In this document: positions 1-64,000 of the stretch, piece by piece | How the letters are laid out: each line of letters starts with the position of its first letter | Position numbering within the stretch: the stretch's first letter is position 1 | DNA from: an uncultured Actinomycetota bacterium | GTDB taxonomy: Bacteria; Actinomycetota; Actinomycetes; JAFAQI01 | Assembly: GCA_963770565.1 (NCBI GenBank) | Contig: CAVYQE010000002.1 | Coordinates: 640,001-704,000, forward strand | DNA length: 64,000 nucleotides | Reading direction: 5' to 3' | Made by a program: the position numbers and the translations under genes | The notes under the pieces: model-generated | Told to the model about the DNA's origin: nothing | Seen by the model: only the letters and a program-made list of their open reading frames with translations | Databases searched by the model: none

Positions 1-142
1 TGCAGGTGGTCAGCTTGACCGGCTTGGCGGCCGGTGCGGCGGCGGCCGAGCCCGCGGCGCCGGCCAGACCGGATCCGGCCAGCAGGGCCAGCGCGGACGC
101 GGCGGTGAGGACGGCGGGGCGGCGAGCAACGGTGCGGGTCAT
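1..142 (-). CDS. Secreted protein, N-terminal part (runs off the window edge)
   Basis: ATG at 142 reads MTRTVARRPAVLTAASALALLAGSGLAGAAGSAAAAPAAKPVKLTTC, a typical signal peptide; not in the ORF track. Confidence 0.6.
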   Translation of the reverse strand, partial: MTRTVARRPAVLTAASALALLAGSGLAGAAGSAAAAPAAKPVKLTTC

Positions 143-385
143 CCAACGAGTCCGATCATCAGACACACTGCGGCATTGCTCGCTGAACCTACCGATCAGG
201 GTCCGTTTGCGCACTAAGGGCCTGACCGGATTCAGCAGCCATTTGTTGGGGAATGTCACCGACCGGTTACCGGATGTTTCCCCATCCGCTTCGTACCCGT
301 TGTGGTGGTTCGGGAGCCCGATTACTAATTTTGCAAGGGGGTGGCCGGGGCCCCCCGGCGACCCGGTTGGGAGAGGAGAATCCCG

Positions 386-2860
386 ATGGATCGTCTGAGA
401 AGAACACTCGTGATCGCGACCGTGATCGGATCGGCCTCCGCCGTCATTGCGGGGGGTGCGGTCGGCGCGAGCGCGACCGCCGATCAGGGCGCCTCTCATC
501 CGGTGGCGGCGCACCACCCGAGCTCGCCGGTTGCGAGCACCGGTTCGTGCCATCTCGCGAACGGCATCAAGCACGTCGTTGAGCTCACCTTCGACAACGT
601 GCACTTCTTCCGGGACAACCCGAACGTTCCGTCGGACCTGGAGATGATGCCGAACCTGCTCAACTTCTTCGAGGACAACGGCTCGTTCCTGTCCAACAGC
701 CACACGCCGCTAATCGCGCACACCGGTGACGACACGTTGACGACGTACACCGGTCTGTACGGCGACCGGGACGGCATGGGAATCTCCAACTCCTACCAGG
801 CCTACAACGCCGACGGCACGACCGATCCGGCCAGCTCGTTCGCGTACTGGACCGACCCGGTCTTCGACACCGCATCGACCCCCAACCCCGGCCACGACAT
901 CAACCCGTCGATGGTCTACAGCGCGTCGCCGCCGGCGACCGCTCGACCGGCGCCGAAGCCTGACACGGTCACACCTGCGCCATGGGTCGAATACGCCCGG
1001 GCCGGCTGCAACGTCGGCGACGTGTCGACCTCGAACATGGTGCTCGAGAACACCTCCGTCGACCTTCCGAAGGTCTTCGGCCCCACCTCGCCGGAGGTCG
1101 CGCAGCTCAATGCCGATCCCGACTCGTTCAAGGACGCCGAGACCGCCGACTACGACGGCCTGGCCGTGCACTGCGCCAAGGGCAGCTCGGTATGCGGGTC
1201 GGCGACGGCGACCAAGTTCGGCCAGACCTCGCCATCGCCCAGCGCGGTGACTGACGCGCTCCCCGACGAGCCCGGCGGGTACAACGGATACCAGGCGCTG
1301 TTCGGGCACCGCTACATCGCGCCACAGCTCGGGGCCGGCACGCCGAACCTCAGCCGCAACGGCTCCGAGGTCACCAACGCCGCCGGCAACCTGGTCGACC
1401 TCAACGGCAACGAGATCGACGGCGCGTTCCTGACCGCGCACCCGGGATTCCCCGGCTTCAGCACGATCAATGCGTCGCAGACGCTCGCCTACATGGCCGA
1501 CATGCTCGAGTCGAATGTCCCCGTGGTCTACGGCTACGTCTCGGACATTCACGGCAACGAGAAGATCCCGGCGCTCTCGGGCGCCTGCGCCGGAGCACCG
1601 GCCGCACTCGCCAGCGGGACGCCCTGCTACATCGCCCAGGCCCAGTACTACAACCAGGCCTTCGGCAACTTCTTCTCGCGGTTGGCCGCGGACGGCATCA
1701 CCGCACAGAACACGCTGTTCGTCCTGTCCTCGGACGAGGGTGACCACGAGGCGGGTGCGAACGTCGGCCGCGCGATCCAGCCGACGCCGGCCAACTGCGA
1801 CGGCGCCACCGTGTCCGGTACGACGGTCACAGCGGACGTCGCCTGCACCTACCCCACCGGAGCGTTCGGGGAGCTCGGTGCCGACGTCAACGGGCTGCTG
1901 GCGAACGAGACTACCGACACGACGCCTTTCTCGCTGGAGAATGACAGCGCACCGGAGTTCTACGTCACGGGCCATCCGGGCCCGGACTCGACCGAGGTGC
2001 GCTCGCTCGAGCACGACGTCGCGGGGCTGACCGCGTCGAACCCGTACTCCGGCAACACCCACGAGTTGATCACCAACTATCTGGCCGACCCGACTGAGGA
2101 AGCGATCCTGCACTTCGTCGACGCCGACCCGGCCCGGACTCCGACCTTCGCGATGTTCGCCAAGCCGGACTACTTCGTCGAGACCGGCAAAGCGACCTGC
2201 ACGAACGTCACCGGACCGTCGAGCTCGGACTGCGTGGACCAGACCACCTCGTTCGCTTGGGATCACGGCGACTACGCGCCCGAGATCGACACCAACTACG
2301 TCGGGTTCGCGGGGCCCGGCGTGGCTCACCTCGGGCTCGACGGCTCGGCCCCCAATGCGGGTCCGTCGTCGGCCGGCCCGCTGAGTGGGCAGGGCACCAT
2401 TCCGCAAAGCGGGACGACCGGAACCTGGGCTGACGAAACCGACATCCGCCCGACGGTCATGGACCTCGTCGGGCTGCACGACGACTACACCGATGACGGT
2501 CGAGTCATCACCCAGGTGCTCGGTCACGCACCGAACGGTCTCGACGGTCGGGACGCGGTCCGGCTCGGCAGCTGCTACAAGCAGCTGAACTCCAGCGTCG
2601 GCGAGCTCGGTACGGCGACGCTCGAGGCCTCGACGAACGCGGTCGAGAGCTCGAGTGCGAACGACGTCGCCTACACCTCGACCGATGCCAGTCTCGCGCG
2701 CCTCGAAGCCGCGCGCGACCACCTGGCCGGACAGATCAAGGACCAGCTGTTCGGGGCTGAGTTCGAGGGGCATCACCTCGACCCGAACACGGCGCGGCGG
2801 GAAACCGCGTCGTGTGTCGGCCTGATCGCGTGGGCCGATCACCTGGCGATCGCGGGCTGA
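386..2860 (+). CDS. Large secreted alkaline-phosphatase/phosphoesterase-superfamily-like protein
   Basis: GAGGAG RBS before ATG 386; signal peptide; IKHVVELTFDNVHF, SDEGDH, WDHGD and DIRPT motifs resemble alkaline-phosphatase-superfamily metal sites. Confidence 0.7.
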   Translation: MDRLRRTLVIATVIGSASAVIAGGAVGASATADQGASHPVAAHHPSSPVASTGSCHLANGIKHVVELTFDNVHFFRDNPNVPSDLEMMPNLLNFFEDNGSFLSNSHTPLIAHTGDDTLTTYTGLYGDRDGMGISNSYQAYNADGTTDPASSFAYWTDPVFDTASTPNPGHDINPSMVYSASPPATARPAPKPDTVTPAPWVEYARAGCNVGDVSTSNMVLENTSVDLPKVFGPTSPEVAQLNADPDSFKDAETADYDGLAVHCAKGSSVCGSATATKFGQTSPSPSAVTDALPDEPGGYNGYQALFGHRYIAPQLGAGTPNLSRNGSEVTNAAGNLVDLNGNEIDGAFLTAHPGFPGFSTINASQTLAYMADMLESNVPVVYGYVSDIHGNEKIPALSGACAGAPAALASGTPCYIAQAQYYNQAFGNFFSRLAADGITAQNTLFVLSSDEGDHEAGANVGRAIQPTPANCDGATVSGTTVTADVACTYPTGAFGELGADVNGLLANETTDTTPFSLENDSAPEFYVTGHPGPDSTEVRSLEHDVAGLTASNPYSGNTHELITNYLADPTEEAILHFVDADPARTPTFAMFAKPDYFVETGKATCTNVTGPSSSDCVDQTTSFAWDHGDYAPEIDTNYVGFAGPGVAHLGLDGSAPNAGPSSAGPLSGQGTIPQSGTTGTWADETDIRPTVMDLVGLHDDYTDDGRVITQVLGHAPNGLDGRDAVRLGSCYKQLNSSVGELGTATLEASTNAVESSSANDVAYTSTDASLARLEAARDHLAGQIKDQLFGAEFEGHHLDPNTARRETASCVGLIAWADHLAIAG

Positions 2861-2887
2861 TCGGGAGGCGGACCGAGCTCCGCCGCC

Positions 2888-2930
2888 GACCTGACCTTCC
2901 CGGCCACCCGCCGGCCGGGAAGGTCAGGTC
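2888..2930 (+). terminator. Strong hairpin, probable terminator
   Basis: Perfect 18-bp stem GACCTGACCTTCCCGGCC/GGCCGGGAAGGTCAGGTC about 28 nt after the stop. Confidence 0.65.
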
Positions 2931-3144
2931 AACAGCCATCCGAGCCCGACTTTCCGGACTGCGCCGAACGGCCGAGCCGGTCCTGGACCCAATGGCGGAG
3001 CCGAGCCGAAAATTGGGTCTCGGTTTGCTGTGAACTCTTGAAATTCACCCGCATGGATGATCAAGCGCGACTACCGTTGAATCATCACCAATCCAGATCG
3101 GTGATGCACACCGCCTGCCCACGGCGGATTCATGGGAGTCCCCT

Positions 3145-6090
3145 TTGCACGGCTTCGTTCACGTCGGCCTTCGTAGGCCCGCGGCACTCGCATCCGCCGT
3201 TATCCTCAGTCTCACTGGGCTGGCCGTGTTCGCGGCCCCGGCCGCCAATGCGCAGGGGAGCCCGCAACCGACCGTCGTCAGCGCGCTGCCGGCTGCCTAC
3301 ACGCCGAACGTCAACGACGGCACCGTCTACGCGATCGGCCAGAGCGGCTCGACCGTGGTCCTCGGGGGGTCGTTCGACTCGGTCAGCCCCTACAACTCGA
3401 CGTCCGAGACGGTTCCGGTCACCGACATCACGGCGTTCACCGCCGGTACCGGCGCGATCATCACCAGTTTCCAGCCGACCTTGGACGGCCAGGTCAACGC
3501 GATCATTCCCGGCACGACACCGGGCACCGTCTACATCGGTGGCGCATTCAAGACCGTCGACGGAGTGACCTCTCGGGTCGCGCTGATCGACACGACCACC
3601 GGCGCGATCGTGCCCGGCTTCAAGCCACCGAAGATCAACGGCGACATCAACAGCCTCGCGGTTGCCGACGGGCAGCTCTTCCTCGGCGGCTTCTTCACCA
3701 CGATTACCGGGCAGACCCGCGACGGGTTCGCGACTCTGAACCCCACCACCGGTGCGTTGACGTCGTACGCGACCCTCGCGTTCACCGGACACCACAACTA
3801 CGGCGTGCACTGCACCTCGCCGACCTGCCCGTCGGCGGGGGTCGGCGTCCGGTCGATGGACGTCACGCCCGACGGCACCACGATGGTGGTCACGGGCGAC
3901 TTCACCAACGTCTCGGGCGCGACCCGCGACCAGGTGGCGATGCTGTCGCTGACCCCCACCGAAGCCGACGTCGACCTGAACTGGAACACCGACGGCTTCA
4001 CCTCGCCGTGCGCGTCCAACTCCTTCGACGCCTACATTCGCCAGATCGCGTTCTCGCCGGACGGCTCGTACTTCGTGATCGTCGACACCGGCGCGGGCGG
4101 CACGACCGCCAAGAACATCGACGGCACCCGCGCGATCTGTGACGCGGTCGCCCGGTTCGAGACCGGGGCGACCGGTGCCGACGTCCAGCCGACCTGGGTG
4201 GACTGGACCGGCAACGACACCTTCTGGTCGGTCGCGACCAGCGGAACCGCGATCTACGCGGGTGGCCACCAGCGCTGGCTCAACAACAGCGCCGGCTCGG
4301 ACCGGGCGGCGGAGGGCTCCGTGCCGCGGCCGGGCATCGCGGCCATCGACCCGCAGAACGGCATGCCACTGGCGTGGAACCCGGGCCGCAACCCGCGCGG
4401 CGTCGGCGCGCAGGCGCTGCTCACCACCCCCGACGGCCTGTACGTCGGCAGCGACACCGACTGGATCGGTAATAACAAGTATCACCACGAGAAGAACGCG
4501 TTCTTCCCGCTCGCTGGTGGCGAGACGCTGCCGAGCAATACCCTCGGTTCGCTCCCGGGCAGCGTGTTCCTGTTCGACCAGAGCGGCAACAGCAGCGGAA
4601 TCAACACCGAGAACTGGGACGGGGTGTCCGCTCCGACGCCGGGCCTCGCCGTCACCGGGTTCAACAACAACACGGTTCGCGGTGCCTTCGCGGTCAACAA
4701 CACGTTGTATTACGCAACCAGTACCGGCAGCTTCTTCGAGGCGCCGTTCCAGGGCCGCTCGGTCGGGACACCGGTCGCGATCGACCCGTACGACGACCCG
4801 GTCTGGAGCACGGTCGACACCGGCAGCGGGCAGACCTACCGCGGCGTCAAGTCGACGTTCTACAGCGAGATGTCGTCGATGACTTCGCTGTTCTATACCA
4901 ATGGCCGGGTCTACTACACGCTGTCCAACAAGCACGGGATGTACTGGCGCTATTTCGAGACCGACGACGGCGTGGTGGGCGCCGACGAGTTCACCACGAC
5001 GGACGGCAACGACTGGAGCCGGGTGGCCGGGGCGTTCCTGTCCGGCAACACGCTGTATTTCGCGAACTCGCTCAACGGCAACCTGATGTCGGTCCCGTGG
5101 ACCAACGGCCAGCCGAGCGGCACGCCGACCCTGGCCAACAACTCGATCAACTGGTCGAGCCGTGGCGCGGTGCCGCTCTCGGCCTCGCAAATCCCACCGA
5201 ACCAGCCGCCGACGTCGTCGTTCACGCTCACCTGTACGACGACGGCAAACCCGTGCAGCGCGGACGCCAGCGCGTCGAGCGACTCGGACGGCTTCATCAC
5301 CGGCTACGGCTGGGACTGGGGCGACGGCACGACGTCTCAGACCTCGACGCCCACCACCTCCCACACCTACTCGACGGCCGGCACCTACACGGTGACGCTC
5401 ACGGTCACCGACAACAGCGGTGCGACCGGGGTGAGCACCAAGCCGGCTCACGTCGTCGACTCGAACGCGCCGCCGATCGCATTCCGCGCAAGCGCCGGTT
5501 TCGACGCCAACAGCGCGAACCCGACGGTCACTGTGCCCAGCGCAGTGCAGCCGGGTGACGAGATGTTGCTGTTCTCGACGTACGCCTCGACGACCGTGAC
5601 CGCGACGCCACCGGCCGGTTGGACCCTGATCGGGTCGACTAGCCGCAGCAACCTCACCACGGCGGTCTACTCGCGGTCGGCCACAGCCGGGGACCCGGGC
5701 ACCGCAGTGACGGTTGCCCTGTCCGGGACCGCCAAGACCAGCCTCACCCTGGCCGCTTACGCCAATGCGAAGGACCCGGTCGAGGTGTCTTCCTCCGCGA
5801 CCGACGCTTCGACGGCGACCCACACCTCACCCACGGTGACCGGTCTCGGCACCGATTCGTTCGCGGTGACGATGTGGGCCGACAAGTCGACGACCACTAC
5901 CTCGTGGACGTCGCCGCCGAGCGTGACCGTCGAGTCGACCTTGCTCGGCTCGGCCGGCGGCGCGGTGAGTGCGGTGGTGGCCGACTCGGGGAGTGCGGTC
6001 ACCGGCAGCTACGGGGGGCTCACCGCGACGACCAACGTCACGAGCGGGTCCGGGGCGAGCTGGACGATCGGCCTCGCGATCAACGGCTAA
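3145..6090 (+). CDS. Secreted PKD-domain protein with N-terminal beta-propeller-like repeats
   Basis: Signal peptide; repeated GGxF(T/K) blades; PKD motif (DASASSDSDG...WDWGDG...HTYSTAGTYTVTLTVTD); Ser/Thr-rich C-terminus. Confidence 0.85.
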   Translation: MHGFVHVGLRRPAALASAVILSLTGLAVFAAPAANAQGSPQPTVVSALPAAYTPNVNDGTVYAIGQSGSTVVLGGSFDSVSPYNSTSETVPVTDITAFTAGTGAIITSFQPTLDGQVNAIIPGTTPGTVYIGGAFKTVDGVTSRVALIDTTTGAIVPGFKPPKINGDINSLAVADGQLFLGGFFTTITGQTRDGFATLNPTTGALTSYATLAFTGHHNYGVHCTSPTCPSAGVGVRSMDVTPDGTTMVVTGDFTNVSGATRDQVAMLSLTPTEADVDLNWNTDGFTSPCASNSFDAYIRQIAFSPDGSYFVIVDTGAGGTTAKNIDGTRAICDAVARFETGATGADVQPTWVDWTGNDTFWSVATSGTAIYAGGHQRWLNNSAGSDRAAEGSVPRPGIAAIDPQNGMPLAWNPGRNPRGVGAQALLTTPDGLYVGSDTDWIGNNKYHHEKNAFFPLAGGETLPSNTLGSLPGSVFLFDQSGNSSGINTENWDGVSAPTPGLAVTGFNNNTVRGAFAVNNTLYYATSTGSFFEAPFQGRSVGTPVAIDPYDDPVWSTVDTGSGQTYRGVKSTFYSEMSSMTSLFYTNGRVYYTLSNKHGMYWRYFETDDGVVGADEFTTTDGNDWSRVAGAFLSGNTLYFANSLNGNLMSVPWTNGQPSGTPTLANNSINWSSRGAVPLSASQIPPNQPPTSSFTLTCTTTANPCSADASASSDSDGFITGYGWDWGDGTTSQTSTPTTSHTYSTAGTYTVTLTVTDNSGATGVSTKPAHVVDSNAPPIAFRASAGFDANSANPTVTVPSAVQPGDEMLLFSTYASTTVTATPPAGWTLIGSTSRSNLTTAVYSRSATAGDPGTAVTVALSGTAKTSLTLAAYANAKDPVEVSSSATDASTATHTSPTVTGLGTDSFAVTMWADKSTTTTSWTSPPSVTVESTLLGSAGGAVSAVVADSGSAVTGSYGGLTATTNVTSGSGASWTIGLAING

Positions 6091-6097
6091 CCCCGTT

Positions 6098-6182
6098 CCA
6101 AGCAATGTCACATTGCCCAGGGGTTTAGTGGGGCAGTGTCACATCACCCACCACTTTGTGGGGGTGATGTGACATTGCTTGG
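6098..6182. repeat. Modular palindromic intergenic repeat, family A copy 1 (85 bp)
   Basis: CCAAGCAATGT...ACATTGCTTGG termini; three TGT(C/G)ACA cores centred at 6109, 6140, 6171. Confidence 0.9.
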
Positions 6183-6214
6183 TCGTGGCCCGATTGGTCC
6201 TGACCCGCTTGGCC

Positions 6215-6901
6215 CTAGACCTGGCTCACCGAGCGCGAGTCGTGGTGCGACGGGTACGCCGAGGTGTCGAGAACGAGCTGACCGGGCTCGAGGCCGGCCG
6301 CCCACGGATAGCCGTAGATCAGCAGCTGCATGCTGATCAGGGCGATCTCGTCCGCGGACTGCTCGGGCACCTCGTTCAGCCACCACTCGAGCAGGGCGAG
6401 GTGGCTGCCGGTCCAGGCCTTCGCGAAGGCGACTACGGGCAGCCGAGGGAAGCCGTGGTTGGCCTCCATCACCTGCGTGAACGCCTGGTCGATCGCCGCG
6501 CCGATGATGTCCGCATAGGCCCGGCGGGCTCGGCCGTCCGCGGCGCCGGACAGCACCACGCGGTAGAGCTCACGATTCTGGTCGACGTGCAGGTAGAGCT
6601 CGAGGATTCCGGTGCCGTAGACGACGTGACCGGTCGGCGTCTGCGGGAGGACCCGAGCGGTCAGGTCGCTGGCCAATTCCTCGACGATCGCGGTCAGCAG
6701 GTCGTGCTGGTCGGCGTAGTGCGCGTAGAAAGTGGCGCGGGCGACGTCGGCTCGCGCGATGATCGCGCCGACCGTGACGGTGTCGAATCCCTGCTCCAGG
6801 ACCAGCGTGACGAAGGCGTCCCGGATCGCGGAGCGGGTTCGTCGTACCCGGCGGTCGCTGACCGGCTGCGCAGTCCTCCTGGCCACCAGAGAACCATACA
6901 C
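6215..6901 (-). CDS. TetR/AcrR family transcriptional regulator
   Basis: DRRVRRTR...GFDTVTVGAIIARADVARATFYAHY HTH; start may be GTG 6886. Confidence 0.9.
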   Translation of the reverse strand: MYGSLVARRTAQPVSDRRVRRTRSAIRDAFVTLVLEQGFDTVTVGAIIARADVARATFYAHYADQHDLLTAIVEELASDLTARVLPQTPTGHVVYGTGILELYLHVDQNRELYRVVLSGAADGRARRAYADIIGAAIDQAFTQVMEANHGFPRLPVVAFAKAWTGSHLALLEWWLNEVPEQSADEIALISMQLLIYGYPWAAGLEPGQLVLDTSAYPSHHDSRSVSQV

Positions 6902-6994
6902 CTTGAATGTTAACGAACATCATGTATGATAACGACTCCAGCAAGGACCGTGCGGGGAACCACAGTGCATCCAGACCCCAGCACCGAACGGGAG

Positions 6995-7327
6995 ATGGAT
7001 GATGGGGACTGGCGCCCTCGGCATGCCGAGCGGCGGGCCGCGATGAGCCGGGGTCACGGACGGATCCAGTTGCAAGTGCTGGACTTCCTGCTCCGTCACG
7101 ACCAATCGGCCCGCGCTCGCGGCGAGAAGACCGACTACGTGCCGCTCGACGAGATCGCCGGCCTCGGCGCGTCCCGCTCGCGGATCGAGCGGATCCGCCA
7201 GGCCGCGAAGAGTCTCGCCGCGGAAGGGCTGATTACGCTTCGTCCGGCCGGCGAGGTCCTGCTCGCCCGGATCGCGACCGCCGACGACTCGGACGGCGAG
7301 CTAAGGGCGAGTTCAGGCGCGCACTGA
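6995..7327 (+). CDS. Hypothetical protein, possible winged-helix DNA-binding fold
   Basis: GGAG before ATG 6995; VPLDEIAG...IRQAAKSLAAEGLI resembles a wHTH. Confidence 0.5.
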   Translation: MDDGDWRPRHAERRAAMSRGHGRIQLQVLDFLLRHDQSARARGEKTDYVPLDEIAGLGASRSRIERIRQAAKSLAAEGLITLRPAGEVLLARIATADDSDGELRASSGAH

Positions 7328-7344
7328 CGCGCGCGCCGGCCTGG

Positions 7345-7962
7345 TCAGGTCGTGGCGAAGCTGTTCAGCAACCCGCGCATCGAGTCGGCCACCGAGTGCC
7401 GGGTGGCGACCGGGTCAGGTGAGTTGGCGATCAGCATCGCCCCCCGCGTGAGCGCGCCCAGCAACAACCTGGTCAGCGTCGGCGGATCGGCAATTCTCAG
7501 CAGTCCGGACTCCACCGCCTTCTCCAGCGCCATCACGATCACCGCGAAGGCGTAACGCTCGTCGAGCTCGGTGAACCGAGCCAGCCCGAGCACGGCCGGA
7601 GCGTCGATGATGACGATCTGCTGGACCTCGGGCTCGAGCACCGCGTCGAGGAACGAGTCGAACCCGCGGGCGAGCGCCTCGACCTCGTCCGGCGCGTCTT
7701 CGGCCGCCTGCGCGGCCGCCACCATCAGCTCGGTGTGCGCCAGGTCGAACACCGCCTCGAAGACTGCGAGCTTGGTCGGGAAGTGGTGATACAGCGCTCC
7801 GGTCGTGACCCGCGCCTCGCGGGCCAGGTCCTCGACCGAGGTGGCGGCGTACCCCTCGGTCCCGAACAGCCGCCGGCCGGCCGCGACGAGCGCGGCCCTG
7901 GTCTGCGCCACCTGCTCGGCGCGCAGGGACGGCTGCGCGGGCGGCATCACGTGATCTGGCAC
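7345..7962 (-). CDS. TetR family transcriptional regulator
   Basis: GYAATSVEDLAREARVTTGALYHHF HTH. Confidence 0.9.
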   Translation of the reverse strand: MPDHVMPPAQPSLRAEQVAQTRAALVAAGRRLFGTEGYAATSVEDLAREARVTTGALYHHFPTKLAVFEAVFDLAHTELMVAAAQAAEDAPDEVEALARGFDSFLDAVLEPEVQQIVIIDAPAVLGLARFTELDERYAFAVIVMALEKAVESGLLRIADPPTLTRLLLGALTRGAMLIANSPDPVATRHSVADSMRGLLNSFATT

Positions 7963-8061
7963 TGCACCTTTGTAGTCCGTCGGGAGCGCTTGCGTAACTC
8001 AGTTCCTCTAGATAGCGTCACTATGTGGAGTAACGCCAATATCCCCACGAGAGGTGCTGCC

Positions 8062-8804
8062 GTGACCGACCCCATCGCCGCCCTCGAGGCGGACCGGGAC
8101 GCCGTGCTCAAGATCTGCGCCGACCTGAGCGACTCCGACTGGCAGGCCGACAGCGGCTGCCCGGGATGGTCGGTGAAGGACGTGCTCGGGCACATCGGTG
8201 CCCTGTTCTGGGCAGTCGTCGATCCGGGCCGCCTCCCCGATGTGACCGGCCTGCCCACCGAGGCGGCCCAGGAGGTGTACGTCGACGCCAGCCGCGGGCT
8301 GGGCGCAATCGAACTGGTCGAGGACTACGAGGCAGTCAGCACAAAGGCGCTCGAACGGCTCGCCGGCCTCACCGGCAAGGACTTCGAGGTGCCGCTCGGC
8401 GATCTCGGCACCTACCCGGCGGCGGCGATCCCGCTCGCCTTCTGCTTCGACCACTACCTGCACATCCGCGCGGACCTCTTCGCGCCGCGCGGGCCGCTGA
8501 CGATCCAGGCGCCACCGTCGGATGAGCTGCGGGTCGGCCCGATGCTCGACTGGATCGACGCCGCGGCCGCCCAGCAGAATCGGCACCGCTTGGCCGCCCT
8601 GGACGGTGCGATCGACGTACAGATCGAGGGCGTCGGCGCGCGCACGGCCGGATCGGGTCGGGCAAGGCCGCCGTACGAGCCAATTGCGGCGCGCACGACT
8701 TCGCGCTGTCTGTCACACAGCGCCAGGCGTGGGATCCCGCTGCCATCGAGCCGGGTAGCAGCGCCGATGGCGTGGCGATCCTCCAGAGTCTGCGGGTGTT
8801 CTGA
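8062..8804 (+). pseudogene. Mycothiol-dependent maleylpyruvate isomerase (MDMPI/DinB-like) family protein with an apparent frameshift near 8648
   Basis: W..SGCPGWSVKDVLGH and DHYLH motifs; a plausible C-terminus (RIGSGKAAVRANCGAHDFALSVTQRQAW...LRVF*) continues in another frame to TGA 8802-8804. Confidence 0.7.
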
Positions 8805-8850
8805 TGACGCTGCGATTCGTCGAGGGCCGCACCGGGCGAATGTCGCGCGG

Positions 8851-9084
8851 ATGAGCGGCCTCCTCGGCACCTGCGCGAGCTGCGCGGCTCAGGTTTCCTA
8901 CGACGGGTCGAAGCTGCAGAGCCACCTTCCCGGCGGCGCCGCGTGGCGGCCGGTCACGCTCAAGCACAGCGTCGCCGACCGCTGCCCTGGCTCGTCGCGC
9001 GCCTCGGTCGAGACCCAACACCTGCCGCAGGCGCACCTGACCCGATCGCAGCGACGCGCACAATGGCGGCTGCTCTTCCAGTAG
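8851..9084 (+). CDS. Small hypothetical protein with CxxC...H...CPGS motif
   Basis: MSGLLGTCASCAAQVSYDGSKLQSH...DRCPGS; forms the tail of the artefactually fused ORF 7735..9084. Confidence 0.45.
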   Translation: MSGLLGTCASCAAQVSYDGSKLQSHLPGGAAWRPVTLKHSVADRCPGSSRASVETQHLPQAHLTRSQRRAQWRLLFQ

Positions 9085-9250
9085 GCGCGCCGCCGTAGGG
9101 TGGCCTCGCCCGGGTGAGATTCTCACCTCCGATCCCCCCGACCGGGTGACGAAGGACCTCCCTATTTACGCCGTTTGGTCGCTTGTCCGGCCGGGTAGGT
9201 GCGTCGACTGAAGAAGGGTCCGGGACGTCAGCAGTCAGGGAGGCCACGTC

Positions 9251-10297
9251 GTGCGGAGCCCGGCTGGCACCACGCCGCGGCTCAGGCGCGCCCGGCGGGT
9301 CGCTGCGGCGGCGCTGTCCAGCGCGGTGGTCGTGGCGATGGTCGCGACCGCCGGCGGGTCATCGGCTGCTGCCAGCGCACGGACCAAGACCTCCGCGCAC
9401 ACGTCCGGCGGCACCCGCGGGACGAACGCGAAGCGGCTCGAAAGCCCGGTCCGGGTGGTCAGTTACAACTCCCTCGACGCCAGCTTCGACGGCGAGCGCC
9501 ACCCTGGTGGGATCGGCGCACCGTTCTCCAAGCGGCTTCCCAAGCAGCTCGCCCTGATCCGGCAGAGCGACGCGGCCGTGGTCGGGATCGAAGAGGCCAA
9601 CGCCTGCCTGCACTCGAACCCGCACGCGCCGTGCTGGCGGCAGATCGACGCGATCAACCGCGGTCTGACGCAGTACAACCTGGTCAGCACGAGCCGGAGC
9701 ACCTACTACGACGGCAACTACATCCTCTACAACCCGCAGGTCGTCACCCCGGTCCGCGAGGGCGGTGACTGGGCGGCGGGTCCGATGCACCCTGCCGCGG
9801 ACAACCGGTTCTCGGCGTTCCAGGTCTTCCGGATCAACGCGACCGGCGCCGAGTTCCTGTTCGTCGTGGTCCACACGTTGGCGCCGATGGGCATGACCTA
9901 CGACAAGATCCGCGGCCAGGAAACCCAGAACACGATCAACGCCGCGACCGCCTACGCCAATCGGGTCGGCGTCAGCCCGACGCTGTATGTCGGGGACTTC
10001 AACAGCTATCGCGGCGAGTGGCACGTGCACGACTTGAGCGGTCAGGCGATGCGCAGGGCCGGCATCCACGACGGGATCCTGTACGCCGACCGGCTGGTCA
10101 ACGCGAGGTACGACAGCATCAACGAGCTCTACCGGCACCCACGCAGGGGTCACGGCAGCGCCGACCACATCTATGGGTCAGCCGGGATCGCCTTCGAGAC
10201 CTGGGGTGAGCTGCTCGACCTCAAGCACGGCGAGTTCGCCGGAACGATTCCGTCGGATCACAACCCGATTTACGCCGACGTCGAGATCCCGTACTGA
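9251..10297 (+). CDS. Secreted endonuclease/exonuclease/phosphatase (EEP) family protein
   Basis: Signal peptide; VVSYN, GIEE, GDFN, DHI and SDHNP motifs. Confidence 0.85.
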   Translation: MRSPAGTTPRLRRARRVAAAALSSAVVVAMVATAGGSSAAASARTKTSAHTSGGTRGTNAKRLESPVRVVSYNSLDASFDGERHPGGIGAPFSKRLPKQLALIRQSDAAVVGIEEANACLHSNPHAPCWRQIDAINRGLTQYNLVSTSRSTYYDGNYILYNPQVVTPVREGGDWAAGPMHPAADNRFSAFQVFRINATGAEFLFVVVHTLAPMGMTYDKIRGQETQNTINAATAYANRVGVSPTLYVGDFNSYRGEWHVHDLSGQAMRRAGIHDGILYADRLVNARYDSINELYRHPRRGHGSADHIYGSAGIAFETWGELLDLKHGEFAGTIPSDHNPIYADVEIPY

Positions 10298-10455
10298 CCG
10301 CTAGGGCGGGTCGGTACCATCACTCGTGGTGATGGAGGTGGTGACCGTGATCGGGCCGGCCGTCGATGGCCCCTGACGCAGCCGGCCGAAAATACGGCGC
10401 GATCCTGACGCCCGATCGATTGACCCTCAGGATGGGCGGACGTACACAGGGAGGC

Positions 10456-11229
10456 ATGCCGCAGTTGAAGTCGCTGGCGGGTCGCGACCGGCTGGCGTTG
10501 GTGACCGGCCTGACCGCCCCACTCGCGATGTGCGCGGTGCTGGTGCCGTTCCGCCGCAGTTTTCCCAACACCGATGCCGCCCTGGTGCTGGTGGCCGTGA
10601 TCGTCGCGGTTGCCGCCCTCGGCAACCGGCTCGGCGGTGCGCTCGCTGCACTGTCGGCGGGGATCTGGTTCGACTTCTTCCTCACCAGGCCTTACGACCG
10701 GTTCTCGATCAGTGCCCGGACCGACATCGAAACCACCGTGTTGCTGTTCGGGGTCGGGATGGCGGTGACCGAACTCGCCGTGTGGGGTCGCCGGCAGCAC
10801 CACCGCGCTGCAGAGACCGCCGGGTATCTCGCCGGTTTGACCGCGACCGCGGACGCGGCGCTTACGGGCGGCTCACCGACCAAATTGGTCCACCGGGTCG
10901 CGCAGGAGCTGACCCGGGTGCTCGACCTGCAGAACTGCCGATTCCACTTCGGGTCCGGGGTCGGCAACCCGAGGCTGCGCCACGACGGGTCGTTGTCCTG
11001 GGGTGCGACCACCTGGGATGTCGACGCCGAAGGACTGCCGCCTGACGTCGAGACCGAGCTCATCGTCGCGGCCGGCGACGGATTCCACGGCAGGTTCCTC
11101 ATGACGCCCAAACCGGGGTCGCGGATCACGCTGACGCAGCGGCTGGTCGCGGTGACCCTCGCCGACCAGGTAGGTGCGGCGCTCGCGACGTACCAACCGA
11201 TCTCGAGCGAAGCGGGACTGACCTCGTGA
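10456..11229 (+). CDS. DUF4118 (KdpD-type transmembrane) domain protein
   Basis: GGAGG RBS; four TM segments with FDFFLTRPY motif, followed by a GAF-like soluble part. Confidence 0.8.
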   Translation: MPQLKSLAGRDRLALVTGLTAPLAMCAVLVPFRRSFPNTDAALVLVAVIVAVAALGNRLGGALAALSAGIWFDFFLTRPYDRFSISARTDIETTVLLFGVGMAVTELAVWGRRQHHRAAETAGYLAGLTATADAALTGGSPTKLVHRVAQELTRVLDLQNCRFHFGSGVGNPRLRHDGSLSWGATTWDVDAEGLPPDVETELIVAAGDGFHGRFLMTPKPGSRITLTQRLVAVTLADQVGAALATYQPISSEAGLTS

Positions 11230-11280
11230 CAGCGAGGCCCGGCCGCCGAAGCGACCGGGCCTGCCACGTCCGCAGCGGGG

Positions 11281-11568
11281 TCACATCGCGATGAGTTCGC
11301 CGACCTCCACCGCACCGCCGTGCGACAGGCCCGGGCAGCCCTTGGCGAGCAGCACCGCGGCCTCGAGGTCGGCCGCCGAGATGACGGTGTAGCCGGAGAC
11401 GACGGTGCCTGCCGGAGCGTTGCCCAGCGTGCTTGTGGCACCGACCTGGCTACCCGGGTCGACGATCGATTCGCCGATGCTCCCGAACCACTCCATCCAC
11501 TTGCCGCCTTCGGCCTCGGAGACGGTGTGGTCGCTGCTGTTGCGGAAAGTCAGTACGAAGTTGGCCAT
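11281..11568 (-). CDS. YciI-like protein
   Basis: W..WF, SGYTVISAADLEAAVLLAKGCP...GGAVEVGE pattern. Confidence 0.75.
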   Translation of the reverse strand: MANFVLTFRNSSDHTVSEAEGGKWMEWFGSIGESIVDPGSQVGATSTLGNAPAGTVVSGYTVISAADLEAAVLLAKGCPGLSHGGAVEVGELIAM

Positions 11569-11751
11569 TCGTGATCTCTCCTCGTCTGCGCCGGCCTCGC
11601 GCCCGCGCTCACAATGTCGACGCGCGAGCGGGTGCCGGATCGACAGTTAGCGACCTCGCACAATCAGGGCATCTGTGATGAGGTGGGGCTCTCGTCCGGG
11701 ATCGGCGGCAACGCGTGAGCGTGGCCGGCTGGACAGTAAGGAGGAGCCGCC

Positions 11752-12264
11752 ATGCGACTCACGAAACGACTTGGTCTTGCGCTCGGCGCGATCGTCATGG
11801 TCTGCGCGATGGCGCTACCGGCCGCCGGCCTTCCGGCATTCACCACCGCGCCGAAGTCGGCGCCCGACCCGCACCCGACGCACCTGACCCAGCTCTGGCG
11901 GGTCCGGACCGGCGAGCACACCGCGTTCGACCGGATCGTGTTCGCCGAGCGGTTCTCCCCGTCGGGCTACAACGTCCGCTACGTCAAGCACGTGGTCGCC
12001 GACGCGAGTGGCAAGCGAGTGCACCTCAACGGAAAGTTCTTCCTCAACGTCAGCGTCCCCAACACTTCGACCAGCGGCGCGGCCGGCACGCCGACCTTCG
12101 TGCACCGGGTCTACAACCCGGCGCTGCCCGAGATCCTTCAGATCAAGAAGACCGGCGAGTTCGAAGGGGTCGTCTCGTTCGGCATCGGTCTGGCGAAACG
12201 CAAGGGCTTCCGGGTGTTCCTGTTGCACAAGCCGCTGCGACTGGTGATCGACGTCCACCACTGA
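11752..12264 (+). CDS. Secreted AMIN-like domain protein
   Basis: AAGGAGGAG RBS; signal peptide; GEH..FDRIVF, DASG, GEFEG, P.RLVIDV motifs. Confidence 0.8.
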   Translation: MRLTKRLGLALGAIVMVCAMALPAAGLPAFTTAPKSAPDPHPTHLTQLWRVRTGEHTAFDRIVFAERFSPSGYNVRYVKHVVADASGKRVHLNGKFFLNVSVPNTSTSGAAGTPTFVHRVYNPALPEILQIKKTGEFEGVVSFGIGLAKRKGFRVFLLHKPLRLVIDVHH

Positions 12265-12285
12265 CGCGGTACGCCGTAACGCGGT

Positions 12286-12711
12286 CTAGTGCAGGGCTTC
12301 GCTCGCCGCCTTGAGACCGGCCGCCTCGAGCCGGAGATAGCCCCTGGTCCGGCGACCGGTCAGGGCCTCGACGATCCCGGCCAGCGGGCCGTGGTGCTCG
12401 GCTTCGAGCAGGATCTGAGTCGTACCGTCCGGGTTGGCGTGGAGCGTGTGGCGGCCGACCGTGCGGACTCCGGCCGAACGCGCGGTCCAGGTGAATCCTT
12501 CGGGCTCGCGCAGCTCCTCGACCACCCACACCAGGGCCGGCGTGCCGGGCTGCTTTATCCGCGCCCTGCTGCCGACCTCGAGCGGGCCCTCGTCGAGGCG
12601 CTCGACCGAAGTGATCGACGCGGTCCACTGCGGCCACGACGTGACATCGACAAGCGCCGACCAGGCCCGCTCGACGCTCGCCGTGGTCGTCGCGGTGGCA
12701 TCCAGGGACAT
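12286..12711 (-). CDS. SRPBCC (polyketide cyclase/dehydrase) family protein
   Basis: ERAWSALVDVTSWPQW...GLKAASE pattern. Confidence 0.85.
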   Translation of the reverse strand: MSLDATATTTASVERAWSALVDVTSWPQWTASITSVERLDEGPLEVGSRARIKQPGTPALVWVVEELREPEGFTWTARSAGVRTVGRHTLHANPDGTTQILLEAEHHGPLAGIVEALTGRRTRGYLRLEAAGLKAASEALH

Positions 12712-12750
12712 CGCCGCTCACTCTCCCGTCGCCGTCTCAGGGCCGCAATG

Positions 12751-12817
12751 TGTACCGACCGGTACAGTAGTCCAGGACAAGCGGTACGGCAAACTGATCT
12801 GTGTTCCAAGTGGTACG
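12751..12817. promoter_or_regulatory. Putative TetR operators TGTACC-N4-GGTACA (12751-12766, 12802-12817)
   Basis: One perfect and one degenerate palindrome between divergent SRPBCC and TetR genes. Confidence 0.6.
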
Positions 12818-12825
12818 TTTGGCTC

Positions 12826-13449
12826 ATGGTGGACGAAATCACGTTGAGCTCCGGCAGCGCGGCACGAACCCGGCTGCTGACTGCCGCGATCAGTTACGCG
12901 CAGGACAGCGGGATCAGCGACGTCAGCCTTCGCGAGATCGCTCGTGCGATCGGCACGAGTCACCGGATGCTGATCTACCACTTCGGGTCCAAGGAAGGCT
13001 TGCTGGTCGCGATCGTTCAAGCGATGGAGGCGGGTCAGGTCGAGCTGTTGGCCGAGCTAGCGGCCGACTCCGATCACGATCCGATCCACTCGGTCAGAAC
13101 GATGTGGAGGCAACTCGCCGACCCGGCCATGTGGCCGTTCGAGCGGCTGTTCTACGAGATGTACGGGCAGGCGCTACAGGGCCGACCCGGGACGGTAGAA
13201 CTCCTCGACGGCATCATCGACACGGTCCTCGAGCCCGCCGCCGAGTATTGGCGCGCACTCGGTCTCACACCGGCCAAGGCGCGGGCCCAGGCCCGCCTCG
13301 GCATCGCGGTCATCCGGGGACTCATCCTCGATCTGCTCACGACAAAGGACCGTAAGGGCGTTGACGCGGCGCTCGAGGCATTCATCGAGATGATGAAGCG
13401 GGTCATCCCTGAGTCGCCCGCGCGACCGAAGGCCCGGGTCGCGCGCTGA
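12826..13449 (+). CDS. TetR family transcriptional regulator
   Basis: SLREIARAIGTSHRMLIYHFGSKEGL HTH. Confidence 0.9.
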   Translation: MVDEITLSSGSAARTRLLTAAISYAQDSGISDVSLREIARAIGTSHRMLIYHFGSKEGLLVAIVQAMEAGQVELLAELAADSDHDPIHSVRTMWRQLADPAMWPFERLFYEMYGQALQGRPGTVELLDGIIDTVLEPAAEYWRALGLTPAKARAQARLGIAVIRGLILDLLTTKDRKGVDAALEAFIEMMKRVIPESPARPKARVAR

Positions 13450-13485
13450 GCCGATCGTCGTCACCGCTTTGGAGGGCAACAGGCC

Positions 13486-13845
13486 ATGCAGAAGCGAAAT
13501 CTCGACGAGGTGCTGGATCGCGTCAGCGAGCAGTGGGCGCCCAAGAAGGTCGCGGACCTCAACGACTACGAGGTCAAGGTGGTGAAGGTGCTGGGCGAGT
13601 TCGTCTGGCACCAGCACGACGAGACCGACGAGTTCTTCTACGTGTTGTCAGGTGATGTCACGATCCAGCTGCGCGACGGTGATGTTGCCCTGACCCAGGG
13701 TGATGTGTACGTCGTACCGCGCGGGGTTGAGCACTGCCCGAAGGCAGCCGCGGAGGTGCGGCTGATGCTGATCGAACCGCGCGGCGTCGTGAACACCGGC
13801 GACGCCGGCGGCGAACTGACCCACCCGGTGGAGGACCTCACGTAG
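13486..13845 (+). CDS. Cupin domain protein
   Basis: GEFVWHQHDETDEFF...VPRGVEHCP. Confidence 0.9.
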   Translation: MQKRNLDEVLDRVSEQWAPKKVADLNDYEVKVVKVLGEFVWHQHDETDEFFYVLSGDVTIQLRDGDVALTQGDVYVVPRGVEHCPKAAAEVRLMLIEPRGVVNTGDAGGELTHPVEDLT

Positions 13846-13877
13846 CCGAAGTCACTTGCCAGAGCGTCCCGGCCGGT

Positions 13878-13909
13878 TGTACCGTTTGGTTCATGTTCCA
13901 TTCGGTACA
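13878..13909. promoter_or_regulatory. Tandem putative TetR operators (TGTACCGTTTGGTTCA, TGTTCCATTCGGTACA)
   Basis: Same 6-4-6 consensus as 12751-12766, directly upstream of the second SRPBCC gene. Confidence 0.6.
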
Positions 13910-13925
13910 ACGAAGGCAGGATGTC

Positions 13926-14423
13926 ATGGCACGGTTGAAGGTCGAAGCAGAGGGCGTCGCGAGCGCCAGTCCGGCGGATGTCTGGGCGTTGGTCGCGGAC
14001 GCAAGCAGTTACGCCGGTTGGGGACCGTGGGACGGCAGCGGCGACAAGTACCCCGGAGACCAGCCGTCGGGCACGGTCGGCACGATGCGCTGGCTGAGAT
14101 ACCGCAACACCACAACCGTCGAGCTGGTGCTCGACAGCGAACCCAACGAGCGGCTGGTCTACAGCGTGCTCAGGGGGATTCCGGTGCGCAACTACGAGGC
14201 ACAGGTGATCATCACCCCGATCGCCACCGGCACCCACGTCAGGTGGGCGGCGGAGTGGGATCGGACCATCGCCGGCTGGCTCGTGCAGCGCAAGCTCCGC
14301 ACGCTCTACCCGCAGATCATGGCTCGGCTGCTCGCCGCAGCCGAACGGCGCGCGATCACCGCACGGTCCGAAGACCTCGCGGACTCCACGCTCGCCCGGA
14401 CCGGTACGCGCAGAATCGCGTAA
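13926..14423 (+). CDS. SRPBCC family protein
   Basis: ASPADVWALVADASSYAGW...LVYSVLRGIPVRNYEA. Confidence 0.85.
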   Translation: MARLKVEAEGVASASPADVWALVADASSYAGWGPWDGSGDKYPGDQPSGTVGTMRWLRYRNTTTVELVLDSEPNERLVYSVLRGIPVRNYEAQVIITPIATGTHVRWAAEWDRTIAGWLVQRKLRTLYPQIMARLLAAAERRAITARSEDLADSTLARTGTRRIA

Positions 14424-14497
14424 CCGCGGCGCTGTCGCGTTAGCGTCTCCGCGCGACGCGAGGCATCGTTTGAGGCCGAGGCGGGTAGGTCTCAGAG

Positions 14498-15700
14498 GTG
14501 CTTGCGACTGACCAGTGCATCGCCGGGCGTTACGTCCTCCGAACCCGAATCGCCACCGGCGGGATGGGCGAGGTGTGGCGCGCCCTCGACGAACGCCTTG
14601 ACCGCGAGGTGGCGATCAAGGTGCTCCGGGCCGAGTACGCCGACGACGAGGCGCTGCGAACGCGGCTCCGCCTCGAGGCACGGTCCGCTGCAGCCTTGAG
14701 CTCCGAGTGCGTCGTGGCCGTCTACGACTGGGGAGAGCAGATCGACGAGGCCGGCCGCGGGTCGTCGTACATCGTGATGGAGTTGGTCGACAGCGATACC
14801 GTCGCGGCCCTTCTCGCCCGGGAACGGCGGCTGGCTCCGGACCGCACCGCGGAGATTCTCGCGGACACCGCGTGCGGCCTCGCCGCCGCGCGCCAGCACG
14901 GCCTGGTGCATCGCGACATCAAACCGTCCAACCTCCTGATCACCGGCGAGGGACGGGTCAAGGTTGCCGACTTCGGCATCGCCCGGGCCTACGACGCGCT
15001 CGCGCTGACTGCGACCGGCACCCTGCTGGGGACGGCGCACTACCTGTCCCCGGAACAGGTCCGCGGTCAGAGCGCGACGCCGGCCAGTGACATCTACAGC
15101 CTCGGCGTCGTCGCCTACCAATGTCTGACCGGCGAGCTCCCGTTTCGCGGTGACGGTGACATCGCCACTGCAACCGCCCGGCTGAACGCCTCGCCGCCGC
15201 CGATGCCGGTTGACGTCCCGGCGCCGATGCACGAGTTGGTCGCCAGCATGCTTGACGACGATCCACTCGGGCGGCCCAGCGCGGCAGCAATCGCGGCGGG
15301 GCCGGCGCGACCGACCAGACCAATGCCCATTCCGCAGGTCCCGCATCGCCGTCCGACCACCCGCGCGGCAACCGTCGTCGGTGCCTTAGTCCTTGCGGTG
15401 GTCGCCGCCGTCCTCCTAGTGCCGGCATTGTTGGGAGGTACGCCGAAAGCAGGTGGGACTCACTCGGCGGGCAGGTCGACTCACCCGGCGGCCGCAAGCC
15501 CACGTACGACGACCAGCCCGTCCGCACCGGTGGCGACCTCGGCTGTCACTCCGCCAGGCCTTGCGCAGCCGGTCAACCGGCACGGGCCGGGGCCTGGGCC
15601 CGGGCATCGACCGCCGGGCAAGAAGCCCGGGCCGCCGGGGCAGCTCAAGAAGCACAAGCACGGCCACGGGACGAAGCCACCCGGTCCGGCGGGACCTTAA
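14498..15700 (+). CDS. Transmembrane Ser/Thr protein kinase
   Basis: GGMGEVW, VAIK, HRDIKPSN, DFG and YLSPE motifs; TM helix; Pro/Gly/His-rich tail. Confidence 0.92.
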   Translation: MLATDQCIAGRYVLRTRIATGGMGEVWRALDERLDREVAIKVLRAEYADDEALRTRLRLEARSAAALSSECVVAVYDWGEQIDEAGRGSSYIVMELVDSDTVAALLARERRLAPDRTAEILADTACGLAAARQHGLVHRDIKPSNLLITGEGRVKVADFGIARAYDALALTATGTLLGTAHYLSPEQVRGQSATPASDIYSLGVVAYQCLTGELPFRGDGDIATATARLNASPPPMPVDVPAPMHELVASMLDDDPLGRPSAAAIAAGPARPTRPMPIPQVPHRRPTTRAATVVGALVLAVVAAVLLVPALLGGTPKAGGTHSAGRSTHPAAASPRTTTSPSAPVATSAVTPPGLAQPVNRHGPGPGPGHRPPGKKPGPPGQLKKHKHGHGTKPPGPAGP

Positions 15701-15802
15701 CGATCGGAAACCATCGACGCAGTTGCCTGTGAAGTCCCTGCCAATCTTGGCGGCGGCTTGCGATCCACCGGTCGATCGACGAGGGTCGCCGGTAGGGGGT
15801 AA

Positions 15803-16267
15803 ATGCCAATGTGGTTCAAACGATGTCCCGCACTGATCGGATCGGGAGCCCTCGGGCTCACCTGCCTGCTCGCCGGAGCCGCGCCAGCAAGCGCATCAGA
15901 TCGGCCGACCGACGTCGCGTTCGTCCATGCCTTTCACTTCCAGGTGCTGCACCACGACGGCACGGTCACTGCGATCGTCCGCGCTCGGTGCATACCCGGC
16001 TGGGAGGCGGTCGAGGTCGACGTACGGATCACCCAGGATGACTCCGACGCTGACGGGTTCGTCGTGCCGACGATCGCGTGCGACAACCGTTGGCACCCCG
16101 TCGTGTTCCGGCTCACTGATGTCGCCGGCACCTTCCACCCCGGTGCAGTCGCCGTCTCGAGTCAGATCCTCGTGACCAACGACGAGAGCGGCGATTCTGC
16201 AGGCGGTCACGACAACCAGCGGAAAGCCGTGGCCGGGTTCCTGCACAAACACTGCGGGCCGGCCTAG
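15803..16267 (+). CDS. Secreted hypothetical protein
   Basis: Signal peptide ending ASA; paired Cys (ARC...IACDNRWH). Confidence 0.65.
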   Translation: MPMWFKRCPALIGSGALGLTCLLAGAAPASASDRPTDVAFVHAFHFQVLHHDGTVTAIVRARCIPGWEAVEVDVRITQDDSDADGFVVPTIACDNRWHPVVFRLTDVAGTFHPGAVAVSSQILVTNDESGDSAGGHDNQRKAVAGFLHKHCGPA

Positions 16268-16287
16268 AACTCGCGGGCCCGAAGACA

Positions 16288-16326
16288 CGACCGTACGCCG
16301 ACCCGGGGGGTGTCGGCGTACGGTCG
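16288..16326. terminator. Hairpin between convergent genes, possible bidirectional terminator
   Basis: Perfect 15-bp stem CGACCGTACGCCGAC/GTCGGCGTACGGTCG. Confidence 0.65.
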
Positions 16327-16350
16327 CGCCGAAGACGGCGCCTGAGCGAG

Positions 16351-16902
16351 CTAGCACTTCACCCGAGGGTTCCACATCGCAAAGTTGCCGGCCGGGTTGT
16401 GGTACCAGGCCCACGCGTGGAGCGAGTAGAACGCCGGGAGGCCGTAGCGGTTACCGGCCGGCGTCGTCATGAACACCTGCCCGAACAGCGTGGGCGGCGA
16501 CGAGTGACTCGCGTCCCACGCCTTCTTCAGCACGACGTACTCCGCGGCCGCCAGCGTCAGCATCCCGTCCTTGTTGATCCGGTAGACGAGCGCCTCCGGT
16601 TGACGGACGTGCTCGGCGGGATCGCCGACCAGCGAGCCCTTCACGAAGTGCACGCCCATCCCGCCCATGCCAGGCATGGCGATGCAGGCGACGCCTTTTG
16701 CGTCGGTGAACAGCTCATAGCCGGCATTCTCGGCGCGTTGCAGATTGCGATAGCGCCCCATGGCCTTGCGAAGCGCGGTGAGCCCGGAGGTCTTGTGTGC
16801 GCCGGCCGGGCGGGATGAGCTGTGGGTGTAGGCCACCGCTGCCCCACCGGACAGCAGCAGGGCGGAGACGGTGAGAGCGGCAATTGCGGTGCGACGAATC
16901 AT
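16351..16902 (-). CDS. Secreted hypothetical protein (GMGVH...LHAW...NPxGxFAxWNP motifs)
   Basis: Signal peptide; ATGA overlap with the upstream gene; conserved-looking His/Met/Cys motifs. Confidence 0.75.
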   Translation of the reverse strand: MIRRTAIAALTVSALLLSGGAAVAYTHSSSRPAGAHKTSGLTALRKAMGRYRNLQRAENAGYELFTDAKGVACIAMPGMGGMGVHFVKGSLVGDPAEHVRQPEALVYRINKDGMLTLAAAEYVVLKKAWDASHSSPPTLFGQVFMTTPAGNRYGLPAFYSLHAWAWYHNPAGNFAMWNPRVKC

Positions 16903-17150
16903 GATCCCTCCTGCACTTCGAGCACCTGATCGGCCACGAGGCCGTGCGCTTCGCGGTGGACCGCCGATGCGGCCGCGGCGTTCGGCGCCTCGACGAGGCA
17001 GAAGACGTTGCCTTCGGCCTCGTTCACCCAGTAGCGCAGGTACTTCACGTCGTAGGCGTCCTGCGTCTGCAGGTCGGCCTGATGAGCCTTGGCAACGTCG
17101 TCGACAGTGACACCATCGCCAAGTCGGTGAACATCCATGAACAACGGCAC
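16899..17150 (-). CDS. DUF4242 / SCO4226-like metal-binding protein
   Basis: GGAGGAGA RBS, GTG start; FMDVH...AHQADL...YWV...FCLVEAP...VHREAHG. Confidence 0.85.
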   Translation of the reverse strand: MPLFMDVHRLGDGVTVDDVAKAHQADLQTQDAYDVKYLRYWVNEAEGNVFCLVEAPNAAAASAVHREAHGLVADQVLEVQEGS

Positions 17151-17182
17151 GGGTTCTCCTCCGGTCTGATTGGGACCGGGCA

Positions 17183-17251
17183 AACGTAGGTTCGGGCGGG
17201 TGCCGGGCACATCGGCGTCAGATGCCCAGATTTCACCCCCGGATACCTATA
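17183..17251 (-). promoter_or_regulatory. Putative LAL-activated promoter, copy 1
   Basis: Plus-strand CACATCGG-N7-TGCCCAGA-N13-TACCTATA; minus-strand -10 TACGTT separated from it by 19 nt; same layout at 20491-20559. Confidence 0.55.
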
Positions 17252-17417
17252 AATCGGCGCCGCCGAGCGCGCGGCGATTCCGCCCGGGCCGGGTCCGTCT
17301 CGATCGGCAAAACTCTGCACCCCGAAGCGCTGTTTGCTCGCCTACGATCGCCTCGTGATCGGGGCTGGATGCAGCGCCGCTGCAGGCTCCACATCGAGCG
17401 GATCGCGAGGCGGCGTC

Positions 17418-20021
17418 GTGCTGATCGAGCGAGAGGAGCACCTGGTCGCGCTGCGGCATGCCCATGACGAGGTACGCGGTGGCGAGGACGGGCGGCTCAT
17501 CCTCGTCGCCGGTGAGGCCGGTGCGGGCAAGAGCGCGCTGGTCCGTGCACTCGCCGAAGAACTGGATCCCGGCACTGCGGTCCTTATCGGCCGTTGCGAT
17601 GCCCTGTTTACGCCGGCGCCGCTCGGGCCGTTTCTCGACATCGTCAGCGAGCTCGGCAGCGAAGTGCAGGAACTCGTCGGCGGAGGCGGCCGGCCCCACG
17701 AGGTCACATCCGGGTTGCTCGAGGCACTTGCAGCGAGGCCGTCCGTCCTTGTTCTCGAGGACTTGCATTGGGCCGACGAGGCCAGCCTCGACGTCCTCCG
17801 GATGATGGCCCGCCGCCTCGGTGGGACACCGGTTCTTGTCGTGGCCACCTACCGCGAAGACGAGCTCGGCCCGACCCATCCGCTCCGGCTGATCCTCGGG
17901 GACCTGGCCACCCAGCCCGACGTGACCCGCCTCGCGGTAGGCCCACTGTCGCGCGACGGCGTCGCCCAGCTGGTCGGTGCTCGCGGGTTGGACGTCGACG
18001 AGCTGCATCGCCGCACCGGCGGCAACGCGTTCTTTGTGACCGAGGTCATCGATGCCGGCGCCGGGCCGGTCCCGCTGACCATTCGCGACACCGTCCTGGC
18101 CCGGGTAGCTCGCCTCGACGAACCGGCGCGGGCCGTGCTCGACGCGGTCGCCGTCGTACCGCGGGATTGCGAATACTGGCTGCTGGAGGCGGTCGTACCA
18201 GGCCTCCGCGGACTCGACGAATGCCTAGCGGCGGGCATCCTGTCCGACGCGGGCGAGTCGGTCCGGTTCCGGCACGAGCTCGCCCGAATCACCGTGCACG
18301 ACGCCGTGCCGCCGGTGCGCCGGCGCGCGTTGCATCAACTCGTGCTCGAAGCGTTGAGTGCGGCGCCGGCGCCAGATCCGGCCCGGCTGTCACACCACGC
18401 GCACGGGGCCGGCGATGCCCGCGCAACGTTGCGGTTCGCCCCGCAGGCGGCCGAGGCCGCGGCTCGGCACGGGTCGCACCGCGAGGCGGCCAGGCAGTAT
18501 GCCCGGGCGATCGACGTTGCCGTGGTCGAGGACCCGTCGCTGCTCGGCGATCTGTACGACGGCCGGGCGTACTCGTGCTACTTGACCGGGGACTTCCCCA
18601 GCGCGGTCGCCGCTCAACGGCAGGCAGTCGAGCACCACCGCGCGGCTGGCGACCGGCGGCGCCAGGGCGACGCGGCCCGCGTGCTGTCCCTGCTGGTTCG
18701 GTACGAAGGCGACCTCGACGCCGCCTGGCAGATCGGCTTCGAGGCGGTCGAGGTGCTGAAGGGATTGCCCGCGAGCCGCGAGGCCGCGCTCGCGTATGCC
18801 AACCTGTCGCATCTCGCGACCAACGCTGAGGACGCGGACGCCTCGCGATCGTGGGCCAGCAGGGCACTGGACGCCGCGGATCGCGCTGATGACGTCGAGG
18901 CGCACATCTACGCTGAGCTCAACCTGGCCAGCCTGGAAGCCCTCACGGGTGATCCGGCGGCATCGGGGCATCTCGAGGACCTGCTCGCGCGCGCGAAGCA
19001 GAACGAGTTGGAAGAGCAGGCCGGGCGCTGTTACGTGAGCCTGGTCTGGTGGTCCTTCCGCGGCCGCCGGTATGCCGAGGCCGACCGGTATGTCGAGGCC
19101 GGGCTCGCGTTCTGCGACGAGCGGGGTCTCGACTTGTGGCAGGCATATCTACTGGCCTACCAGGCCCGTTCGGCGCTCGACCGCGGGCGGTGGGATGACG
19201 CGGTCGCTTCTGCGACGACAATCCTGATGAACCCGCGGACCTCGCCGGTGCCACGGTCGTCGGCGCTCGCCGTTGTCGGGCTGGTGCGGGCGCGACGTGG
19301 TGAGCCCGACCCTTGGGCGCCGCTCGACGAGGCGTGGGAGTTGGTTCGTGAGTCGGGTGAACTCCAACGAATCGAGCCGGTCGCCCTTGCCCGAGCCGAA
19401 GCGCTGTGGCTCGCTGGACGGTCTGACGAGATTCATGCCGCGACCGGCCTCGCCCTCGGCCTGGCGGTCGACCGCGGTGTTCCGTGGATCGCGGGCGAGT
19501 TCATGCTTTGGCGCCGGCGAGCGGACGCAGCGACCGGCGGACCTGACGACCTTGCCGGAGACCTACCGGAGCCCTTCCGGAGCGAGCTCGACGGCGAGTG
19601 GCGGCGGGCGAGCGACCTGTGGCGAGATCTCGATGCGCCGTACGAGGCAGCGCTCGCCCTGGCGTCGTCCACTGGCGAAGCCGACCTCCGGCAGGCTCTT
19701 GACGAGCTCCGAACGCTCGGCGCCGAGGCCGCGACGGCGATCACGGTGCGGCGGATGCGTGAACTTGGGTTGCGCGGGCTCCCGCGCGGACCCTACGCGG
19801 CAACAAGGAACAACCCTGCCCAGCTCACAGCTCGCGAGATCGAAACCCTAGGGCTCCTCGCGACCGGGCTTCGCAACCAGGAGATCGCGACGTCGCTGTT
19901 CATTTCGCAGCGCACGGTCGACCACCATGTCGCGGCGATCCTGCGCAAGCTCGACGTCCGCAACCGCGAGGACGCGATCAAGAAGGCCGCGGACCTCGGC
20001 ATTCTCGCCGAGGGCGGATAG
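17418..20021 (+). CDS. LuxR-family large ATP-binding regulator (AAA + C-terminal LuxR HTH)
   Basis: GEAGAGKS Walker A; LEDLHWAD; GGNAFF; LTAREIETL...NQEIA...TVDHHV. Confidence 0.92.
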
Positions 20022-20159
20022 TCGCGATCACACCGCGACCAGCCCTCTCGGCCTGAGACCGAGAAGGCTGTTCGGGAAGTCAGGGTGGCCGGGTCCGACC
20101 GCGACCGCGGACCCGGCAACCCTGTTCGCGCTGCGATGTCGTTCAGCGCGGGCTTGCGG

Positions 20160-20450
20160 CTAGGCAGTGGCAGGGGCGTGTGCCTGCGCGCGACCGCGAA
20201 GCCTGGCGGCGAGCTGCGCGACCACAACGCCGACCAACATCGCAGCCACCGCGATCAGCAGAATCGCCCACGCACTGACTCCGGCGTTGGAAACGGTATG
20301 CACGACCGTCGGCGCTGAGTTGCCCGACGTGATGGCACGTCGAGCGCCCCGCGGCGGGAACGGGACATCCGCCAGAGCGATCTGGCTGGGCACCACGATC
20401 GCAGCGACCAACGTGGTCAGCAGAGCGGCTGCACGAGTGAAGCGAGACAT
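20160..20450 (-). CDS. Small secreted/membrane-anchored hypothetical protein
   Basis: GGAGG RBS; signal peptide plus C-terminal TM helix. Confidence 0.65.
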   Translation of the reverse strand: MSRFTRAAALLTTLVAAIVVPSQIALADVPFPPRGARRAITSGNSAPTVVHTVSNAGVSAWAILLIAVAAMLVGVVVAQLAARLRGRAQAHAPATA

Positions 20451-20490
20451 TGCGAACCTCCGAGATAAGGGCAAACTTGCGGGCAGTCGA

Positions 20491-20559
20491 AAGCTAAGTC
20501 GCCCGCCCATGCGCCCACATCGGTGATGGCTACCTACATTTGCCGGGCCCTTACCCAGA
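20491..20559 (-). promoter_or_regulatory. Putative LAL-activated promoter, copy 2
   Basis: Plus-strand CACATCGG-N7-TACCTACA-N13-TACCCAGA; minus-strand -10 TAGCTT separated from it by 19 nt. Confidence 0.55.
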
Positions 20560-20665
20560 TCTCCGCCACGGCGCTAGCGGTCCACCATCGTGGCTCTCGC
20601 AGCAACCCACGGGTTGCGGTATGCCCGACACCGCTGCTCAGCAGTCGACCTTCACACCGAATCTG

Positions 20666-20738
20666 CGCGCTCGGAGGGATTCGAACCCCCAACCTCTTGA
20701 TCCGTAGTCAAGTGCTCTATCCGTTGAGCTACGAGCGC
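20666..20738 (-). tRNA. tRNA-Arg(ACG)
   Basis: GCGCTCGTAGCTCAACGGATAGAGC...CTTGA-CTACGGA-TCAAG...GGTTCGAATCC; full cloverleaf; CCA not encoded. Confidence 0.97.
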
Positions 20739-21086
20739 TGGGTGCCGACGTACCAGCCGCCGGACAACGAGCCAGGCTACCGGACTGAGTGCCGGTGTGG
20801 CCGAGCCTCAGCGCCGCTCGCTTCGGCGCCGGTCGCTGACCCCTGACTGACTCGCCGAACAGATCCGGCCGGGCGGTGTCGCGACACCCCGCTGATGATC
20901 CTCAACCTGCGCTGTAGGTCGCGACCGTGATCGGATCGCCGACCTCCCGGCCACGTAGGGTGGCGAAGAAAACCTTTGCAGATCAAGAAAAAACTTGGTG
21001 TTGCTCTTTCAACACAACCAAACACCCCCTACTGTCGTCTGACTAGGCGTACGCACTTCCCCCTTCCGTTCCGACGAAAGCCTGAT

Positions 21087-22202
21087 ATGCCGCGCAACGA
21101 GTTCAACTGGACTCCGGCTGGCCGCTCCAAGGGCCGCGACCTCACCCGTCGCGGCCTGCTTGGTGCCGCCGCCGTGATCACTGGCGCCGGCATCGCCGAC
21201 TTCCTGCACCGCTCGGCCACGCACAGCCCGGCGAAGGTGGCCGGCAACACCTCGCCGCAGCTCACCACGCACACCGTGACCGGCAACGAGCCCCGCGTCG
21301 TACCGAGCAAGCTGTCGCGCTCGCACGCGGCGCCGACGCCCACGAGCCACGGCGACCCGCCCGCGCACCACGGCCATGGCCACCACGGCGGCACGGTCCC
21401 CGACACGCACGGGCGGCCGGGCGAGATCGACCACCTGCGCACGCTCGATCGAGTTCAACTGCCACCGGCGAAGACCCGGGTGCGCACCAAGCCGGTTTTC
21501 TACATCGATGACCTGATCCACGACGCGCCCAAGCACGCGATCGCGCTCACGGTCGATGATGGCCCCGACCCCGAATACACCCCGAAGGTGCTCCGGCTGC
21601 TCGACAAGTACCGGATGCAGGCCTCGTTCTGCGTCGTCGGCGCGCACGCCGAGGCCTACCCCAAGCTGATTCGAGACATTCACCGGGCCGGTCATGTAAT
21701 CGTCAACCACACCTTTACCCATGTGCAGCCGTTCAACCGGCAGTCCGAGAGCCGGATCGTCGGCGAGATCACCCGGACTCAGCGCACGCTCGAGAAGGTC
21801 GCCAAGGTCACGCCGCAGCTGTTCCGCGCCCCGGGTGGCGCCTGGTCGCCGTTCATCTTCAAGGCGGTCGCGGCGTACGACCTGATCCCGCTCGACTGGG
21901 ACGTCGACCCGGTCGACTGGTCGCTGCCGGGCACCCGCAAGATCGAGCGCGCCATGCTCCGAGGCCGGCCGAACGACATCGTGCTCTGCCACGACGGCGG
22001 CGGCAACCGCACCGAGACCGTCCGCGCGCTCCGCCACGTCTTGCCCGAGTGGAAGCACCGCGGCTACATCACGATTCCGCTCATCGTGCCGTCGAAGGAT
22101 CTCAACAACCCGCCGCCATCATCACCGCCGCCCACCCAGAGCCCGATCGTCACACCGTCGACGAACCCCTCCGACACCACCGGCGCCACACCGAGTCCGT
22201 AA
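21087..22202 (+). CDS. Polysaccharide deacetylase (NodB/CE4), Tat-exported
   Basis: TRRGLLG twin-arginine motif; LTVDDGP, NHTFTH, FRAPGG, DW and LCHD motifs. Confidence 0.9.
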   Translation: MPRNEFNWTPAGRSKGRDLTRRGLLGAAAVITGAGIADFLHRSATHSPAKVAGNTSPQLTTHTVTGNEPRVVPSKLSRSHAAPTPTSHGDPPAHHGHGHHGGTVPDTHGRPGEIDHLRTLDRVQLPPAKTRVRTKPVFYIDDLIHDAPKHAIALTVDDGPDPEYTPKVLRLLDKYRMQASFCVVGAHAEAYPKLIRDIHRAGHVIVNHTFTHVQPFNRQSESRIVGEITRTQRTLEKVAKVTPQLFRAPGGAWSPFIFKAVAAYDLIPLDWDVDPVDWSLPGTRKIERAMLRGRPNDIVLCHDGGGNRTETVRALRHVLPEWKHRGYITIPLIVPSKDLNNPPPSSPPPTQSPIVTPSTNPSDTTGATPSP

Positions 22203-22212
22203 CCTTCCGCCT

Positions 22213-24816
22213 GTGGCGGCGGACAGCGACTCCGGCTTCAAGCCGCTTCACGACGATGTCCGCCGCCTCGGTGCTTTGCTCGGCCAGGTCGTCAGCGAGT
22301 TCGGCGGGCCCGATCTGTACGACGACGTCGAACGGCTCCGACGCGCGACCCGCGACGTCCGCCGCGACACCCCCGGCGCGATCGACCCGCAACAGCTCGT
22401 CGACGACCTCGACCTGGCCCAGGCCGAGCGGGTGGCCCGCGCCTTCACGGTCTTGTTCCACCTGGTCAACCTGGCTGAGGAGCGGCACCGGGTCAGGGTC
22501 CTGCGCAGCCGCGACCGCATCACCCTCGCGCCGGCCCGCGACTCGCTCGCCGGGGCGGTCGCTGAGCTGACCCCGGACGTCTCCGCGGAAGCGCTCTTGG
22601 GCGTCGAGGTCCACCCGGTGCTGACCGCGCACCCGACCGAGGCCCGCCGCCGGGCCGTCGTTACCGCGCTGCACCGGATCGCCGCGGAGCTCGACCGCTT
22701 CGACGACCCGCGGCTCGGCGACAGCGAGCGAGCCGACGCCGACCGCCGGGTCCGCGAGGAGATCTCCACCCTCTGGCGGACCGCCCTGATCCGGTCAACC
22801 CGGCTTGACCCGCTCGATGAGGTCCGGGCCACGATGGCGGTCTTCGACGAGACGCTCTTCCGGCTCGCGCCGAGCCTCTACCGCGCGACCGCGCGGGCGT
22901 TGGGTGGCGACGGCACCGCGCCACCGCGCACCCCGGCGTACCTCGTCCTCGGCTCCTGGGTCGGCGGCGACCGCGACGGCAACCCGCACGTCACGGCCGA
23001 GGTGACCCGCCAGGCGGTCGAGATCCAGGCCGACCACGTCCTGCGGGCGTTGGAGAACGCCGCAGATCGGATCGGGCGCAGCCTCAGCCAGGCCGCCGAC
23101 ATGACCCCGCCAAGTCCGGCCCTCGCGGCCGCGCTCGACGACGACGCGAGGGCGCACCCCAAGGCCACCGCCGGGGTGGCCAGGGCGGCGGGCGGCCAGC
23201 CGCACCGGCAGAAGGTGCTGTTCGCCGCGGCCCGGATCCGCGCGACCCGGTTGCGCGACGTCGACCTCGCCTATCGTTCGCCCGCCGAACTGCTCGACGA
23301 CCTCAGGCTCGTACAGGCCTCGCTCGACGCCGCGGGCGCGAGCCGCAGCGCGTACGGCGAGCTGCAGAATCTCACTTGGCAGGTGGAAACGTTCGGGTTC
23401 CACCTCGCCGAGCTCGAGATTCGCCAGCACAGTGAGGTGCACGCGGCCGCGCTGCGCGACCTCGACGCGCACGGTGGCGAACCGGCCGAGGACATGACCC
23501 GCGAGGTGCTCGAGACGCTGCGCGCAATGGCAGCGCTGCAGGAGCGCTGGGGCGAGCGCGCCTGCCACCGTTACGTCGTCAGCTTCTGCGCCTCCGCCGC
23601 CGACATCGAGGCTGTCCCGCGGCTCGCCAGGCACGCGCTCGGGGAGCGCGTCGACCGGCTCGCGCTCACCGTCGTACCGCTGTTCGAGACCGGCGAGGAC
23701 CTGCGGCGCTGCACCAGCATCCTCGATGAATGGGTCGCCGCGAACGGCCGGCCCGAGCAGCTGGAGGTGATGCTCGGCTACTCCGACTCCGCCAAGGACG
23801 TCGGGCCGCTGTCGGCGAACCTCCTGCTGTACGACGCGCAAGCACGGCTCGCCGACTGGGCCCGGCAGCACGGCGTCGCGCTCACGCTCTTCCATGGCCG
23901 CGGCGGCTCACTTGGGCGCGGCGGTGGGCCGGTCAACCGTGCGATCCTGGCCCAGCCGCCGGGCAGCGTGGCCGGCCGGTTCAAGGTGACAGAGCAGGGT
24001 GAGGTCGTCTTCGCCCGATACGGCAACCCGCGGATCGCCGAGCGCCACCTCGAACAGGTGACGGCCGCGGTCCTGCTCGCCGACACTCCGGCGGTCAGCG
24101 CGGCAATCTCTCGGGCCGCGGTCCGGTTTGCCGACCTCGGGCGGGTGATGGAGGAAGCCAGCCGGCTCGCATACCGCGACCTGGTCGAAACCGACGGCTT
24201 CGCCGACTTCTTCGCCCGGGTCAGTCCGCTCGAGGAGCTCTCCGATCTTGCGCTTGGCTCGCGTCCGGCCCGTCGCGGCGGCGGCTCATCGGGCCGGGGT
24301 CGCACGCTCGCCGACCTGCGGGCGATCCCGTGGGTGTTCGCCTGGTCGCAGACCCGCTGCAACCTGACCGGCTGGTACGGCCTCGGCAGCGGGCTCGCGG
24401 CCGCTCCTGACGTCGACGAGTTGCAGACGGCGTACCGGGAATGGCCGCTGTTCACCGCGCTGATCGACAACGTCGAGATGTCGCTCGCGAAGACCGACCG
24501 GGTCGTCGCCGAGCGCTACCTCGCCCTCGGCGACCGGCCCGACCTCACCGCGCGGATCCTCGCCGAGCTCGACCGCACGACCGACCTGGTGCTGACCGTG
24601 CTCGGCACCGGCCGGCTGCTCGAACGCCGGCACATCTTGGCGGCGGCGGTCGACCTGCGCAACCCGTACGTCGACGCGCTCTCGCACCTCCAGCTGCGCG
24701 CGCTCCGCGCGCTACGCGGCCATGACTACGCCGACGCGGGCGAGGAGGAGCGGCTGCGCAAGCTGCTTCTGCTCAGCGTCAACGGCGTCGCGGCCGGCCT
24801 GCAGAACACCGGCTAA
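22213..24816 (+). CDS. ppc: Phosphoenolpyruvate carboxylase
   Basis: VLTAHPTE, SWVGGDRDGNP, VMLGYSDSAKD, FHGRGGSLGRGG, LRAIPW and C-terminal LQNTG. Confidence 0.97.
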   Translation: MAADSDSGFKPLHDDVRRLGALLGQVVSEFGGPDLYDDVERLRRATRDVRRDTPGAIDPQQLVDDLDLAQAERVARAFTVLFHLVNLAEERHRVRVLRSRDRITLAPARDSLAGAVAELTPDVSAEALLGVEVHPVLTAHPTEARRRAVVTALHRIAAELDRFDDPRLGDSERADADRRVREEISTLWRTALIRSTRLDPLDEVRATMAVFDETLFRLAPSLYRATARALGGDGTAPPRTPAYLVLGSWVGGDRDGNPHVTAEVTRQAVEIQADHVLRALENAADRIGRSLSQAADMTPPSPALAAALDDDARAHPKATAGVARAAGGQPHRQKVLFAAARIRATRLRDVDLAYRSPAELLDDLRLVQASLDAAGASRSAYGELQNLTWQVETFGFHLAELEIRQHSEVHAAALRDLDAHGGEPAEDMTREVLETLRAMAALQERWGERACHRYVVSFCASAADIEAVPRLARHALGERVDRLALTVVPLFETGEDLRRCTSILDEWVAANGRPEQLEVMLGYSDSAKDVGPLSANLLLYDAQARLADWARQHGVALTLFHGRGGSLGRGGGPVNRAILAQPPGSVAGRFKVTEQGEVVFARYGNPRIAERHLEQVTAAVLLADTPAVSAAISRAAVRFADLGRVMEEASRLAYRDLVETDGFADFFARVSPLEELSDLALGSRPARRGGGSSGRGRTLADLRAIPWVFAWSQTRCNLTGWYGLGSGLAAAPDVDELQTAYREWPLFTALIDNVEMSLAKTDRVVAERYLALGDRPDLTARILAELDRTTDLVLTVLGTGRLLERRHILAAAVDLRNPYVDALSHLQLRALRALRGHDYADAGEEERLRKLLLLSVNGVAAGLQNTG

Positions 24817-24858
24817 GGGCGGCATCCAACCCGACCGGCCCATCGGGCTGGCGCCGTA

Positions 24859-24943
24859 CCAAGCAATGTCACATTGCCCCGGGAAACCCGGGGGCAATGT
24901 GACACCACCCCCTCAAAGTGCAGGGCAATGTCACATTGCTTGG
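24859..24943. repeat. Modular palindromic repeat, family A copy 2 (85 bp)
   Basis: Same termini; cores centred at 24870, 24901, 24932; between convergent genes. Confidence 0.9.
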
Positions 24944-24946
24944 CTG

Positions 24947-26176
24947 CTAGCAGGCGGGGACGCGGGGCAGGGCGTCGGGCCGGCGCAGGGTGGCAACGCC
25001 ATACCGCACCAGCGGGGCCGAGACCTTGTGCCACGAGCTACCGCCGAGGTTTTCGGCGAGCGGCACAAAGGGGGTCGGGTGCGCCACACCGCACTCACCG
25101 TTGCGCGACCACTGACCCACGGCCGCGCCGCCAGCACTCGACACGCTGATCGCGTTCAGCTGCGAGTCATGGCCCGGCGAGGCCGCGTGCCCGTTTCGCC
25201 ACTTTCCGCCGCTGTAGACCAGGACGTACGCCGAGCTCACGGTGCCCGTCTTCGCGCTGCTAGTGCCGGCGAGGTAGGCATGAGAGCCGGATGCCGACAG
25301 GGCCGAGGTCTGCGCGTAATAGCCCGGCGAGGCGACCTTGACCCGTGACCACTTCTTGCCGTTCCAGTGCTCGGTGAACGGCTGGGGGTGCAGGGTCGTC
25401 GTGCCCACCGAGATCGATCCGGCCACCCAGGTGTTCTTCGAGGAGGTGGTCGCGATCCGGTTGACCGACGCGCCGGACGGCAGCGTGAGCTGCATCACCT
25501 TGAACTTGTGACCGTTCCAGAACGTGACCACAACGCCCTTGACGTCAGTGCCGAGGATCCACACGTTCTTCGCGCTCGAGGTGCTGACCGCGCTGTCGTT
25601 GAACCCGGTCTGCTTGGTGTCCTTCAGCACAGCCCACTTGTGACCGTTCCAGTGCGCGATCAACGGGGTCGACGTTGGCAGCCCGTCACCGACCGCCCAG
25701 GCATTCGACGCCGACGAGGCCGACACCGAGAGGAACTGGCCCTGCCCGATCGAGGTCTTCTCCGGCTTGAAGCCGCCGCCCGTGGAGTGCTCGATCAGGG
25801 TCGTGTCCGATGTACCGCCGAAGACGTCGCCGACGATCCAGGCCGAATGCGGCGATCCGGCCGCGACGTCGAACAGCTGGTCGCTCGTGACAGGGCTCGG
25901 CAGCTTCACGGTCACCTTCGACCAGTGCGAGCCGGATCGGCGCAGCGCGTACGGCGTCGACCCCGCGTTGGTCGACTGCATGCCAAGGGCGAACGCAGTG
26001 GTGGAGTGCGGCGCGACCGACACCGCGCTCAGCGATGCGGTCGTTATCTTGGCATTCGAGTGGGCCGCCGGGTGGCGGGTGGCACCGGACGCCGCGGAGC
26101 CGCTAGCGACCGCAGCCACGACGAGGCCTGACGCGATCGAAACGAGGGCAGCCCGACGGGCCAGCGAAGTCAGCAT
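24947..26176 (-). CDS. Secreted beta-propeller-like repeat protein
   Basis: Signal peptide; repeated S..NAWAVG...HWNG..W units. Confidence 0.8.
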   Translation of the reverse strand: MLTSLARRAALVSIASGLVVAAVASGSAASGATRHPAAHSNAKITTASLSAVSVAPHSTTAFALGMQSTNAGSTPYALRRSGSHWSKVTVKLPSPVTSDQLFDVAAGSPHSAWIVGDVFGGTSDTTLIEHSTGGGFKPEKTSIGQGQFLSVSASSASNAWAVGDGLPTSTPLIAHWNGHKWAVLKDTKQTGFNDSAVSTSSAKNVWILGTDVKGVVVTFWNGHKFKVMQLTLPSGASVNRIATTSSKNTWVAGSISVGTTTLHPQPFTEHWNGKKWSRVKVASPGYYAQTSALSASGSHAYLAGTSSAKTGTVSSAYVLVYSGGKWRNGHAASPGHDSQLNAISVSSAGGAAVGQWSRNGECGVAHPTPFVPLAENLGGSSWHKVSAPLVRYGVATLRRPDALPRVPAC

Positions 26177-26283
26177 GCGGAGGACCCTAGTGCAACGCTT
26201 AGCGGCCCTGCAGGCGATCCGCCAGACCAGCCCGAATCACCACTCCGCACCGACCTCATGCAGCGTGAAACGTGCCGCGTGGG

Positions 26284-26306
26284 CCAAGCAATGTCACATT
26301 GCTTGG
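26284..26306. repeat. Family A repeat, minimal 23-bp form
   Basis: CCAAGCAATGTCACATTGCTTGG: both termini joined with no internal module. Confidence 0.85.
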
Positions 26307-26327
26307 GCGACGGGGTGGGGCGTGGCC

Positions 26328-26383
26328 GAGGCTCCGGGATTTGAACCCGGGATGGGCGCGAACCCAAACCGCATTAGCAGTGC
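26328..26383 (-). repeat. att site: displaced 3' part of tRNA-Ser(GCT), 56-bp direct repeat
   Basis: Identical to 43303-43358; spans anticodon arm to acceptor stem; lacks the 5' part of the tRNA. Confidence 0.95.
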
Positions 26384-27199
26384 TCCGTGAAGCTGTCCGT
26401 AGGTGGCCGCCGATGACCACCGATGACCGGCCTGGAAAGCGTTGATGCAGGTCAGGGCCTTGCGCCGGCCCGCGACGCACTTTGGCGGACAATCGCGGAC
26501 GCCGCAACGTTGTGCGAGAACTGCAACTGAAACTGCAACTGGTGGCAACCGAGACAGTGACCCAGGCGACGACGCCGGATGTGCGTCTGACAGCCCTCTC
26601 GTGGGTGAGGATCGAACCCATCGAGCAGGCCCAGGCTAAAGAGTGCCCGTGAACCCGCGCGGGCAGGCTCCTGACCTGCAACTTCACCGCAGAAGGCAGG
26701 ATTTGAGCGTGGCTTCCTTACCGACCTGAACCGTGGCGAACATTTCCTGGCAGACGCTGATGCCCTGTGCATCGAAATCACAATGGAGGTGCGGCGGCTC
26801 AGAACGGCACGCCCGCTCGGTGCGCGGTACGTACGCCGGAGGCTGCGGCGGCCAGCCATCGCTGGACGCCGCGGCGGAGTCCACGAACCCAGAACATGCC
26901 CCCGGGCGCTGGTGGGGCGCTCATGCGAGAGACGAGGTCGAGCATCAGAGGCGGCCTTTGTCGAAGCGGTCGGGGTCCGATGTGCCGGCCGCCTCGCTGA
27001 CTCAGCGAGGGACCGCGACAGCCCAACAGTGCGAGTCGTTGACCGCGAGGAGCTCGACTCCGAGCAGGCTTGAACGCCAGACGGCGCTGCTTCCGCTCCC
27101 GCTCCGAGGCCGATGCATCCATCAAGTCCAGCAGATGCCGGTCAGATCAGCAACCGGTTGGGACGCCCGCAGCCGCGTCCTAACCCGCCCGGTCTCGCC

Positions 27200-29407
27200 T
27201 TAGTGCGAGAACCGCACCGTCGGCAGCGCGCGGCGTAGCCACCGCGGGCTGTACCAGGCGTTGTGACCTGTCAGGCGAAGGATCACAGGCAGGATGATCA
27301 ACCGGATCGACAACGCGTCAAGGAAGACTGCCACCGCCAGGATGACGCCCATCTCCTTGGGTGCGAGCGGGCCGGACAGCGCGAATGTGAGAAAGACCGC
27401 AACCATGACGCCGGCAGCCGCGACGACTACCCGCCCCGAGGTCCGCAACGCGGTGCGCATCGCGTCGTACGGGTCGCCGGTCGCGTCGTAGTGCTCACGC
27501 GCGGCGGACAGCAAGAACAGCGTGTAGTCCATCGCGACGCCCGAGAGCATCGCTCCGAAGAACAGCGGTGCCCAGGCGTCCACAAACCCCTGCGGCTGGA
27601 AGTGAAGCAGCCCGGACAGGTGGCCGTCCTGGAAGATCAGCCGGGCGACACCGAACGCGGCTGCGATCGAGGCGAGGTTGGTGATCACACCGGCAAACGC
27701 GACAAGCGGGCTACCGAGCGCGACGAGCAGTAGCAGGAACCCGAGCAAGATCAGCAGACCGAAAACCAACGGCGTGCGTGCGCTGAGGACCTTCTGCAGG
27801 TCGTGGTTCTCGGCAGCAGCACCGCCGATCAGCGTGCCGGCCGGGAGCTCGGTACGGATCCGGTCGATGGTCGCTCCGGTCGTCGCGCTGGAAGCGTCTG
27901 TGGTTGGGACCGCAAGAAGCATCTCGTACCCGTGACTGGTGCCGCCTGGCATCACAGCAGCGATGCCTCGATCGGCGCGAAGCGCACTGGTTGCCTCGCC
28001 GACCGACGAGCTCGGCGCCACGATTTGCAGGGTGCCCGGTGCGCCAGGACCGAACGCGCTCACGACCTGTTCATAGCCGGCGCGTGCCGACTGGTCCGCG
28101 GGCACGATCGCGATACTCGGCATCCCGGTGCGCAGGCCCAGCACGGGCCAGGCGAGCATCGCGAGAAGTGCGACCACAAACGACGCGGCCAGCCAGGGAC
28201 GGCGGTGCAGCAGACCGCCCCACCGATGGAGCAGATTCTCCAGGCCGCGCGGGAGATGCGGCTCGTGGAAGTGTCGCCGTTCGAACGCCTTGATCTGCCT
28301 TCGCGCCTCGCCGAACGGGAGTGCTCCATTGTTGATCCGCGGGCCGAGTCGGCCGAGCACGGCGGGCAGCAGCGTCAGCGTCGCGGCAAGTACGGCGACA
28401 ACGGCGAGCATGATCCCGAGCGCCATACTGCGGAACGCCGGGCTGGGCACGATCAGCACGGTCGACAGCGACACGAGGACGGTCAGGCCGCTGAACGCGA
28501 CCGCCTTGCCAGCGGTTGCCATCGTCTCGCCGACGGCACCAATCGCGTCGTCGCCACCACGGCGGGCCATCGCGTGACGAAACCGTACGACGATGAACAA
28601 GGCGTAGTCGATGCCGAGCGCAAGTGCAAACATCATGGCGAAGTTCAAGGCCCAGATGCTGATCGGTGCCACCCTGGTCGCCACTACGAGAGCTCCCGCG
28701 GCGCTCAACAGCCCGACGAGGGTCAACATCAGTGGCAGGCCTGCTGCAACGAGGCTGCCGAAGGCAAGCACGAGGACGGCCAGCGTGACCGGCCAGGAAA
28801 GGATCTCTGAGCGAATCATCGCCGAGTGATTCACCTTGTTGAAGTCCGACCACAACGCGCTGTCACCGGTGAGCTCCACTGACACCGACGAACTCGACAG
28901 CTTCGACAGGGGACCGGTCAGCGCGTCTGCGGCGCGAACCATGTCATTGGCGCCGGCTGCGGCACCGGCTTGGATCACCCCGGTCCGGCCATCACGTGAG
29001 AGGCTTACACCCGCAGTCGGACCGACCACTGTGCTCACTCGAGGGTCGGCGCGCAAGAGTTTCTCGACGCGGCTCACTGCCGCTTGAGCGGCCGGGTCCG
29101 TCGCGATTGGCCGGGTCGAGTCATGAACGACAACCTGCAGTGCAGTGGCGCTCAAACCGGCGAAGTCGCGGGCGATCACCGCACGAGCCTGGACCGACTG
29201 GCTCCCGTTCGCCTGCCACCCGGCTCCCGCTAAGGACGAGTCCACCTTAGGCGCGAACGCGCCGAAGCCAACAAGAACGACCAACCAGCCGAGGAGCACG
29301 ATCCGGAAGTGAGTGGCAGCCCACACGCCCAGCCGGGCCAGCCACGCCGGGCTCGGTGTCGCTGCGGGGCTCGGCGGGGTCGTCGCGCGCGGGGCGACGG
29401 TTGTCAT
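27200..29407 (-). CDS. MMPL family (RND-type) transporter
   Basis: Two TM bundles; ALGIDYALF...RFR and GVAMDY..FL motifs; AAGGAG RBS. Confidence 0.92.
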   Translation of the reverse strand: MTTVAPRATTPPSPAATPSPAWLARLGVWAATHFRIVLLGWLVVLVGFGAFAPKVDSSLAGAGWQANGSQSVQARAVIARDFAGLSATALQVVVHDSTRPIATDPAAQAAVSRVEKLLRADPRVSTVVGPTAGVSLSRDGRTGVIQAGAAAGANDMVRAADALTGPLSKLSSSSVSVELTGDSALWSDFNKVNHSAMIRSEILSWPVTLAVLVLAFGSLVAAGLPLMLTLVGLLSAAGALVVATRVAPISIWALNFAMMFALALGIDYALFIVVRFRHAMARRGGDDAIGAVGETMATAGKAVAFSGLTVLVSLSTVLIVPSPAFRSMALGIMLAVVAVLAATLTLLPAVLGRLGPRINNGALPFGEARRQIKAFERRHFHEPHLPRGLENLLHRWGGLLHRRPWLAASFVVALLAMLAWPVLGLRTGMPSIAIVPADQSARAGYEQVVSAFGPGAPGTLQIVAPSSSVGEATSALRADRGIAAVMPGGTSHGYEMLLAVPTTDASSATTGATIDRIRTELPAGTLIGGAAAENHDLQKVLSARTPLVFGLLILLGFLLLLVALGSPLVAFAGVITNLASIAAAFGVARLIFQDGHLSGLLHFQPQGFVDAWAPLFFGAMLSGVAMDYTLFLLSAAREHYDATGDPYDAMRTALRTSGRVVVAAAGVMVAVFLTFALSGPLAPKEMGVILAVAVFLDALSIRLIILPVILRLTGHNAWYSPRWLRRALPTVRFSH

Positions 29408-29420
29408 GGTTCTCCTTACA

Positions 29421-29436
29421 TTGCCCGGTAGGGTAT
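29421..29436. promoter_or_regulatory. CsoR/CstR-type operator (degenerate) upstream of MMPL
   Basis: TTGCCCGGTAGGGTAT versus consensus ATACCC-N4-GGGTAT. Confidence 0.5.
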
Positions 29437-29474
29437 CTGTGATCCACTAACGATCAGCTGCGTATTGAGTCCGA

Positions 29475-29744
29475 TCAGGCCAAGCTGAGAAAGAGCTTCT
29501 CCATCTGGTCCGGGCTCAACGGCTCAACCTCACCCGCGGCGGCCGCCGACATGCACTGCCGCATCCCAGAGGCGAGCAACTTGTAGCCGGCGCGGTCGAA
29601 CGCCTTGCTCACCGCGGCCATCTGGGTCACGATGTCGGCGCAGTCCCGGCCGTCCTCGAGCATCCGGATCACACCGCCGACCTGTCCCTCGATTCGGCGC
29701 AGGCGCTTGACGATCTCGTCGGTCGCGCCGTTGTCGAGCTCCAT
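29475..29744 (-). CDS. CsoR/RcnR-family repressor, CstR-like (persulfide-sensing)
   Basis: RLRRIEGQVGGVIRM..RDC..IVTQ; second Cys in SGMRQC, with Gly where Cu-sensing CsoRs have His. Confidence 0.88.
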   Translation of the reverse strand: MELDNGATDEIVKRLRRIEGQVGGVIRMLEDGRDCADIVTQMAAVSKAFDRAGYKLLASGMRQCMSAAAAGEVEPLSPDQMEKLFLSLA

Positions 29745-29778
29745 GTGCATTTCCTTCCTCAGCGATGTCGATCTGACC

Positions 29779-31155
29779 TCACGTCGCGACCAACTGGCAC
29801 CACGCCGTGTAGCCACCGAGCAGATCCGAGACGTCACGGGCACCGGCGCGCGCAAGGACGCTCGACGCCACGATCGAGCGCCAACCAGTCGCGCAGTACA
29901 CGAGGATAGGTTTGTCGAGGTCGAGTTCCGCGACCCGGCTCGGCAACTCGGCCAGCGGGATCGCGACGGCGCCGGAGAGCATGCCAGCGGCACGCTCGGT
30001 GGGGTTGCGCAGGTCGACAAGTTGAAGCTCGTCGACATTGTCGATGGCGTTCAGCGCCTCGGCGACGGTCAACCGGCTCGAACGCGCAGTCTGTGCCGGG
30101 TCGGCACCCAGGAGACCGATCGGGTCGGCGACGTAGCCAATGACGTTGTCGTATCCGATCCGGGCGAGCCGCATCGCGTCACGTTGCTCCGCGCCGGTGG
30201 GACTGAGCAAGATCACCCTCGTTTCGGGTGGGAGCACGGACCCCACCGTCTCCGCGAGCCTGCCCTCGCCGCTCACGTTGACGGATCCGCTGAGATGCCC
30301 GGCGGCGTACTCCCCCGGCTCGCGGGTATCGAGCACGACGGCACCGGTCACCCGTTCTGCCTCGACGGTGGCCAGGTCCAGCGCCGGAACGGTCCGTGCG
30401 CCGTCTAGGCGTTCGTGATCCTGCCGGTTGAGCAGGGCGTTGAAGCCGAAATAGCCGGGTGCCGCCGGTTGGTCGGCGGTGACGATCGCGACGAACTGGT
30501 CCTCGGCCATCGGCCGGCATGCGTAGTTGAGAACTCGCTGCTCACCGATGGTCGACTGGCGCTCGGTCGAGAGGTTCTTGCCGCAGGCTGAGCCCGCACC
30601 GTGGGCAGGGAAAACGCGCACGGAATCGGGCAGACCCATGAGCTTGACCTGCACCGACTGGTACAGCCGGCGGGCGAGCTCGTCGGCGGTCACTCCCACC
30701 GAGGCCAGCAAGTCGGGTCTTCCGACATCGCCGATGAACAGCGCGTCGCCGGTGAGGACGCCCCACGGCACCTCGTCAACAGCATGTTCGTAGACCAGCA
30801 CGCTGATTGATTCCGGGGTGTGGCCTGGAGTCGCCATGATCTCGAGCGTCACGTCGCCGAGGTCGATCCGCTCACCATCGCGAAGGGCGCGGAACGCGAA
30901 GTCCGGCGCCGCCTCCTGACCGAAGCCGATCCAGGCACCCGTCGCAGCGGCGAGCTCCAAGTGCCCCGCGACGAAGTCGGCGTGGAAATGGGTGTCGATC
31001 ACCCCGACGATGGTCAGCCCCGCGCTGGCCGCCTCGGCGAGGTAGTCCTCGACGTCCCGACGCGGGTCGACGACGACGGCGTGACGAGACGCCTCGTCAG
31101 CGATGAGGTACGACGCCTGCGACAGGCACTCGATGTAGTGCTGCGTAAAGATCAC
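29779..31155 (-). CDS. CstB-like persulfide dioxygenase (MBL fold) fused to rhodanese domains
   Basis: THFHADF, TPGHTPE, GDVGRPDL, PAHGAGSACGK and C-terminal YCATGWRS; GGAGG RBS before GTG 31155. Confidence 0.9.
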   Translation of the reverse strand: MIFTQHYIECLSQASYLIADEASRHAVVVDPRRDVEDYLAEAASAGLTIVGVIDTHFHADFVAGHLELAAATGAWIGFGQEAAPDFAFRALRDGERIDLGDVTLEIMATPGHTPESISVLVYEHAVDEVPWGVLTGDALFIGDVGRPDLLASVGVTADELARRLYQSVQVKLMGLPDSVRVFPAHGAGSACGKNLSTERQSTIGEQRVLNYACRPMAEDQFVAIVTADQPAAPGYFGFNALLNRQDHERLDGARTVPALDLATVEAERVTGAVVLDTREPGEYAAGHLSGSVNVSGEGRLAETVGSVLPPETRVILLSPTGAEQRDAMRLARIGYDNVIGYVADPIGLLGADPAQTARSSRLTVAEALNAIDNVDELQLVDLRNPTERAAGMLSGAVAIPLAELPSRVAELDLDKPILVYCATGWRSIVASSVLARAGARDVSDLLGGYTAWCQLVAT

Positions 31156-31174
31156 TTCTGCCTCCGCTGCTACC

Positions 31175-31190
31175 ATACCCCGTGAGGTAT
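31175..31190. promoter_or_regulatory. CsoR/CstR-type operator
   Basis: ATACCCCGTGAGGTAT between divergent genes. Confidence 0.7.
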
Positions 31191-31216
31191 ATGTTGTCGA
31201 CTCGAAGGAGCTTCTT

Positions 31217-31390
31217 GTGTGCATGCCCACTACGTGCCGTGATTGCGGCAAGACGACCTGGCGCGGCTGTGGCCAGCACGTCGACGCCGTCATGGCCGGT
31301 GTGCAAACGTCCCAACGCTGCACTTGCCCCCGGTCGACCCGCTCATCGCGGTCAGTGCTGACCCGACTGATCGGTCGGACCTCCGCGTAG
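31217..31390 (+). CDS. 57-aa Cys-rich protein (missed by the ORF track)
   Basis: GAAGGAG RBS + GTG; MCMPTTCRDCGKTTWRGCGQHVDAVMAGVQTSQRCTCPRSTRSSRSVLTRLIGRTSA*. Confidence 0.8.
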   Translation: MCMPTTCRDCGKTTWRGCGQHVDAVMAGVQTSQRCTCPRSTRSSRSVLTRLIGRTSA

Positions 31391-31416
31391 GCGATGGCGG
31401 GCCTCGACGGAGTGTG

Positions 31417-32583
31417 CTACTCGAGCTTGAGCAACGCCATCAGCCGTTCGGCAACCTGACCGCCCGCGTCGATCGCGACGTCAACCGCATCGCTCACCCG
31501 CAGGTCGTCACGCAGCAACGAGCGGACCTCCGCCATTGTCGTGTCAGCGGCCGCGTTGGGGCGGCCGGCGGCGGACCGCAGCGCCTCGAGACGATCTGCG
31601 GCGCGCACCAGGCACGACCGGTCGTACTGCCAACTCTCAGACCACGGGCGGTCAAGCAACATGGTGCGAATGACGCCAGCCGAGTGATCCGCGAGCAGGT
31701 CGCGCACTAGCACAAGGTTTCCCACGGACTTCGCCATCTTCACGCCGTCGACATTTACCACTCCGACGCGAAACCATCGGCGCGCGTAGGGTCGCACTCC
31801 GGTCAACGCCTCACCGATCGCCGCCTCGAATGCGTGATGGGGGTAGCGCAGGTCGGCACCGCCGGCGTGGATGTCGACGCCCAGCCCGAACGTGCTGAGC
31901 ACCATCGCAGTGCACCCGGCGTGCCAGCCTGGACGGCCCGGACCCCATGGGCTGTCCCATCGCTGGTCGGCCCCGGTCGAGGCCTGCCACAAAGCAGCGT
32001 CCAGCGGCTGCCGCTTCGCCGGGTCGGCCAGGTTGCCGCCGTACTCCGCGGCGAGCGCGAGCGCATCGGCCTCGGATAGACCTTCGGACTCGGCGATTCC
32101 CGTACCGGGCAGGTAGACGCTGCCCTCGCTGACGTAGGCGGCTCCACTCTCAACGAGGGCCGCCGCGAGCGCCACCACCTGGCTGATGTGGTGACGAGCG
32201 CGAGGCTCGTGATGCGGCCGGGAGACCCGCAGCGCTGCCATGTCAGCATCGAAGTGGTACTGCTGCAGGTAGGCGAAGGTGTCGTTCGGGGTGCCCGCAC
32301 GGTCGGCCGCAGCGCTGAGCACGTCGTCGATGTCGGTGACGTTCCGGCAGACGATCGGGGTGGTGCGACTGTCGGCGAGCACGGCCGTGAGGACGTCGAC
32401 CCAGACGTACGTCGCGGCGTGACCCAGATGCGTGACGTCGTAGGGGGTGATCCCGCAGACGTAGAGGCGCGCCCGGTCGATCATGGGCAGCGGCGATCCG
32501 GCGATCGACATCGGTTCTGGCGGGGCGGCGGTCGGGTAGACGATCTGCACGCCCCCATGATCCTCCGCGCCGCGGCGGCTCAT
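31417..32583 (-). CDS. MshC-like / CysRS catalytic-domain-only cysteine ligase
   Basis: YVCGITPYDVTHLGH, GRPGWHAGC, DLRYPHH and KMAKS; 388 aa with no anticodon-binding domain; ATGA overlap with NUDIX. Confidence 0.85.
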   Translation of the reverse strand: MSRRGAEDHGGVQIVYPTAAPPEPMSIAGSPLPMIDRARLYVCGITPYDVTHLGHAATYVWVDVLTAVLADSRTTPIVCRNVTDIDDVLSAAADRAGTPNDTFAYLQQYHFDADMAALRVSRPHHEPRARHHISQVVALAAALVESGAAYVSEGSVYLPGTGIAESEGLSEADALALAAEYGGNLADPAKRQPLDAALWQASTGADQRWDSPWGPGRPGWHAGCTAMVLSTFGLGVDIHAGGADLRYPHHAFEAAIGEALTGVRPYARRWFRVGVVNVDGVKMAKSVGNLVLVRDLLADHSAGVIRTMLLDRPWSESWQYDRSCLVRAADRLEALRSAAGRPNAAADTTMAEVRSLLRDDLRVSDAVDVAIDAGGQVAERLMALLKLE

Positions 32584-33047
32584 CGACCGGTCGACGTACT
32601 TGGTACGGCAGTGAGGAGGAACTCGCGCTGCTCATCGTGCATCAGTGGCGGGAGCTCGCGGAACCAGCCGTAGGCCCGGGCCGCGTCATCCAGCTCGATC
32701 GTCCCGGTCCATTCGGTGACCTTGAAAGCGATGCCCACCGGGCTGTCCAGGTTGTTGTTGTAGTGGCTGGGGTACTCGATGTACCCGAGGAGCTCGGCGC
32801 GATCCACCGATATCCCGAGTTCCCCCCTCGCGACCCGGGCGACCGCGTCGGTCAGCGGCTCTCCGAATCGGACCGTGCCGCCCGGCAGGTGCCACAAGCC
32901 TCGGCAGGGCTCGGCATCGCGTCTGGTGAGGAGAACCCCGCGCTCGGAGACCAGCACGACTTCCACAGTCAGCCGGGGAACCTTGCGGTAAATCGTCCAG
33001 AACTCCCGCTCGGACAGCGGGTGGTCCACGTCCATCTCATCAGTCAA
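32580..33047 (-). CDS. NUDIX hydrolase, GDP-mannose mannosyl hydrolase-like
   Basis: LSEREF...VPRLTVEVV...RRDAEPCRGLWHLPGGTVRFGEPL...RVARGELG (modified Nudix box). Confidence 0.8.
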   Translation of the reverse strand: MTDEMDVDHPLSEREFWTIYRKVPRLTVEVVLVSERGVLLTRRDAEPCRGLWHLPGGTVRFGEPLTDAVARVARGELGISVDRAELLGYIEYPSHYNNNLDSPVGIAFKVTEWTGTIELDDAARAYGWFRELPPLMHDEQREFLLTAVPSTSTGR

Positions 33048-33086
33048 CGCTCGTTCGCCCCTCGCGTAATAGGGTCTTAGGTCTCT

Positions 33087-33102
33087 ATACCCACAGGGGT
33101 AT
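33087..33102. promoter_or_regulatory. CsoR/CstR-type operator
   Basis: ATACCCACAGGGGTAT between the divergent NUDIX-mshC-like and sqr units. Confidence 0.78.
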
Positions 33103-33175
33103 CCCTGGTAGACCGGGGGCATCGTGAGGAAAGCCTGCCCGTTGGACGGTTGGCTCGTCCGCCAAGGAGCACCTG

Positions 33176-34636
33176 ATGGCTCGTGTCGTTGTCCTCGGCG
33201 CTGGGATCTCCGGCCACACCGCCGCACTCCACCTTCGCCGGCTCCTCGCTCGGCGCCACGAGGTCGTCGTCGTCTCACCGAATGCCGACTACAACTGGAT
33301 CCCTTCAAACATCTGGGTCGGCGTCGGACGGATGGATGTTGACCAGGTCACCTTCCCGCTTGCGCCCGTGTACCGGAGAAAAGGTATCGACTTTCGGCAA
33401 GCCCGGGCGGTCGAGCTCTGGCCAGAAGGCGACGACTCGAACGCCCAAGGTGCGGTCGAGATCGAGTACACCCTTCCCCATCGGTCCGGCGAGCATGAAC
33501 GACTCGCCTACGACTTCCTGATCAACGCGACCGGCCCCAAGCTGAACTTTGCGGCGACGCCGGGCCTCGGCCCGGAAGGAGGACACTCCCTGTCCGTTTG
33601 TACGGCACAGCATGCATCGGCCACCGCGGCCAAGTTCGCCGAGGTCATCGCGGCGCTTGAACGCGGCGAGACCCGGCGCCTCGTGATCGGGGTAGGCCAC
33701 GGCACGTGCACGTGCGAGGGCGCCGCTTTCGAGTACGCCTTCAACGTCGAGCACGAGCTACGGTCCCGCGGCCTCCGCGAGCGCGCCGAGGTGACCTACC
33801 TCACCAACGAGCACGAACTCGGTGACTTCGGCGTCGGCGGCATGACGTTCGCGCAGCACGGCTTTCTCACGACCAGTCAACTGTGGACGGAGTCGCTGTT
33901 CATGGAGCGCGACGTCAAGGCGGTCGTCGGCGCACATGTGCAGCGGGTCGAGCCGGGCAAGTTGTTCTACGAAACCCTCGACGGCGAGGAGGGCGCGCTG
34001 GAGTTCGACTTCGCGATGCTGCTGCCGCCCTTCCGCGGCCAGGATCTCAAGGCGTACGACCACAGGGGCGCCGACATCACGAGCGAGATGTTTGCCCCGA
34101 ACGGTTTCCTGAAAGTCGACGCTGACTACAGCCCAAAGCCGTACAACGAGTGGAAGGCGGCAGACTGGCCGAGGACGTACGTGACTCCGAAGTACCCGAA
34201 CGTGTTCGGTGTGGGGATCGCATTTGCCCCACCGCACCCGATTTCGAAGCCACGAACCTCACCCGGCGGCACCGTGATCTCGCCGGCTCCGCCCCGCACC
34301 GGAATGCCGTCAGGGCTGATGGGACGTCAGGTGGCACGCAGCATCGCGGACATGATCAACACCGGCGCGACGACGCCCACCCACACTGCGTCGATGGCGG
34401 ACATGGGTGCGGCCTGTGTGGCATCGGCCGGCGCTGGCTTTCGCAAGGGCACGGCGGCCTCCATGACGATGTACCCAGTCGTCCCGGACACCGACCGGTT
34501 CCCCGGCTACGGCCGCAGCCTCACCGATACGACCGGCGAGCTCGGACTAGCCGGGCACTGGATCAAGCACATGCTGCACGTGATGTTCATCTACAAGGCC
34601 AAGGGCCGTCCAGGCTGGTCCCTGATCCCGGAGTGA
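33176..34636 (+). CDS. sqr: Sulfide:quinone oxidoreductase-like flavoprotein
   Basis: VVVLGAGISG FAD motif; WIPSNIW; SVC; TCEGAAFEY; PPRTG; ACVAS; genomic context. Confidence 0.85.
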   Translation: MARVVVLGAGISGHTAALHLRRLLARRHEVVVVSPNADYNWIPSNIWVGVGRMDVDQVTFPLAPVYRRKGIDFRQARAVELWPEGDDSNAQGAVEIEYTLPHRSGEHERLAYDFLINATGPKLNFAATPGLGPEGGHSLSVCTAQHASATAAKFAEVIAALERGETRRLVIGVGHGTCTCEGAAFEYAFNVEHELRSRGLRERAEVTYLTNEHELGDFGVGGMTFAQHGFLTTSQLWTESLFMERDVKAVVGAHVQRVEPGKLFYETLDGEEGALEFDFAMLLPPFRGQDLKAYDHRGADITSEMFAPNGFLKVDADYSPKPYNEWKAADWPRTYVTPKYPNVFGVGIAFAPPHPISKPRTSPGGTVISPAPPRTGMPSGLMGRQVARSIADMINTGATTPTHTASMADMGAACVASAGAGFRKGTAASMTMYPVVPDTDRFPGYGRSLTDTTGELGLAGHWIKHMLHVMFIYKAKGRPGWSLIPE

Positions 34637-34644
34637 GGAGCCCG

Positions 34645-34863
34645 ATGACCGAGAACAATGCCGCGGCCTCGTCCGCGCAGCCCACAGCGGGCGGGTCCGC
34701 GACGGATCACGTGCGCGCGGTCGGCGAGGTCGCTGACTCCCTGGCGCCGATGCCGACCAGACGGACGATTCGGATCCGAACGTTCCTGCCCTATCAGGCG
34801 TACCGCTTCGGTGTCATCAACCTCAAGATGCTCAAGGTGACCCGTCGCTCCCAGTCAAGGTGA
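34645..34863 (+). CDS. Small basic hypothetical protein co-transcribed with sqr
   Basis: GAGGAG RBS; 72 aa, ...PMPTRRTIRIRTFLPYQAYRFGVINLKMLKV... Confidence 0.65.
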   Translation: MTENNAAASSAQPTAGGSATDHVRAVGEVADSLAPMPTRRTIRIRTFLPYQAYRFGVINLKMLKVTRRSQSR

Positions 34864-34888
34864 GCCTGGCGACCCCGGGTCTCGACCT

Positions 34889-34935
34889 AATGTTCGGACA
34901 TTTCCTTGACCCGAGCGAGTAAATGTCCGTACATT
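34889..34935 (+). promoter_or_regulatory. Promoter with two GntR-type palindromes
   Basis: AATGTTCGGACATT (34889-34902) and AATGTCCGTACATT (34922-34935); TTGACC -35 and TACATT -10. Confidence 0.65.
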
Positions 34936-34941
34936 GAGTGA

Positions 34942-35775
34942 ATGAGGCAGGAGTCACACCCACCGGGCCTGGCCCGAATCGACCGAACCGGGTCGGTGTC
35001 GCTGTGGGCGCAGGTCCGCGCTGATCTGGAGCGACGGCTCGCGGTCGATGAGTTCGACGGTGACTTCCCCGGCGAACTGGAGCTGACCGCGCAATACGCG
35101 GTCAGCCGGCACACCATTCGGGAGGCGTTGCGTCACCTGCGCGCGGAAGGCCTCGTCATCAGTGAGCGCGGACGCCGCTCTCGCCTCGCCGACCACGCTG
35201 AAATCGAGCAACCGCTCGGCGCGCTCTACAGCCTGTTCGCCTCGGTCGAGGCCGCCGGTCTGGAGCAGCGCAGCGTCGTCCGCGCCCTTGATCTCCGCGC
35301 CGACGGAGTCATCGCGCCGCGACTCGACGTCGAGGAGTCCACCCCACTGCTCTATCTGGAACGGCTCCGTCTGGCCGGCGAGAAGCCGTTCGCGATGGAC
35401 CGCGTCTGGCTCCCCGCGTCAGTCGCCGAACCGCTGCTCGACGCGGACTTCACCCACACTGCCCTGTACGACGAACTCGCCGCGCGCTGCGGATTCCGCC
35501 TGACCGGCGGCCGGGAACACATCCGCGCGGTCCTTCCGACCACGGCCGAACGCAGACTGCTCGAACTCGACGACACCACCGCACTGTTCGCGATCGAACG
35601 CCTTGGTGAACGGGCCGGCCAGCCAATGGAGTGGCGCCACACCCTGGTCCGTGGCGACCGATTCGCCCTCACTGCCGACTTCACCGCCCACACCGGCTAC
35701 CGGCTCGAGCTGTCCGGCCCCGAACGACAGGCTTCCAACCTCGCGACCGCATCGCAAGGACACGCCCATGGCTGA
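34942..35775 (+). CDS. GntR family regulator (HutC/UTRA type)
   Basis: PGELEL..QYAVSRHTIREAL..L..EGL HTH; UTRA-like C-terminus. Confidence 0.9.
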   Translation: MRQESHPPGLARIDRTGSVSLWAQVRADLERRLAVDEFDGDFPGELELTAQYAVSRHTIREALRHLRAEGLVISERGRRSRLADHAEIEQPLGALYSLFASVEAAGLEQRSVVRALDLRADGVIAPRLDVEESTPLLYLERLRLAGEKPFAMDRVWLPASVAEPLLDADFTHTALYDELAARCGFRLTGGREHIRAVLPTTAERRLLELDDTTALFAIERLGERAGQPMEWRHTLVRGDRFALTADFTAHTGYRLELSGPERQASNLATASQGHAHG

Positions 35776-36121
35776 CCCCTTCGATCCGCAGACTCGGGTC
35801 GACGAAGTCAGCCCGGCCGCAGCGCGGGACCTCGCCGATGCCGGTGCCGTGCTCGTCGATGTCCGTGAGCCGGACGAATGGGCCGCGGGCCACATCGCCG
35901 ACGCACAGCACATCCCGCTCGGCGACCTCGACCCTGACCTGTTCGTCGGCGGCCCGCTCGTAGTCGCTGTGTGCCGCTCGGGGCACCGCTCCGGCACCGC
36001 GGCGCTGCGATTGCACGACGCGGGAGTCGACGTCCGCAACATGACGGGCGGAATGAAGGCCTGGCAGGCCGACGGCCTGCCCGTCACCCGCGACGACGGC
36101 ACCACCGGCTCAGTCGCGTGA
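35768..36121 (+). CDS. Single-domain rhodanese (sulfurtransferase)
   Basis: DVREPDEW..GHI, VCRSGHRS, GGMKAW. Confidence 0.9.
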   Translation: MADPFDPQTRVDEVSPAAARDLADAGAVLVDVREPDEWAAGHIADAQHIPLGDLDPDLFVGGPLVVAVCRSGHRSGTAALRLHDAGVDVRNMTGGMKAWQADGLPVTRDDGTTGSVA

Positions 36122-37041
36122 CGCTCGCCTTGGCACTTCTCCTCGGTGCCGTCATCGGGCTCAGCCTGGGGGCCCTTGGTGGTGGCGGTTCGATCCTCAC
36201 CGTCCCGGCGCTCGTGTATGCGCTCGGCGAGAAGGCGTCGGCAGCCACGACCGGCAGCCTGATCATTGTCGGGATCACCGCGCTCGTTGGTTCCTTCGGC
36301 CACGCACGAGCGGGCCGGGTGCGCTGGCGCGCCGGGTTCGGTTTCGGTCTCGCCGGGGTCGCCTCGAGCTCCCTCGGGACAGCGCTCAACCGTCATATCA
36401 ACCCGGATGTGCTGCTGCTCGCCTTCGCCGGCCTGGTGGTGATCGCAGCGTCAGGTATGTGGCGTCATGCCGGGGCTGCCATCGCGGTATCTGGTGATCA
36501 GCTCGAGCTTCGCGTCGCCGAGCCTGCTTTGGCGGTGGACGGCTCAAACGCTTCGAGGAGCGCAGCGGTCGAACTACCCGGCGACCGAGGCATCCGTCCC
36601 ACACCGGCCAGCCAGCCGGAGGGATCGATCGACTTCCCCGGTGGCTCAACCACCCACGATTCCCTGAGAACCGTCCTCAAGGTGGTCGCCGCCGGTCTTA
36701 TCGTCGGCTTTCTCACCGGGTTCTTCGGTGTTGGCGGCGGCTTCGTCATCGTGCCCGCCCTGGCCCTCGTACTCGCCTACCCGATGCCTGAGGCGATCGG
36801 AACGTCCCTGCTGATCATCGCCATCAACTCAGCAGCCGCCCTCGGCGAACGAGCCGGCCAACATCAGACAGTTCATTGGCACGTGATCGCGCCGTTTACG
36901 GTCGCGGCTGTTGCCGCCAGCCTCGCCGGCAAGCAGGTCGCCGACCGAGTCGACGGACCAAGGCTGACGCGCGCCTTCGTCATTCTTCTGATCGCGGTCG
37001 CGATCTACACCGCGGTCCGCAGCATCGTCGGCCTCAGCTGA
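36118..37041 (+). CDS. TauE/SafE family sulfite exporter
   Basis: LGGGGSILTVP and FGVGGGFVIVP repeats; multiple TM helices; GTGA overlap. Confidence 0.9.
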   Translation: MTLALALLLGAVIGLSLGALGGGGSILTVPALVYALGEKASAATTGSLIIVGITALVGSFGHARAGRVRWRAGFGFGLAGVASSSLGTALNRHINPDVLLLAFAGLVVIAASGMWRHAGAAIAVSGDQLELRVAEPALAVDGSNASRSAAVELPGDRGIRPTPASQPEGSIDFPGGSTTHDSLRTVLKVVAAGLIVGFLTGFFGVGGGFVIVPALALVLAYPMPEAIGTSLLIIAINSAAALGERAGQHQTVHWHVIAPFTVAAVAASLAGKQVADRVDGPRLTRAFVILLIAVAIYTAVRSIVGLS

Positions 37042-37166
37042 GCAGACGGGAGACACCTGCTGTCACACGACACGACGGGCAAGGGTGGAGACTTCAACTG
37101 GGCACTAGCGGGGACTTCCAACTGGCCATAGTTGGGAATAGACGCCGGGCGAGTGCCGTTGAATCC

Positions 37167-37184
37167 TATACCCCTAGGGGTATA
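37167..37184. promoter_or_regulatory. CsoR/CstR-type operator (perfect palindrome)
   Basis: TATACCCCTAGGGGTATA immediately before the RBS of the DUF2892 gene. Confidence 0.82.
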
Positions 37185-37200
37185 CTGGAGGAGAAACGCC

Positions 37201-37410
37201 ATGGAACTCGTACGCTTTATGCAGACTTCGATAGGAAGAAGCCTTCGGGCCGTGCTCGGGGTGGTCCTGATCGCCGTCGGTGTCGTCCTTGGTGGTGCCT
37301 GGCTAGCGCTGGCTGGTATCGGTCTCGTTCCCCTTATCGTCGGATCGGCGGGTCTTTGCCTCATCGCCCCTCTACTCCACGCTCCGATCCGTGGAGCTCA
37401 GAGATCATGA
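37201..37410 (+). CDS. DUF2892 (YgaP-like) membrane protein
   Basis: GGAGGAG RBS; GRSLR..LG...GLVPL...GLCL. Confidence 0.8.
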   Translation: MELVRFMQTSIGRSLRAVLGVVLIAVGVVLGGAWLALAGIGLVPLIVGSAGLCLIAPLLHAPIRGAQRS

Positions 37411-37465
37411 GTGAGGCGCGCTCCGATTTCGGCAACTCACACATGACAGTTGACGGGACACGAGC

Positions 37466-38071
37466 GTGACCACGCTGGACCGGCAAGGGTGGGATGAGCG
37501 GTACCGGGACACCGAGCTGGTGTGGGGCTCTGGCCCCAACCGATTTCTCGTGGACCATGTGACGAACCTGACGCCAGGGACTGCGCTGGACGTGGCGTGC
37601 GGTGAGGGTCGCAACGCCATCTGGCTTGCGCATCAGGGATGGCGGGTGGTCGGGGTCGACTTCTCGTCCGTTGGTCTTGACAAGGCGCGAGGGCTGGCAG
37701 CGGAGACTGGTGTCACGGCGGAGTGGGTGCAGGGTGACCTCACCACATGGGAGCCACCGAAAAGCTATGACCTCGTCGTTGTCATGTACCTGCATTTGCC
37801 AGGCGCTGTGCGTCACAGTGTCTTTGCGCGGATGGCAAAGTCGGTGGCACCGGGCGGGACCATGCTCGTGGTAGGTCATGACATGTTGAACCTCACCGAG
37901 GGAACCGGCGGTCCACAGAATGCTGCCGTTCTCTACGGGCCTGAGGACGTTGTCGGCGATATCGGCTCGGTACTTGCGATCGAGAGAGCGGAGCGTGTTC
38001 ACCGGCCGGTCTCCGGTTCGGAGGGCGAGGCGATGGCCATCGACGTCCTGGTTCGCGCTCACCGATCCTGA
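37466..38071 (+). CDS. Class I SAM-dependent methyltransferase
   Basis: WDERY...PNRFL...ALDVACGEGRNAIWLA. Confidence 0.88.
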   Translation: MTTLDRQGWDERYRDTELVWGSGPNRFLVDHVTNLTPGTALDVACGEGRNAIWLAHQGWRVVGVDFSSVGLDKARGLAAETGVTAEWVQGDLTTWEPPKSYDLVVVMYLHLPGAVRHSVFARMAKSVAPGGTMLVVGHDMLNLTEGTGGPQNAAVLYGPEDVVGDIGSVLAIERAERVHRPVSGSEGEAMAIDVLVRAHRS

Positions 38072-38084
38072 ACCTTTACAGGCC

Positions 38085-38798
38085 TTAGGCGGTGGCAGAT
38101 GGCGCACGGAGCCACCGCAACCATTCGGTGTCGCCCATTAGGTCCAGCCGGCGCCAGAGCACGGGGTTATCCGTAGCCTGGCTTGCGTGGAGGGCGATGG
38201 CGCGATGCTGAATAGAACGGTCGACATGAAGCACGATGTCGACCTCGTCCTCGCTGCAGCCGGCAAAGCAGGTGCCGAAGGCGGCGTTGAGGGAATCGGC
38301 CACCGAGTCCGGGATCGACCAAGCAATCACAGGCAGATCAAGTAACTCGGCCGCACGCAAGGCTGCTTCTGTCGCCCGTTGATGGTCGCGGTGTCCCGTG
38401 ATCCCACCGAGATCGAAGACAAGTAGCCCATGAGCACCAACCGCGTTGACATATCCAACGACATCGTCGACCAGGATGTCGAGTTCGATGGAGTCGAGAC
38501 TTCCATCAGCGTGGTCCAGCAGCCGCACATCGCTGACCGTGAGTGCATCGGCGGCGGCGGCAAGCTCGGCGACCCGGACGACACGAAGGTCACCTGACGT
38601 CCCGTGCAGGGCTGACGCCTCGCCGTGAGTGAAACTGAGCACGGCGGTCGATGTGCCGGCGGCCGTCAAACTAGCGATGACAGCGCCCAAGCCGAAGGAC
38701 TCGTCGTCGGGGTGGGCGCACACAGCAACTACGGACGGCAGCCCCACAGCATCCAGCGTCATATCGCAATCTGACGCGCTGGGACGCCGCGCGGTCAT
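38085..38798 (-). CDS. PIG-L family deacetylase/amidase (MshB/Mca/BshB-like)
   Basis: AHPDDES, THGEA, GGITGHRDH and HASQ; ATGA overlap with thioredoxin. Confidence 0.88.
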   Translation of the reverse strand: MTARRPSASDCDMTLDAVGLPSVVAVCAHPDDESFGLGAVIASLTAAGTSTAVLSFTHGEASALHGTSGDLRVVRVAELAAAADALTVSDVRLLDHADGSLDSIELDILVDDVVGYVNAVGAHGLLVFDLGGITGHRDHQRATEAALRAAELLDLPVIAWSIPDSVADSLNAAFGTCFAGCSEDEVDIVLHVDRSIQHRAIALHASQATDNPVLWRRLDLMGDTEWLRWLRAPSATA

Positions 38799-39163
38799 GA
38801 CACGACGTTGGACTTGGCGACGAGGCGGTGGATCTCGTCCATGTCGAGGTCACGCACCTTCCCAATGAGCTCGTCCAGTGCAGCAGCCGGCAGTGCTCCG
38901 GGCTCCCTGTAGACGATCACCTCGTCGCGCAAGATCATGAGGGTCGGGATCGACATGATGCCGAACCCAGAGGCCATCTCTTGCTCGCCCTCAATGTCCA
39001 CTTTGGCGAACAAGAGATCCGAGTGAGTTTCAGAGGCCTTCTCGAACACGGGGGCGAATGCCCTGCAGGGTCCGCACCACGACGCCCAGAAGTCCACCAG
39101 CACGATCTCATTGCTGGTCACCACCGTGTCGAAATCCCCTTTGGTAACAGTCACCGTGGCCAC
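38795..39163 (-). CDS. Thioredoxin
   Basis: DFWASWCGPC, SIPT. Confidence 0.95.
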   Translation of the reverse strand: MATVTVTKGDFDTVVTSNEIVLVDFWASWCGPCRAFAPVFEKASETHSDLLFAKVDIEGEQEMASGFGIMSIPTLMILRDEVIVYREPGALPAAALDELIGKVRDLDMDEIHRLVAKSNVVS

Positions 39164-39179
39164 TGGCGCCCTTCCCTGG

Positions 39180-39195
39180 GTACCCCCTGGGGTAT
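39180..39195. promoter_or_regulatory. CsoR/CstR-type operator
   Basis: GTACCCCCTGGGGTAT upstream of the trx-PIG-L unit. Confidence 0.72.
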
Positions 39196-39319
39196 AGTCT
39201 ACAAGGACGGCCCGCCTGGTGTCATTCCCCCTCGCACCACAATGAGATACCCGGGGTATGACCGGGGTGGGGTCGCGTTGGACCGGTCGCTCGGTGGCGC
39301 TGATGGCGTCGTCTTGCTG

Positions 39320-39949
39320 CTATTGCGACGGACTAGCCGGATTCGCGGCCACGCCGAGGGTGAACCAGCTCCACGGTTTCGGTCCGTTGGCGTAGCGCCG
39401 CTCGATCCGCTCGATCACAAAGCCGGCATCGCCGACGAGAGCCGGAGCATCACGTGTGAGGTGGCAACCATCTCCCAGTCGGCGCTGCCACGGGTCGAGA
39501 CGGTATTGCCACCGGGCCACCGAGGCGTCGGGAGAGAGTCCGTGTTCGAGGAAATGGAAGCGGCCTCCCGGCCGGAGCACCCGGCGGAGTTCGGACAGAA
39601 CCTTGGTGGGGTCGGCGACGGTGCAGAGCGTGAACGTAGAGAGCGCTGCGTCGCAGCTGGCGTCGTCAAGGGGGATCGCCTGGCCGTCGAGACCGATGTG
39701 CTCGACGGGTGTCCTGCCGGCCATGACCCGCTTCGTAGCCAATCTTCGTGCGAGCGCGGCCGGTTCGACTGCTAACACCTTCTCCACTTCTGGTGGATAG
39801 TGCTCGACGTTGAGACCGGAACCGAATCCGATCTCGACGACCCGGCCAGCGAGTCCCTCCGTCACCTCGGCGCGCCAGCCTCGCAGAGCGCCCGTGCTAC
39901 ATGCCCGGTCTACCAGGCGGGGAAGGACCTGCTCGCGGTAGAAGCTCAC
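39320..39949 (-). CDS. Class I SAM-dependent methyltransferase
   Basis: FYREQVLPR...VVEIGFGSGLN...FTLCTV...FLEHG. Confidence 0.85.
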   Translation of the reverse strand: MSFYREQVLPRLVDRACSTGALRGWRAEVTEGLAGRVVEIGFGSGLNVEHYPPEVEKVLAVEPAALARRLATKRVMAGRTPVEHIGLDGQAIPLDDASCDAALSTFTLCTVADPTKVLSELRRVLRPGGRFHFLEHGLSPDASVARWQYRLDPWQRRLGDGCHLTRDAPALVGDAGFVIERIERRYANGPKPWSWFTLGVAANPASPSQ

Positions 39950-40068
39950 GGTCGCGACGCTACCGGTGCCGCCGGAGGACAACACCGCTGTGAGTGTCCG
40001 TGATCGAGGCGGGCGTCGTTTGGAGACTCCCTTGCGGTTGGCGTAGCGCGGATCTGCGCAACAAACCG

Positions 40069-40791
40069 TCAAGCGACGCGGATTGCCGCCTCGATCTCGA
40101 CTCGGGCCAGCTCCTTGGTGCAGAAGAACCAGTCCTCGCACTCGATGCCGTCGATCCCGTCGTCCATGCGCTCCTTGGCGGTGCCGCATGATCCGGCGGT
40201 GGGGACGATGACCCGCTCGCCGGGCTGCCAGTCGGCGGGGGTGGCGACTGAGAAATGGTCGGCGGTCTGCAGCGCCTTGACCACCCGCAACAGTTCGGGG
40301 AAATTGCGCCCGATGCTGAGCGGGTAGTAGATGATCGTCCGGATCACGCCCTCGGGGTCGATGACAAACACCGCGCGTACCGCCTTGGTGGAGTCCTCGC
40401 CGGGCATGATCATCCCGTACTTGCGGGCCACCTCCATCGTGATGTCCTCGATGAGGGGGAAGGTGACCTCGACGTTCTTCATGTCGCGGTAGGTGATCTT
40501 GTCCTTGATGGTGCGCAGCCAGGCGATGTGGCTGTAGAGGCCGTCGACCGACAAGCCCACGAGGTCGGTGTTGTAGGCCGCGAACTGCTCTTGCATCGAC
40601 GCGAAGGTCATGAACTCGCTGGTACAGACCGGCGTGAAGTCGGCTGGGTGCGAGAACAAGATGACCCACTTGCCGACGTAGTCGGACGGGAAGTTGATCT
40701 CCCCTTGTGTCGTCACGGCGGTAAAGGATGGCGCCGGGTCGCCGATGCGCGGCATCGTCGGGACAAGGGCAGGCGTCTCAATACTGGTCAC
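40069..40791 (-). CDS. Peroxiredoxin (Prx6-type)
   Basis: FSHPADFTPVCTSE; GRN; C-terminal CEDWFFC. Confidence 0.93.
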   Translation of the reverse strand: MTSIETPALVPTMPRIGDPAPSFTAVTTQGEINFPSDYVGKWVILFSHPADFTPVCTSEFMTFASMQEQFAAYNTDLVGLSVDGLYSHIAWLRTIKDKITYRDMKNVEVTFPLIEDITMEVARKYGMIMPGEDSTKAVRAVFVIDPEGVIRTIIYYPLSIGRNFPELLRVVKALQTADHFSVATPADWQPGERVIVPTAGSCGTAKERMDDGIDGIECEDWFFCTKELARVEIEAAIRVA

Positions 40792-40856
40792 GGTGCGGCT
40801 TCCTCTGTTCAAATCGTCGGTGGCCCCGCAAAAGGGGGATCTACTATGACCAACCA

Positions 40857-40872
40857 ATACCCATGGGGGTAT
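40857..40872. promoter_or_regulatory. CsoR/CstR-type operator
   Basis: ATACCCATGGGGGTAT upstream of the peroxiredoxin gene. Confidence 0.78.
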
Positions 40873-41141
40873 ATTCCGCGTGATCGCCAGTTCCGTGACG
40901 CCCGCATCCGCATCTTTGCCCCCTGCTCGTCCAGCGTTCTACGTGGCGCGGCTCCGCGGCTCTCCCCGCGGGTCAGCACTGGCTGATCCAGGCGCCCGCG
41001 GTGGTGTTCGCGGCCCTTCGTCGGGTCGCGCAGCACGATCCGCTGCTGCTGGCCAACGGGGTCAATCTGGCCGAAGCTGAGGCCGGCTTCGACGGTTTGA
41101 ACCCAAGCCCACTCTGGGATAGTGCACCTGTGGTCTGGTCA

Positions 41142-41546
41142 ATGCGGTTCGGCGCAGCGACGGCCAGGATCCCGTCGTTGAGTCGATCTGCTGCATTCGA
41201 TGGACACGCGCCGACGCTGCGCGACGGCAGGCGCTGTGGCGCCGTCGTGCTTCTCGTCGTGGCACTAGCGCTCTTCGTCCGTGACGTTCCTGCGCTTACG
41301 ACCGACAGCGGCGGTGTTCATCCGGCCGTGAGCCATGCGCAGTTCGTCGCACATGGCGCCCTCGGCGTCGACGCCGCCACCCTCACACGCAGCCTGGATC
41401 GCGGCGGCGCCCGCTCCGCGGAGCCCGCCGTTCAGGCCGATTCGCTCAGAGAACGCCCGGTCGATGCACCTTGGGCGAAACTGCCCGCGACCCAATGGGT
41501 GCCACCGCCTCGATCGTTGCCAACCGCCCGCGCACGCGCGCCCTGA
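41142..41546 (+). CDS. Hypothetical protein with one hydrophobic segment, ending RARAP-stop (possible leader/arrest peptide)
   Basis: AVVLLVVALALFV segment; C-terminus PPPRSLPTARARAP*; start uncertain. Confidence 0.4.
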   Translation: MRFGAATARIPSLSRSAAFDGHAPTLRDGRRCGAVVLLVVALALFVRDVPALTTDSGGVHPAVSHAQFVAHGALGVDAATLTRSLDRGGARSAEPAVQADSLRERPVDAPWAKLPATQWVPPPRSLPTARARAP

Positions 41547-41661
41547 AGCCGGTCTTCCTCCCTTCGTACTTAGTCACTGCGGCACTGCACGCGCACCTTC
41601 GGCCTTGGTAACGGCCAGCGTCCGCGCGGCCGGTGAATCAACTTCGCAGAAAGGACCGGGC

Positions 41662-42471
41662 GTGTCAGCTAGCAACACCACATCCCCGACGACAGACAGA
41701 ATCGCACGTAGCGCAGCTATCTCCGAGCCCGAGCGGAGCCCGACCGGTGTCTCGTCCCGCCTCGCCGCCATCCGCCGGGCCGCTCCGGAGGCGCTACTCG
41801 TTGTGGCCTTGTACATGGCATACACCGCGACCCGAAATCTCCTCCCGTCAGCACGTCGGAGCGCGATCGCGCGAGGACTGGCCGTGGAAAGGTTCGAGGG
41901 TTCGCTGCACCTTGACCCTGAACGCGCGCTCAACCAATTCGTGGCAAATCACGCCGTGTTGGCGAGCACGTGTGATTACTACTACGCGGTCGCCCACTTC
42001 GCGGTGACCCTCGCGGTGATGATGCTTCTATACCGACGAAGTCGGCCGACGGCACGTCGACTGGCAGCGGCCTGGTACGTCACCAACCTGCTGGCGCTGC
42101 TGGGCTTCTGGCTCTACGCGCTGGCGCCACCCAGGCTCCTTCCCGGCCGCGCATACGTCGACACTGTCGTCGTGTTCCATACCTGGGGGAGCTGGGGGAC
42201 GGGTGCGGTGGCGTCGGCCTCGAACCAATACGCCGCGATGCCCAGCCTGCACCTCGCCTGGGCGAGTTGGTGCACGGTCGGAATCTGGCACCTGACCCGA
42301 CGCCGCTCGGTGCGACTCCTTGGCGTCGCGTATCCCCTGGCGACGCTGTTCGTCGTGCTCGGCACCGCAAACCACTATCTGCTCGACGCCTTCGCGGGGG
42401 TCGTGGCGATGGCCATCGGGCTTGCGGTGGTGTGGTACGCACAAGAAACGATGGGGGGCTCGATCGGATGA
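41662..42471 (+). CDS. PAP2 family membrane protein (inositol phosphorylceramide synthase-like)
   Basis: APPR, NQYAAMPSLH, TANHYLLD; AAAGGA RBS. Confidence 0.88.
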   Translation: MSASNTTSPTTDRIARSAAISEPERSPTGVSSRLAAIRRAAPEALLVVALYMAYTATRNLLPSARRSAIARGLAVERFEGSLHLDPERALNQFVANHAVLASTCDYYYAVAHFAVTLAVMMLLYRRSRPTARRLAAAWYVTNLLALLGFWLYALAPPRLLPGRAYVDTVVVFHTWGSWGTGAVASASNQYAAMPSLHLAWASWCTVGIWHLTRRRSVRLLGVAYPLATLFVVLGTANHYLLDAFAGVVAMAIGLAVVWYAQETMGGSIG

Positions 42472-42477
42472 GAGGGG

Positions 42478-42906
42478 GTGGGCCGCACTGACGATTTGCC
42501 AGGTGTGGTCGGGCCAATGCCCCCGACACACAGACACAGAATCCACGGACCTACCGAAGTGACCGCCCCGCAGGACACGTCCCAACAAGCGATCAAACCG
42601 TTGCCCGGGTGGCGTACCGGCGATCTCTCTTTCCGGGCGCTCGCGCTCGGTTACCTCCTGTTGGCGACTGCTGTGCTAGCTCTGGCCGCATCCGGCTCGT
42701 GGGTGGGCATGGCGGGCGCCGGCCTCGTCACCGCAGGCGAGATCGCCCTCGTCATCGTCTGGTCGGGCGCGCCGAATGCTGGTCAATTTGCCCGCTCCTC
42801 GCGACGGCCAGGCTTACCTCGTGGCGCCAAGCGGTCGCACCGAACTACCGGGTCGGGCGCCGATGCACCTGACGATCCGACAAGGGGCGGGTCGAGCCCC
42901 ACCTGA
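42478..42906 (+). CDS. Hypothetical membrane protein
   Basis: Two hydrophobic segments; start uncertain. Confidence 0.35.
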   Translation: MGRTDDLPGVVGPMPPTHRHRIHGPTEVTAPQDTSQQAIKPLPGWRTGDLSFRALALGYLLLATAVLALAASGSWVGMAGAGLVTAGEIALVIVWSGAPNAGQFARSSRRPGLPRGAKRSHRTTGSGADAPDDPTRGGSSPT

Positions 42907-43300
42907 GCGAGTCGCGTCGGAATGTCGCGGCCGTCAGCGTAGGTGGCCGGCACGGGCAGCTCGACGGTCACGTTGGCGACGCTCTATGACTACGAGGCGC
43001 GGCCGGTCGGACGCACCATTGCGCCGGTGGGTCATCTCATTGCCCGGCCGAGGTTGAGCAGAACCGGCAAATTGTCGGTCGACGTCTGCTGCCGGGCGCC
43101 TCGCCATGCGGTCGCTGCCGTCGCTTGCCCGGTCTAATAGCGTATAGAGGCGGGGCCGATTCATCGAGTGCCCGGATCGCTCACGAAACCTCGGATGCCG
43201 GTTCCGGATCGGTCCGGGCCGATCAGGTGAAGATGATCTGGCCGCCGGCGGCCTGCAAGCGAGTTACATCAGTGTGTTCAGCGAAAGCGCAGGTCAGCAG

Positions 43301-43389
43301 CGGAGGCTCCGGGATTTGAACCCGGGATGGGCGCGAACCCAAACCGCATTAGCAGTGCGGCGCCATAGACCGGACTAGGCGAAGCCTCC
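43301..43389 (-). tRNA. tRNA-Ser(GCT), island integration site
   Basis: GGAGGCTTCGCCTAGT...CCGCA-CTGCTAA-TGCGG, long variable arm, GGTTCAAATCC. Confidence 0.97.
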
Positions 43390-43419
43390 TCGCGGCGTTT
43401 ATCGGCCGCGTCGAAGAGG

Positions 43420-44865
43420 TTATCCCAGCGCGGTTTGCTGGTCCCGCGCCAACAACCGCTTGCCGGGCAGGCCCAGCGGGTTCCACTCGTCGATCCCTCC
43501 GTTGTTGGTCACGAACACCACCCCGCCCGCGGGGTCGGCCGTCATGCCCTCGGCCTGGAGCAGGCCGTCGAGCCGGGCGGTCGGCACCGGATTCCGCGAC
43601 CGCAGCGCGGCCGGCGAGTAGTACACGAGGTACGGGTCGTAGTGGAACGGGTTGTCGCTGCGCAGTGCGACGTACACGCCGTGCGTCGGATCGCCCGTCA
43701 CAGACCCCACCTCGAGCGGCAACCGGAGGGTCACACTCGGTGGCTCGTCGATCCGCGTCTGGTAGGTCAGCACCCGCCCCCGAGCGATCCAGATCCCGTA
43801 CGACGGGGCGGGTGCCATCAGGGTCAGGCCGGTCAGCCCGAGGTAGACGAACTGGCCGCTCGGCAGCACGCGCATGGTGCCGCTGCGGCCCGCGACCAGG
43901 ACCGAGGTCGCACTGAGCGGGATGACGAACCGCGCGCCTGCGACGGTCGACTCGCGGTCCGCACCAAGCACGCCGTCGTGCACCGCCACCACACGGTTGA
44001 CCGTCGGCTCAGTCAGCCAGGCGAAGTCCTTGGTGAAGGCCATGTCGTCGATCGCGACCGGTGGCGACGAGCGCAATGTGGTGATGGTGCCAACCGGAGT
44101 CACGGTCGCGATCGCGGTGTAGTGGAAGTCGGCCTCATTGTGCCAGGCCCAGACCTTGCCGAAGCCATAGCTGATGTGGTCGTCGGGCTGCGGCACGCGG
44201 TCGCGGCTCTGGATCGCGCCGGTCACCGGATTGCGCCCGACGACGTAGGAAATCGAGCCGCTCCTGGTCGCCCGGCTCTCGATCGTCCAGATGAGGCCGC
44301 CGCCGGTCGTCACCCCGCTCGCGAAGTCGATCAACCGCTTCGGGAACACCGCCTCGGTGACCGGCACAGCCCTGCGGACATGGTGCGGCTTGGGCGTGCG
44401 CGTCGACCCCGACCCGGACGAGCCCGCGGTCACCGCGACTGCAATCACCACCACGGCCGCGACCAACCCGGTCAGCACGCGGCGCTGTCTCACCAGCCGC
44501 AGCCGGCGAGCCAGGATCGCCAGCACCTGGTCGGCACCGAGCATCGCCGGCTCGACGACCACGGTCTCGGTCGCCTCGTCGACGTGTACGCCGGCTACCC
44601 CGACCTCCATCAGCTGGAAGTCGAGCGGCTCCTGCGGCTCCCGAGCCCGGTCGTGCATCCGGCAAGCGCGCGCCAGCGCCCGGCGTACCAAGGGAGCTGG
44701 GTCGTCCTTATCGCGGGCAAACCGCCAGCGCGCGGCGACCCGGGTCAATGCCGAGAGCGCAAGCTCCTGCGCGGTCCTCGAGTCTGCGTCGTCACAGCGC
44801 CGCGCCGCGTCCCGGACGAGATCGGGCCAGCGCTCCCGCACATAAGAGGTCAGCCGCTCGTCCAC
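43420..44865 (-). CDS. Membrane-anchored protein: ECF sigma region-2-like N-terminus, TM helix, extracellular beta-rich domain
   Basis: YVRERWPDLVR.A....D...AQEL...AL.RV..RW.....DDP...VRRAL; RRVLTGLVAAVVVIAVAV TM. Confidence 0.65.
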   Translation of the reverse strand: MDERLTSYVRERWPDLVRDAARRCDDADSRTAQELALSALTRVAARWRFARDKDDPAPLVRRALARACRMHDRAREPQEPLDFQLMEVGVAGVHVDEATETVVVEPAMLGADQVLAILARRLRLVRQRRVLTGLVAAVVVIAVAVTAGSSGSGSTRTPKPHHVRRAVPVTEAVFPKRLIDFASGVTTGGGLIWTIESRATRSGSISYVVGRNPVTGAIQSRDRVPQPDDHISYGFGKVWAWHNEADFHYTAIATVTPVGTITTLRSSPPVAIDDMAFTKDFAWLTEPTVNRVVAVHDGVLGADRESTVAGARFVIPLSATSVLVAGRSGTMRVLPSGQFVYLGLTGLTLMAPAPSYGIWIARGRVLTYQTRIDEPPSVTLRLPLEVGSVTGDPTHGVYVALRSDNPFHYDPYLVYYSPAALRSRNPVPTARLDGLLQAEGMTADPAGGVVFVTNNGGIDEWNPLGLPGKRLLARDQQTALG

Positions 44866-44961
44866 GCTGTCCCTCCGCTCCGGACCGGCCGCCTACGGAT
44901 CAATCGTTTTCGGCCCGAAGTCGGTTCATTCGTACAACCCGACCGCGCCCACGGCAACCGC

Positions 44962-45043
44962 CCAAGCAATGTCACATCGCCCAGCCCTTTGTGGGGGTGA
45001 TGTCACGTTGCCCCCACGAAGTGCGGGGCAATGTGACATTGCT
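44962..45043. repeat. Modular palindromic repeat, family A copy 4
   Basis: Cores centred at 44973, 45004, 45035; right end merges with the ligase stop codon. Confidence 0.88.
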
Positions 45044-46674
45044 CAGAGCGTGGTGACGTCGAGCTCGCCGTCCGCGTAGGCCTTGCGGAGTACCTTCTTG
45101 TCGAACTTCCCGACGCTGGTCTTCGGCACCGTCTCGATGATCGCCCAGCGCTCCGGCAGCCACCACTTCGCGACCCGGTCCGACAGCCACGCCCGCACCT
45201 CGTCCGGGTCGATCGACTGGCCCTCCATCGGCACCACGCACGCAAGCGGCCGCTCCTGCCAACGATCGTCCGGTACGCCGACCACGGCCGCCTCGAGGAT
45301 CGCCGGGTGCGCCATCAGTTCGACCTCGAGCTCGACCGAGGAGATCCACTCGCCGCCCGACTTGATCACGTCCTTCGAGCGGTCGGTCAGCGTGATGTAA
45401 CCCTGCGGGTCGATCGTCCCGACGTCTCCGGTCCGCAGCCATCCGTCGTCGAACTTCGCCGGGTCGTCGTCCTTGTAGTACGCGGCCGTGACCCACGGCC
45501 CGCGCACCTCCAGCTCGCCGACCGCCTTGCCGTCGCGCGGCATGATCTGGCCGGCGTCGTCCACGATCCGGCCCTCGACGCCGAACAGGAACCGGCCGGC
45601 CTTCGACTGGTAGTCCCACGCCCGCTCACCCGTGAGGCCGGCCGGCGGTTTCGCCACCGACGCGACCGGCGAGGTCTCGGTCATCCCCCAACCCTGAATG
45701 ATCGTGATGCCGAACTCCTGCTCGAACGCACTGATCAACGCCCGCGGCACCGCCGAGCCACCGCACAGCACGGCCCGCACCGTCGACAGGTCGTGCCCGG
45801 GATTCGCGCGCAGGTATTGCAAGATGTCGTTCCAGATCGTCGGCACCGCCGCCGACACCGTCACCTTCTCGGCCTCGATCAACCCGACCAGCGGCTCGGC
45901 CTGCAGGTGCCGGTCCGGCATGATCAGGTCCGCGCCGGCCATCACGGCGGCGTACGGCGTACCCCATGCGTTCGCGTGGAACATCGGAACGATCGGCATT
46001 GTCCGGTCGTCGGCACCGAGGCCGTTGTTGTTGGCGGTGCTGACCGACATCGAGTGCAACCAGCACGACCGGTGCGAGTAGGCAACCCCCTTCGGGTTGC
46101 CGGTCGTTCCGCTGGTGTAACACATCGCGGCGGCCGATCGCTCGTCGATGTCTTCCGGCCAGTCGAACGAGCTCGAGGCATCAGCCAGCACGGACTCGTA
46201 CGACAGGACCTGCTTGCCGGTCTCCTTCAGCGCACTGACATCGCCGTCACCCGTGACCAGCACGGTGTGCACCGCCGGCATCTCACCGAGCACCTTCGCG
46301 AGCAACGGCACGAGTGAGCAGTCGGCGATGATCACCTGGTCATCGGCGTGATTGGCGATGTAGACGACCTGCTCGGGGAACAACCGGATGTTCAAGGTGT
46401 GCAACACCGCGCCCATCGAGGGGATCGCGAGGTACGCCTCGAAGTGCTCGGCGTTGTTCCACATGAACGTCCCGACCCGCTGGTCGCCATCGATGCCAAG
46501 CGACCGCAAGCCGTTCGCCAGCTGGGCCGCGCGAGTCGCCGTCTCGGCGTACGAACGCCGCCTGCGCACCCCGCCCTCGCCCAGCGTCACGACCTCGCTG
46601 TCGCCGAAGACCTCGGCACCGAAGCGCAGGATCGAGCCGGTCGTGAGCGGAAAGTCCTGCATGGTGCTTCGCAC
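45043..46674 (-). CDS. Long-chain fatty-acid--CoA ligase (AlkK/FadD-like)
   Basis: YTSGTTGNPKG, GWGMTE, RTGD, KSGGEWISS and PKTSVGKFDKK. Confidence 0.93.
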   Translation of the reverse strand: MRSTMQDFPLTTGSILRFGAEVFGDSEVVTLGEGGVRRRRSYAETATRAAQLANGLRSLGIDGDQRVGTFMWNNAEHFEAYLAIPSMGAVLHTLNIRLFPEQVVYIANHADDQVIIADCSLVPLLAKVLGEMPAVHTVLVTGDGDVSALKETGKQVLSYESVLADASSSFDWPEDIDERSAAAMCYTSGTTGNPKGVAYSHRSCWLHSMSVSTANNNGLGADDRTMPIVPMFHANAWGTPYAAVMAGADLIMPDRHLQAEPLVGLIEAEKVTVSAAVPTIWNDILQYLRANPGHDLSTVRAVLCGGSAVPRALISAFEQEFGITIIQGWGMTETSPVASVAKPPAGLTGERAWDYQSKAGRFLFGVEGRIVDDAGQIMPRDGKAVGELEVRGPWVTAAYYKDDDPAKFDDGWLRTGDVGTIDPQGYITLTDRSKDVIKSGGEWISSVELEVELMAHPAILEAAVVGVPDDRWQERPLACVVPMEGQSIDPDEVRAWLSDRVAKWWLPERWAIIETVPKTSVGKFDKKVLRKAYADGELDVTTL

Positions 46675-46767
46675 TCGGGCCCCCAAAGGTCGCTGGCTGG
46701 ACGCTCGCGCGTGAAGTACGCGCACTGACATTGTGCGGTCAGGCGCCAAGAAGGGCCAGTAGGCGTT

Positions 46768-48405
46768 CTAGCGAACGGTGAGCTGCAACCGGTGCGAGTG
46801 CCCGGCGCCGTGCCGCTGTGTCGCCGCGACCACGATCCGGTAGACGTCGACGGTCTTGAGCGTCGGCCGGAAGCGGAAGATGTAGCGGCCATGCGGACCG
46901 ATCCGGGAGGTCGCCCACACGTGCCACGCGCCGTCGAAGAATCCTTCGCGCTCGACCCGCTGCCCGGCCCGGAACGGCGCCGCCCGGCCGCCGATCGTGA
47001 CCATGCTGCCCGACCGCACGGTGGTCGCCGAGATCGAGGCTGCGACCGTCGGCCGGACCACGTAGTTCTCGAACGCCTCGGATCGCGCGACGCCGGATCC
47101 GCCCGGGAAGACCGCCTCGAGCTCCGCATTGCGCTTCGGATGCAGGACCGCCGACGCCAGCCCGTTGCGGTCGGTCCTCAGCTTGCGGACCCGCACCCAG
47201 TTGCGGTCGGGCGCCTCGCGCCGGTAGATCAACACCCGCCGGTTGGGCAATGCGGTGTGGGTGTCCGCGCGTTGCAGGGTCGCCTGCAGTGGAAGCGCCG
47301 TACCGAAGGTGGCTGCCGATTTCACCTTTGCGGCGAGCGTGGTCGGGATCGCGGGGGTGACGGGCGCAGTCGGTGCAGTGGCCGGACTTGTACCCACGCT
47401 GTTGGTCGCGGTAACCGTGAAGGTGTAGGCCTGCGTGGTCGAAAGCCCGGTGACGGTCGCCGACATGGTCGAGCCACCGACCGTCATGACCTGCCCGCCG
47501 GGTGACGTTGTCACTTGGTAGCTGGTCACCGGGCTGGTGCCGGCGTCGCCGGGCATCCACGCAACCGTCACCGAAGTGCCGTTGACCACGGTGCGCACCG
47601 AAAGCGGTGCAGCCGGAGCCGAGGCAACCCAAGGCGTTGCGACCGTTCCGTTCGACAAGGTCGCCCACGGCAGGCCGCTCGTGCCGACAAACCTCGACTC
47701 GTCGACCCGCCCCACAATTCCCTTGATCCGGGCGGACGACGTGTACTGCCAGAGGTCGGAGACCGGGCCCTTCCGTACGCCGTACTCAGCCATCCACATC
47801 GGGTAGCGCGCCAGCGCCGACGGGTCGTTGATGTCGTTGGTCCAGAACGACGGATAGGTATAGAGCATCGGCGTCCGGCCGGTCAGCGTGCGCATCTCGA
47901 GGAGGAAGTCCTGCGCCCACGTCACGAGCTGGCCGGGGTTGAGGCCACCGGTCACCTCGAGGTCGAGCGCCGGCGGAAGCGTCCCCGCCACGTTCACCGG
48001 TCCGATGGTCTGCGCGAAGAAATTCGCCTGCGCTCGTGCGGTAACACCAACCGGAAGGCCGGGCCGCGCGAAGTGGTACGAGCCGTGCACCAGGCCGGCC
48101 GCAGCCGCATCGGCGTAGTCATTGGAGTAGGGCCCGGCGAAGTAGGGATTGACGTACGACGTGCCCTCGGTGGCCTTGACGATCGCGAACTCCTTGCCCG
48201 CCCTCTTCACCTGCTTCCAGTTGATCGGCTGGCCGTGCGGGTGCGCCTTTGTTGGGTGCGGGTGCTGGTAGGACGCGACGTCCGGGCCGTCGTACACCTT
48301 CCCGGCGGACGCTGAGGACATCGAGCCGGTCGCCACCGGAACCGCGACCGCCGCCACGACGGCGGCGGTGGTGAACACGCGGACGAGGGTGGCGCGACGG
48401 TGCAT
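46768..48405 (-). CDS. Secreted GH25 lysozyme with fibronectin type III domain
   Basis: DVASYQ, KATEG, YHFA, LDLE and WQY motifs; FN3 (YTFTVTATNSVG). Confidence 0.9.
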   Translation of the reverse strand: MHRRATLVRVFTTAAVVAAVAVPVATGSMSSASAGKVYDGPDVASYQHPHPTKAHPHGQPINWKQVKRAGKEFAIVKATEGTSYVNPYFAGPYSNDYADAAAAGLVHGSYHFARPGLPVGVTARAQANFFAQTIGPVNVAGTLPPALDLEVTGGLNPGQLVTWAQDFLLEMRTLTGRTPMLYTYPSFWTNDINDPSALARYPMWMAEYGVRKGPVSDLWQYTSSARIKGIVGRVDESRFVGTSGLPWATLSNGTVATPWVASAPAAPLSVRTVVNGTSVTVAWMPGDAGTSPVTSYQVTTSPGGQVMTVGGSTMSATVTGLSTTQAYTFTVTATNSVGTSPATAPTAPVTPAIPTTLAAKVKSAATFGTALPLQATLQRADTHTALPNRRVLIYRREAPDRNWVRVRKLRTDRNGLASAVLHPKRNAELEAVFPGGSGVARSEAFENYVVRPTVAASISATTVRSGSMVTIGGRAAPFRAGQRVEREGFFDGAWHVWATSRIGPHGRYIFRFRPTLKTVDVYRIVVAATQRHGAGHSHRLQLTVR

Positions 48406-48579
48406 CAGGCTTTCTCCGACCGTGGGGACGAGGCGGGAGCATGCGGCTTTGTCACACGCTCTCCTGTTTGTACGGCACCCCAGCCACACCACTTAACCGG
48501 ATGGACCAAGGTCATCTCCAGAACTATTAGGTCTGCAAAACAGTTTGATTGTACGAAGCAATTGTTGTACCGTGTTCGG

Positions 48580-51566
<2,987 letters not shown>

Positions 51567-51586
51567 ACCCAGGACCGTAACAAGGA

Positions 51587-51671
51587 CCAAGCAATGTCAC
51601 ATTGCCCCCCACTCCGTGGGGGCAATGTGACACCACCCCAGGAAAGACCGGGGCAATGTGACATTGCTTGG
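51587..51671. repeat. Modular palindromic repeat, family A copy 5 (85 bp)
   Basis: Cores centred at 51598, 51629, 51660. Confidence 0.9.
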
Positions 51672-51676
51672 CAGGG

Positions 51677-53338
51677 TCAGACGGCGGGGTCGAGAGCGGC
51701 TCGGACCCTGGCTCGCGCCTCGGACGGCCCGTCGGCCGAGACCGCGGCGGCCGCGAAGCCGACGCAGTCGTCGTAGCTGTGCCGGGCCAGCGTCATCCGC
51801 ACGTCCGCGAGCGCCCGCGGCGTCATCGACAACGCCGCCGCGCCAAGCCCGACCAGCACCAGCGCCAGCAGCGGATCGCTCGGTGCCTCACCACACACCG
51901 TCACCGGTCGGCCCGCCATCGCGCCGGCGCGGAGCACGGTCGCGACCAGGTCGAGGAAGGCCGGCTGCCACGGGTCGAGCAGGTCGGAGAGCTCGCTGTC
52001 GGCCCGATCCGTCGCGAAGGTGTACTGCGCGAGGTCGTTGCTTCCGATCGAGACGAAGTCGACCACCCGCAGCAGATCGCCGGCCCGAAGCGCCGCGGCC
52101 GGCACCTCGACCATCACCCCCGTCGTCGTGACGCCGGCCTCGTGCGCCTGCGCGGCGAACCACGCCGCCTCCGCCGCGGTCGCGACCATCGGCGCCATGA
52201 CCCGCACCTGCGCCGCGGACCCGCGCGCGGCACTCGCGATCGCGGTCAGCTGGTCTGTGAGCAGCTCGGGGTGCCGGCGCGCGACCCGCAGCCCGCGGAC
52301 CCCGAGCGCCGGGTTCGACTGCTCCCCCAACCGCACGTACGACGCCGGCTTGTCGGCCCCGATGTCGAGCGTCCGGACCGTGACCTGCCGTGCCGGGAAG
52401 GCGTCGAACACCTCCCGGTATGCCGCTGACTGCTCGGCCACGCTCGGCGGTTCGATCCGGTCGAGGAAGGCGAACTCGGTGCGGAACACCCCGACCCCTT
52501 CGGCGCCCGCCTCGATCGCGTCAGCGACGTCGAGGCTGCTGCCGACCGCGGCCATCAGCTGCACGGGGCGGCCGTCGCGGGTGCGCCCGGGACCGCGACT
52601 GGTCGCGACCGATCCGGCCGGGGCCGACTCGGCCCCGCGGTTCGCCGCGCCGAGGGCGGCCTGGTCCGGGTCGGCAGTCACCTGGCCCGCGGAACCGTCC
52701 ACGAGCACCCGCTGCCCACTGCGCAGCGAGGCCACCCCCGGACAGCCGACCACCGCCGGGATGCCCAGCGACTTGGCCAGCACGGCGGTGTGGCTGGTCG
52801 GCCCGCCGCGCTCGGTGACGATCGCGAGCACCTGCTGCGGGTCGAGGCCGGCGGTCACCGCCGGCGACAGGTCGCGCGCCACCAGCACGTACGGCGAACC
52901 GGTGTCCGGGATGCCGGGCGGCGGCTCACCCAACAAGCGGGCGACGACGCGGTCGCGGATGTCGTCGAGCTCCACCCGGTCCGGCACCGCGCGCATCGGG
53001 TCCGCCGCGCGCATGTCCCGGTAGGCGCTGAAGCCCTCCCAAGCGGCTCGGGGCGCCGCCCGGCCGGAGCTGACGAGCTGGGTCACCAGGGACGCGAGCG
53101 AGGGGTCGCGCGAGATCCTGGCCTGCCGGACGAGGACCGCGCCGGAGGCGCCGGCCCGCTGCGCGAGCGCCTCGAGCTCACCGCCGACCGCGTCGAGCGC
53201 GTCAGCGGCCCGGTCGGCCTCCACGTCGATGTCGATCGGCGCCCCGTCCCGCGGCGGGAGCACCGGGCCGTGCACGCGCGCGACCGGTCCGGCCGCGACG
53301 CCCGCGCTGACGCCGATGCCGGAGTAGGTGGACGGCAA
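51677..53338 (-). CDS. ptsI: PEP-protein phosphotransferase (PTS enzyme I)
   Basis: GGPTSHTAV phospho-His site, GVFRTEF, RTLDIGADK, SIGSNDL and VCGE. Confidence 0.88.
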   Translation of the reverse strand: MPSTYSGIGVSAGVAAGPVARVHGPVLPPRDGAPIDIDVEADRAADALDAVGGELEALAQRAGASGAVLVRQARISRDPSLASLVTQLVSSGRAAPRAAWEGFSAYRDMRAADPMRAVPDRVELDDIRDRVVARLLGEPPPGIPDTGSPYVLVARDLSPAVTAGLDPQQVLAIVTERGGPTSHTAVLAKSLGIPAVVGCPGVASLRSGQRVLVDGSAGQVTADPDQAALGAANRGAESAPAGSVATSRGPGRTRDGRPVQLMAAVGSSLDVADAIEAGAEGVGVFRTEFAFLDRIEPPSVAEQSAAYREVFDAFPARQVTVRTLDIGADKPASYVRLGEQSNPALGVRGLRVARRHPELLTDQLTAIASAARGSAAQVRVMAPMVATAAEAAWFAAQAHEAGVTTTGVMVEVPAAALRAGDLLRVVDFVSIGSNDLAQYTFATDRADSELSDLLDPWQPAFLDLVATVLRAGAMAGRPVTVCGEAPSDPLLALVLVGLGAAALSMTPRALADVRMTLARHSYDDCVGFAAAAVSADGPSEARARVRAALDPAV

Positions 53339-53341
53339 GGG

Positions 53342-54208
53342 TCAGCCCGGCGCAGCGGGTGGCGGAGGCGCCGGACCCACCTTCAACAACCGACGCGACC
53401 ACCAGCCGATGTGACTGAACAGGCGGGCGAGGATCACACCGACACCCACGACGGCGAACCCAGCGACGACGTCCAGCAGGTAGTGGTTCGCGGTGGCGAT
53501 CACATCGACCGAGAGCACGAACGGGTATGCCACGCCGAGATAGCGGGTGATCCGGTGCTTGCCGAACCGCAGGAGCTGCCAGCCCGACCAGACCGCCCAG
53601 CCGACGTGCAGCGAGGGCATCGCGGCGTACTGATTGGTGTCCTTGCCGAAGCCGCGCGGCGCGCTCGCCGCCTTCCCCCACCAGCCGTAATGGGAGTAGC
53701 GCGCCATCGTGTCGATGAACCCCGGCAGGAGCCGGGGCGGCGCGATCGGCAGCAGGCTGAAGCCGACCAGGCCCACGATCGTCGTGAACATCAGGACGGT
53801 GCGCGCGCTGGTGTAAGCGGGACCGTGCCGCCGCCACAGCCAGATCAGGACCAGCGGCGTCACGAGGTAGTGCAAGGTCGCGTACATGTAGTCCGCCGGC
53901 ACCGCCAGCAGGACATGCGGCGAGACCGCGTGGTTGAGCCAGTGCTCGGGCGCGATCTTGAGCCGTTGCTCGAACCGGAGCAGCTGGGCGCCGTGCGAAA
54001 CCGCACCGACGTGGTCGCCCTCGACGAAATACCGCGTGACGTCGTAGAGCGAATAGACCGCGCCGATCAGCACGATCTCGTGGAAGCCGCGAATCGCCAT
54101 CCAGGCCCTGCGGTGAGCCTGCAGATTGTCGATCCAGCCGCCGAGCCGGCTCCGGGTGTGCTCTGCGGTGGCGGCGCTGGTGACGAAGTCGAGGCGCTGC
54201 TCAGTCAC
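53342..54208 (-). CDS. PAP2 family membrane protein
   Basis: APPR, NQYAAMPSLH, TANHYLLD. Confidence 0.88.
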   Translation of the reverse strand: MTEQRLDFVTSAATAEHTRSRLGGWIDNLQAHRRAWMAIRGFHEIVLIGAVYSLYDVTRYFVEGDHVGAVSHGAQLLRFEQRLKIAPEHWLNHAVSPHVLLAVPADYMYATLHYLVTPLVLIWLWRRHGPAYTSARTVLMFTTIVGLVGFSLLPIAPPRLLPGFIDTMARYSHYGWWGKAASAPRGFGKDTNQYAAMPSLHVGWAVWSGWQLLRFGKHRITRYLGVAYPFVLSVDVIATANHYLLDVVAGFAVVGVGVILARLFSHIGWWSRRLLKVGPAPPPPAAPG

Positions 54209-54372
54209 AGAGCTCTCCCCTCGCCGCTTGCCACGCCGCCGTATGAGCCAGTTTGTCACGCTGAACGGAGTCTTCCCCAGGTAGCGTCAGCCGACCCCTG
54301 TGCTATTCCACGCGACCCTAGACCGCGCTCCGGGGAGGCTGTCCAGCGGAAATTCTGGATCGGTTGCCGACT

Positions 54373-54686
54373 TCAGCCGGTCTTGGCGGATTTGGCGGAC
54401 GAGGCCGGGCTCGTACCGACGGAGTTGGTCGCGGTTACCGACAGGTAATAAGTCGAATGGCGCTTCAGGCCGGCCACCGTCACCGTCAGCTTGGACGGTT
54501 TGACGTGCTGCGTCTTCACCTTCTCCAGCGTGCACTTCTTGTGGTGAGGCTTGCAGCGGGACACCGTCAGCAGATAGCTCGTGATCGTCGCGTCGCCGGC
54601 GCCGACCCCGAGACCGGACCGAGGCACGACAGCCCGGCGATCGCAAGGATCGCGATCACGCTGCTGCCGGGCCAAGGCCGGCGCAT
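54373..54686 (-). pseudogene. Relic of a secreted FN3-domain protein (internal deletion or frameshift)
   Basis: ATG 54686 gives signal peptide MRRPWPGSSVIAILAIAGLSCLGPVSGSA; partial FN3 (ITSY...TVAGLKRHSTYYLSVTATNSVGTS) lies in a different frame. Confidence 0.55.
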
Positions 54687-54689
54687 CGG

Positions 54690-56126
54690 CTAGCTCTTGA
54701 CCTTGAGCGAGTGCCCCGATGAGTAGCCGAACATCACGTAGCCGGCGTGGTCGTCGGCCATCGCGCGGTATTTGAACGTGCCGACCGCGCTTCCCTTGAT
54801 CGTGAAGGAGAACGCGCCGCTGGATGACTCCTTGGTCGAGGCGACGTTGTACCAGCGGCCCTTCCGCTCGACCTGCAGCCAGACCTTGCGGCCCTTCGCG
54901 GCCTTGCTGACCTTGCCCTTGCCGGTGACCTTGTGGCCCTTCTTGATGCTCGACTTCGACAACGAGAACGACACGCTCTGGGGGGCAAGCACCGGGTATC
55001 CACGGGCGTCGGTCGAGCCGCCCGCCCCGACGCCGAATACGAGCCCACTGCCGTTCGCGTCGAGACCGGCGTTGAAGGTCGTGTCCTTGATCGCGTTGCC
55101 CAGGTCGGTCGGGTGGGTCCAGTGCGTGCCCTTCGTCGTGGAGACCTCGAGCAGGTGGTAGATCGGAGCGACAAACTCGGATTCGAAGAACAGGTGGGTG
55201 ACGCCCGAGGAGTCACGATCGATCGTCGCCCACAGGCCGAGCGTGCTGCCTTTGTAGCCCGGCACGGTGTGCGCCGAGCCGAAGCTCGAGCCGTTGAAGA
55301 AGCGAAGCAGGATGTGGTTCTTCCCCTTGGTCTGGATGGTCAAGAGCGCTTTGCCGGACATCCCGAGCAGCTCCTCGTGCGGGAAACTCGCGACCGACGA
55401 GTACGACGACGGCGAGTTGAAGTCCATGCCCGACGGTGCGTACTGGACCTTCGTCGTGTCGTCCGAACCGAGGATGTCGTCTGCGACGAGCAACCCGCTC
55501 TGGTAGGTGCCGAGCGCCTCGGTTGTCGGCTCGGTTGCCTCGACCGTCGCCGGGCCGGCCGACGGGGAGCTCGCGTTGTCGGGGATGCTCTCGATCTCGG
55601 TCCCGAACGTCGGCGAGGCGCCGACGAAGACGATGTTGCCTCCGATTCGGACCGCGGCATTGACATCGATCGCGCTGACCTTCACACCCGGTCCGAACGC
55701 ATGTCCGCCATCGGTCGAGGTGTACAGGACATCGCCGTTCGGGTCGGCGTCGCAGCAGGCAGCCTGAAGGACGACGACGGTGTCCGAGGACAACGCGAAG
55801 ACCTGCGTGACGTCGAAGATGTCATTCGTGCCGACTGGAGCGAGCTTCACATCGCTCGTGCAGGAGTGGCCACCTCGGGCGAGCACGCACACCCTCGCCG
55901 CGCCCTGGTGATTCTTGGTCGCGACGCCGTAGGCCACGACAAGGTCGCCGTTAGCGAGGATGGCGACGTTGCCGGCCGTCTCCGACGAGCCGATCTTGAA
56001 CGGCTTCAGCTCAGGCTGCGGCTCGCCCTTGATCCCCTTGGCGTGGGCCGAGGCCGCGCCGGACATCAGCGGTACGACGCAGAGCACGCCGGCGGCGAGA
56101 GCGATGAGGGGTCGTCGTGTGCGCAT
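54690..56126 (-). CDS. Secreted hypothetical protein with BNR-like (STDGG) motif and C-terminal Ig-like domain
   Basis: AAAGGGAG RBS before ATG 56126; signal peptide; YTSTDGGHAF. Confidence 0.8.
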   Translation of the reverse strand: MRTRRPLIALAAGVLCVVPLMSGAASAHAKGIKGEPQPELKPFKIGSSETAGNVAILANGDLVVAYGVATKNHQGAARVCVLARGGHSCTSDVKLAPVGTNDIFDVTQVFALSSDTVVVLQAACCDADPNGDVLYTSTDGGHAFGPGVKVSAIDVNAAVRIGGNIVFVGASPTFGTEIESIPDNASSPSAGPATVEATEPTTEALGTYQSGLLVADDILGSDDTTKVQYAPSGMDFNSPSSYSSVASFPHEELLGMSGKALLTIQTKGKNHILLRFFNGSSFGSAHTVPGYKGSTLGLWATIDRDSSGVTHLFFESEFVAPIYHLLEVSTTKGTHWTHPTDLGNAIKDTTFNAGLDANGSGLVFGVGAGGSTDARGYPVLAPQSVSFSLSKSSIKKGHKVTGKGKVSKAAKGRKVWLQVERKGRWYNVASTKESSSGAFSFTIKGSAVGTFKYRAMADDHAGYVMFGYSSGHSLKVKS

Positions 56127-56473
56127 CTTGGGACTCCCTTTGTGTGCGGCCGTGAGGCCGGCCGCCGATCTGCGGTGCCGGCCGGCTTCCCACCGCTTGA
56201 CGGTGGCGAAGGAGCCCAGCACCTGGTGGGCGAGCTGTGCCTGGCCGACCCCAAGGCGATCACGGAACGCCCGAAGCCGGTTGGCCTGCTCGCTGTGGAG
56301 CGGTTCAACGGCATGCAGCCGCCGCGGCACCGTGGCTCCTGTCTCGACCCGCGGACACATCTGCGCCGAGCCGCACCCCCGGATTGTTATAGCACCCCGG
56401 ACCGGGGTGGCGCCGCGCAACCGTCGCGCCCGTCGGGCCGTCGGGCCGTCACGTCGGGATTAGCCTCTGGCGC

Positions 56474-57412
56474 ATGACCTTACGGATATTCACCGAGCCT
56501 CAGCAGGGGGCGTCGTACGACCAACTCCTTGCCGTTGCGACGACGGCGGAGGAGTGCGACTTCGGCGCGTTCTTCCGCTCGGACCACGTGCTCAAGATGG
56601 GTTCAGTCACCGGACTACCGGGCGCCACGGACGCATGGATCACCCTCGCCGGCCTGGCCCGCGACACCGCCTCGATCCGGCTCGGAACTCTGGTCACGCC
56701 GGTGACCTTCCGCCAACTCGGGATGTTCGTGGTCGCCGCGGCTCAGGTCGACCAGATGAGCGGCGGCCGGGTCGAGGTCGGCCTCGGCGCCGGTTGGTAC
56801 GACGCGGAACACCGCGCCTTCGGCATACCGTTCCCGCCGATCGGAGCGCGCTACGACCTGCTCGAGGACCAGCTGACGATCCTGCACGGCGCGTGGACCG
56901 CGCCGGCCGGGACCACCTTCGACCACGAGGGCTTCACCTGCGGAGTGTCGATCAACCCCGACACGGTCCGGCCGGCGCAGCGCCCCCATCCGCCGATCGT
57001 GCTCGGCGGCCGCGGCCAGCAGCGCTCGGCCCGGCTCGCGGTCGCCTACGCCGACGAATACAACACTGCGTTCGTTCCGGTGGAGACGATGCGCGAGGTC
57101 CACGACCGGGTTCGTCAGGCTTGCGATGCGTCCGGGCGCGATCCCGACTCGCTCGTGTATTCGGTCGGGCAGGTCTTGTGCTGCGGCGAGGACGAAGCCG
57201 AGATCAAGCGGCGGGCGAAGGCGATCGGCCGCGACGTCGCCGAGCTCCGCGAGAACGGCCTCGCCGGCACACCGGCTGAGGTCCTCGACAAGATCGGCAC
57301 GTTCGCCGATGCCGGCGCCGAGCGCTTCTACCTTCAGGTGCTCGACCTGAGCGACCTCGACCACCTGCGGCTGGTCGCCGAGCAGGTCATGCCACACGCG
57401 CCGGGCCGCTGA
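56474..57412 (+). CDS. LLM-class F420-dependent oxidoreductase
   Basis: LRIFTEPQQGA, FFRSDH, DAWITLAGLAR, DQMSGGR.E.GLGAGW. Confidence 0.92.
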   Translation: MTLRIFTEPQQGASYDQLLAVATTAEECDFGAFFRSDHVLKMGSVTGLPGATDAWITLAGLARDTASIRLGTLVTPVTFRQLGMFVVAAAQVDQMSGGRVEVGLGAGWYDAEHRAFGIPFPPIGARYDLLEDQLTILHGAWTAPAGTTFDHEGFTCGVSINPDTVRPAQRPHPPIVLGGRGQQRSARLAVAYADEYNTAFVPVETMREVHDRVRQACDASGRDPDSLVYSVGQVLCCGEDEAEIKRRAKAIGRDVAELRENGLAGTPAEVLDKIGTFADAGAERFYLQVLDLSDLDHLRLVAEQVMPHAPGR

Positions 57413-57419
57413 GCCTCGC

Positions 57420-58160
57420 TCAGCTGAAGAGTTCGCCGAGCGGGCAGGTCGGCACCGCGATCCAGCCTTCGGTCGCGGCCGCGACCGCCTGCTCCGGATC
57501 CGGCGTCGTGACCCGGCCGAGCGCAGCGGCCCGCGCGATGAACGCGCACAGGACCGCGTCCAGCGCGTCGTCGGAGCGGCTGCATAGCGCTGCCTCCGCT
57601 GCGCCGAGCCGAAGGCCGGGTGCCGCGCCGAGTAAGTCTCGGATCAGCTCGTCGCGGGTGGCCGCGCTGCCGGCCCCTTTGTAGCGCGGCCGGTAGAGCC
57701 CCCATTGTCGCAACGCAGCGGCCGGGTAGGACTCGACCACCAGGCCGGAGCCTGCTCGGTCGACCGGGCAGCCGGCGTCGGCGAGCGCTGAGAGGAGGCC
57801 GGCGGCGCGCATCGCGGCGTGACCGATCAGGTCGGCCGAGACGCTGAGTGGTCTGATCCCGAACTGAGCGATCACGGCGAGGTCGGTCGTGCGGTAGGCG
57901 AGCCGGCGACGAGCGGCCAAGTCGGTCGGCGGGATCGGCTGGCCGGCGCGATGGGCGTTCAGGAACTCGACGAACGGCTCCGGCCAGCCGAGTGGGCAGT
58001 CGATCCCTACCTTCTCGGCGTCGCCGAGTGCCGCGACGATTTGCTCGTCGGTCTGCCCGACCACGAGCCGCTCGACCTCAGCCGAGCCGTCGCGCCAGGT
58101 GATCGCGGCAAGCGCCGTACGACGCGGCTCGGCCGCGAGGTCAACGCCGACCGTTCGCAC
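57420..58160 (-). CDS. DUF429 family protein (RNase H-like predicted nuclease)
   Basis: GVDLA, GIDCPLGWP, ESYPAA, DDALDA and EGWI. Confidence 0.85.
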   Translation of the reverse strand: MRTVGVDLAAEPRRTALAAITWRDGSAEVERLVVGQTDEQIVAALGDAEKVGIDCPLGWPEPFVEFLNAHRAGQPIPPTDLAARRRLAYRTTDLAVIAQFGIRPLSVSADLIGHAAMRAAGLLSALADAGCPVDRAGSGLVVESYPAAALRQWGLYRPRYKGAGSAATRDELIRDLLGAAPGLRLGAAEAALCSRSDDALDAVLCAFIARAAALGRVTTPDPEQAVAAATEGWIAVPTCPLGELFS

Positions 58161-58230
58161 CGCGCCATCGTCGCAGCGCCCGGGCGCTTACGGGTTCGGG
58201 CCGGACCGGAACGTCAGGCTCAAGCGTCAC

Positions 58231-59505
58231 TCAGCAGGCGAAGGTCTTCGTGGCCTGGCCGGCGAGGTGGGTCGGGTCGCCCGGATAGCGCGCGACGATC
58301 CGGCACTTGCCGGCCGACTGGCGCCTGAAGGTGGCCGACAGCTTGCTGCTGTGGCTCAGGACCTTGTGCAGCGCGGAGACCTTGCGGAACTTGCCACCCC
58401 GCTTACGCAGCAGCGTCACCACCGCGTGCCGGCCGGCCCGGCTCGGCTTGACGGTCGCCGAGACGGTCAGACTGGCCGCGGTCTTCGTCACGTTCGCGGA
58501 CACAGCGGTGCCCAGGACCTTGTGCGTGATCGGTGGGCTCAGTCCGCCACTGCCGTCGACGACCTGCAAGGTCACGGTGTAGGTCCGCACCCGCGACGGC
58601 GATGCGGGATAGACGTGCTTCACCTTCGGGGTCATCGTGGTTGCGGTCTTGCCATCGCCGAACGTCCACTTCCACTTCGCGATCTGCCCGCCCGGACTTG
58701 CCGCCGACGACCCCGATCCGTTGAAGCTCGCGGTCGATCCGGACAGCGACTGGCTGAACTTCGCCGTCGGTGGGAACAACGCGAGGTTGAGCGACACCGT
58801 GGCCGACTCGGAAACCGCCTTGGGCTCACCGGGCAGGACGTCGTCGACCTCGGTCGAGTATTCGACCGCGAGCTCGATCTCGTCGTCGGCGGGCAGAGTG
58901 AACGACTCCGCCCAGCCCTGCGAATGCGGCTTGGTCGGCGTGCACTCACCACTGAACACGTGGAAGTGCCGGTGGATGGTCGAGCCGATGAGGTCGACCG
59001 TCACCGATGCGCACGAGTCGTTGGGGTCGGTGTTGGTCGCCTGGATGAAACCACTGAAAAACACCGGCACGGGCACCGTGGTCGTGAGGTCGACGCTGAA
59101 CGAGCCGTCGGAGTCTGCGTCCGGCACCGCCGGGCCGTTCCCGGTCGCGGTCGCGTGCGAGGTCGACGTACCGTCCATCGCGATGTCGTTGATCGGGCTG
59201 ATCGGGAACGGCGGCTGACCAGAGGTCTCGAGGCTGGACGCCTGGCTGATGAACGCCTGCGCCGTCCCCTCTTGCGCCGAGGAGGCCTTAGGCGCACGGT
59301 GCGTCCCGAAGGTCAGGAAGTTGTCACCGGATACGTCGTCCTGCGCCTGATGGTTGTCGTCGGCGAACTGGAAGTAGTCGAGATCGGCTGAGTCACTCTC
59401 GACCTGCACCGGCGGGTCCGGCGCCGCCATCGCCGGGATGGCCGAGAGCGCGGGCAGGCACAACCCCGCCGCAAGCAGAATCGCGATCCTTCGACGTCCG
59501 CGCAT
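58231..59505 (-). CDS. Secreted PKD-domain protein
   Basis: Signal peptide; FNGSGS...WKWTFGDG...HVY...YTVTLQVVD. Confidence 0.82.
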   Translation of the reverse strand: MRGRRRIAILLAAGLCLPALSAIPAMAAPDPPVQVESDSADLDYFQFADDNHQAQDDVSGDNFLTFGTHRAPKASSAQEGTAQAFISQASSLETSGQPPFPISPINDIAMDGTSTSHATATGNGPAVPDADSDGSFSVDLTTTVPVPVFFSGFIQATNTDPNDSCASVTVDLIGSTIHRHFHVFSGECTPTKPHSQGWAESFTLPADDEIELAVEYSTEVDDVLPGEPKAVSESATVSLNLALFPPTAKFSQSLSGSTASFNGSGSSAASPGGQIAKWKWTFGDGKTATTMTPKVKHVYPASPSRVRTYTVTLQVVDGSGGLSPPITHKVLGTAVSANVTKTAASLTVSATVKPSRAGRHAVVTLLRKRGGKFRKVSALHKVLSHSSKLSATFRRQSAGKCRIVARYPGDPTHLAGQATKTFAC

Positions 59506-59604
59506 ACCGGCCCCTCACCTAGGACCGAGCCCCCCGGCTCGCTGCGGGCAGGATAACCGCGCGGGGACCAAGACGCACTACGTTCACTCAGATCACCCGG
59601 TGCC

Positions 59605-59671
59605 CGAGTTGATCATGGCGATCCGAGCGGTCTGGCTAACGAAACGCGCGCTTTTCGCCATGATCAACTCG
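59605..59671. repeat. Inverted-repeat element, family B copy 1
   Basis: 17-bp perfect IR CGAGTTGATCATGGCGA/TCGCCATGATCAACTCG. Confidence 0.85.
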
Positions 59672-59678
59672 TCGTGGG

Positions 59679-60050
59679 CTAGCGGCCTTCGAGCCAGCCG
59701 CCGAACGACATCACCGACCAGCCTCCGACCGGTGTCTGCGGCGTCAGCGGCTCGGGCGGGGTCATCGGCGTCTCAGGCGTCATCGGGGTGATCGGCCGGA
59801 CCGGCGGCGTCGGGGTCACCGGGATCGCGGTGCCTTCCGGCTTCTGATCCGACCCCCACGCGACCACGCAGCCCTGCCGGTCCAGACAGGTGGTTCCGTC
59901 GACCGGGCCGCACCAGCGATCGCCTTCGACCGACCAGGCGTTGCCGTCCACGACGTAGGCCACCCAGTGCATCGTCGGATCCCAGATGTCGGCCGTGGTC
60001 GGGTCGTACCAACCCACGAGATTCGCGCCAGCGTCGTACAACGCCCTCAT
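59679..60050 (-). CDS. Small beta-repeat ('4-fold beta flower'-like) protein with Pro-rich tail
   Basis: Repeated (Y/W)Dxxg..vgw units, then PxxP repeats and GGWS..SFGGWL. Confidence 0.6.
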   Translation of the reverse strand: MRALYDAGANLVGWYDPTTADIWDPTMHWVAYVVDGNAWSVEGDRWCGPVDGTTCLDRQGCVVAWGSDQKPEGTAIPVTPTPPVRPITPMTPETPMTPPEPLTPQTPVGGWSVMSFGGWLEGR

Positions 60051-60072
60051 GGCCTGCACCCTAGACGACGCG

Positions 60073-61167
60073 TTACCCGGCGCTTCCGGACTTGAGGTAC
60101 GGCGTTAAGTCGAGTCCGCCGGCGGCGAGGATGTGACCGTTCGCGACGTCTTGGCACCCCCGGGCGCGATACCAGAGATCGACGTCCGGCCCGGCGGGGT
60201 AGTGGAAGGCCACGATATCGATCGAGCCGTCGTCCATCGGGCAATAGAACACGGCGCCATCGATGTGCCCGAGCCGGATCTGCAATGCCTGCCGCGACAG
60301 TCGCGCCGCGCTGCCGGTCGACAGGACGATGCGTCGGGCCAGGCTCAACCGCGCCTTCGCGTTGAGTCCGCCGTACTCGCAGATCACAGCCGAGCTCGGG
60401 CGGGCCGACGGGAGCAGCGCCTGGTCGAGCCCTGGGCCCGGGTTGGTGACCCCGACGTCGCCCTGGTCGCTGCGCGGGCATCCGCCGGACACTGTGACCC
60501 GCAGTCTCGGGCCGGTCGCGATGTCGCGCACTGGTCGCGGGTCGATCCAGTTGCCCTCGCCATCAGCTCGGATGATCGTTCCGCCTCGGACCGTCGCGAG
60601 ACCGACGTCGAGCTGCAACTCCTGGGCGTATGAGCGGTCGGGCTCGTTCCAAGCCATTCCCTCAGTGGTGATGCCGCCGGTCACCGTTCCGCCACTCGAC
60701 GTACCGCTCTGTTCGAGACCGGCCGGCGGGTGCGCCTTGAGATAGGCGAATACGGTCGCCATCGGCATCGTCGTCCGCCAGAAGCGATGCCGGTCGACCA
60801 ACGACGACCCCTGTGGGATGCCCACCGCGGGTCCCGCCAACTGCCGTTGCGGGCCCTTGATCGGCGTGATGCCGGACGGCAACCGCGCGAGGCGGAGCAA
60901 CCGGGCCGCCTCCTTGCGGGTCGCCGCCCGGTTCTGCGCGGCGGTCGCCGTCGAGATCGGTTGAGTCGAGGCCTCGGCGCTGGCGGAGGGGCCGGTCGAC
61001 GATCCGGGCGGCACACCCTCAGCGCCCGACGACCCGGCCGTGCACCCCACGCAGGCCAAGACGGTCGCCGCAGCGGCCACGCCGAGACTCAGCCTCACAG
61101 CACTTGGACGCGGCGGAGCATCACTCGGTTCCCACTGGCGGGCCTTTCTCAGTATCGGCCGGTGCAC
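60073..61167 (-). CDS. Secreted/lipoprotein hypothetical protein
   Basis: Hydrophobic signal with LACVGC; several Cys; true start probably downstream of the ORF start. Confidence 0.65.
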   Translation of the reverse strand: MHRPILRKARQWEPSDAPPRPSAVRLSLGVAAAATVLACVGCTAGSSGAEGVPPGSSTGPSASAEASTQPISTATAAQNRAATRKEAARLLRLARLPSGITPIKGPQRQLAGPAVGIPQGSSLVDRHRFWRTTMPMATVFAYLKAHPPAGLEQSGTSSGGTVTGGITTEGMAWNEPDRSYAQELQLDVGLATVRGGTIIRADGEGNWIDPRPVRDIATGPRLRVTVSGGCPRSDQGDVGVTNPGPGLDQALLPSARPSSAVICEYGGLNAKARLSLARRIVLSTGSAARLSRQALQIRLGHIDGAVFYCPMDDGSIDIVAFHYPAGPDVDLWYRARGCQDVANGHILAAGGLDLTPYLKSGSAG

Positions 61168-61172
61168 GAGTC

Positions 61173-62345
61173 TTACGGCGTTGCGCCGGCCGCCGTGGCG
61201 ATCACGCCGACCAGTCCGGCAGCGATAAGTGTGAGCACGAGGTTGCGTCGCAACGGGATCAGCGCGACCGCCGCCGCCGCGAGCACGCCGTATTGCCAGG
61301 GCTGGGTCAGGGCGCGCGCGAGTGGCACCGCCGAGCCGAGGATGGCACCGATCGCGGCGGGTCCGGCGCCTTCGAGGAAGGCGCGGGCACGCTTGTCGTT
61401 ACGAACCCGGCCGAAGCGGTCGGCGCCGAGCAGGACGAAGCCGAACGACGGCGCGAAGGCGACGAGGGCAGCAAGGAGTCCGCCGCCGCCGACGGCTGCG
61501 GCGTACCCGACCACGGCAACGGTCTGCACCACCGGGCCGGGAGTGATCTGGCCGAGCGCGACGGCGTTGAGAAACTGCCCGCCGCTCATCCAGTGGTAGT
61601 GGCTCACCGCGTCGGCCTGCATCAGCGGGATGATCACGAAGCCGCCGCCGTACGACAGCGCACCGACTTTGAACGCCACCCAGCACAGGCTGAGCAAGGC
61701 TCCGCTCCCGACCGCGCCGGCAACAAACGGCAACGGCGCGATCGCGAGGGTGCGCGCCGACGGTGAGACGGCCCGCCGCGCGACGATCTCGATGAGACCG
61801 CACGCAAGAAGCACGACGACCAGCCAGGGACCGACCGTCGCGGCCGCGACGCCGCCGGCGACGAGGTAGCCGATCCAGCGAACCCGGTGACTGCGCCGGG
61901 CCCAGCTGGACGGGATCAAACCGGTGCCCGCCTGTACGGCGACGGCCGCAACCGCTGCCCCGGTTCCGGCGCCGGCCCCGAGAACCCAGCGAGGTGGCGA
62001 GCCGGACAGGAACAGCGCGCCAAGGGCGAGGATCACCACCAGCCCCGGGACGATGAACGCGGCACCGCCGACAAGTGCGCCCACTCGCCCGCGCAGCCGC
62101 CACGCGCAGTAGATCGCGAGCTGGGTCGAGGCCGGTCCCGGCAACAGGTTGCAGGTTGCAATCGCGTCCTCGAAATCCGCGGCGTCGATCCAGCCTCGTC
62201 GGTCGACACAGAGCTGTCTCAGCAGCTTGATGTGAGTGGGCGGCCCGCCGAACCCGATGCACCCGATCCGGCCCCACTCGCGAGCGACCGTGAGCAGTGC
62301 CGGCGCGGCAGCAGTCCCGCCATCGACGAGCTCGCGTTCACTCAC
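61173..62345 (-). CDS. chrA: Chromate efflux transporter (CHR family, long form)
   Basis: GFGGP, LPGPAS, SYGGG and GQITPGP. Confidence 0.9.
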   Translation of the reverse strand: MSERELVDGGTAAAPALLTVAREWGRIGCIGFGGPPTHIKLLRQLCVDRRGWIDAADFEDAIATCNLLPGPASTQLAIYCAWRLRGRVGALVGGAAFIVPGLVVILALGALFLSGSPPRWVLGAGAGTGAAVAAVAVQAGTGLIPSSWARRSHRVRWIGYLVAGGVAAATVGPWLVVVLLACGLIEIVARRAVSPSARTLAIAPLPFVAGAVGSGALLSLCWVAFKVGALSYGGGFVIIPLMQADAVSHYHWMSGGQFLNAVALGQITPGPVVQTVAVVGYAAAVGGGGLLAALVAFAPSFGFVLLGADRFGRVRNDKRARAFLEGAGPAAIGAILGSAVPLARALTQPWQYGVLAAAAVALIPLRRNLVLTLIAAGLVGVIATAAGATP

Positions 62346-62362
62346 CGGCACCGTCGCATTTG

Positions 62363-62451
62363 CGGAGGGCGTGGGATTCGAACCCACGATGACGCTTCCG
62401 CGCCATAGCGGTTTTCAAGACCGCCGCCATCGGCCACTAGGCGAGCCCTCC
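62363..62451 (-). tRNA. tRNA-Ser(TGA)
   Basis: GGAGGGCTCGCCTAGTGG...GCGGT-CTTGAAA-ACCGC, long variable arm, GGTTCGAATCC. Confidence 0.97.
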
Positions 62452-62490
62452 GAGTCGTGAGGCTACGGGATCGAGCTCAGGTCCACCCGG

Positions 62491-62551
62491 GTTGATCATG
62501 GCGATCCGAGCCGATTTTGGATCGGAGACCGCGCTCTTCGCCATGATCAAC
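62491..62551. repeat. Inverted-repeat element, family B copy 2
   Basis: GTTGATCATGGCGA/TCGCCATGATCAAC, 61 bp; contains the corA stop codon. Confidence 0.85.
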
Positions 62552-63554
62552 GTGTCCCGATGTCTCCCTCTGGTGGCTGCCGACGAAACCACGCGAGCAA
62601 AATCACGCACGGAACGACGAGACCACCGAATCCGAGAACGGCGAACTCCCGCACGCTGTCCATGTGGCCGACCAGCCACCCGAAGTTCTGCCCGAAGAAG
62701 CCGGTGACGAACGTCAGTGGCAGGAACACGGTGGCGATCTTCGTGAGCTGCTCCATGGACGCGTTCTGCCGGACGCTGACCCGGGTCTGCTCGACCGAGA
62801 CCACGGCGATGTTCGCTTCGAGGATCGTGGTCAGCAGGTCGCGCTGCGCAGCGACCTCCTCGTTGATCAGCAGCAGGTGGTCATGGACGTCGCGGAAGTA
62901 CGGCACCAGCTCGGTCTCGCGAACGGCGCGCTCATTGATCGAAAGCACGGCGAGCAGCGGGTGCACTGCCCGGTAGAAGTCGGTCACCTCGCGGCGCAGG
63001 AAGTAGATCCGCTCGGTGGGAGCGACGGTGCCTGAGAAGACGGTGGCCTCGACCTGCTCGATGTCGCGTTCCAGCTCGGCAACGACGGGCGCGTAGCCGT
63101 CGACGATCTGATCGAGGATGGCCCACAGCGCGGAGTAGGGCCCGACCTCGAGCAGTTCGGGGCGTTGTTCGAGTCGTTGCCGTGCATCTCGCAACTCGGA
63201 CGCGACTCCCTGGCGGACGGTGATCACGAAGCTGGGGCCGATGAACACGCTGATCTCGCCGAAGTCGACTTCCTCGCGCTCATCGTCGTAACGTGCCGTG
63301 CGCAGGATTACCAGATGCACACCGCCGTCGTACGGCTCAACCTTCGGCCGTAGATGCAGCGACTGCGCGTCCTCGACCGCGAGTTCGTGCAGGCCGAAGC
63401 TCTCGCTCACCAACGCAAGCTCGTCGGCGGAGGGCTCGAACAGGCCTAGCCAGACGAACCCTCCGTCGCGACACCGCTGGGCCGCCTCTTCGAGGGACAT
63501 CGGCGGGCTCTCTTGGCGACGCCCGTCACGGTAGTGAGCACAGTCGATGATCAT
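62547..63554 (-). CDS. corA: CorA family Mg/Co transporter
   Basis: FVWLGL.EP, LHELAVED, RPK and PLTFVTGFFGQNF (GQN variant of GMN). Confidence 0.9.
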   Translation of the reverse strand: MIIDCAHYRDGRRQESPPMSLEEAAQRCRDGGFVWLGLFEPSADELALVSESFGLHELAVEDAQSLHLRPKVEPYDGGVHLVILRTARYDDEREEVDFGEISVFIGPSFVITVRQGVASELRDARQRLEQRPELLEVGPYSALWAILDQIVDGYAPVVAELERDIEQVEATVFSGTVAPTERIYFLRREVTDFYRAVHPLLAVLSINERAVRETELVPYFRDVHDHLLLINEEVAAQRDLLTTILEANIAVVSVEQTRVSVRQNASMEQLTKIATVFLPLTFVTGFFGQNFGWLVGHMDSVREFAVLGFGGLVVPCVILLAWFRRQPPEGDIGTR

Positions 63555-63784
63555 GGCAAACCGCCCCGGTGTAGCAGCGTGGATCCGTCCCGCTGATCGT
63601 CCCCCATGAGCGGCCCGGCTCCTAGCTCGGGAATCGGTCGCCCGTCAGGGTCGAGTCAGGGCGCCGGCGTAGCCCTGGACGGGCACCGAGAACAAGTTCA
63701 CTCGGTTTCTGACTACCCATCAGAAAGATTGGGCAGTACGTTCCCATGAGAACAGGTTCTCGTTTTCGAGACGACGGAGGATCT

Positions 63785-64000
63785 ATGCGGATCAGCAAGT
63801 TCATGGCGGTCGGCGCCGCCGGATGCGCCATCACGGCCGCGCTCACGATTCCTGCTGCCGCCGGCCCCGCCCATCACGCCGCCAAGCCGGCCGCGGCCAC
63901 GCCGGCCAGGACGAAGCAGTTCCCCTCCACGCTGACCCCCCACACGGTCAAGCCGGGCACACACATGGTGCTCAAGGGCCACGGCGCGAAGAAGAGCACG
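63785..64000 (+). CDS. Secreted protein, N-terminal part (runs off the window edge)
   Basis: GGAGG RBS; MRISKFMAVGAAGCAITAALTIPAAA signal peptide. Confidence 0.65.
   Translation, partial: MRISKFMAVGAAGCAITAALTIPAAAGPAHHAAKPAAATPARTKQFPSTLTPHTVKPGTHMVLKGHGAKKST

Follow-up and report, generated by a model that had tools for sequence, protein, structure and literature searches.

In Staphylococcus aureus, the cst operon has the gene order cstR-tauE-cstA-cstB-sqr. In Streptomyces coelicolor, the ScCsoR-PDO circuit is described in PMC7533328 as a persulfide-response system. We analyzed a CsoR/CstR-type regulon in a 64,000-nucleotide stretch of a soil actinomycete contig (CAVYQE010000002.1; the window), whose segment 31417 to 38798 belongs to a 17-kb mobile island of genes for sulfide detoxification, inserted at tRNA-Ser(GCU). 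The tRNA gene (43300..43389, minus strand) is the attachment site of the island, and a 59-nt direct repeat of its 3' end (26325..26383; 58/59 identity with 43300-43358) marks the far boundary. A search with ATACCCNNNGGGGTAT, allowing up to 2 mismatches, recovered 5 operator sites, at 31175, 33087, 37168, 39180 and 40857; the 10 strand-matches compare with 0.31 expected, and 0/100 shuffles reached 10.

These sites mark five operator-bearing units, namely cstB-cstR, NUDIX-ligase/sqr, a TPMT-like methyltransferase, trx-PIG-L and peroxiredoxin-methyltransferase. Operator 1 (ATACCTCACGGGGTAT, 31175..31190) overlaps a promoter-like site 5' of cstB-cstR, which encodes on the minus strand a CstB-like persulfide dioxygenase (MBL)-rhodanese fusion (29779..31176; Pfam Lactamase_B and Rhodanese; ATG 31176 or GTG 31155 as start in the start scan) and a CsoR-family repressor of the CstR type (29475..29750; Pfam Trns_repr_metal, 2.7e-23; likely start ATG 29750 in the same kind of scan). 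Aligned with CsoR 4M1P, the repressor keeps both cysteines and has glycine at the position of the copper-ligand histidine. An MMPL-family transporter (27200..29407, minus; Pfam MMPL, 3.8e-63) lies beyond it. Operator 2 (ATACCCACAGGGGTAT, 33087..33102) lies in the 140-bp divergent spacer, 52 nt from the start of the gene for a NUDIX hydrolase (151 aa; 32580..33035, minus), which is followed by that for a cysteine ligase (388 aa; 31417..32583, minus). On the other side is sqr, for a sulfide:quinone reductase (33176..34636, plus; PDB 3HYV, 1e-37), whose orthologues in other CstR islands are 63-74% identical. Next on the plus strand come a GntR/UTRA regulator (34942..35775), a TauE/SafE anion exporter (35971..37041; Pfam TauE, 3.4e-43) and, after the perfectly palindromic operator 3 (ATACCCCTAGGGGTAT, 37168..37183), a TPMT/TehB-like SAM methyltransferase (37466..38071), also present in 6/19 of the PIG-L loci discussed below. 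Operator 4 (39180..39195) is 17 nt 5' of the thioredoxin gene trx (38795..39163, minus), which is followed by a PIG-L/LmbE-family metallohydrolase (38085..38798, minus). Operator 5 (40857..40872) accompanies a 1-Cys peroxiredoxin (40069..40857, minus; Pfam AhpC-TSA, 1.7e-31, and 1-cysPrx_C) and a second SAM methyltransferase (39320..40060, minus), the domain being the 3' part of a listed ORF that extends to 40669. ATGA overlaps are read directly from the letters at 32580-32583 (NUDIX/ligase) and 38795-38798 (trx/PIG-L). The regulon is presumably persulfide-responsive. The original prediction had described both gene pairs as ATGA-coupled, NUDIX-ligase as divergent from sqr across one operator and trx-PIG-L as under the same operator type, and all of this was borne out at the coordinates given. 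Its reading of the locus is supported in part, in that the ligase shares one CstR-type regulon island with trx-PIG-L, sqr, cstB and tauE. Among 20 same-family genomes, orthologues of the ligase, the NUDIX protein and the PIG-L protein were each found in 0/20.

The ligase matches Pfam tRNA-synt_1e (4.5e-73) and carries the motifs HLGH (52-55) and KMAKS (282-286), while its C43, C224 and H249 align with C43/C231/H256, the zinc ligands of M. smegmatis MshC according to PMC9736012. It has no anticodon-binding domain, measuring 388 aa against 458-483 aa for actinomycete CysRS. The MshC-like ligase of the original prediction, with CysRS fold, these motifs and ligands and no anticodon domain, is present as described. 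Its best sequence match is MshC (5.5e-67), and its fold is also closest to that of MshC: the AF2 model (pLDDT 93.5) superposes on the whole of MshC 8HFN (TMq 0.87, TMt 0.82) and covers CysRS 1U0B only in part (TMt 0.69). Residues C43, G44, T46, Y48, H52-H55, T83, W220, H221, C224, H249 and K282-S286 show 98-100% conservation across 41 clade members, and these positions correspond to the zinc, cysteine and adenylate contacts that PMC9736012 reports for Ms-MshC. A GITPY loop is common to the ligase clade and MshC, and is not found in CysRS.

This protein is not the MshC of its genome, which also encodes a canonical MshC on another contig (580 bits, cut-off 485; the window copy scores 271), as well as a CysRS-like gene beside which the window ligase is a third paralogue. 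MshA, MshB, MshD and Mca are likewise above their cut-offs outside the window, in agreement with the earlier observation that mshA and mshD are missing from it. In a tree of 85 rows, built by a 'quick' method, the new clan, MshC and CysRS have supports of 100, 99 and 100 respectively, and the new clade and MshC are sisters (SH-aLRT 99). Orthologues (E<=1e-95) occur in 67/400 sampled genomes of the class, 65/67 of which have MshC above cut-off. Judged from these sequences, the clade is an undescribed sister group of MshC, found alongside both MshC and CysRS in Actinomycetes that make mycothiol. At 151 family-conserved positions the window ligase deviates 7 times (family median 4, maximum 11), a total inside the family range.

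Among the MshC columns conserved at >=90%, 70/169 are kept in the new clade and 99/169 are not. By class, 43 columns are MshC-specific, 13 specific to the new clade and 8 unlike both MshC and CysRS; 51 are identical in all three clades, while the new clade has 15 in common only with MshC and 5 only with CysRS. Because fewer than half of the MshC-conserved positions survive in a clade with a long history beside MshC, the acceptor probably binds in another way than GlcN-Ins does, and it may be a different amine; loss of MshC-conserved residues would not by itself prove this. The WHAGC motif, earlier taken to set the ligase apart from canonical MshC, is real in the window copy and peculiar to it, and fails as a family trait: the family consensus is WHAEC, with glutamate in 97% of 70 relatives, as in 21/21 MshC and 21/21 CysRS sequences. 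As the window ligase has glycine in WHxEC, and also A67 where all three clades have arginine, its activity could be altered or reduced.

We consider it somewhat better than an even chance that the locus is a CstR regulon on a tRNA-Ser island, into which an MshC-sister ligase, probably with another acceptor, was recruited locally, the PIG-L protein being a separate member. Like MshC, the ligase would hold L-cysteine on its Cys/Cys/His zinc site, convert it with ATP to Cys-AMP and, without any tRNA, transfer the cysteinyl group onto a small-molecule amine. Together with a foreign, GDPMH-like NUDIX protein it would have become, in this genome, an accessory operon recruited to operator 2, and would therefore probably be switched on with sulfide oxidation; the position of operator 2 suggests such control, and this operator could also serve sqr alone.

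The gene neighborhoods in other genomes bear on how local this recruitment is. Across the 40 orthologous loci of the ligase (+-10 kb; relatives 47-64% identical, the closest relatives, metagenomic and 65-68% identical, being outside this set), NUDIX, PIG-L, SQR and thioredoxin genes were each found in 0/40, and in related CstR islands sqr adjoins cstB with no NUDIX-ligase pair in between. A PDO-rhodanese (CstB-like) gene adjoins the ligase in 4/40 loci, for which we estimate a chance expectation of about 0.05 cases in 40. In genomes G622, G750 and G478 this is the sole CstB-like gene and in G530 one of two; furthermore, in G622 TauE and the ligase form one open frame, 3' of two CstR operators. 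The co-occurrence with sulfur genes that the original prediction expected thus holds in part, for CstB and not for SQR or PIG-L. The PDO-rhodanese adjacency and the G622 frame suggest that a functional tie between the ligase and sulfur oxidation is real, and because of them 'accessory' may understate this link.

The PIG-L protein matches the PIG-L domain at 3.2e-23 and retains both metal motifs, AHPDDE and HxDH; its best solved relative is LnmX (PDB 5BMO, 6e-9). Against curated deacetylase and amidase models it scores 44 bits for BshB2 (cut-off 195), 32 for MshB (224) and 26 for Mca (277); we rejected its assignment as MshB or Mca, the scores being far below the cut-offs. The 19 orthologous loci of this PIG-L gene (+-8 kb) hold 43 operator sites in 283 kb, compared with 6 in 757 kb of ligase loci, with an operator <=500 bp upstream of the PIG-L gene in 11/19 and anywhere in the locus in 16/19, and both ligase and NUDIX were found in 0/19. 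This family recurs, separately from the ligase, in actinomycete CstR regulons, a link for which a narrow literature search found no paper. The proposed ligase + NUDIX + PIG-L system is thus not supported, the trio occurring together in no other genome searched, and recruitment of NUDIX-ligase appears specific to this island. These data also weigh on a mycothiol supply or recycling role, the first of the original options, in which the ligase would be an MshC isozyme induced by stress and active on GlcN-Ins, and an MshB/Mca-like PIG-L enzyme would free GlcN-Ins, either from GlcNAc-Ins or from mycothiol that is damaged or persulfidated, providing mycothiol for SQR and CstB. The operator type shared by ligase and PIG-L within one island, the sister relationship to MshC with all Cys/Zn/ATP contacts kept, the presence of MshC in 65/67 genomes, the PDO-rhodanese adjacencies and the title of PDB entry 3C8Z, which names MshC as rate-limiting, are consistent with this role, and PIG-L is somewhat commoner in ligase-positive genomes (6/67 versus 13/333 others). 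We nevertheless regard it as unlikely, given that ligase and PIG-L co-localize in none of the 40 and 19 loci, that 61/67 ligase genomes lack PIG-L and 13/19 PIG-L genomes lack the ligase, that 99 MshC-conserved columns are lost, that the PIG-L scores are so low, and that the genome already has its own canonical MshB, MshC and Mca.

A slightly more doubtful alternative is that NUDIX-ligase is carried along on the island with no functional tie to sulfide oxidation, operator 2 serving only sqr and the clade having its role elsewhere, for instance with a protein or tRNA-like acceptor or with another metabolite. This would agree with the 35/40 ligase loci that have no sulfur gene or operator, with the absence of any Pfam family recurring outside close kin among the first to third neighbors of the ligase, and with the lack of upstream 8-mers common above background. 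The CstB-like adjacencies, the G622 frame and the closeness of operator 2 to the NUDIX start argue against it.

The NUDIX box, GGTVRFGEPLTDAVARVARGELGI, lines up with that of GDP-mannose mannosyl hydrolase (1RYA/2GT4), a variant in which RLTMAE stands where REUxEE is usual, and the GDP-mannose-hydrolase likeness first noted is upheld. The variant R[IV]AxRE occurs in 120/120 among the relatives listed, the REUxEE glutamates being absent as in GDPMH. As homologues measure 144-167 aa, the start is most likely ATG 33035 (151 aa); the ORF-list start, 33308, would overlap sqr. The best solved match is 4DYW, an uncharacterized MutT/NUDIX protein. Orthologues were found in 0/400 class and 0/300 phylum genomes (700 actinobacterial genomes in all), and the other named relatives come from Patescibacteria, Saccharimonadales, Dormibacteria and one Actinomycetota MAG. 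It is conceivable, if quite improbable, that the locus, as in the second original option, makes a different cysteinyl-aminosugar thiol on demand under persulfide stress, the NUDIX enzyme freeing the sugar from a nucleotide sugar, PIG-L deacetylating it and the ligase cysteinylating it. The GDPMH-like box, the ATGA coupling of NUDIX and ligase, and the absence of most MshC-specific residues from the ligase would fit, and, taken formally, the trio parallels the steps of MshA/A2, MshB and MshC, placed under a single regulator; these genes are, however, together only at this locus among the genomes searched, the NUDIX family is named mostly from non-actinobacterial groups, and the NUDIX protein reaches no more than 39.5 bits on the GDPMH model (cut-off 146). 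A dedicated CARS-type cysteine persulfide synthase, also among the original options, is very improbable despite the CysRS-superfamily fold within a persulfide regulon and the retained KMSK lysines K282 and K285, as E. coli CARS requires, according to PMC5660078, the lysines of KIIK as well as those of KMSK, the KIIK position is V88 here (valine in 73% of the new clade, proline in MshC, lysine in 21/21 CysRS), and the clade has the MshC-specific GITPY loop.

In terms of known systems, the ligase resembles MshC (M. smegmatis 3C8Z/8HFM; TIGR03447) in its zinc ligands, the T46/T83/G44 cysteine contacts, the GITPY loop with Y48, the HIGH motif, the KMSKS-type loop and the missing anticodon domain. 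It differs in its score (271 bits, cut-off 485), a changed N-terminal W..P.LPG motif and helix 88-95, and the replacements of HHE by HHA and KMSKS by KMAKS. With CysRS (E. coli 1LI5/1U0B; TIGR00435) it shares the catalytic Rossmann domain and zinc-mediated cysteine recognition, whereas it scores 252 bits (cut-off 340) and only CysRS has the anticodon-binding domain. The NUDIX protein aligns with GDPMH (NudD/WcaH; 1RYA, 2GT4) from residue 8 to residue 95, N-terminal segment included, though with 36.7 bits to the solved structure and 39.5 bits to NF011963. Like the cst/CstR operons and the ScCsoR-PDO circuit, the island combines a CsoR-family repressor without the copper-ligand histidine, GC-rich inverted-repeat operators 5' of the regulated genes, and sqr, PDO-rhodanese and tauE. 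Unlike them, it comprises five units that add thioredoxin, PIG-L, two methyltransferases and a 1-Cys peroxiredoxin, is carried by a tRNA-Ser island and alone includes a NUDIX-ligase operon in the regulon.

The ligase (31417-32583, minus strand) matches the MshC model TIGR03447 with 271.5 bits and the CysRS model TIGR00435 with 252.4 bits, which lie below the curated cut-off of 485.1 for the former and the cut-off of 340 for the latter. A search of its own genome (4.43 Mb, G+C 67%) with the MshC model recovered four matches: a true MshC on contig 10 (580.3 bits), which is the separate housekeeping enzyme whose presence the original prediction had left to be checked, a CysRS-like gene at C2:539805 (278.2 bits), the window gene itself (270.8 bits) and a weak fourth match (26.1 bits). 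MshA (647 bits), MshB (388 bits), MshD (297 bits) and Mca (496 bits) are likewise encoded outside the island, all above their cut-offs. As all five proteins are present, the organism has the full canonical mycothiol pathway.

The best 120 relatives of the ligase in a large protein collection are 353-408 residues long and 56-68% identical to it. The closest, at 65-68%, are metagenomic, and cultured strains with a relative include Prauserella, Gandjariella thermophila and Qaidamihabitans albus. Where named, they are called 'cysteine--tRNA ligase' or 'class I tRNA ligase family protein', with the sole exception of P0059, which is called MshC ligase by JGI. A search for longer proteins returned, as weak evidence, a sole fused member of the family (P0242, 687 residues), which is 59% identical to the ligase over 79% of the query and carries an extra PF02595 domain. 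Among 400 genomes drawn evenly from the phylum, just 32 of them from the same class, the top match elsewhere reaches 46% identity. Orthologues (E<=1e-95) with 47-63% identity were found in 67 of 400 genomes of the class, and 65 of these 67 also encode an MshC above the cut-off, tallies that take in four genomes flagged unpublished (G422, G429, G440 and G631); the two exceptions are G469 and G620, a 79% complete genome holding a truncated match. Searches of genome and metagenome contigs yielded four ligase-family loci each, at 47-56% identity. We then placed the family in a tree of 85 proteins, comprising the window protein with 40 orthologues, 21 MshC, 21 CysRS and two distant outgroups (no rows dropped; IQ-TREE in 'quick' mode, LG+C20+F+G4). 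The ligase, MshC and CysRS clans had supports of 100, 99 and 100, respectively, and the first two were sisters (SH-aLRT 99). The predicted relation to MshC is thereby upheld, but as that of a separate clan lying outside MshC.

According to the report on the M. smegmatis MshC structures (PMC9736012), Zn is bound by C43, C231 and H256, the amino group of the cysteine is contacted by G44, T46 and T83, and Y48 of the 44-GITPY-48 loop shields the adenylate; H55 in HIGH and K289 in the KMSKS loop are named as further contacts. The Zn site, the cysteine contacts, GITPY and the HIGH and KMSKS loops are all found in the ligase: C43, G44, T46, P47, Y48, H52-H55, T83, C224, H249 and K282-S286 are 98-100% conserved across 41 members of its clade, and KMSKS has Ala in place of its middle Ser. 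The GITPY loop is common to the ligase clade and MshC, but not to CysRS. An AF2 model built from a 71-sequence family alignment (mean pLDDT 93.5) has as its best structural matches in Foldseek the MshC entries 8HFN, 8HFM and 3C8Z (TMq 0.85-0.87, TMt 0.82-0.83; for 8HFN 0.87 and 0.82 over 394 columns), and displays the MshC architecture without an anticodon-binding domain. CysRS follows MshC among the structural matches and has an extra domain that the ligase model does not cover (1U0B, TMt 0.69); with 388 residues, as against 458-483 in CysRS, the ligase lacks the anticodon-binding domain of the latter. From the retained contacts and the MshC-like fold we infer that the cysteine-adenylating half-reaction looks intact and that the enzyme looks tRNA-independent.

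In this first half-reaction the ligase would work like MshC, but its score, its place in the tree and the loss of more than half of the conserved columns set it apart from MshC: its clade keeps 70 of the 169 columns that are at least 90% conserved in MshC, and not the other 99. By class, 43 columns are specific to MshC, 13 to the ligase clade and five are common to the ligase clade and CysRS alone; at eight the ligase clade differs from both MshC and CysRS, as in the changes of HHE to HHA and of KMSKS to KMAKS. The remodelled residues suggest an acceptor other than that of MshC, a reading strengthened by the long coexistence of the ligase clade with MshC. A literature search on the GlcN-Ins-binding residues found no acceptor-bound MshC structure. 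The WHAGC motif singled out in the original prediction is present, but is peculiar to the window copy, the family having WHAEC. This copy also shows the changes E223G and R67A, at positions kept in MshC and CysRS too, which might be taken as signs of degeneration; we rejected this, as it departs from the others at 7 of the 151 positions conserved in the family, within the family range (median 4, maximum 11). The further suggestion of a cysteine persulfide synthase of the CARS type, which in E. coli requires the lysines of both the KIIK and the KMSK motifs (PMC5660078), is judged very unlikely: the KMSK lysines are kept, but the position of the first KIIK lysine is V in the ligase (as in 73% of its clade) and K in 21/21 CysRS. 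The window protein is a genuine additional cysteine ligase of MshC-like type, is probably active, and stands under a persulfide-type operator.

The order of genes around it was derived by listing the ORFs and scanning them against Pfam and NCBIfam. The minus strand encodes an MMPL transporter (27200-29407), a CsoR-family repressor (about 29475-29750), a CstB-like fusion of an MBL-type persulfide dioxygenase (PDO) and rhodanese (29779 to about 31176), the ligase and the NUDIX protein (32580-33035). These are followed on the plus strand by SQR (33176-34636; match to solved sulfide:quinone reductases at 1e-37), a GntR/UTRA regulator (34942-35775), TauE (35971-37041) and a TPMT/TehB-like methyltransferase (37466-38071), and again on the minus strand by the PIG-L protein (38085-38798), thioredoxin (38795-39163), a second methyltransferase (39320 to about 40060) and a 1-Cys peroxiredoxin (40069-40857). 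ATGA overlaps could be read directly at 32580-32583 (NUDIX/ligase) and 38795-38798 (trx/PIG-L). Taken as a whole, the features that the original prediction had described at the locus were confirmed, with three corrections, to the NUDIX start, to WHAGC and to the number of operators.

The operators of the original prediction are present, but they number five rather than two. A search of the window with the pattern ATACCCNNNGGGGTAT, allowing up to two mismatches, located them at 31175, 33087, 37168, 39180 and 40857, each before a transcription unit (10 strand-matches versus 0.31 expected; none of 100 shuffles got to 10). The inverted repeats thus recur before the sqr, PDO-rhodanese and tauE units, as in a cst-like regulon. 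The repressor keeps both cysteines, with C...GMRQC versus C...HANHC in an alignment to CsoR 4M1P, and so combines membership of the CsoR family and two Cys with the loss of the His that we take to be the copper ligand of CsoR. This residue pattern is that of a putative persulfide sensor of the CstR type, not that of a copper-sensing CsoR. The sole promoter-like site found in 31100-33300 (31172-31200) overlaps operator 1, as does a possible cstB start, ATG 31176, with the last bases of this operator; the latter overlap hints at a leaderless cstB transcript. The GntR/UTRA regulator adjoins TauE both in the window (34942-37041) and in another sampled genome, G551 (excerpted loci L191/L195; 67-73% identical), and may be a second regulator within the island. 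Operator 5 precedes the peroxiredoxin and then the second methyltransferase (39320-40872), a pair also found behind operators in G551 (L191) at 79% and 52% identity.

All five operators and all of the listed genes, from MMPL through the peroxiredoxin, lie in the 17 kb between a tRNA-Ser(GCU) gene (43300-43389, minus strand) and a 59-nt direct copy of its 3' end (26325-26383; 58/59 identical). The G+C content drops to 0.64-0.65 at 36-42 kb of the window, and orthologues of the ligase, NUDIX and PIG-L proteins were each found in 0 of 20 genomes of the same family, three of them from the same genus. The ORFs tried beside the tRNA gave no Pfam match to an integrase domain, and the tRNA was the only known RNA element found in the island.

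The original prediction joined the ligase, NUDIX and PIG-L genes into a thiol module serving SQR, which our comparisons do not support. Searches with the island proteins within 10 kb on either side of 40 ligase orthologues recovered NUDIX, PIG-L, SQR, thioredoxin, GntR and the TPMT-like methyltransferase in none of the loci (E<=1e-8, at least half coverage), and the first three remained at 0/40 with E<=1e-3 and any coverage. The ligase and NUDIX genes were each found in 0 of 19 PIG-L loci (8 kb on either side), and NUDIX had no orthologue in 400 genomes of the class (E<=1e-20) or in 300 of the phylum (E<=1e-25). ORF clustering (7 kb on either side, 40 loci) revealed no universal neighbour of the ligase, and Pfam revealed no general one among 35 upstream, 35 downstream and 117 second or third neighbours: recurrence peaked at 2/35 upstream, at 6/35 downstream (dienelactone hydrolase, DLH) and at 6/117 for the more distant positions (two-component genes). 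As far as traced, the DLH and conserved-cluster recurrences come from one related group (f108). Upstream of the ligase orthologues an operator was found in one locus of the 40 (L082, from genome G622), and no shared 8-mers rose above background. CstR islands also occur without the NUDIX-ligase operon: G571 has cstB and then sqr in direct succession behind a pair of operators, beside trx-cstR-PIG-L, and G551, G623 and G403 have similar islands. Because the neighbourhood and orthologue searches were negative elsewhere, the three genes occur together only here among the genomes searched, and they do not constitute a conserved three-gene thiol module.

The predicted linkage of the ligase clade to sulfur genes did hold in part: SQR is absent from the 40 loci, but a CstB-like gene adjoins the ligase in four (G622, G750, G530 and G478). 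G750 and G530 belong to one genus and G478 to another family, and in these three the CstB-like gene and the ligase gene lie side by side and converge; the G622 protein is 61-63% identical to the window CstB. The CstB-like gene in question is the sole one of the genome in G622, G750 and G478, and one of two in G530. By our estimate, as distinct from a computed test, chance would give about 0.05 such adjacencies in 40 loci for genomes of 3.6-10 Mb. In G622 (L082, 7992-10538), TauE (Pfam, residues 153-387) and the ligase (498-788) share one stop-free open frame of 848 codons, downstream of two CstR-type operators and divergent from cstB. This frame, with its Arg-rich linker, might reflect a genuine fusion, or else an assembly slip or a missing stop; the search for longer proteins returned no TauE-ligase fusion.

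The PIG-L family is tied to persulfide regulons more regularly. The window protein has a PIG-L domain (PF02585, 83.1 bits), and the AHPDDE and HxDH metal motifs are conserved in 20 aligned members of the family. It differs from both mycothiol enzymes of this fold, with 32.3 bits against the MshB model TIGR03445 (cut-off 224.35) and 25.9 bits against the Mca model TIGR03446 (cut-off 277.15); the family is also far from BshB, and its best solved relative is LnmX (6e-9). Orthologues at 48-57% identity are present in 19 of 400 genomes of the class, and their loci hold 43 operator-type sites in 283 kb, versus 6 in 757 kb around the ligase orthologues. An operator stands within 500 bp upstream of the PIG-L gene in 11 of the 19 loci and somewhere in the locus in 16, those without one being L177, L179 and the 4.3-kb L185. 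The neighbours in these 19 loci include thioredoxin, the TPMT-like methyltransferase, CstR and CstB-like genes (six each), TauE (five), SQR (four, 63-74% identity), MMPL (three) and peroxiredoxin (two). The methyltransferase, which in the window stands under operator 3 (37168-38071), recurs beside the PIG-L orthologue at 33-53% identity (L178, L182, L183, L186, L188 and L191), a recurrence suggesting that the CstR regulons of actinomycetes regularly include methylation of thiols or sulfide. The PIG-L family, together with the TPMT-like methyltransferase, thus recurs in these regulons. G736 and G662 (L186, L188) have MMPL transporters, 60-61% identical to that of the island, close to PIG-L orthologues and operators. 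Six of the 19 PIG-L genomes also carry the ligase, always at a distant site; the resulting 6/67 in ligase-positive genomes versus 13/333 in the others, which assumes the same 400 genomes in both searches (the per-family denominators are identical), is a weak trend in genomes that are related to one another and does not count as evidence for a system.

The NUDIX gene most likely starts at ATG 33035, giving 151 residues, which fits better than the 180-residue protein on record (P0122; 32580-33122) because its relatives have 144-167; the start of the recorded protein would lie beyond operator 2. Relatives with 60-68% identity, where named, come from Patescibacteria, Saccharimonadales, Dormibacteria and one Actinomycetota MAG. 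The NUDIX box reads RVARGE, versus RLTMAE in GDP-mannose mannosyl hydrolase (GDPMH) and the canonical REIEEE, and a variant R[IV]AxRE box is present in all 120 relatives listed. The GDPMH-type box of the original prediction was therefore correctly recognized, but the likeness to GDPMH is limited to this box and an N-terminal segment, and the match to the GDPMH model NF011963 (39.5 bits) is below its cut-off of 146.

Overall, the interpretation offered in the original prediction is partly supported, and two results appear the more durable: an orphan clade, sister to MshC, that is occasionally tied to persulfide genes, and a PIG-L family that recurs in CstR regulons. The former occurs in about one sixth of the sampled genomes of the class, nearly always alongside MshC, and its intact cysteine-adenylating site with a remodelled remainder points to a predicted new cysteine-containing product or acceptor among bacteria whose thiols are generally regarded as well charted. 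Persulfide regulons have occasionally captured the ligase, which suggests sulfide or polysulfide stress as the condition under which to seek this product. A far more speculative scheme, which we regard as improbable, is that the clade makes a second cysteinyl-amine small molecule tied to persulfide metabolism in mycothiol-producing Actinomycetes, that the NUDIX, PIG-L and ligase proteins of the island would form an on-demand, CstR-controlled route to this thiol or re-cysteinylate a mycothiol breakdown product, and that the CstR-linked PIG-L family would be an amidase or deacetylase of the sulfur-loaded thiol. Actinomycete CstR regulons have so far been described mainly as sqr, PDO-rhodanese and tauE, and the additional PIG-L and TPMT-like members offer a handle on thiol persulfide processing in mycothiol-using bacteria.

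In the part of a 2022 review of duplicated aminoacyl-tRNA synthetases used here, the offshoots of CysRS are MshC and the Desulfobacterales CysRS* only (PMC9437257); the ligase clade is a third beside these two. Full-text searches, with a scope short of most subscription journals and supplements, found no paper on an MshC-like protein or second MshC, nor one linking a PIG-L enzyme to a persulfide regulon. The cst operon of S. aureus is a known persulfide-response system, and the regulon of the island would work like it. It would likewise resemble the ScCsoR-PDO circuit of S. coelicolor (PMC7533328) in its working, and it has more units than these two.
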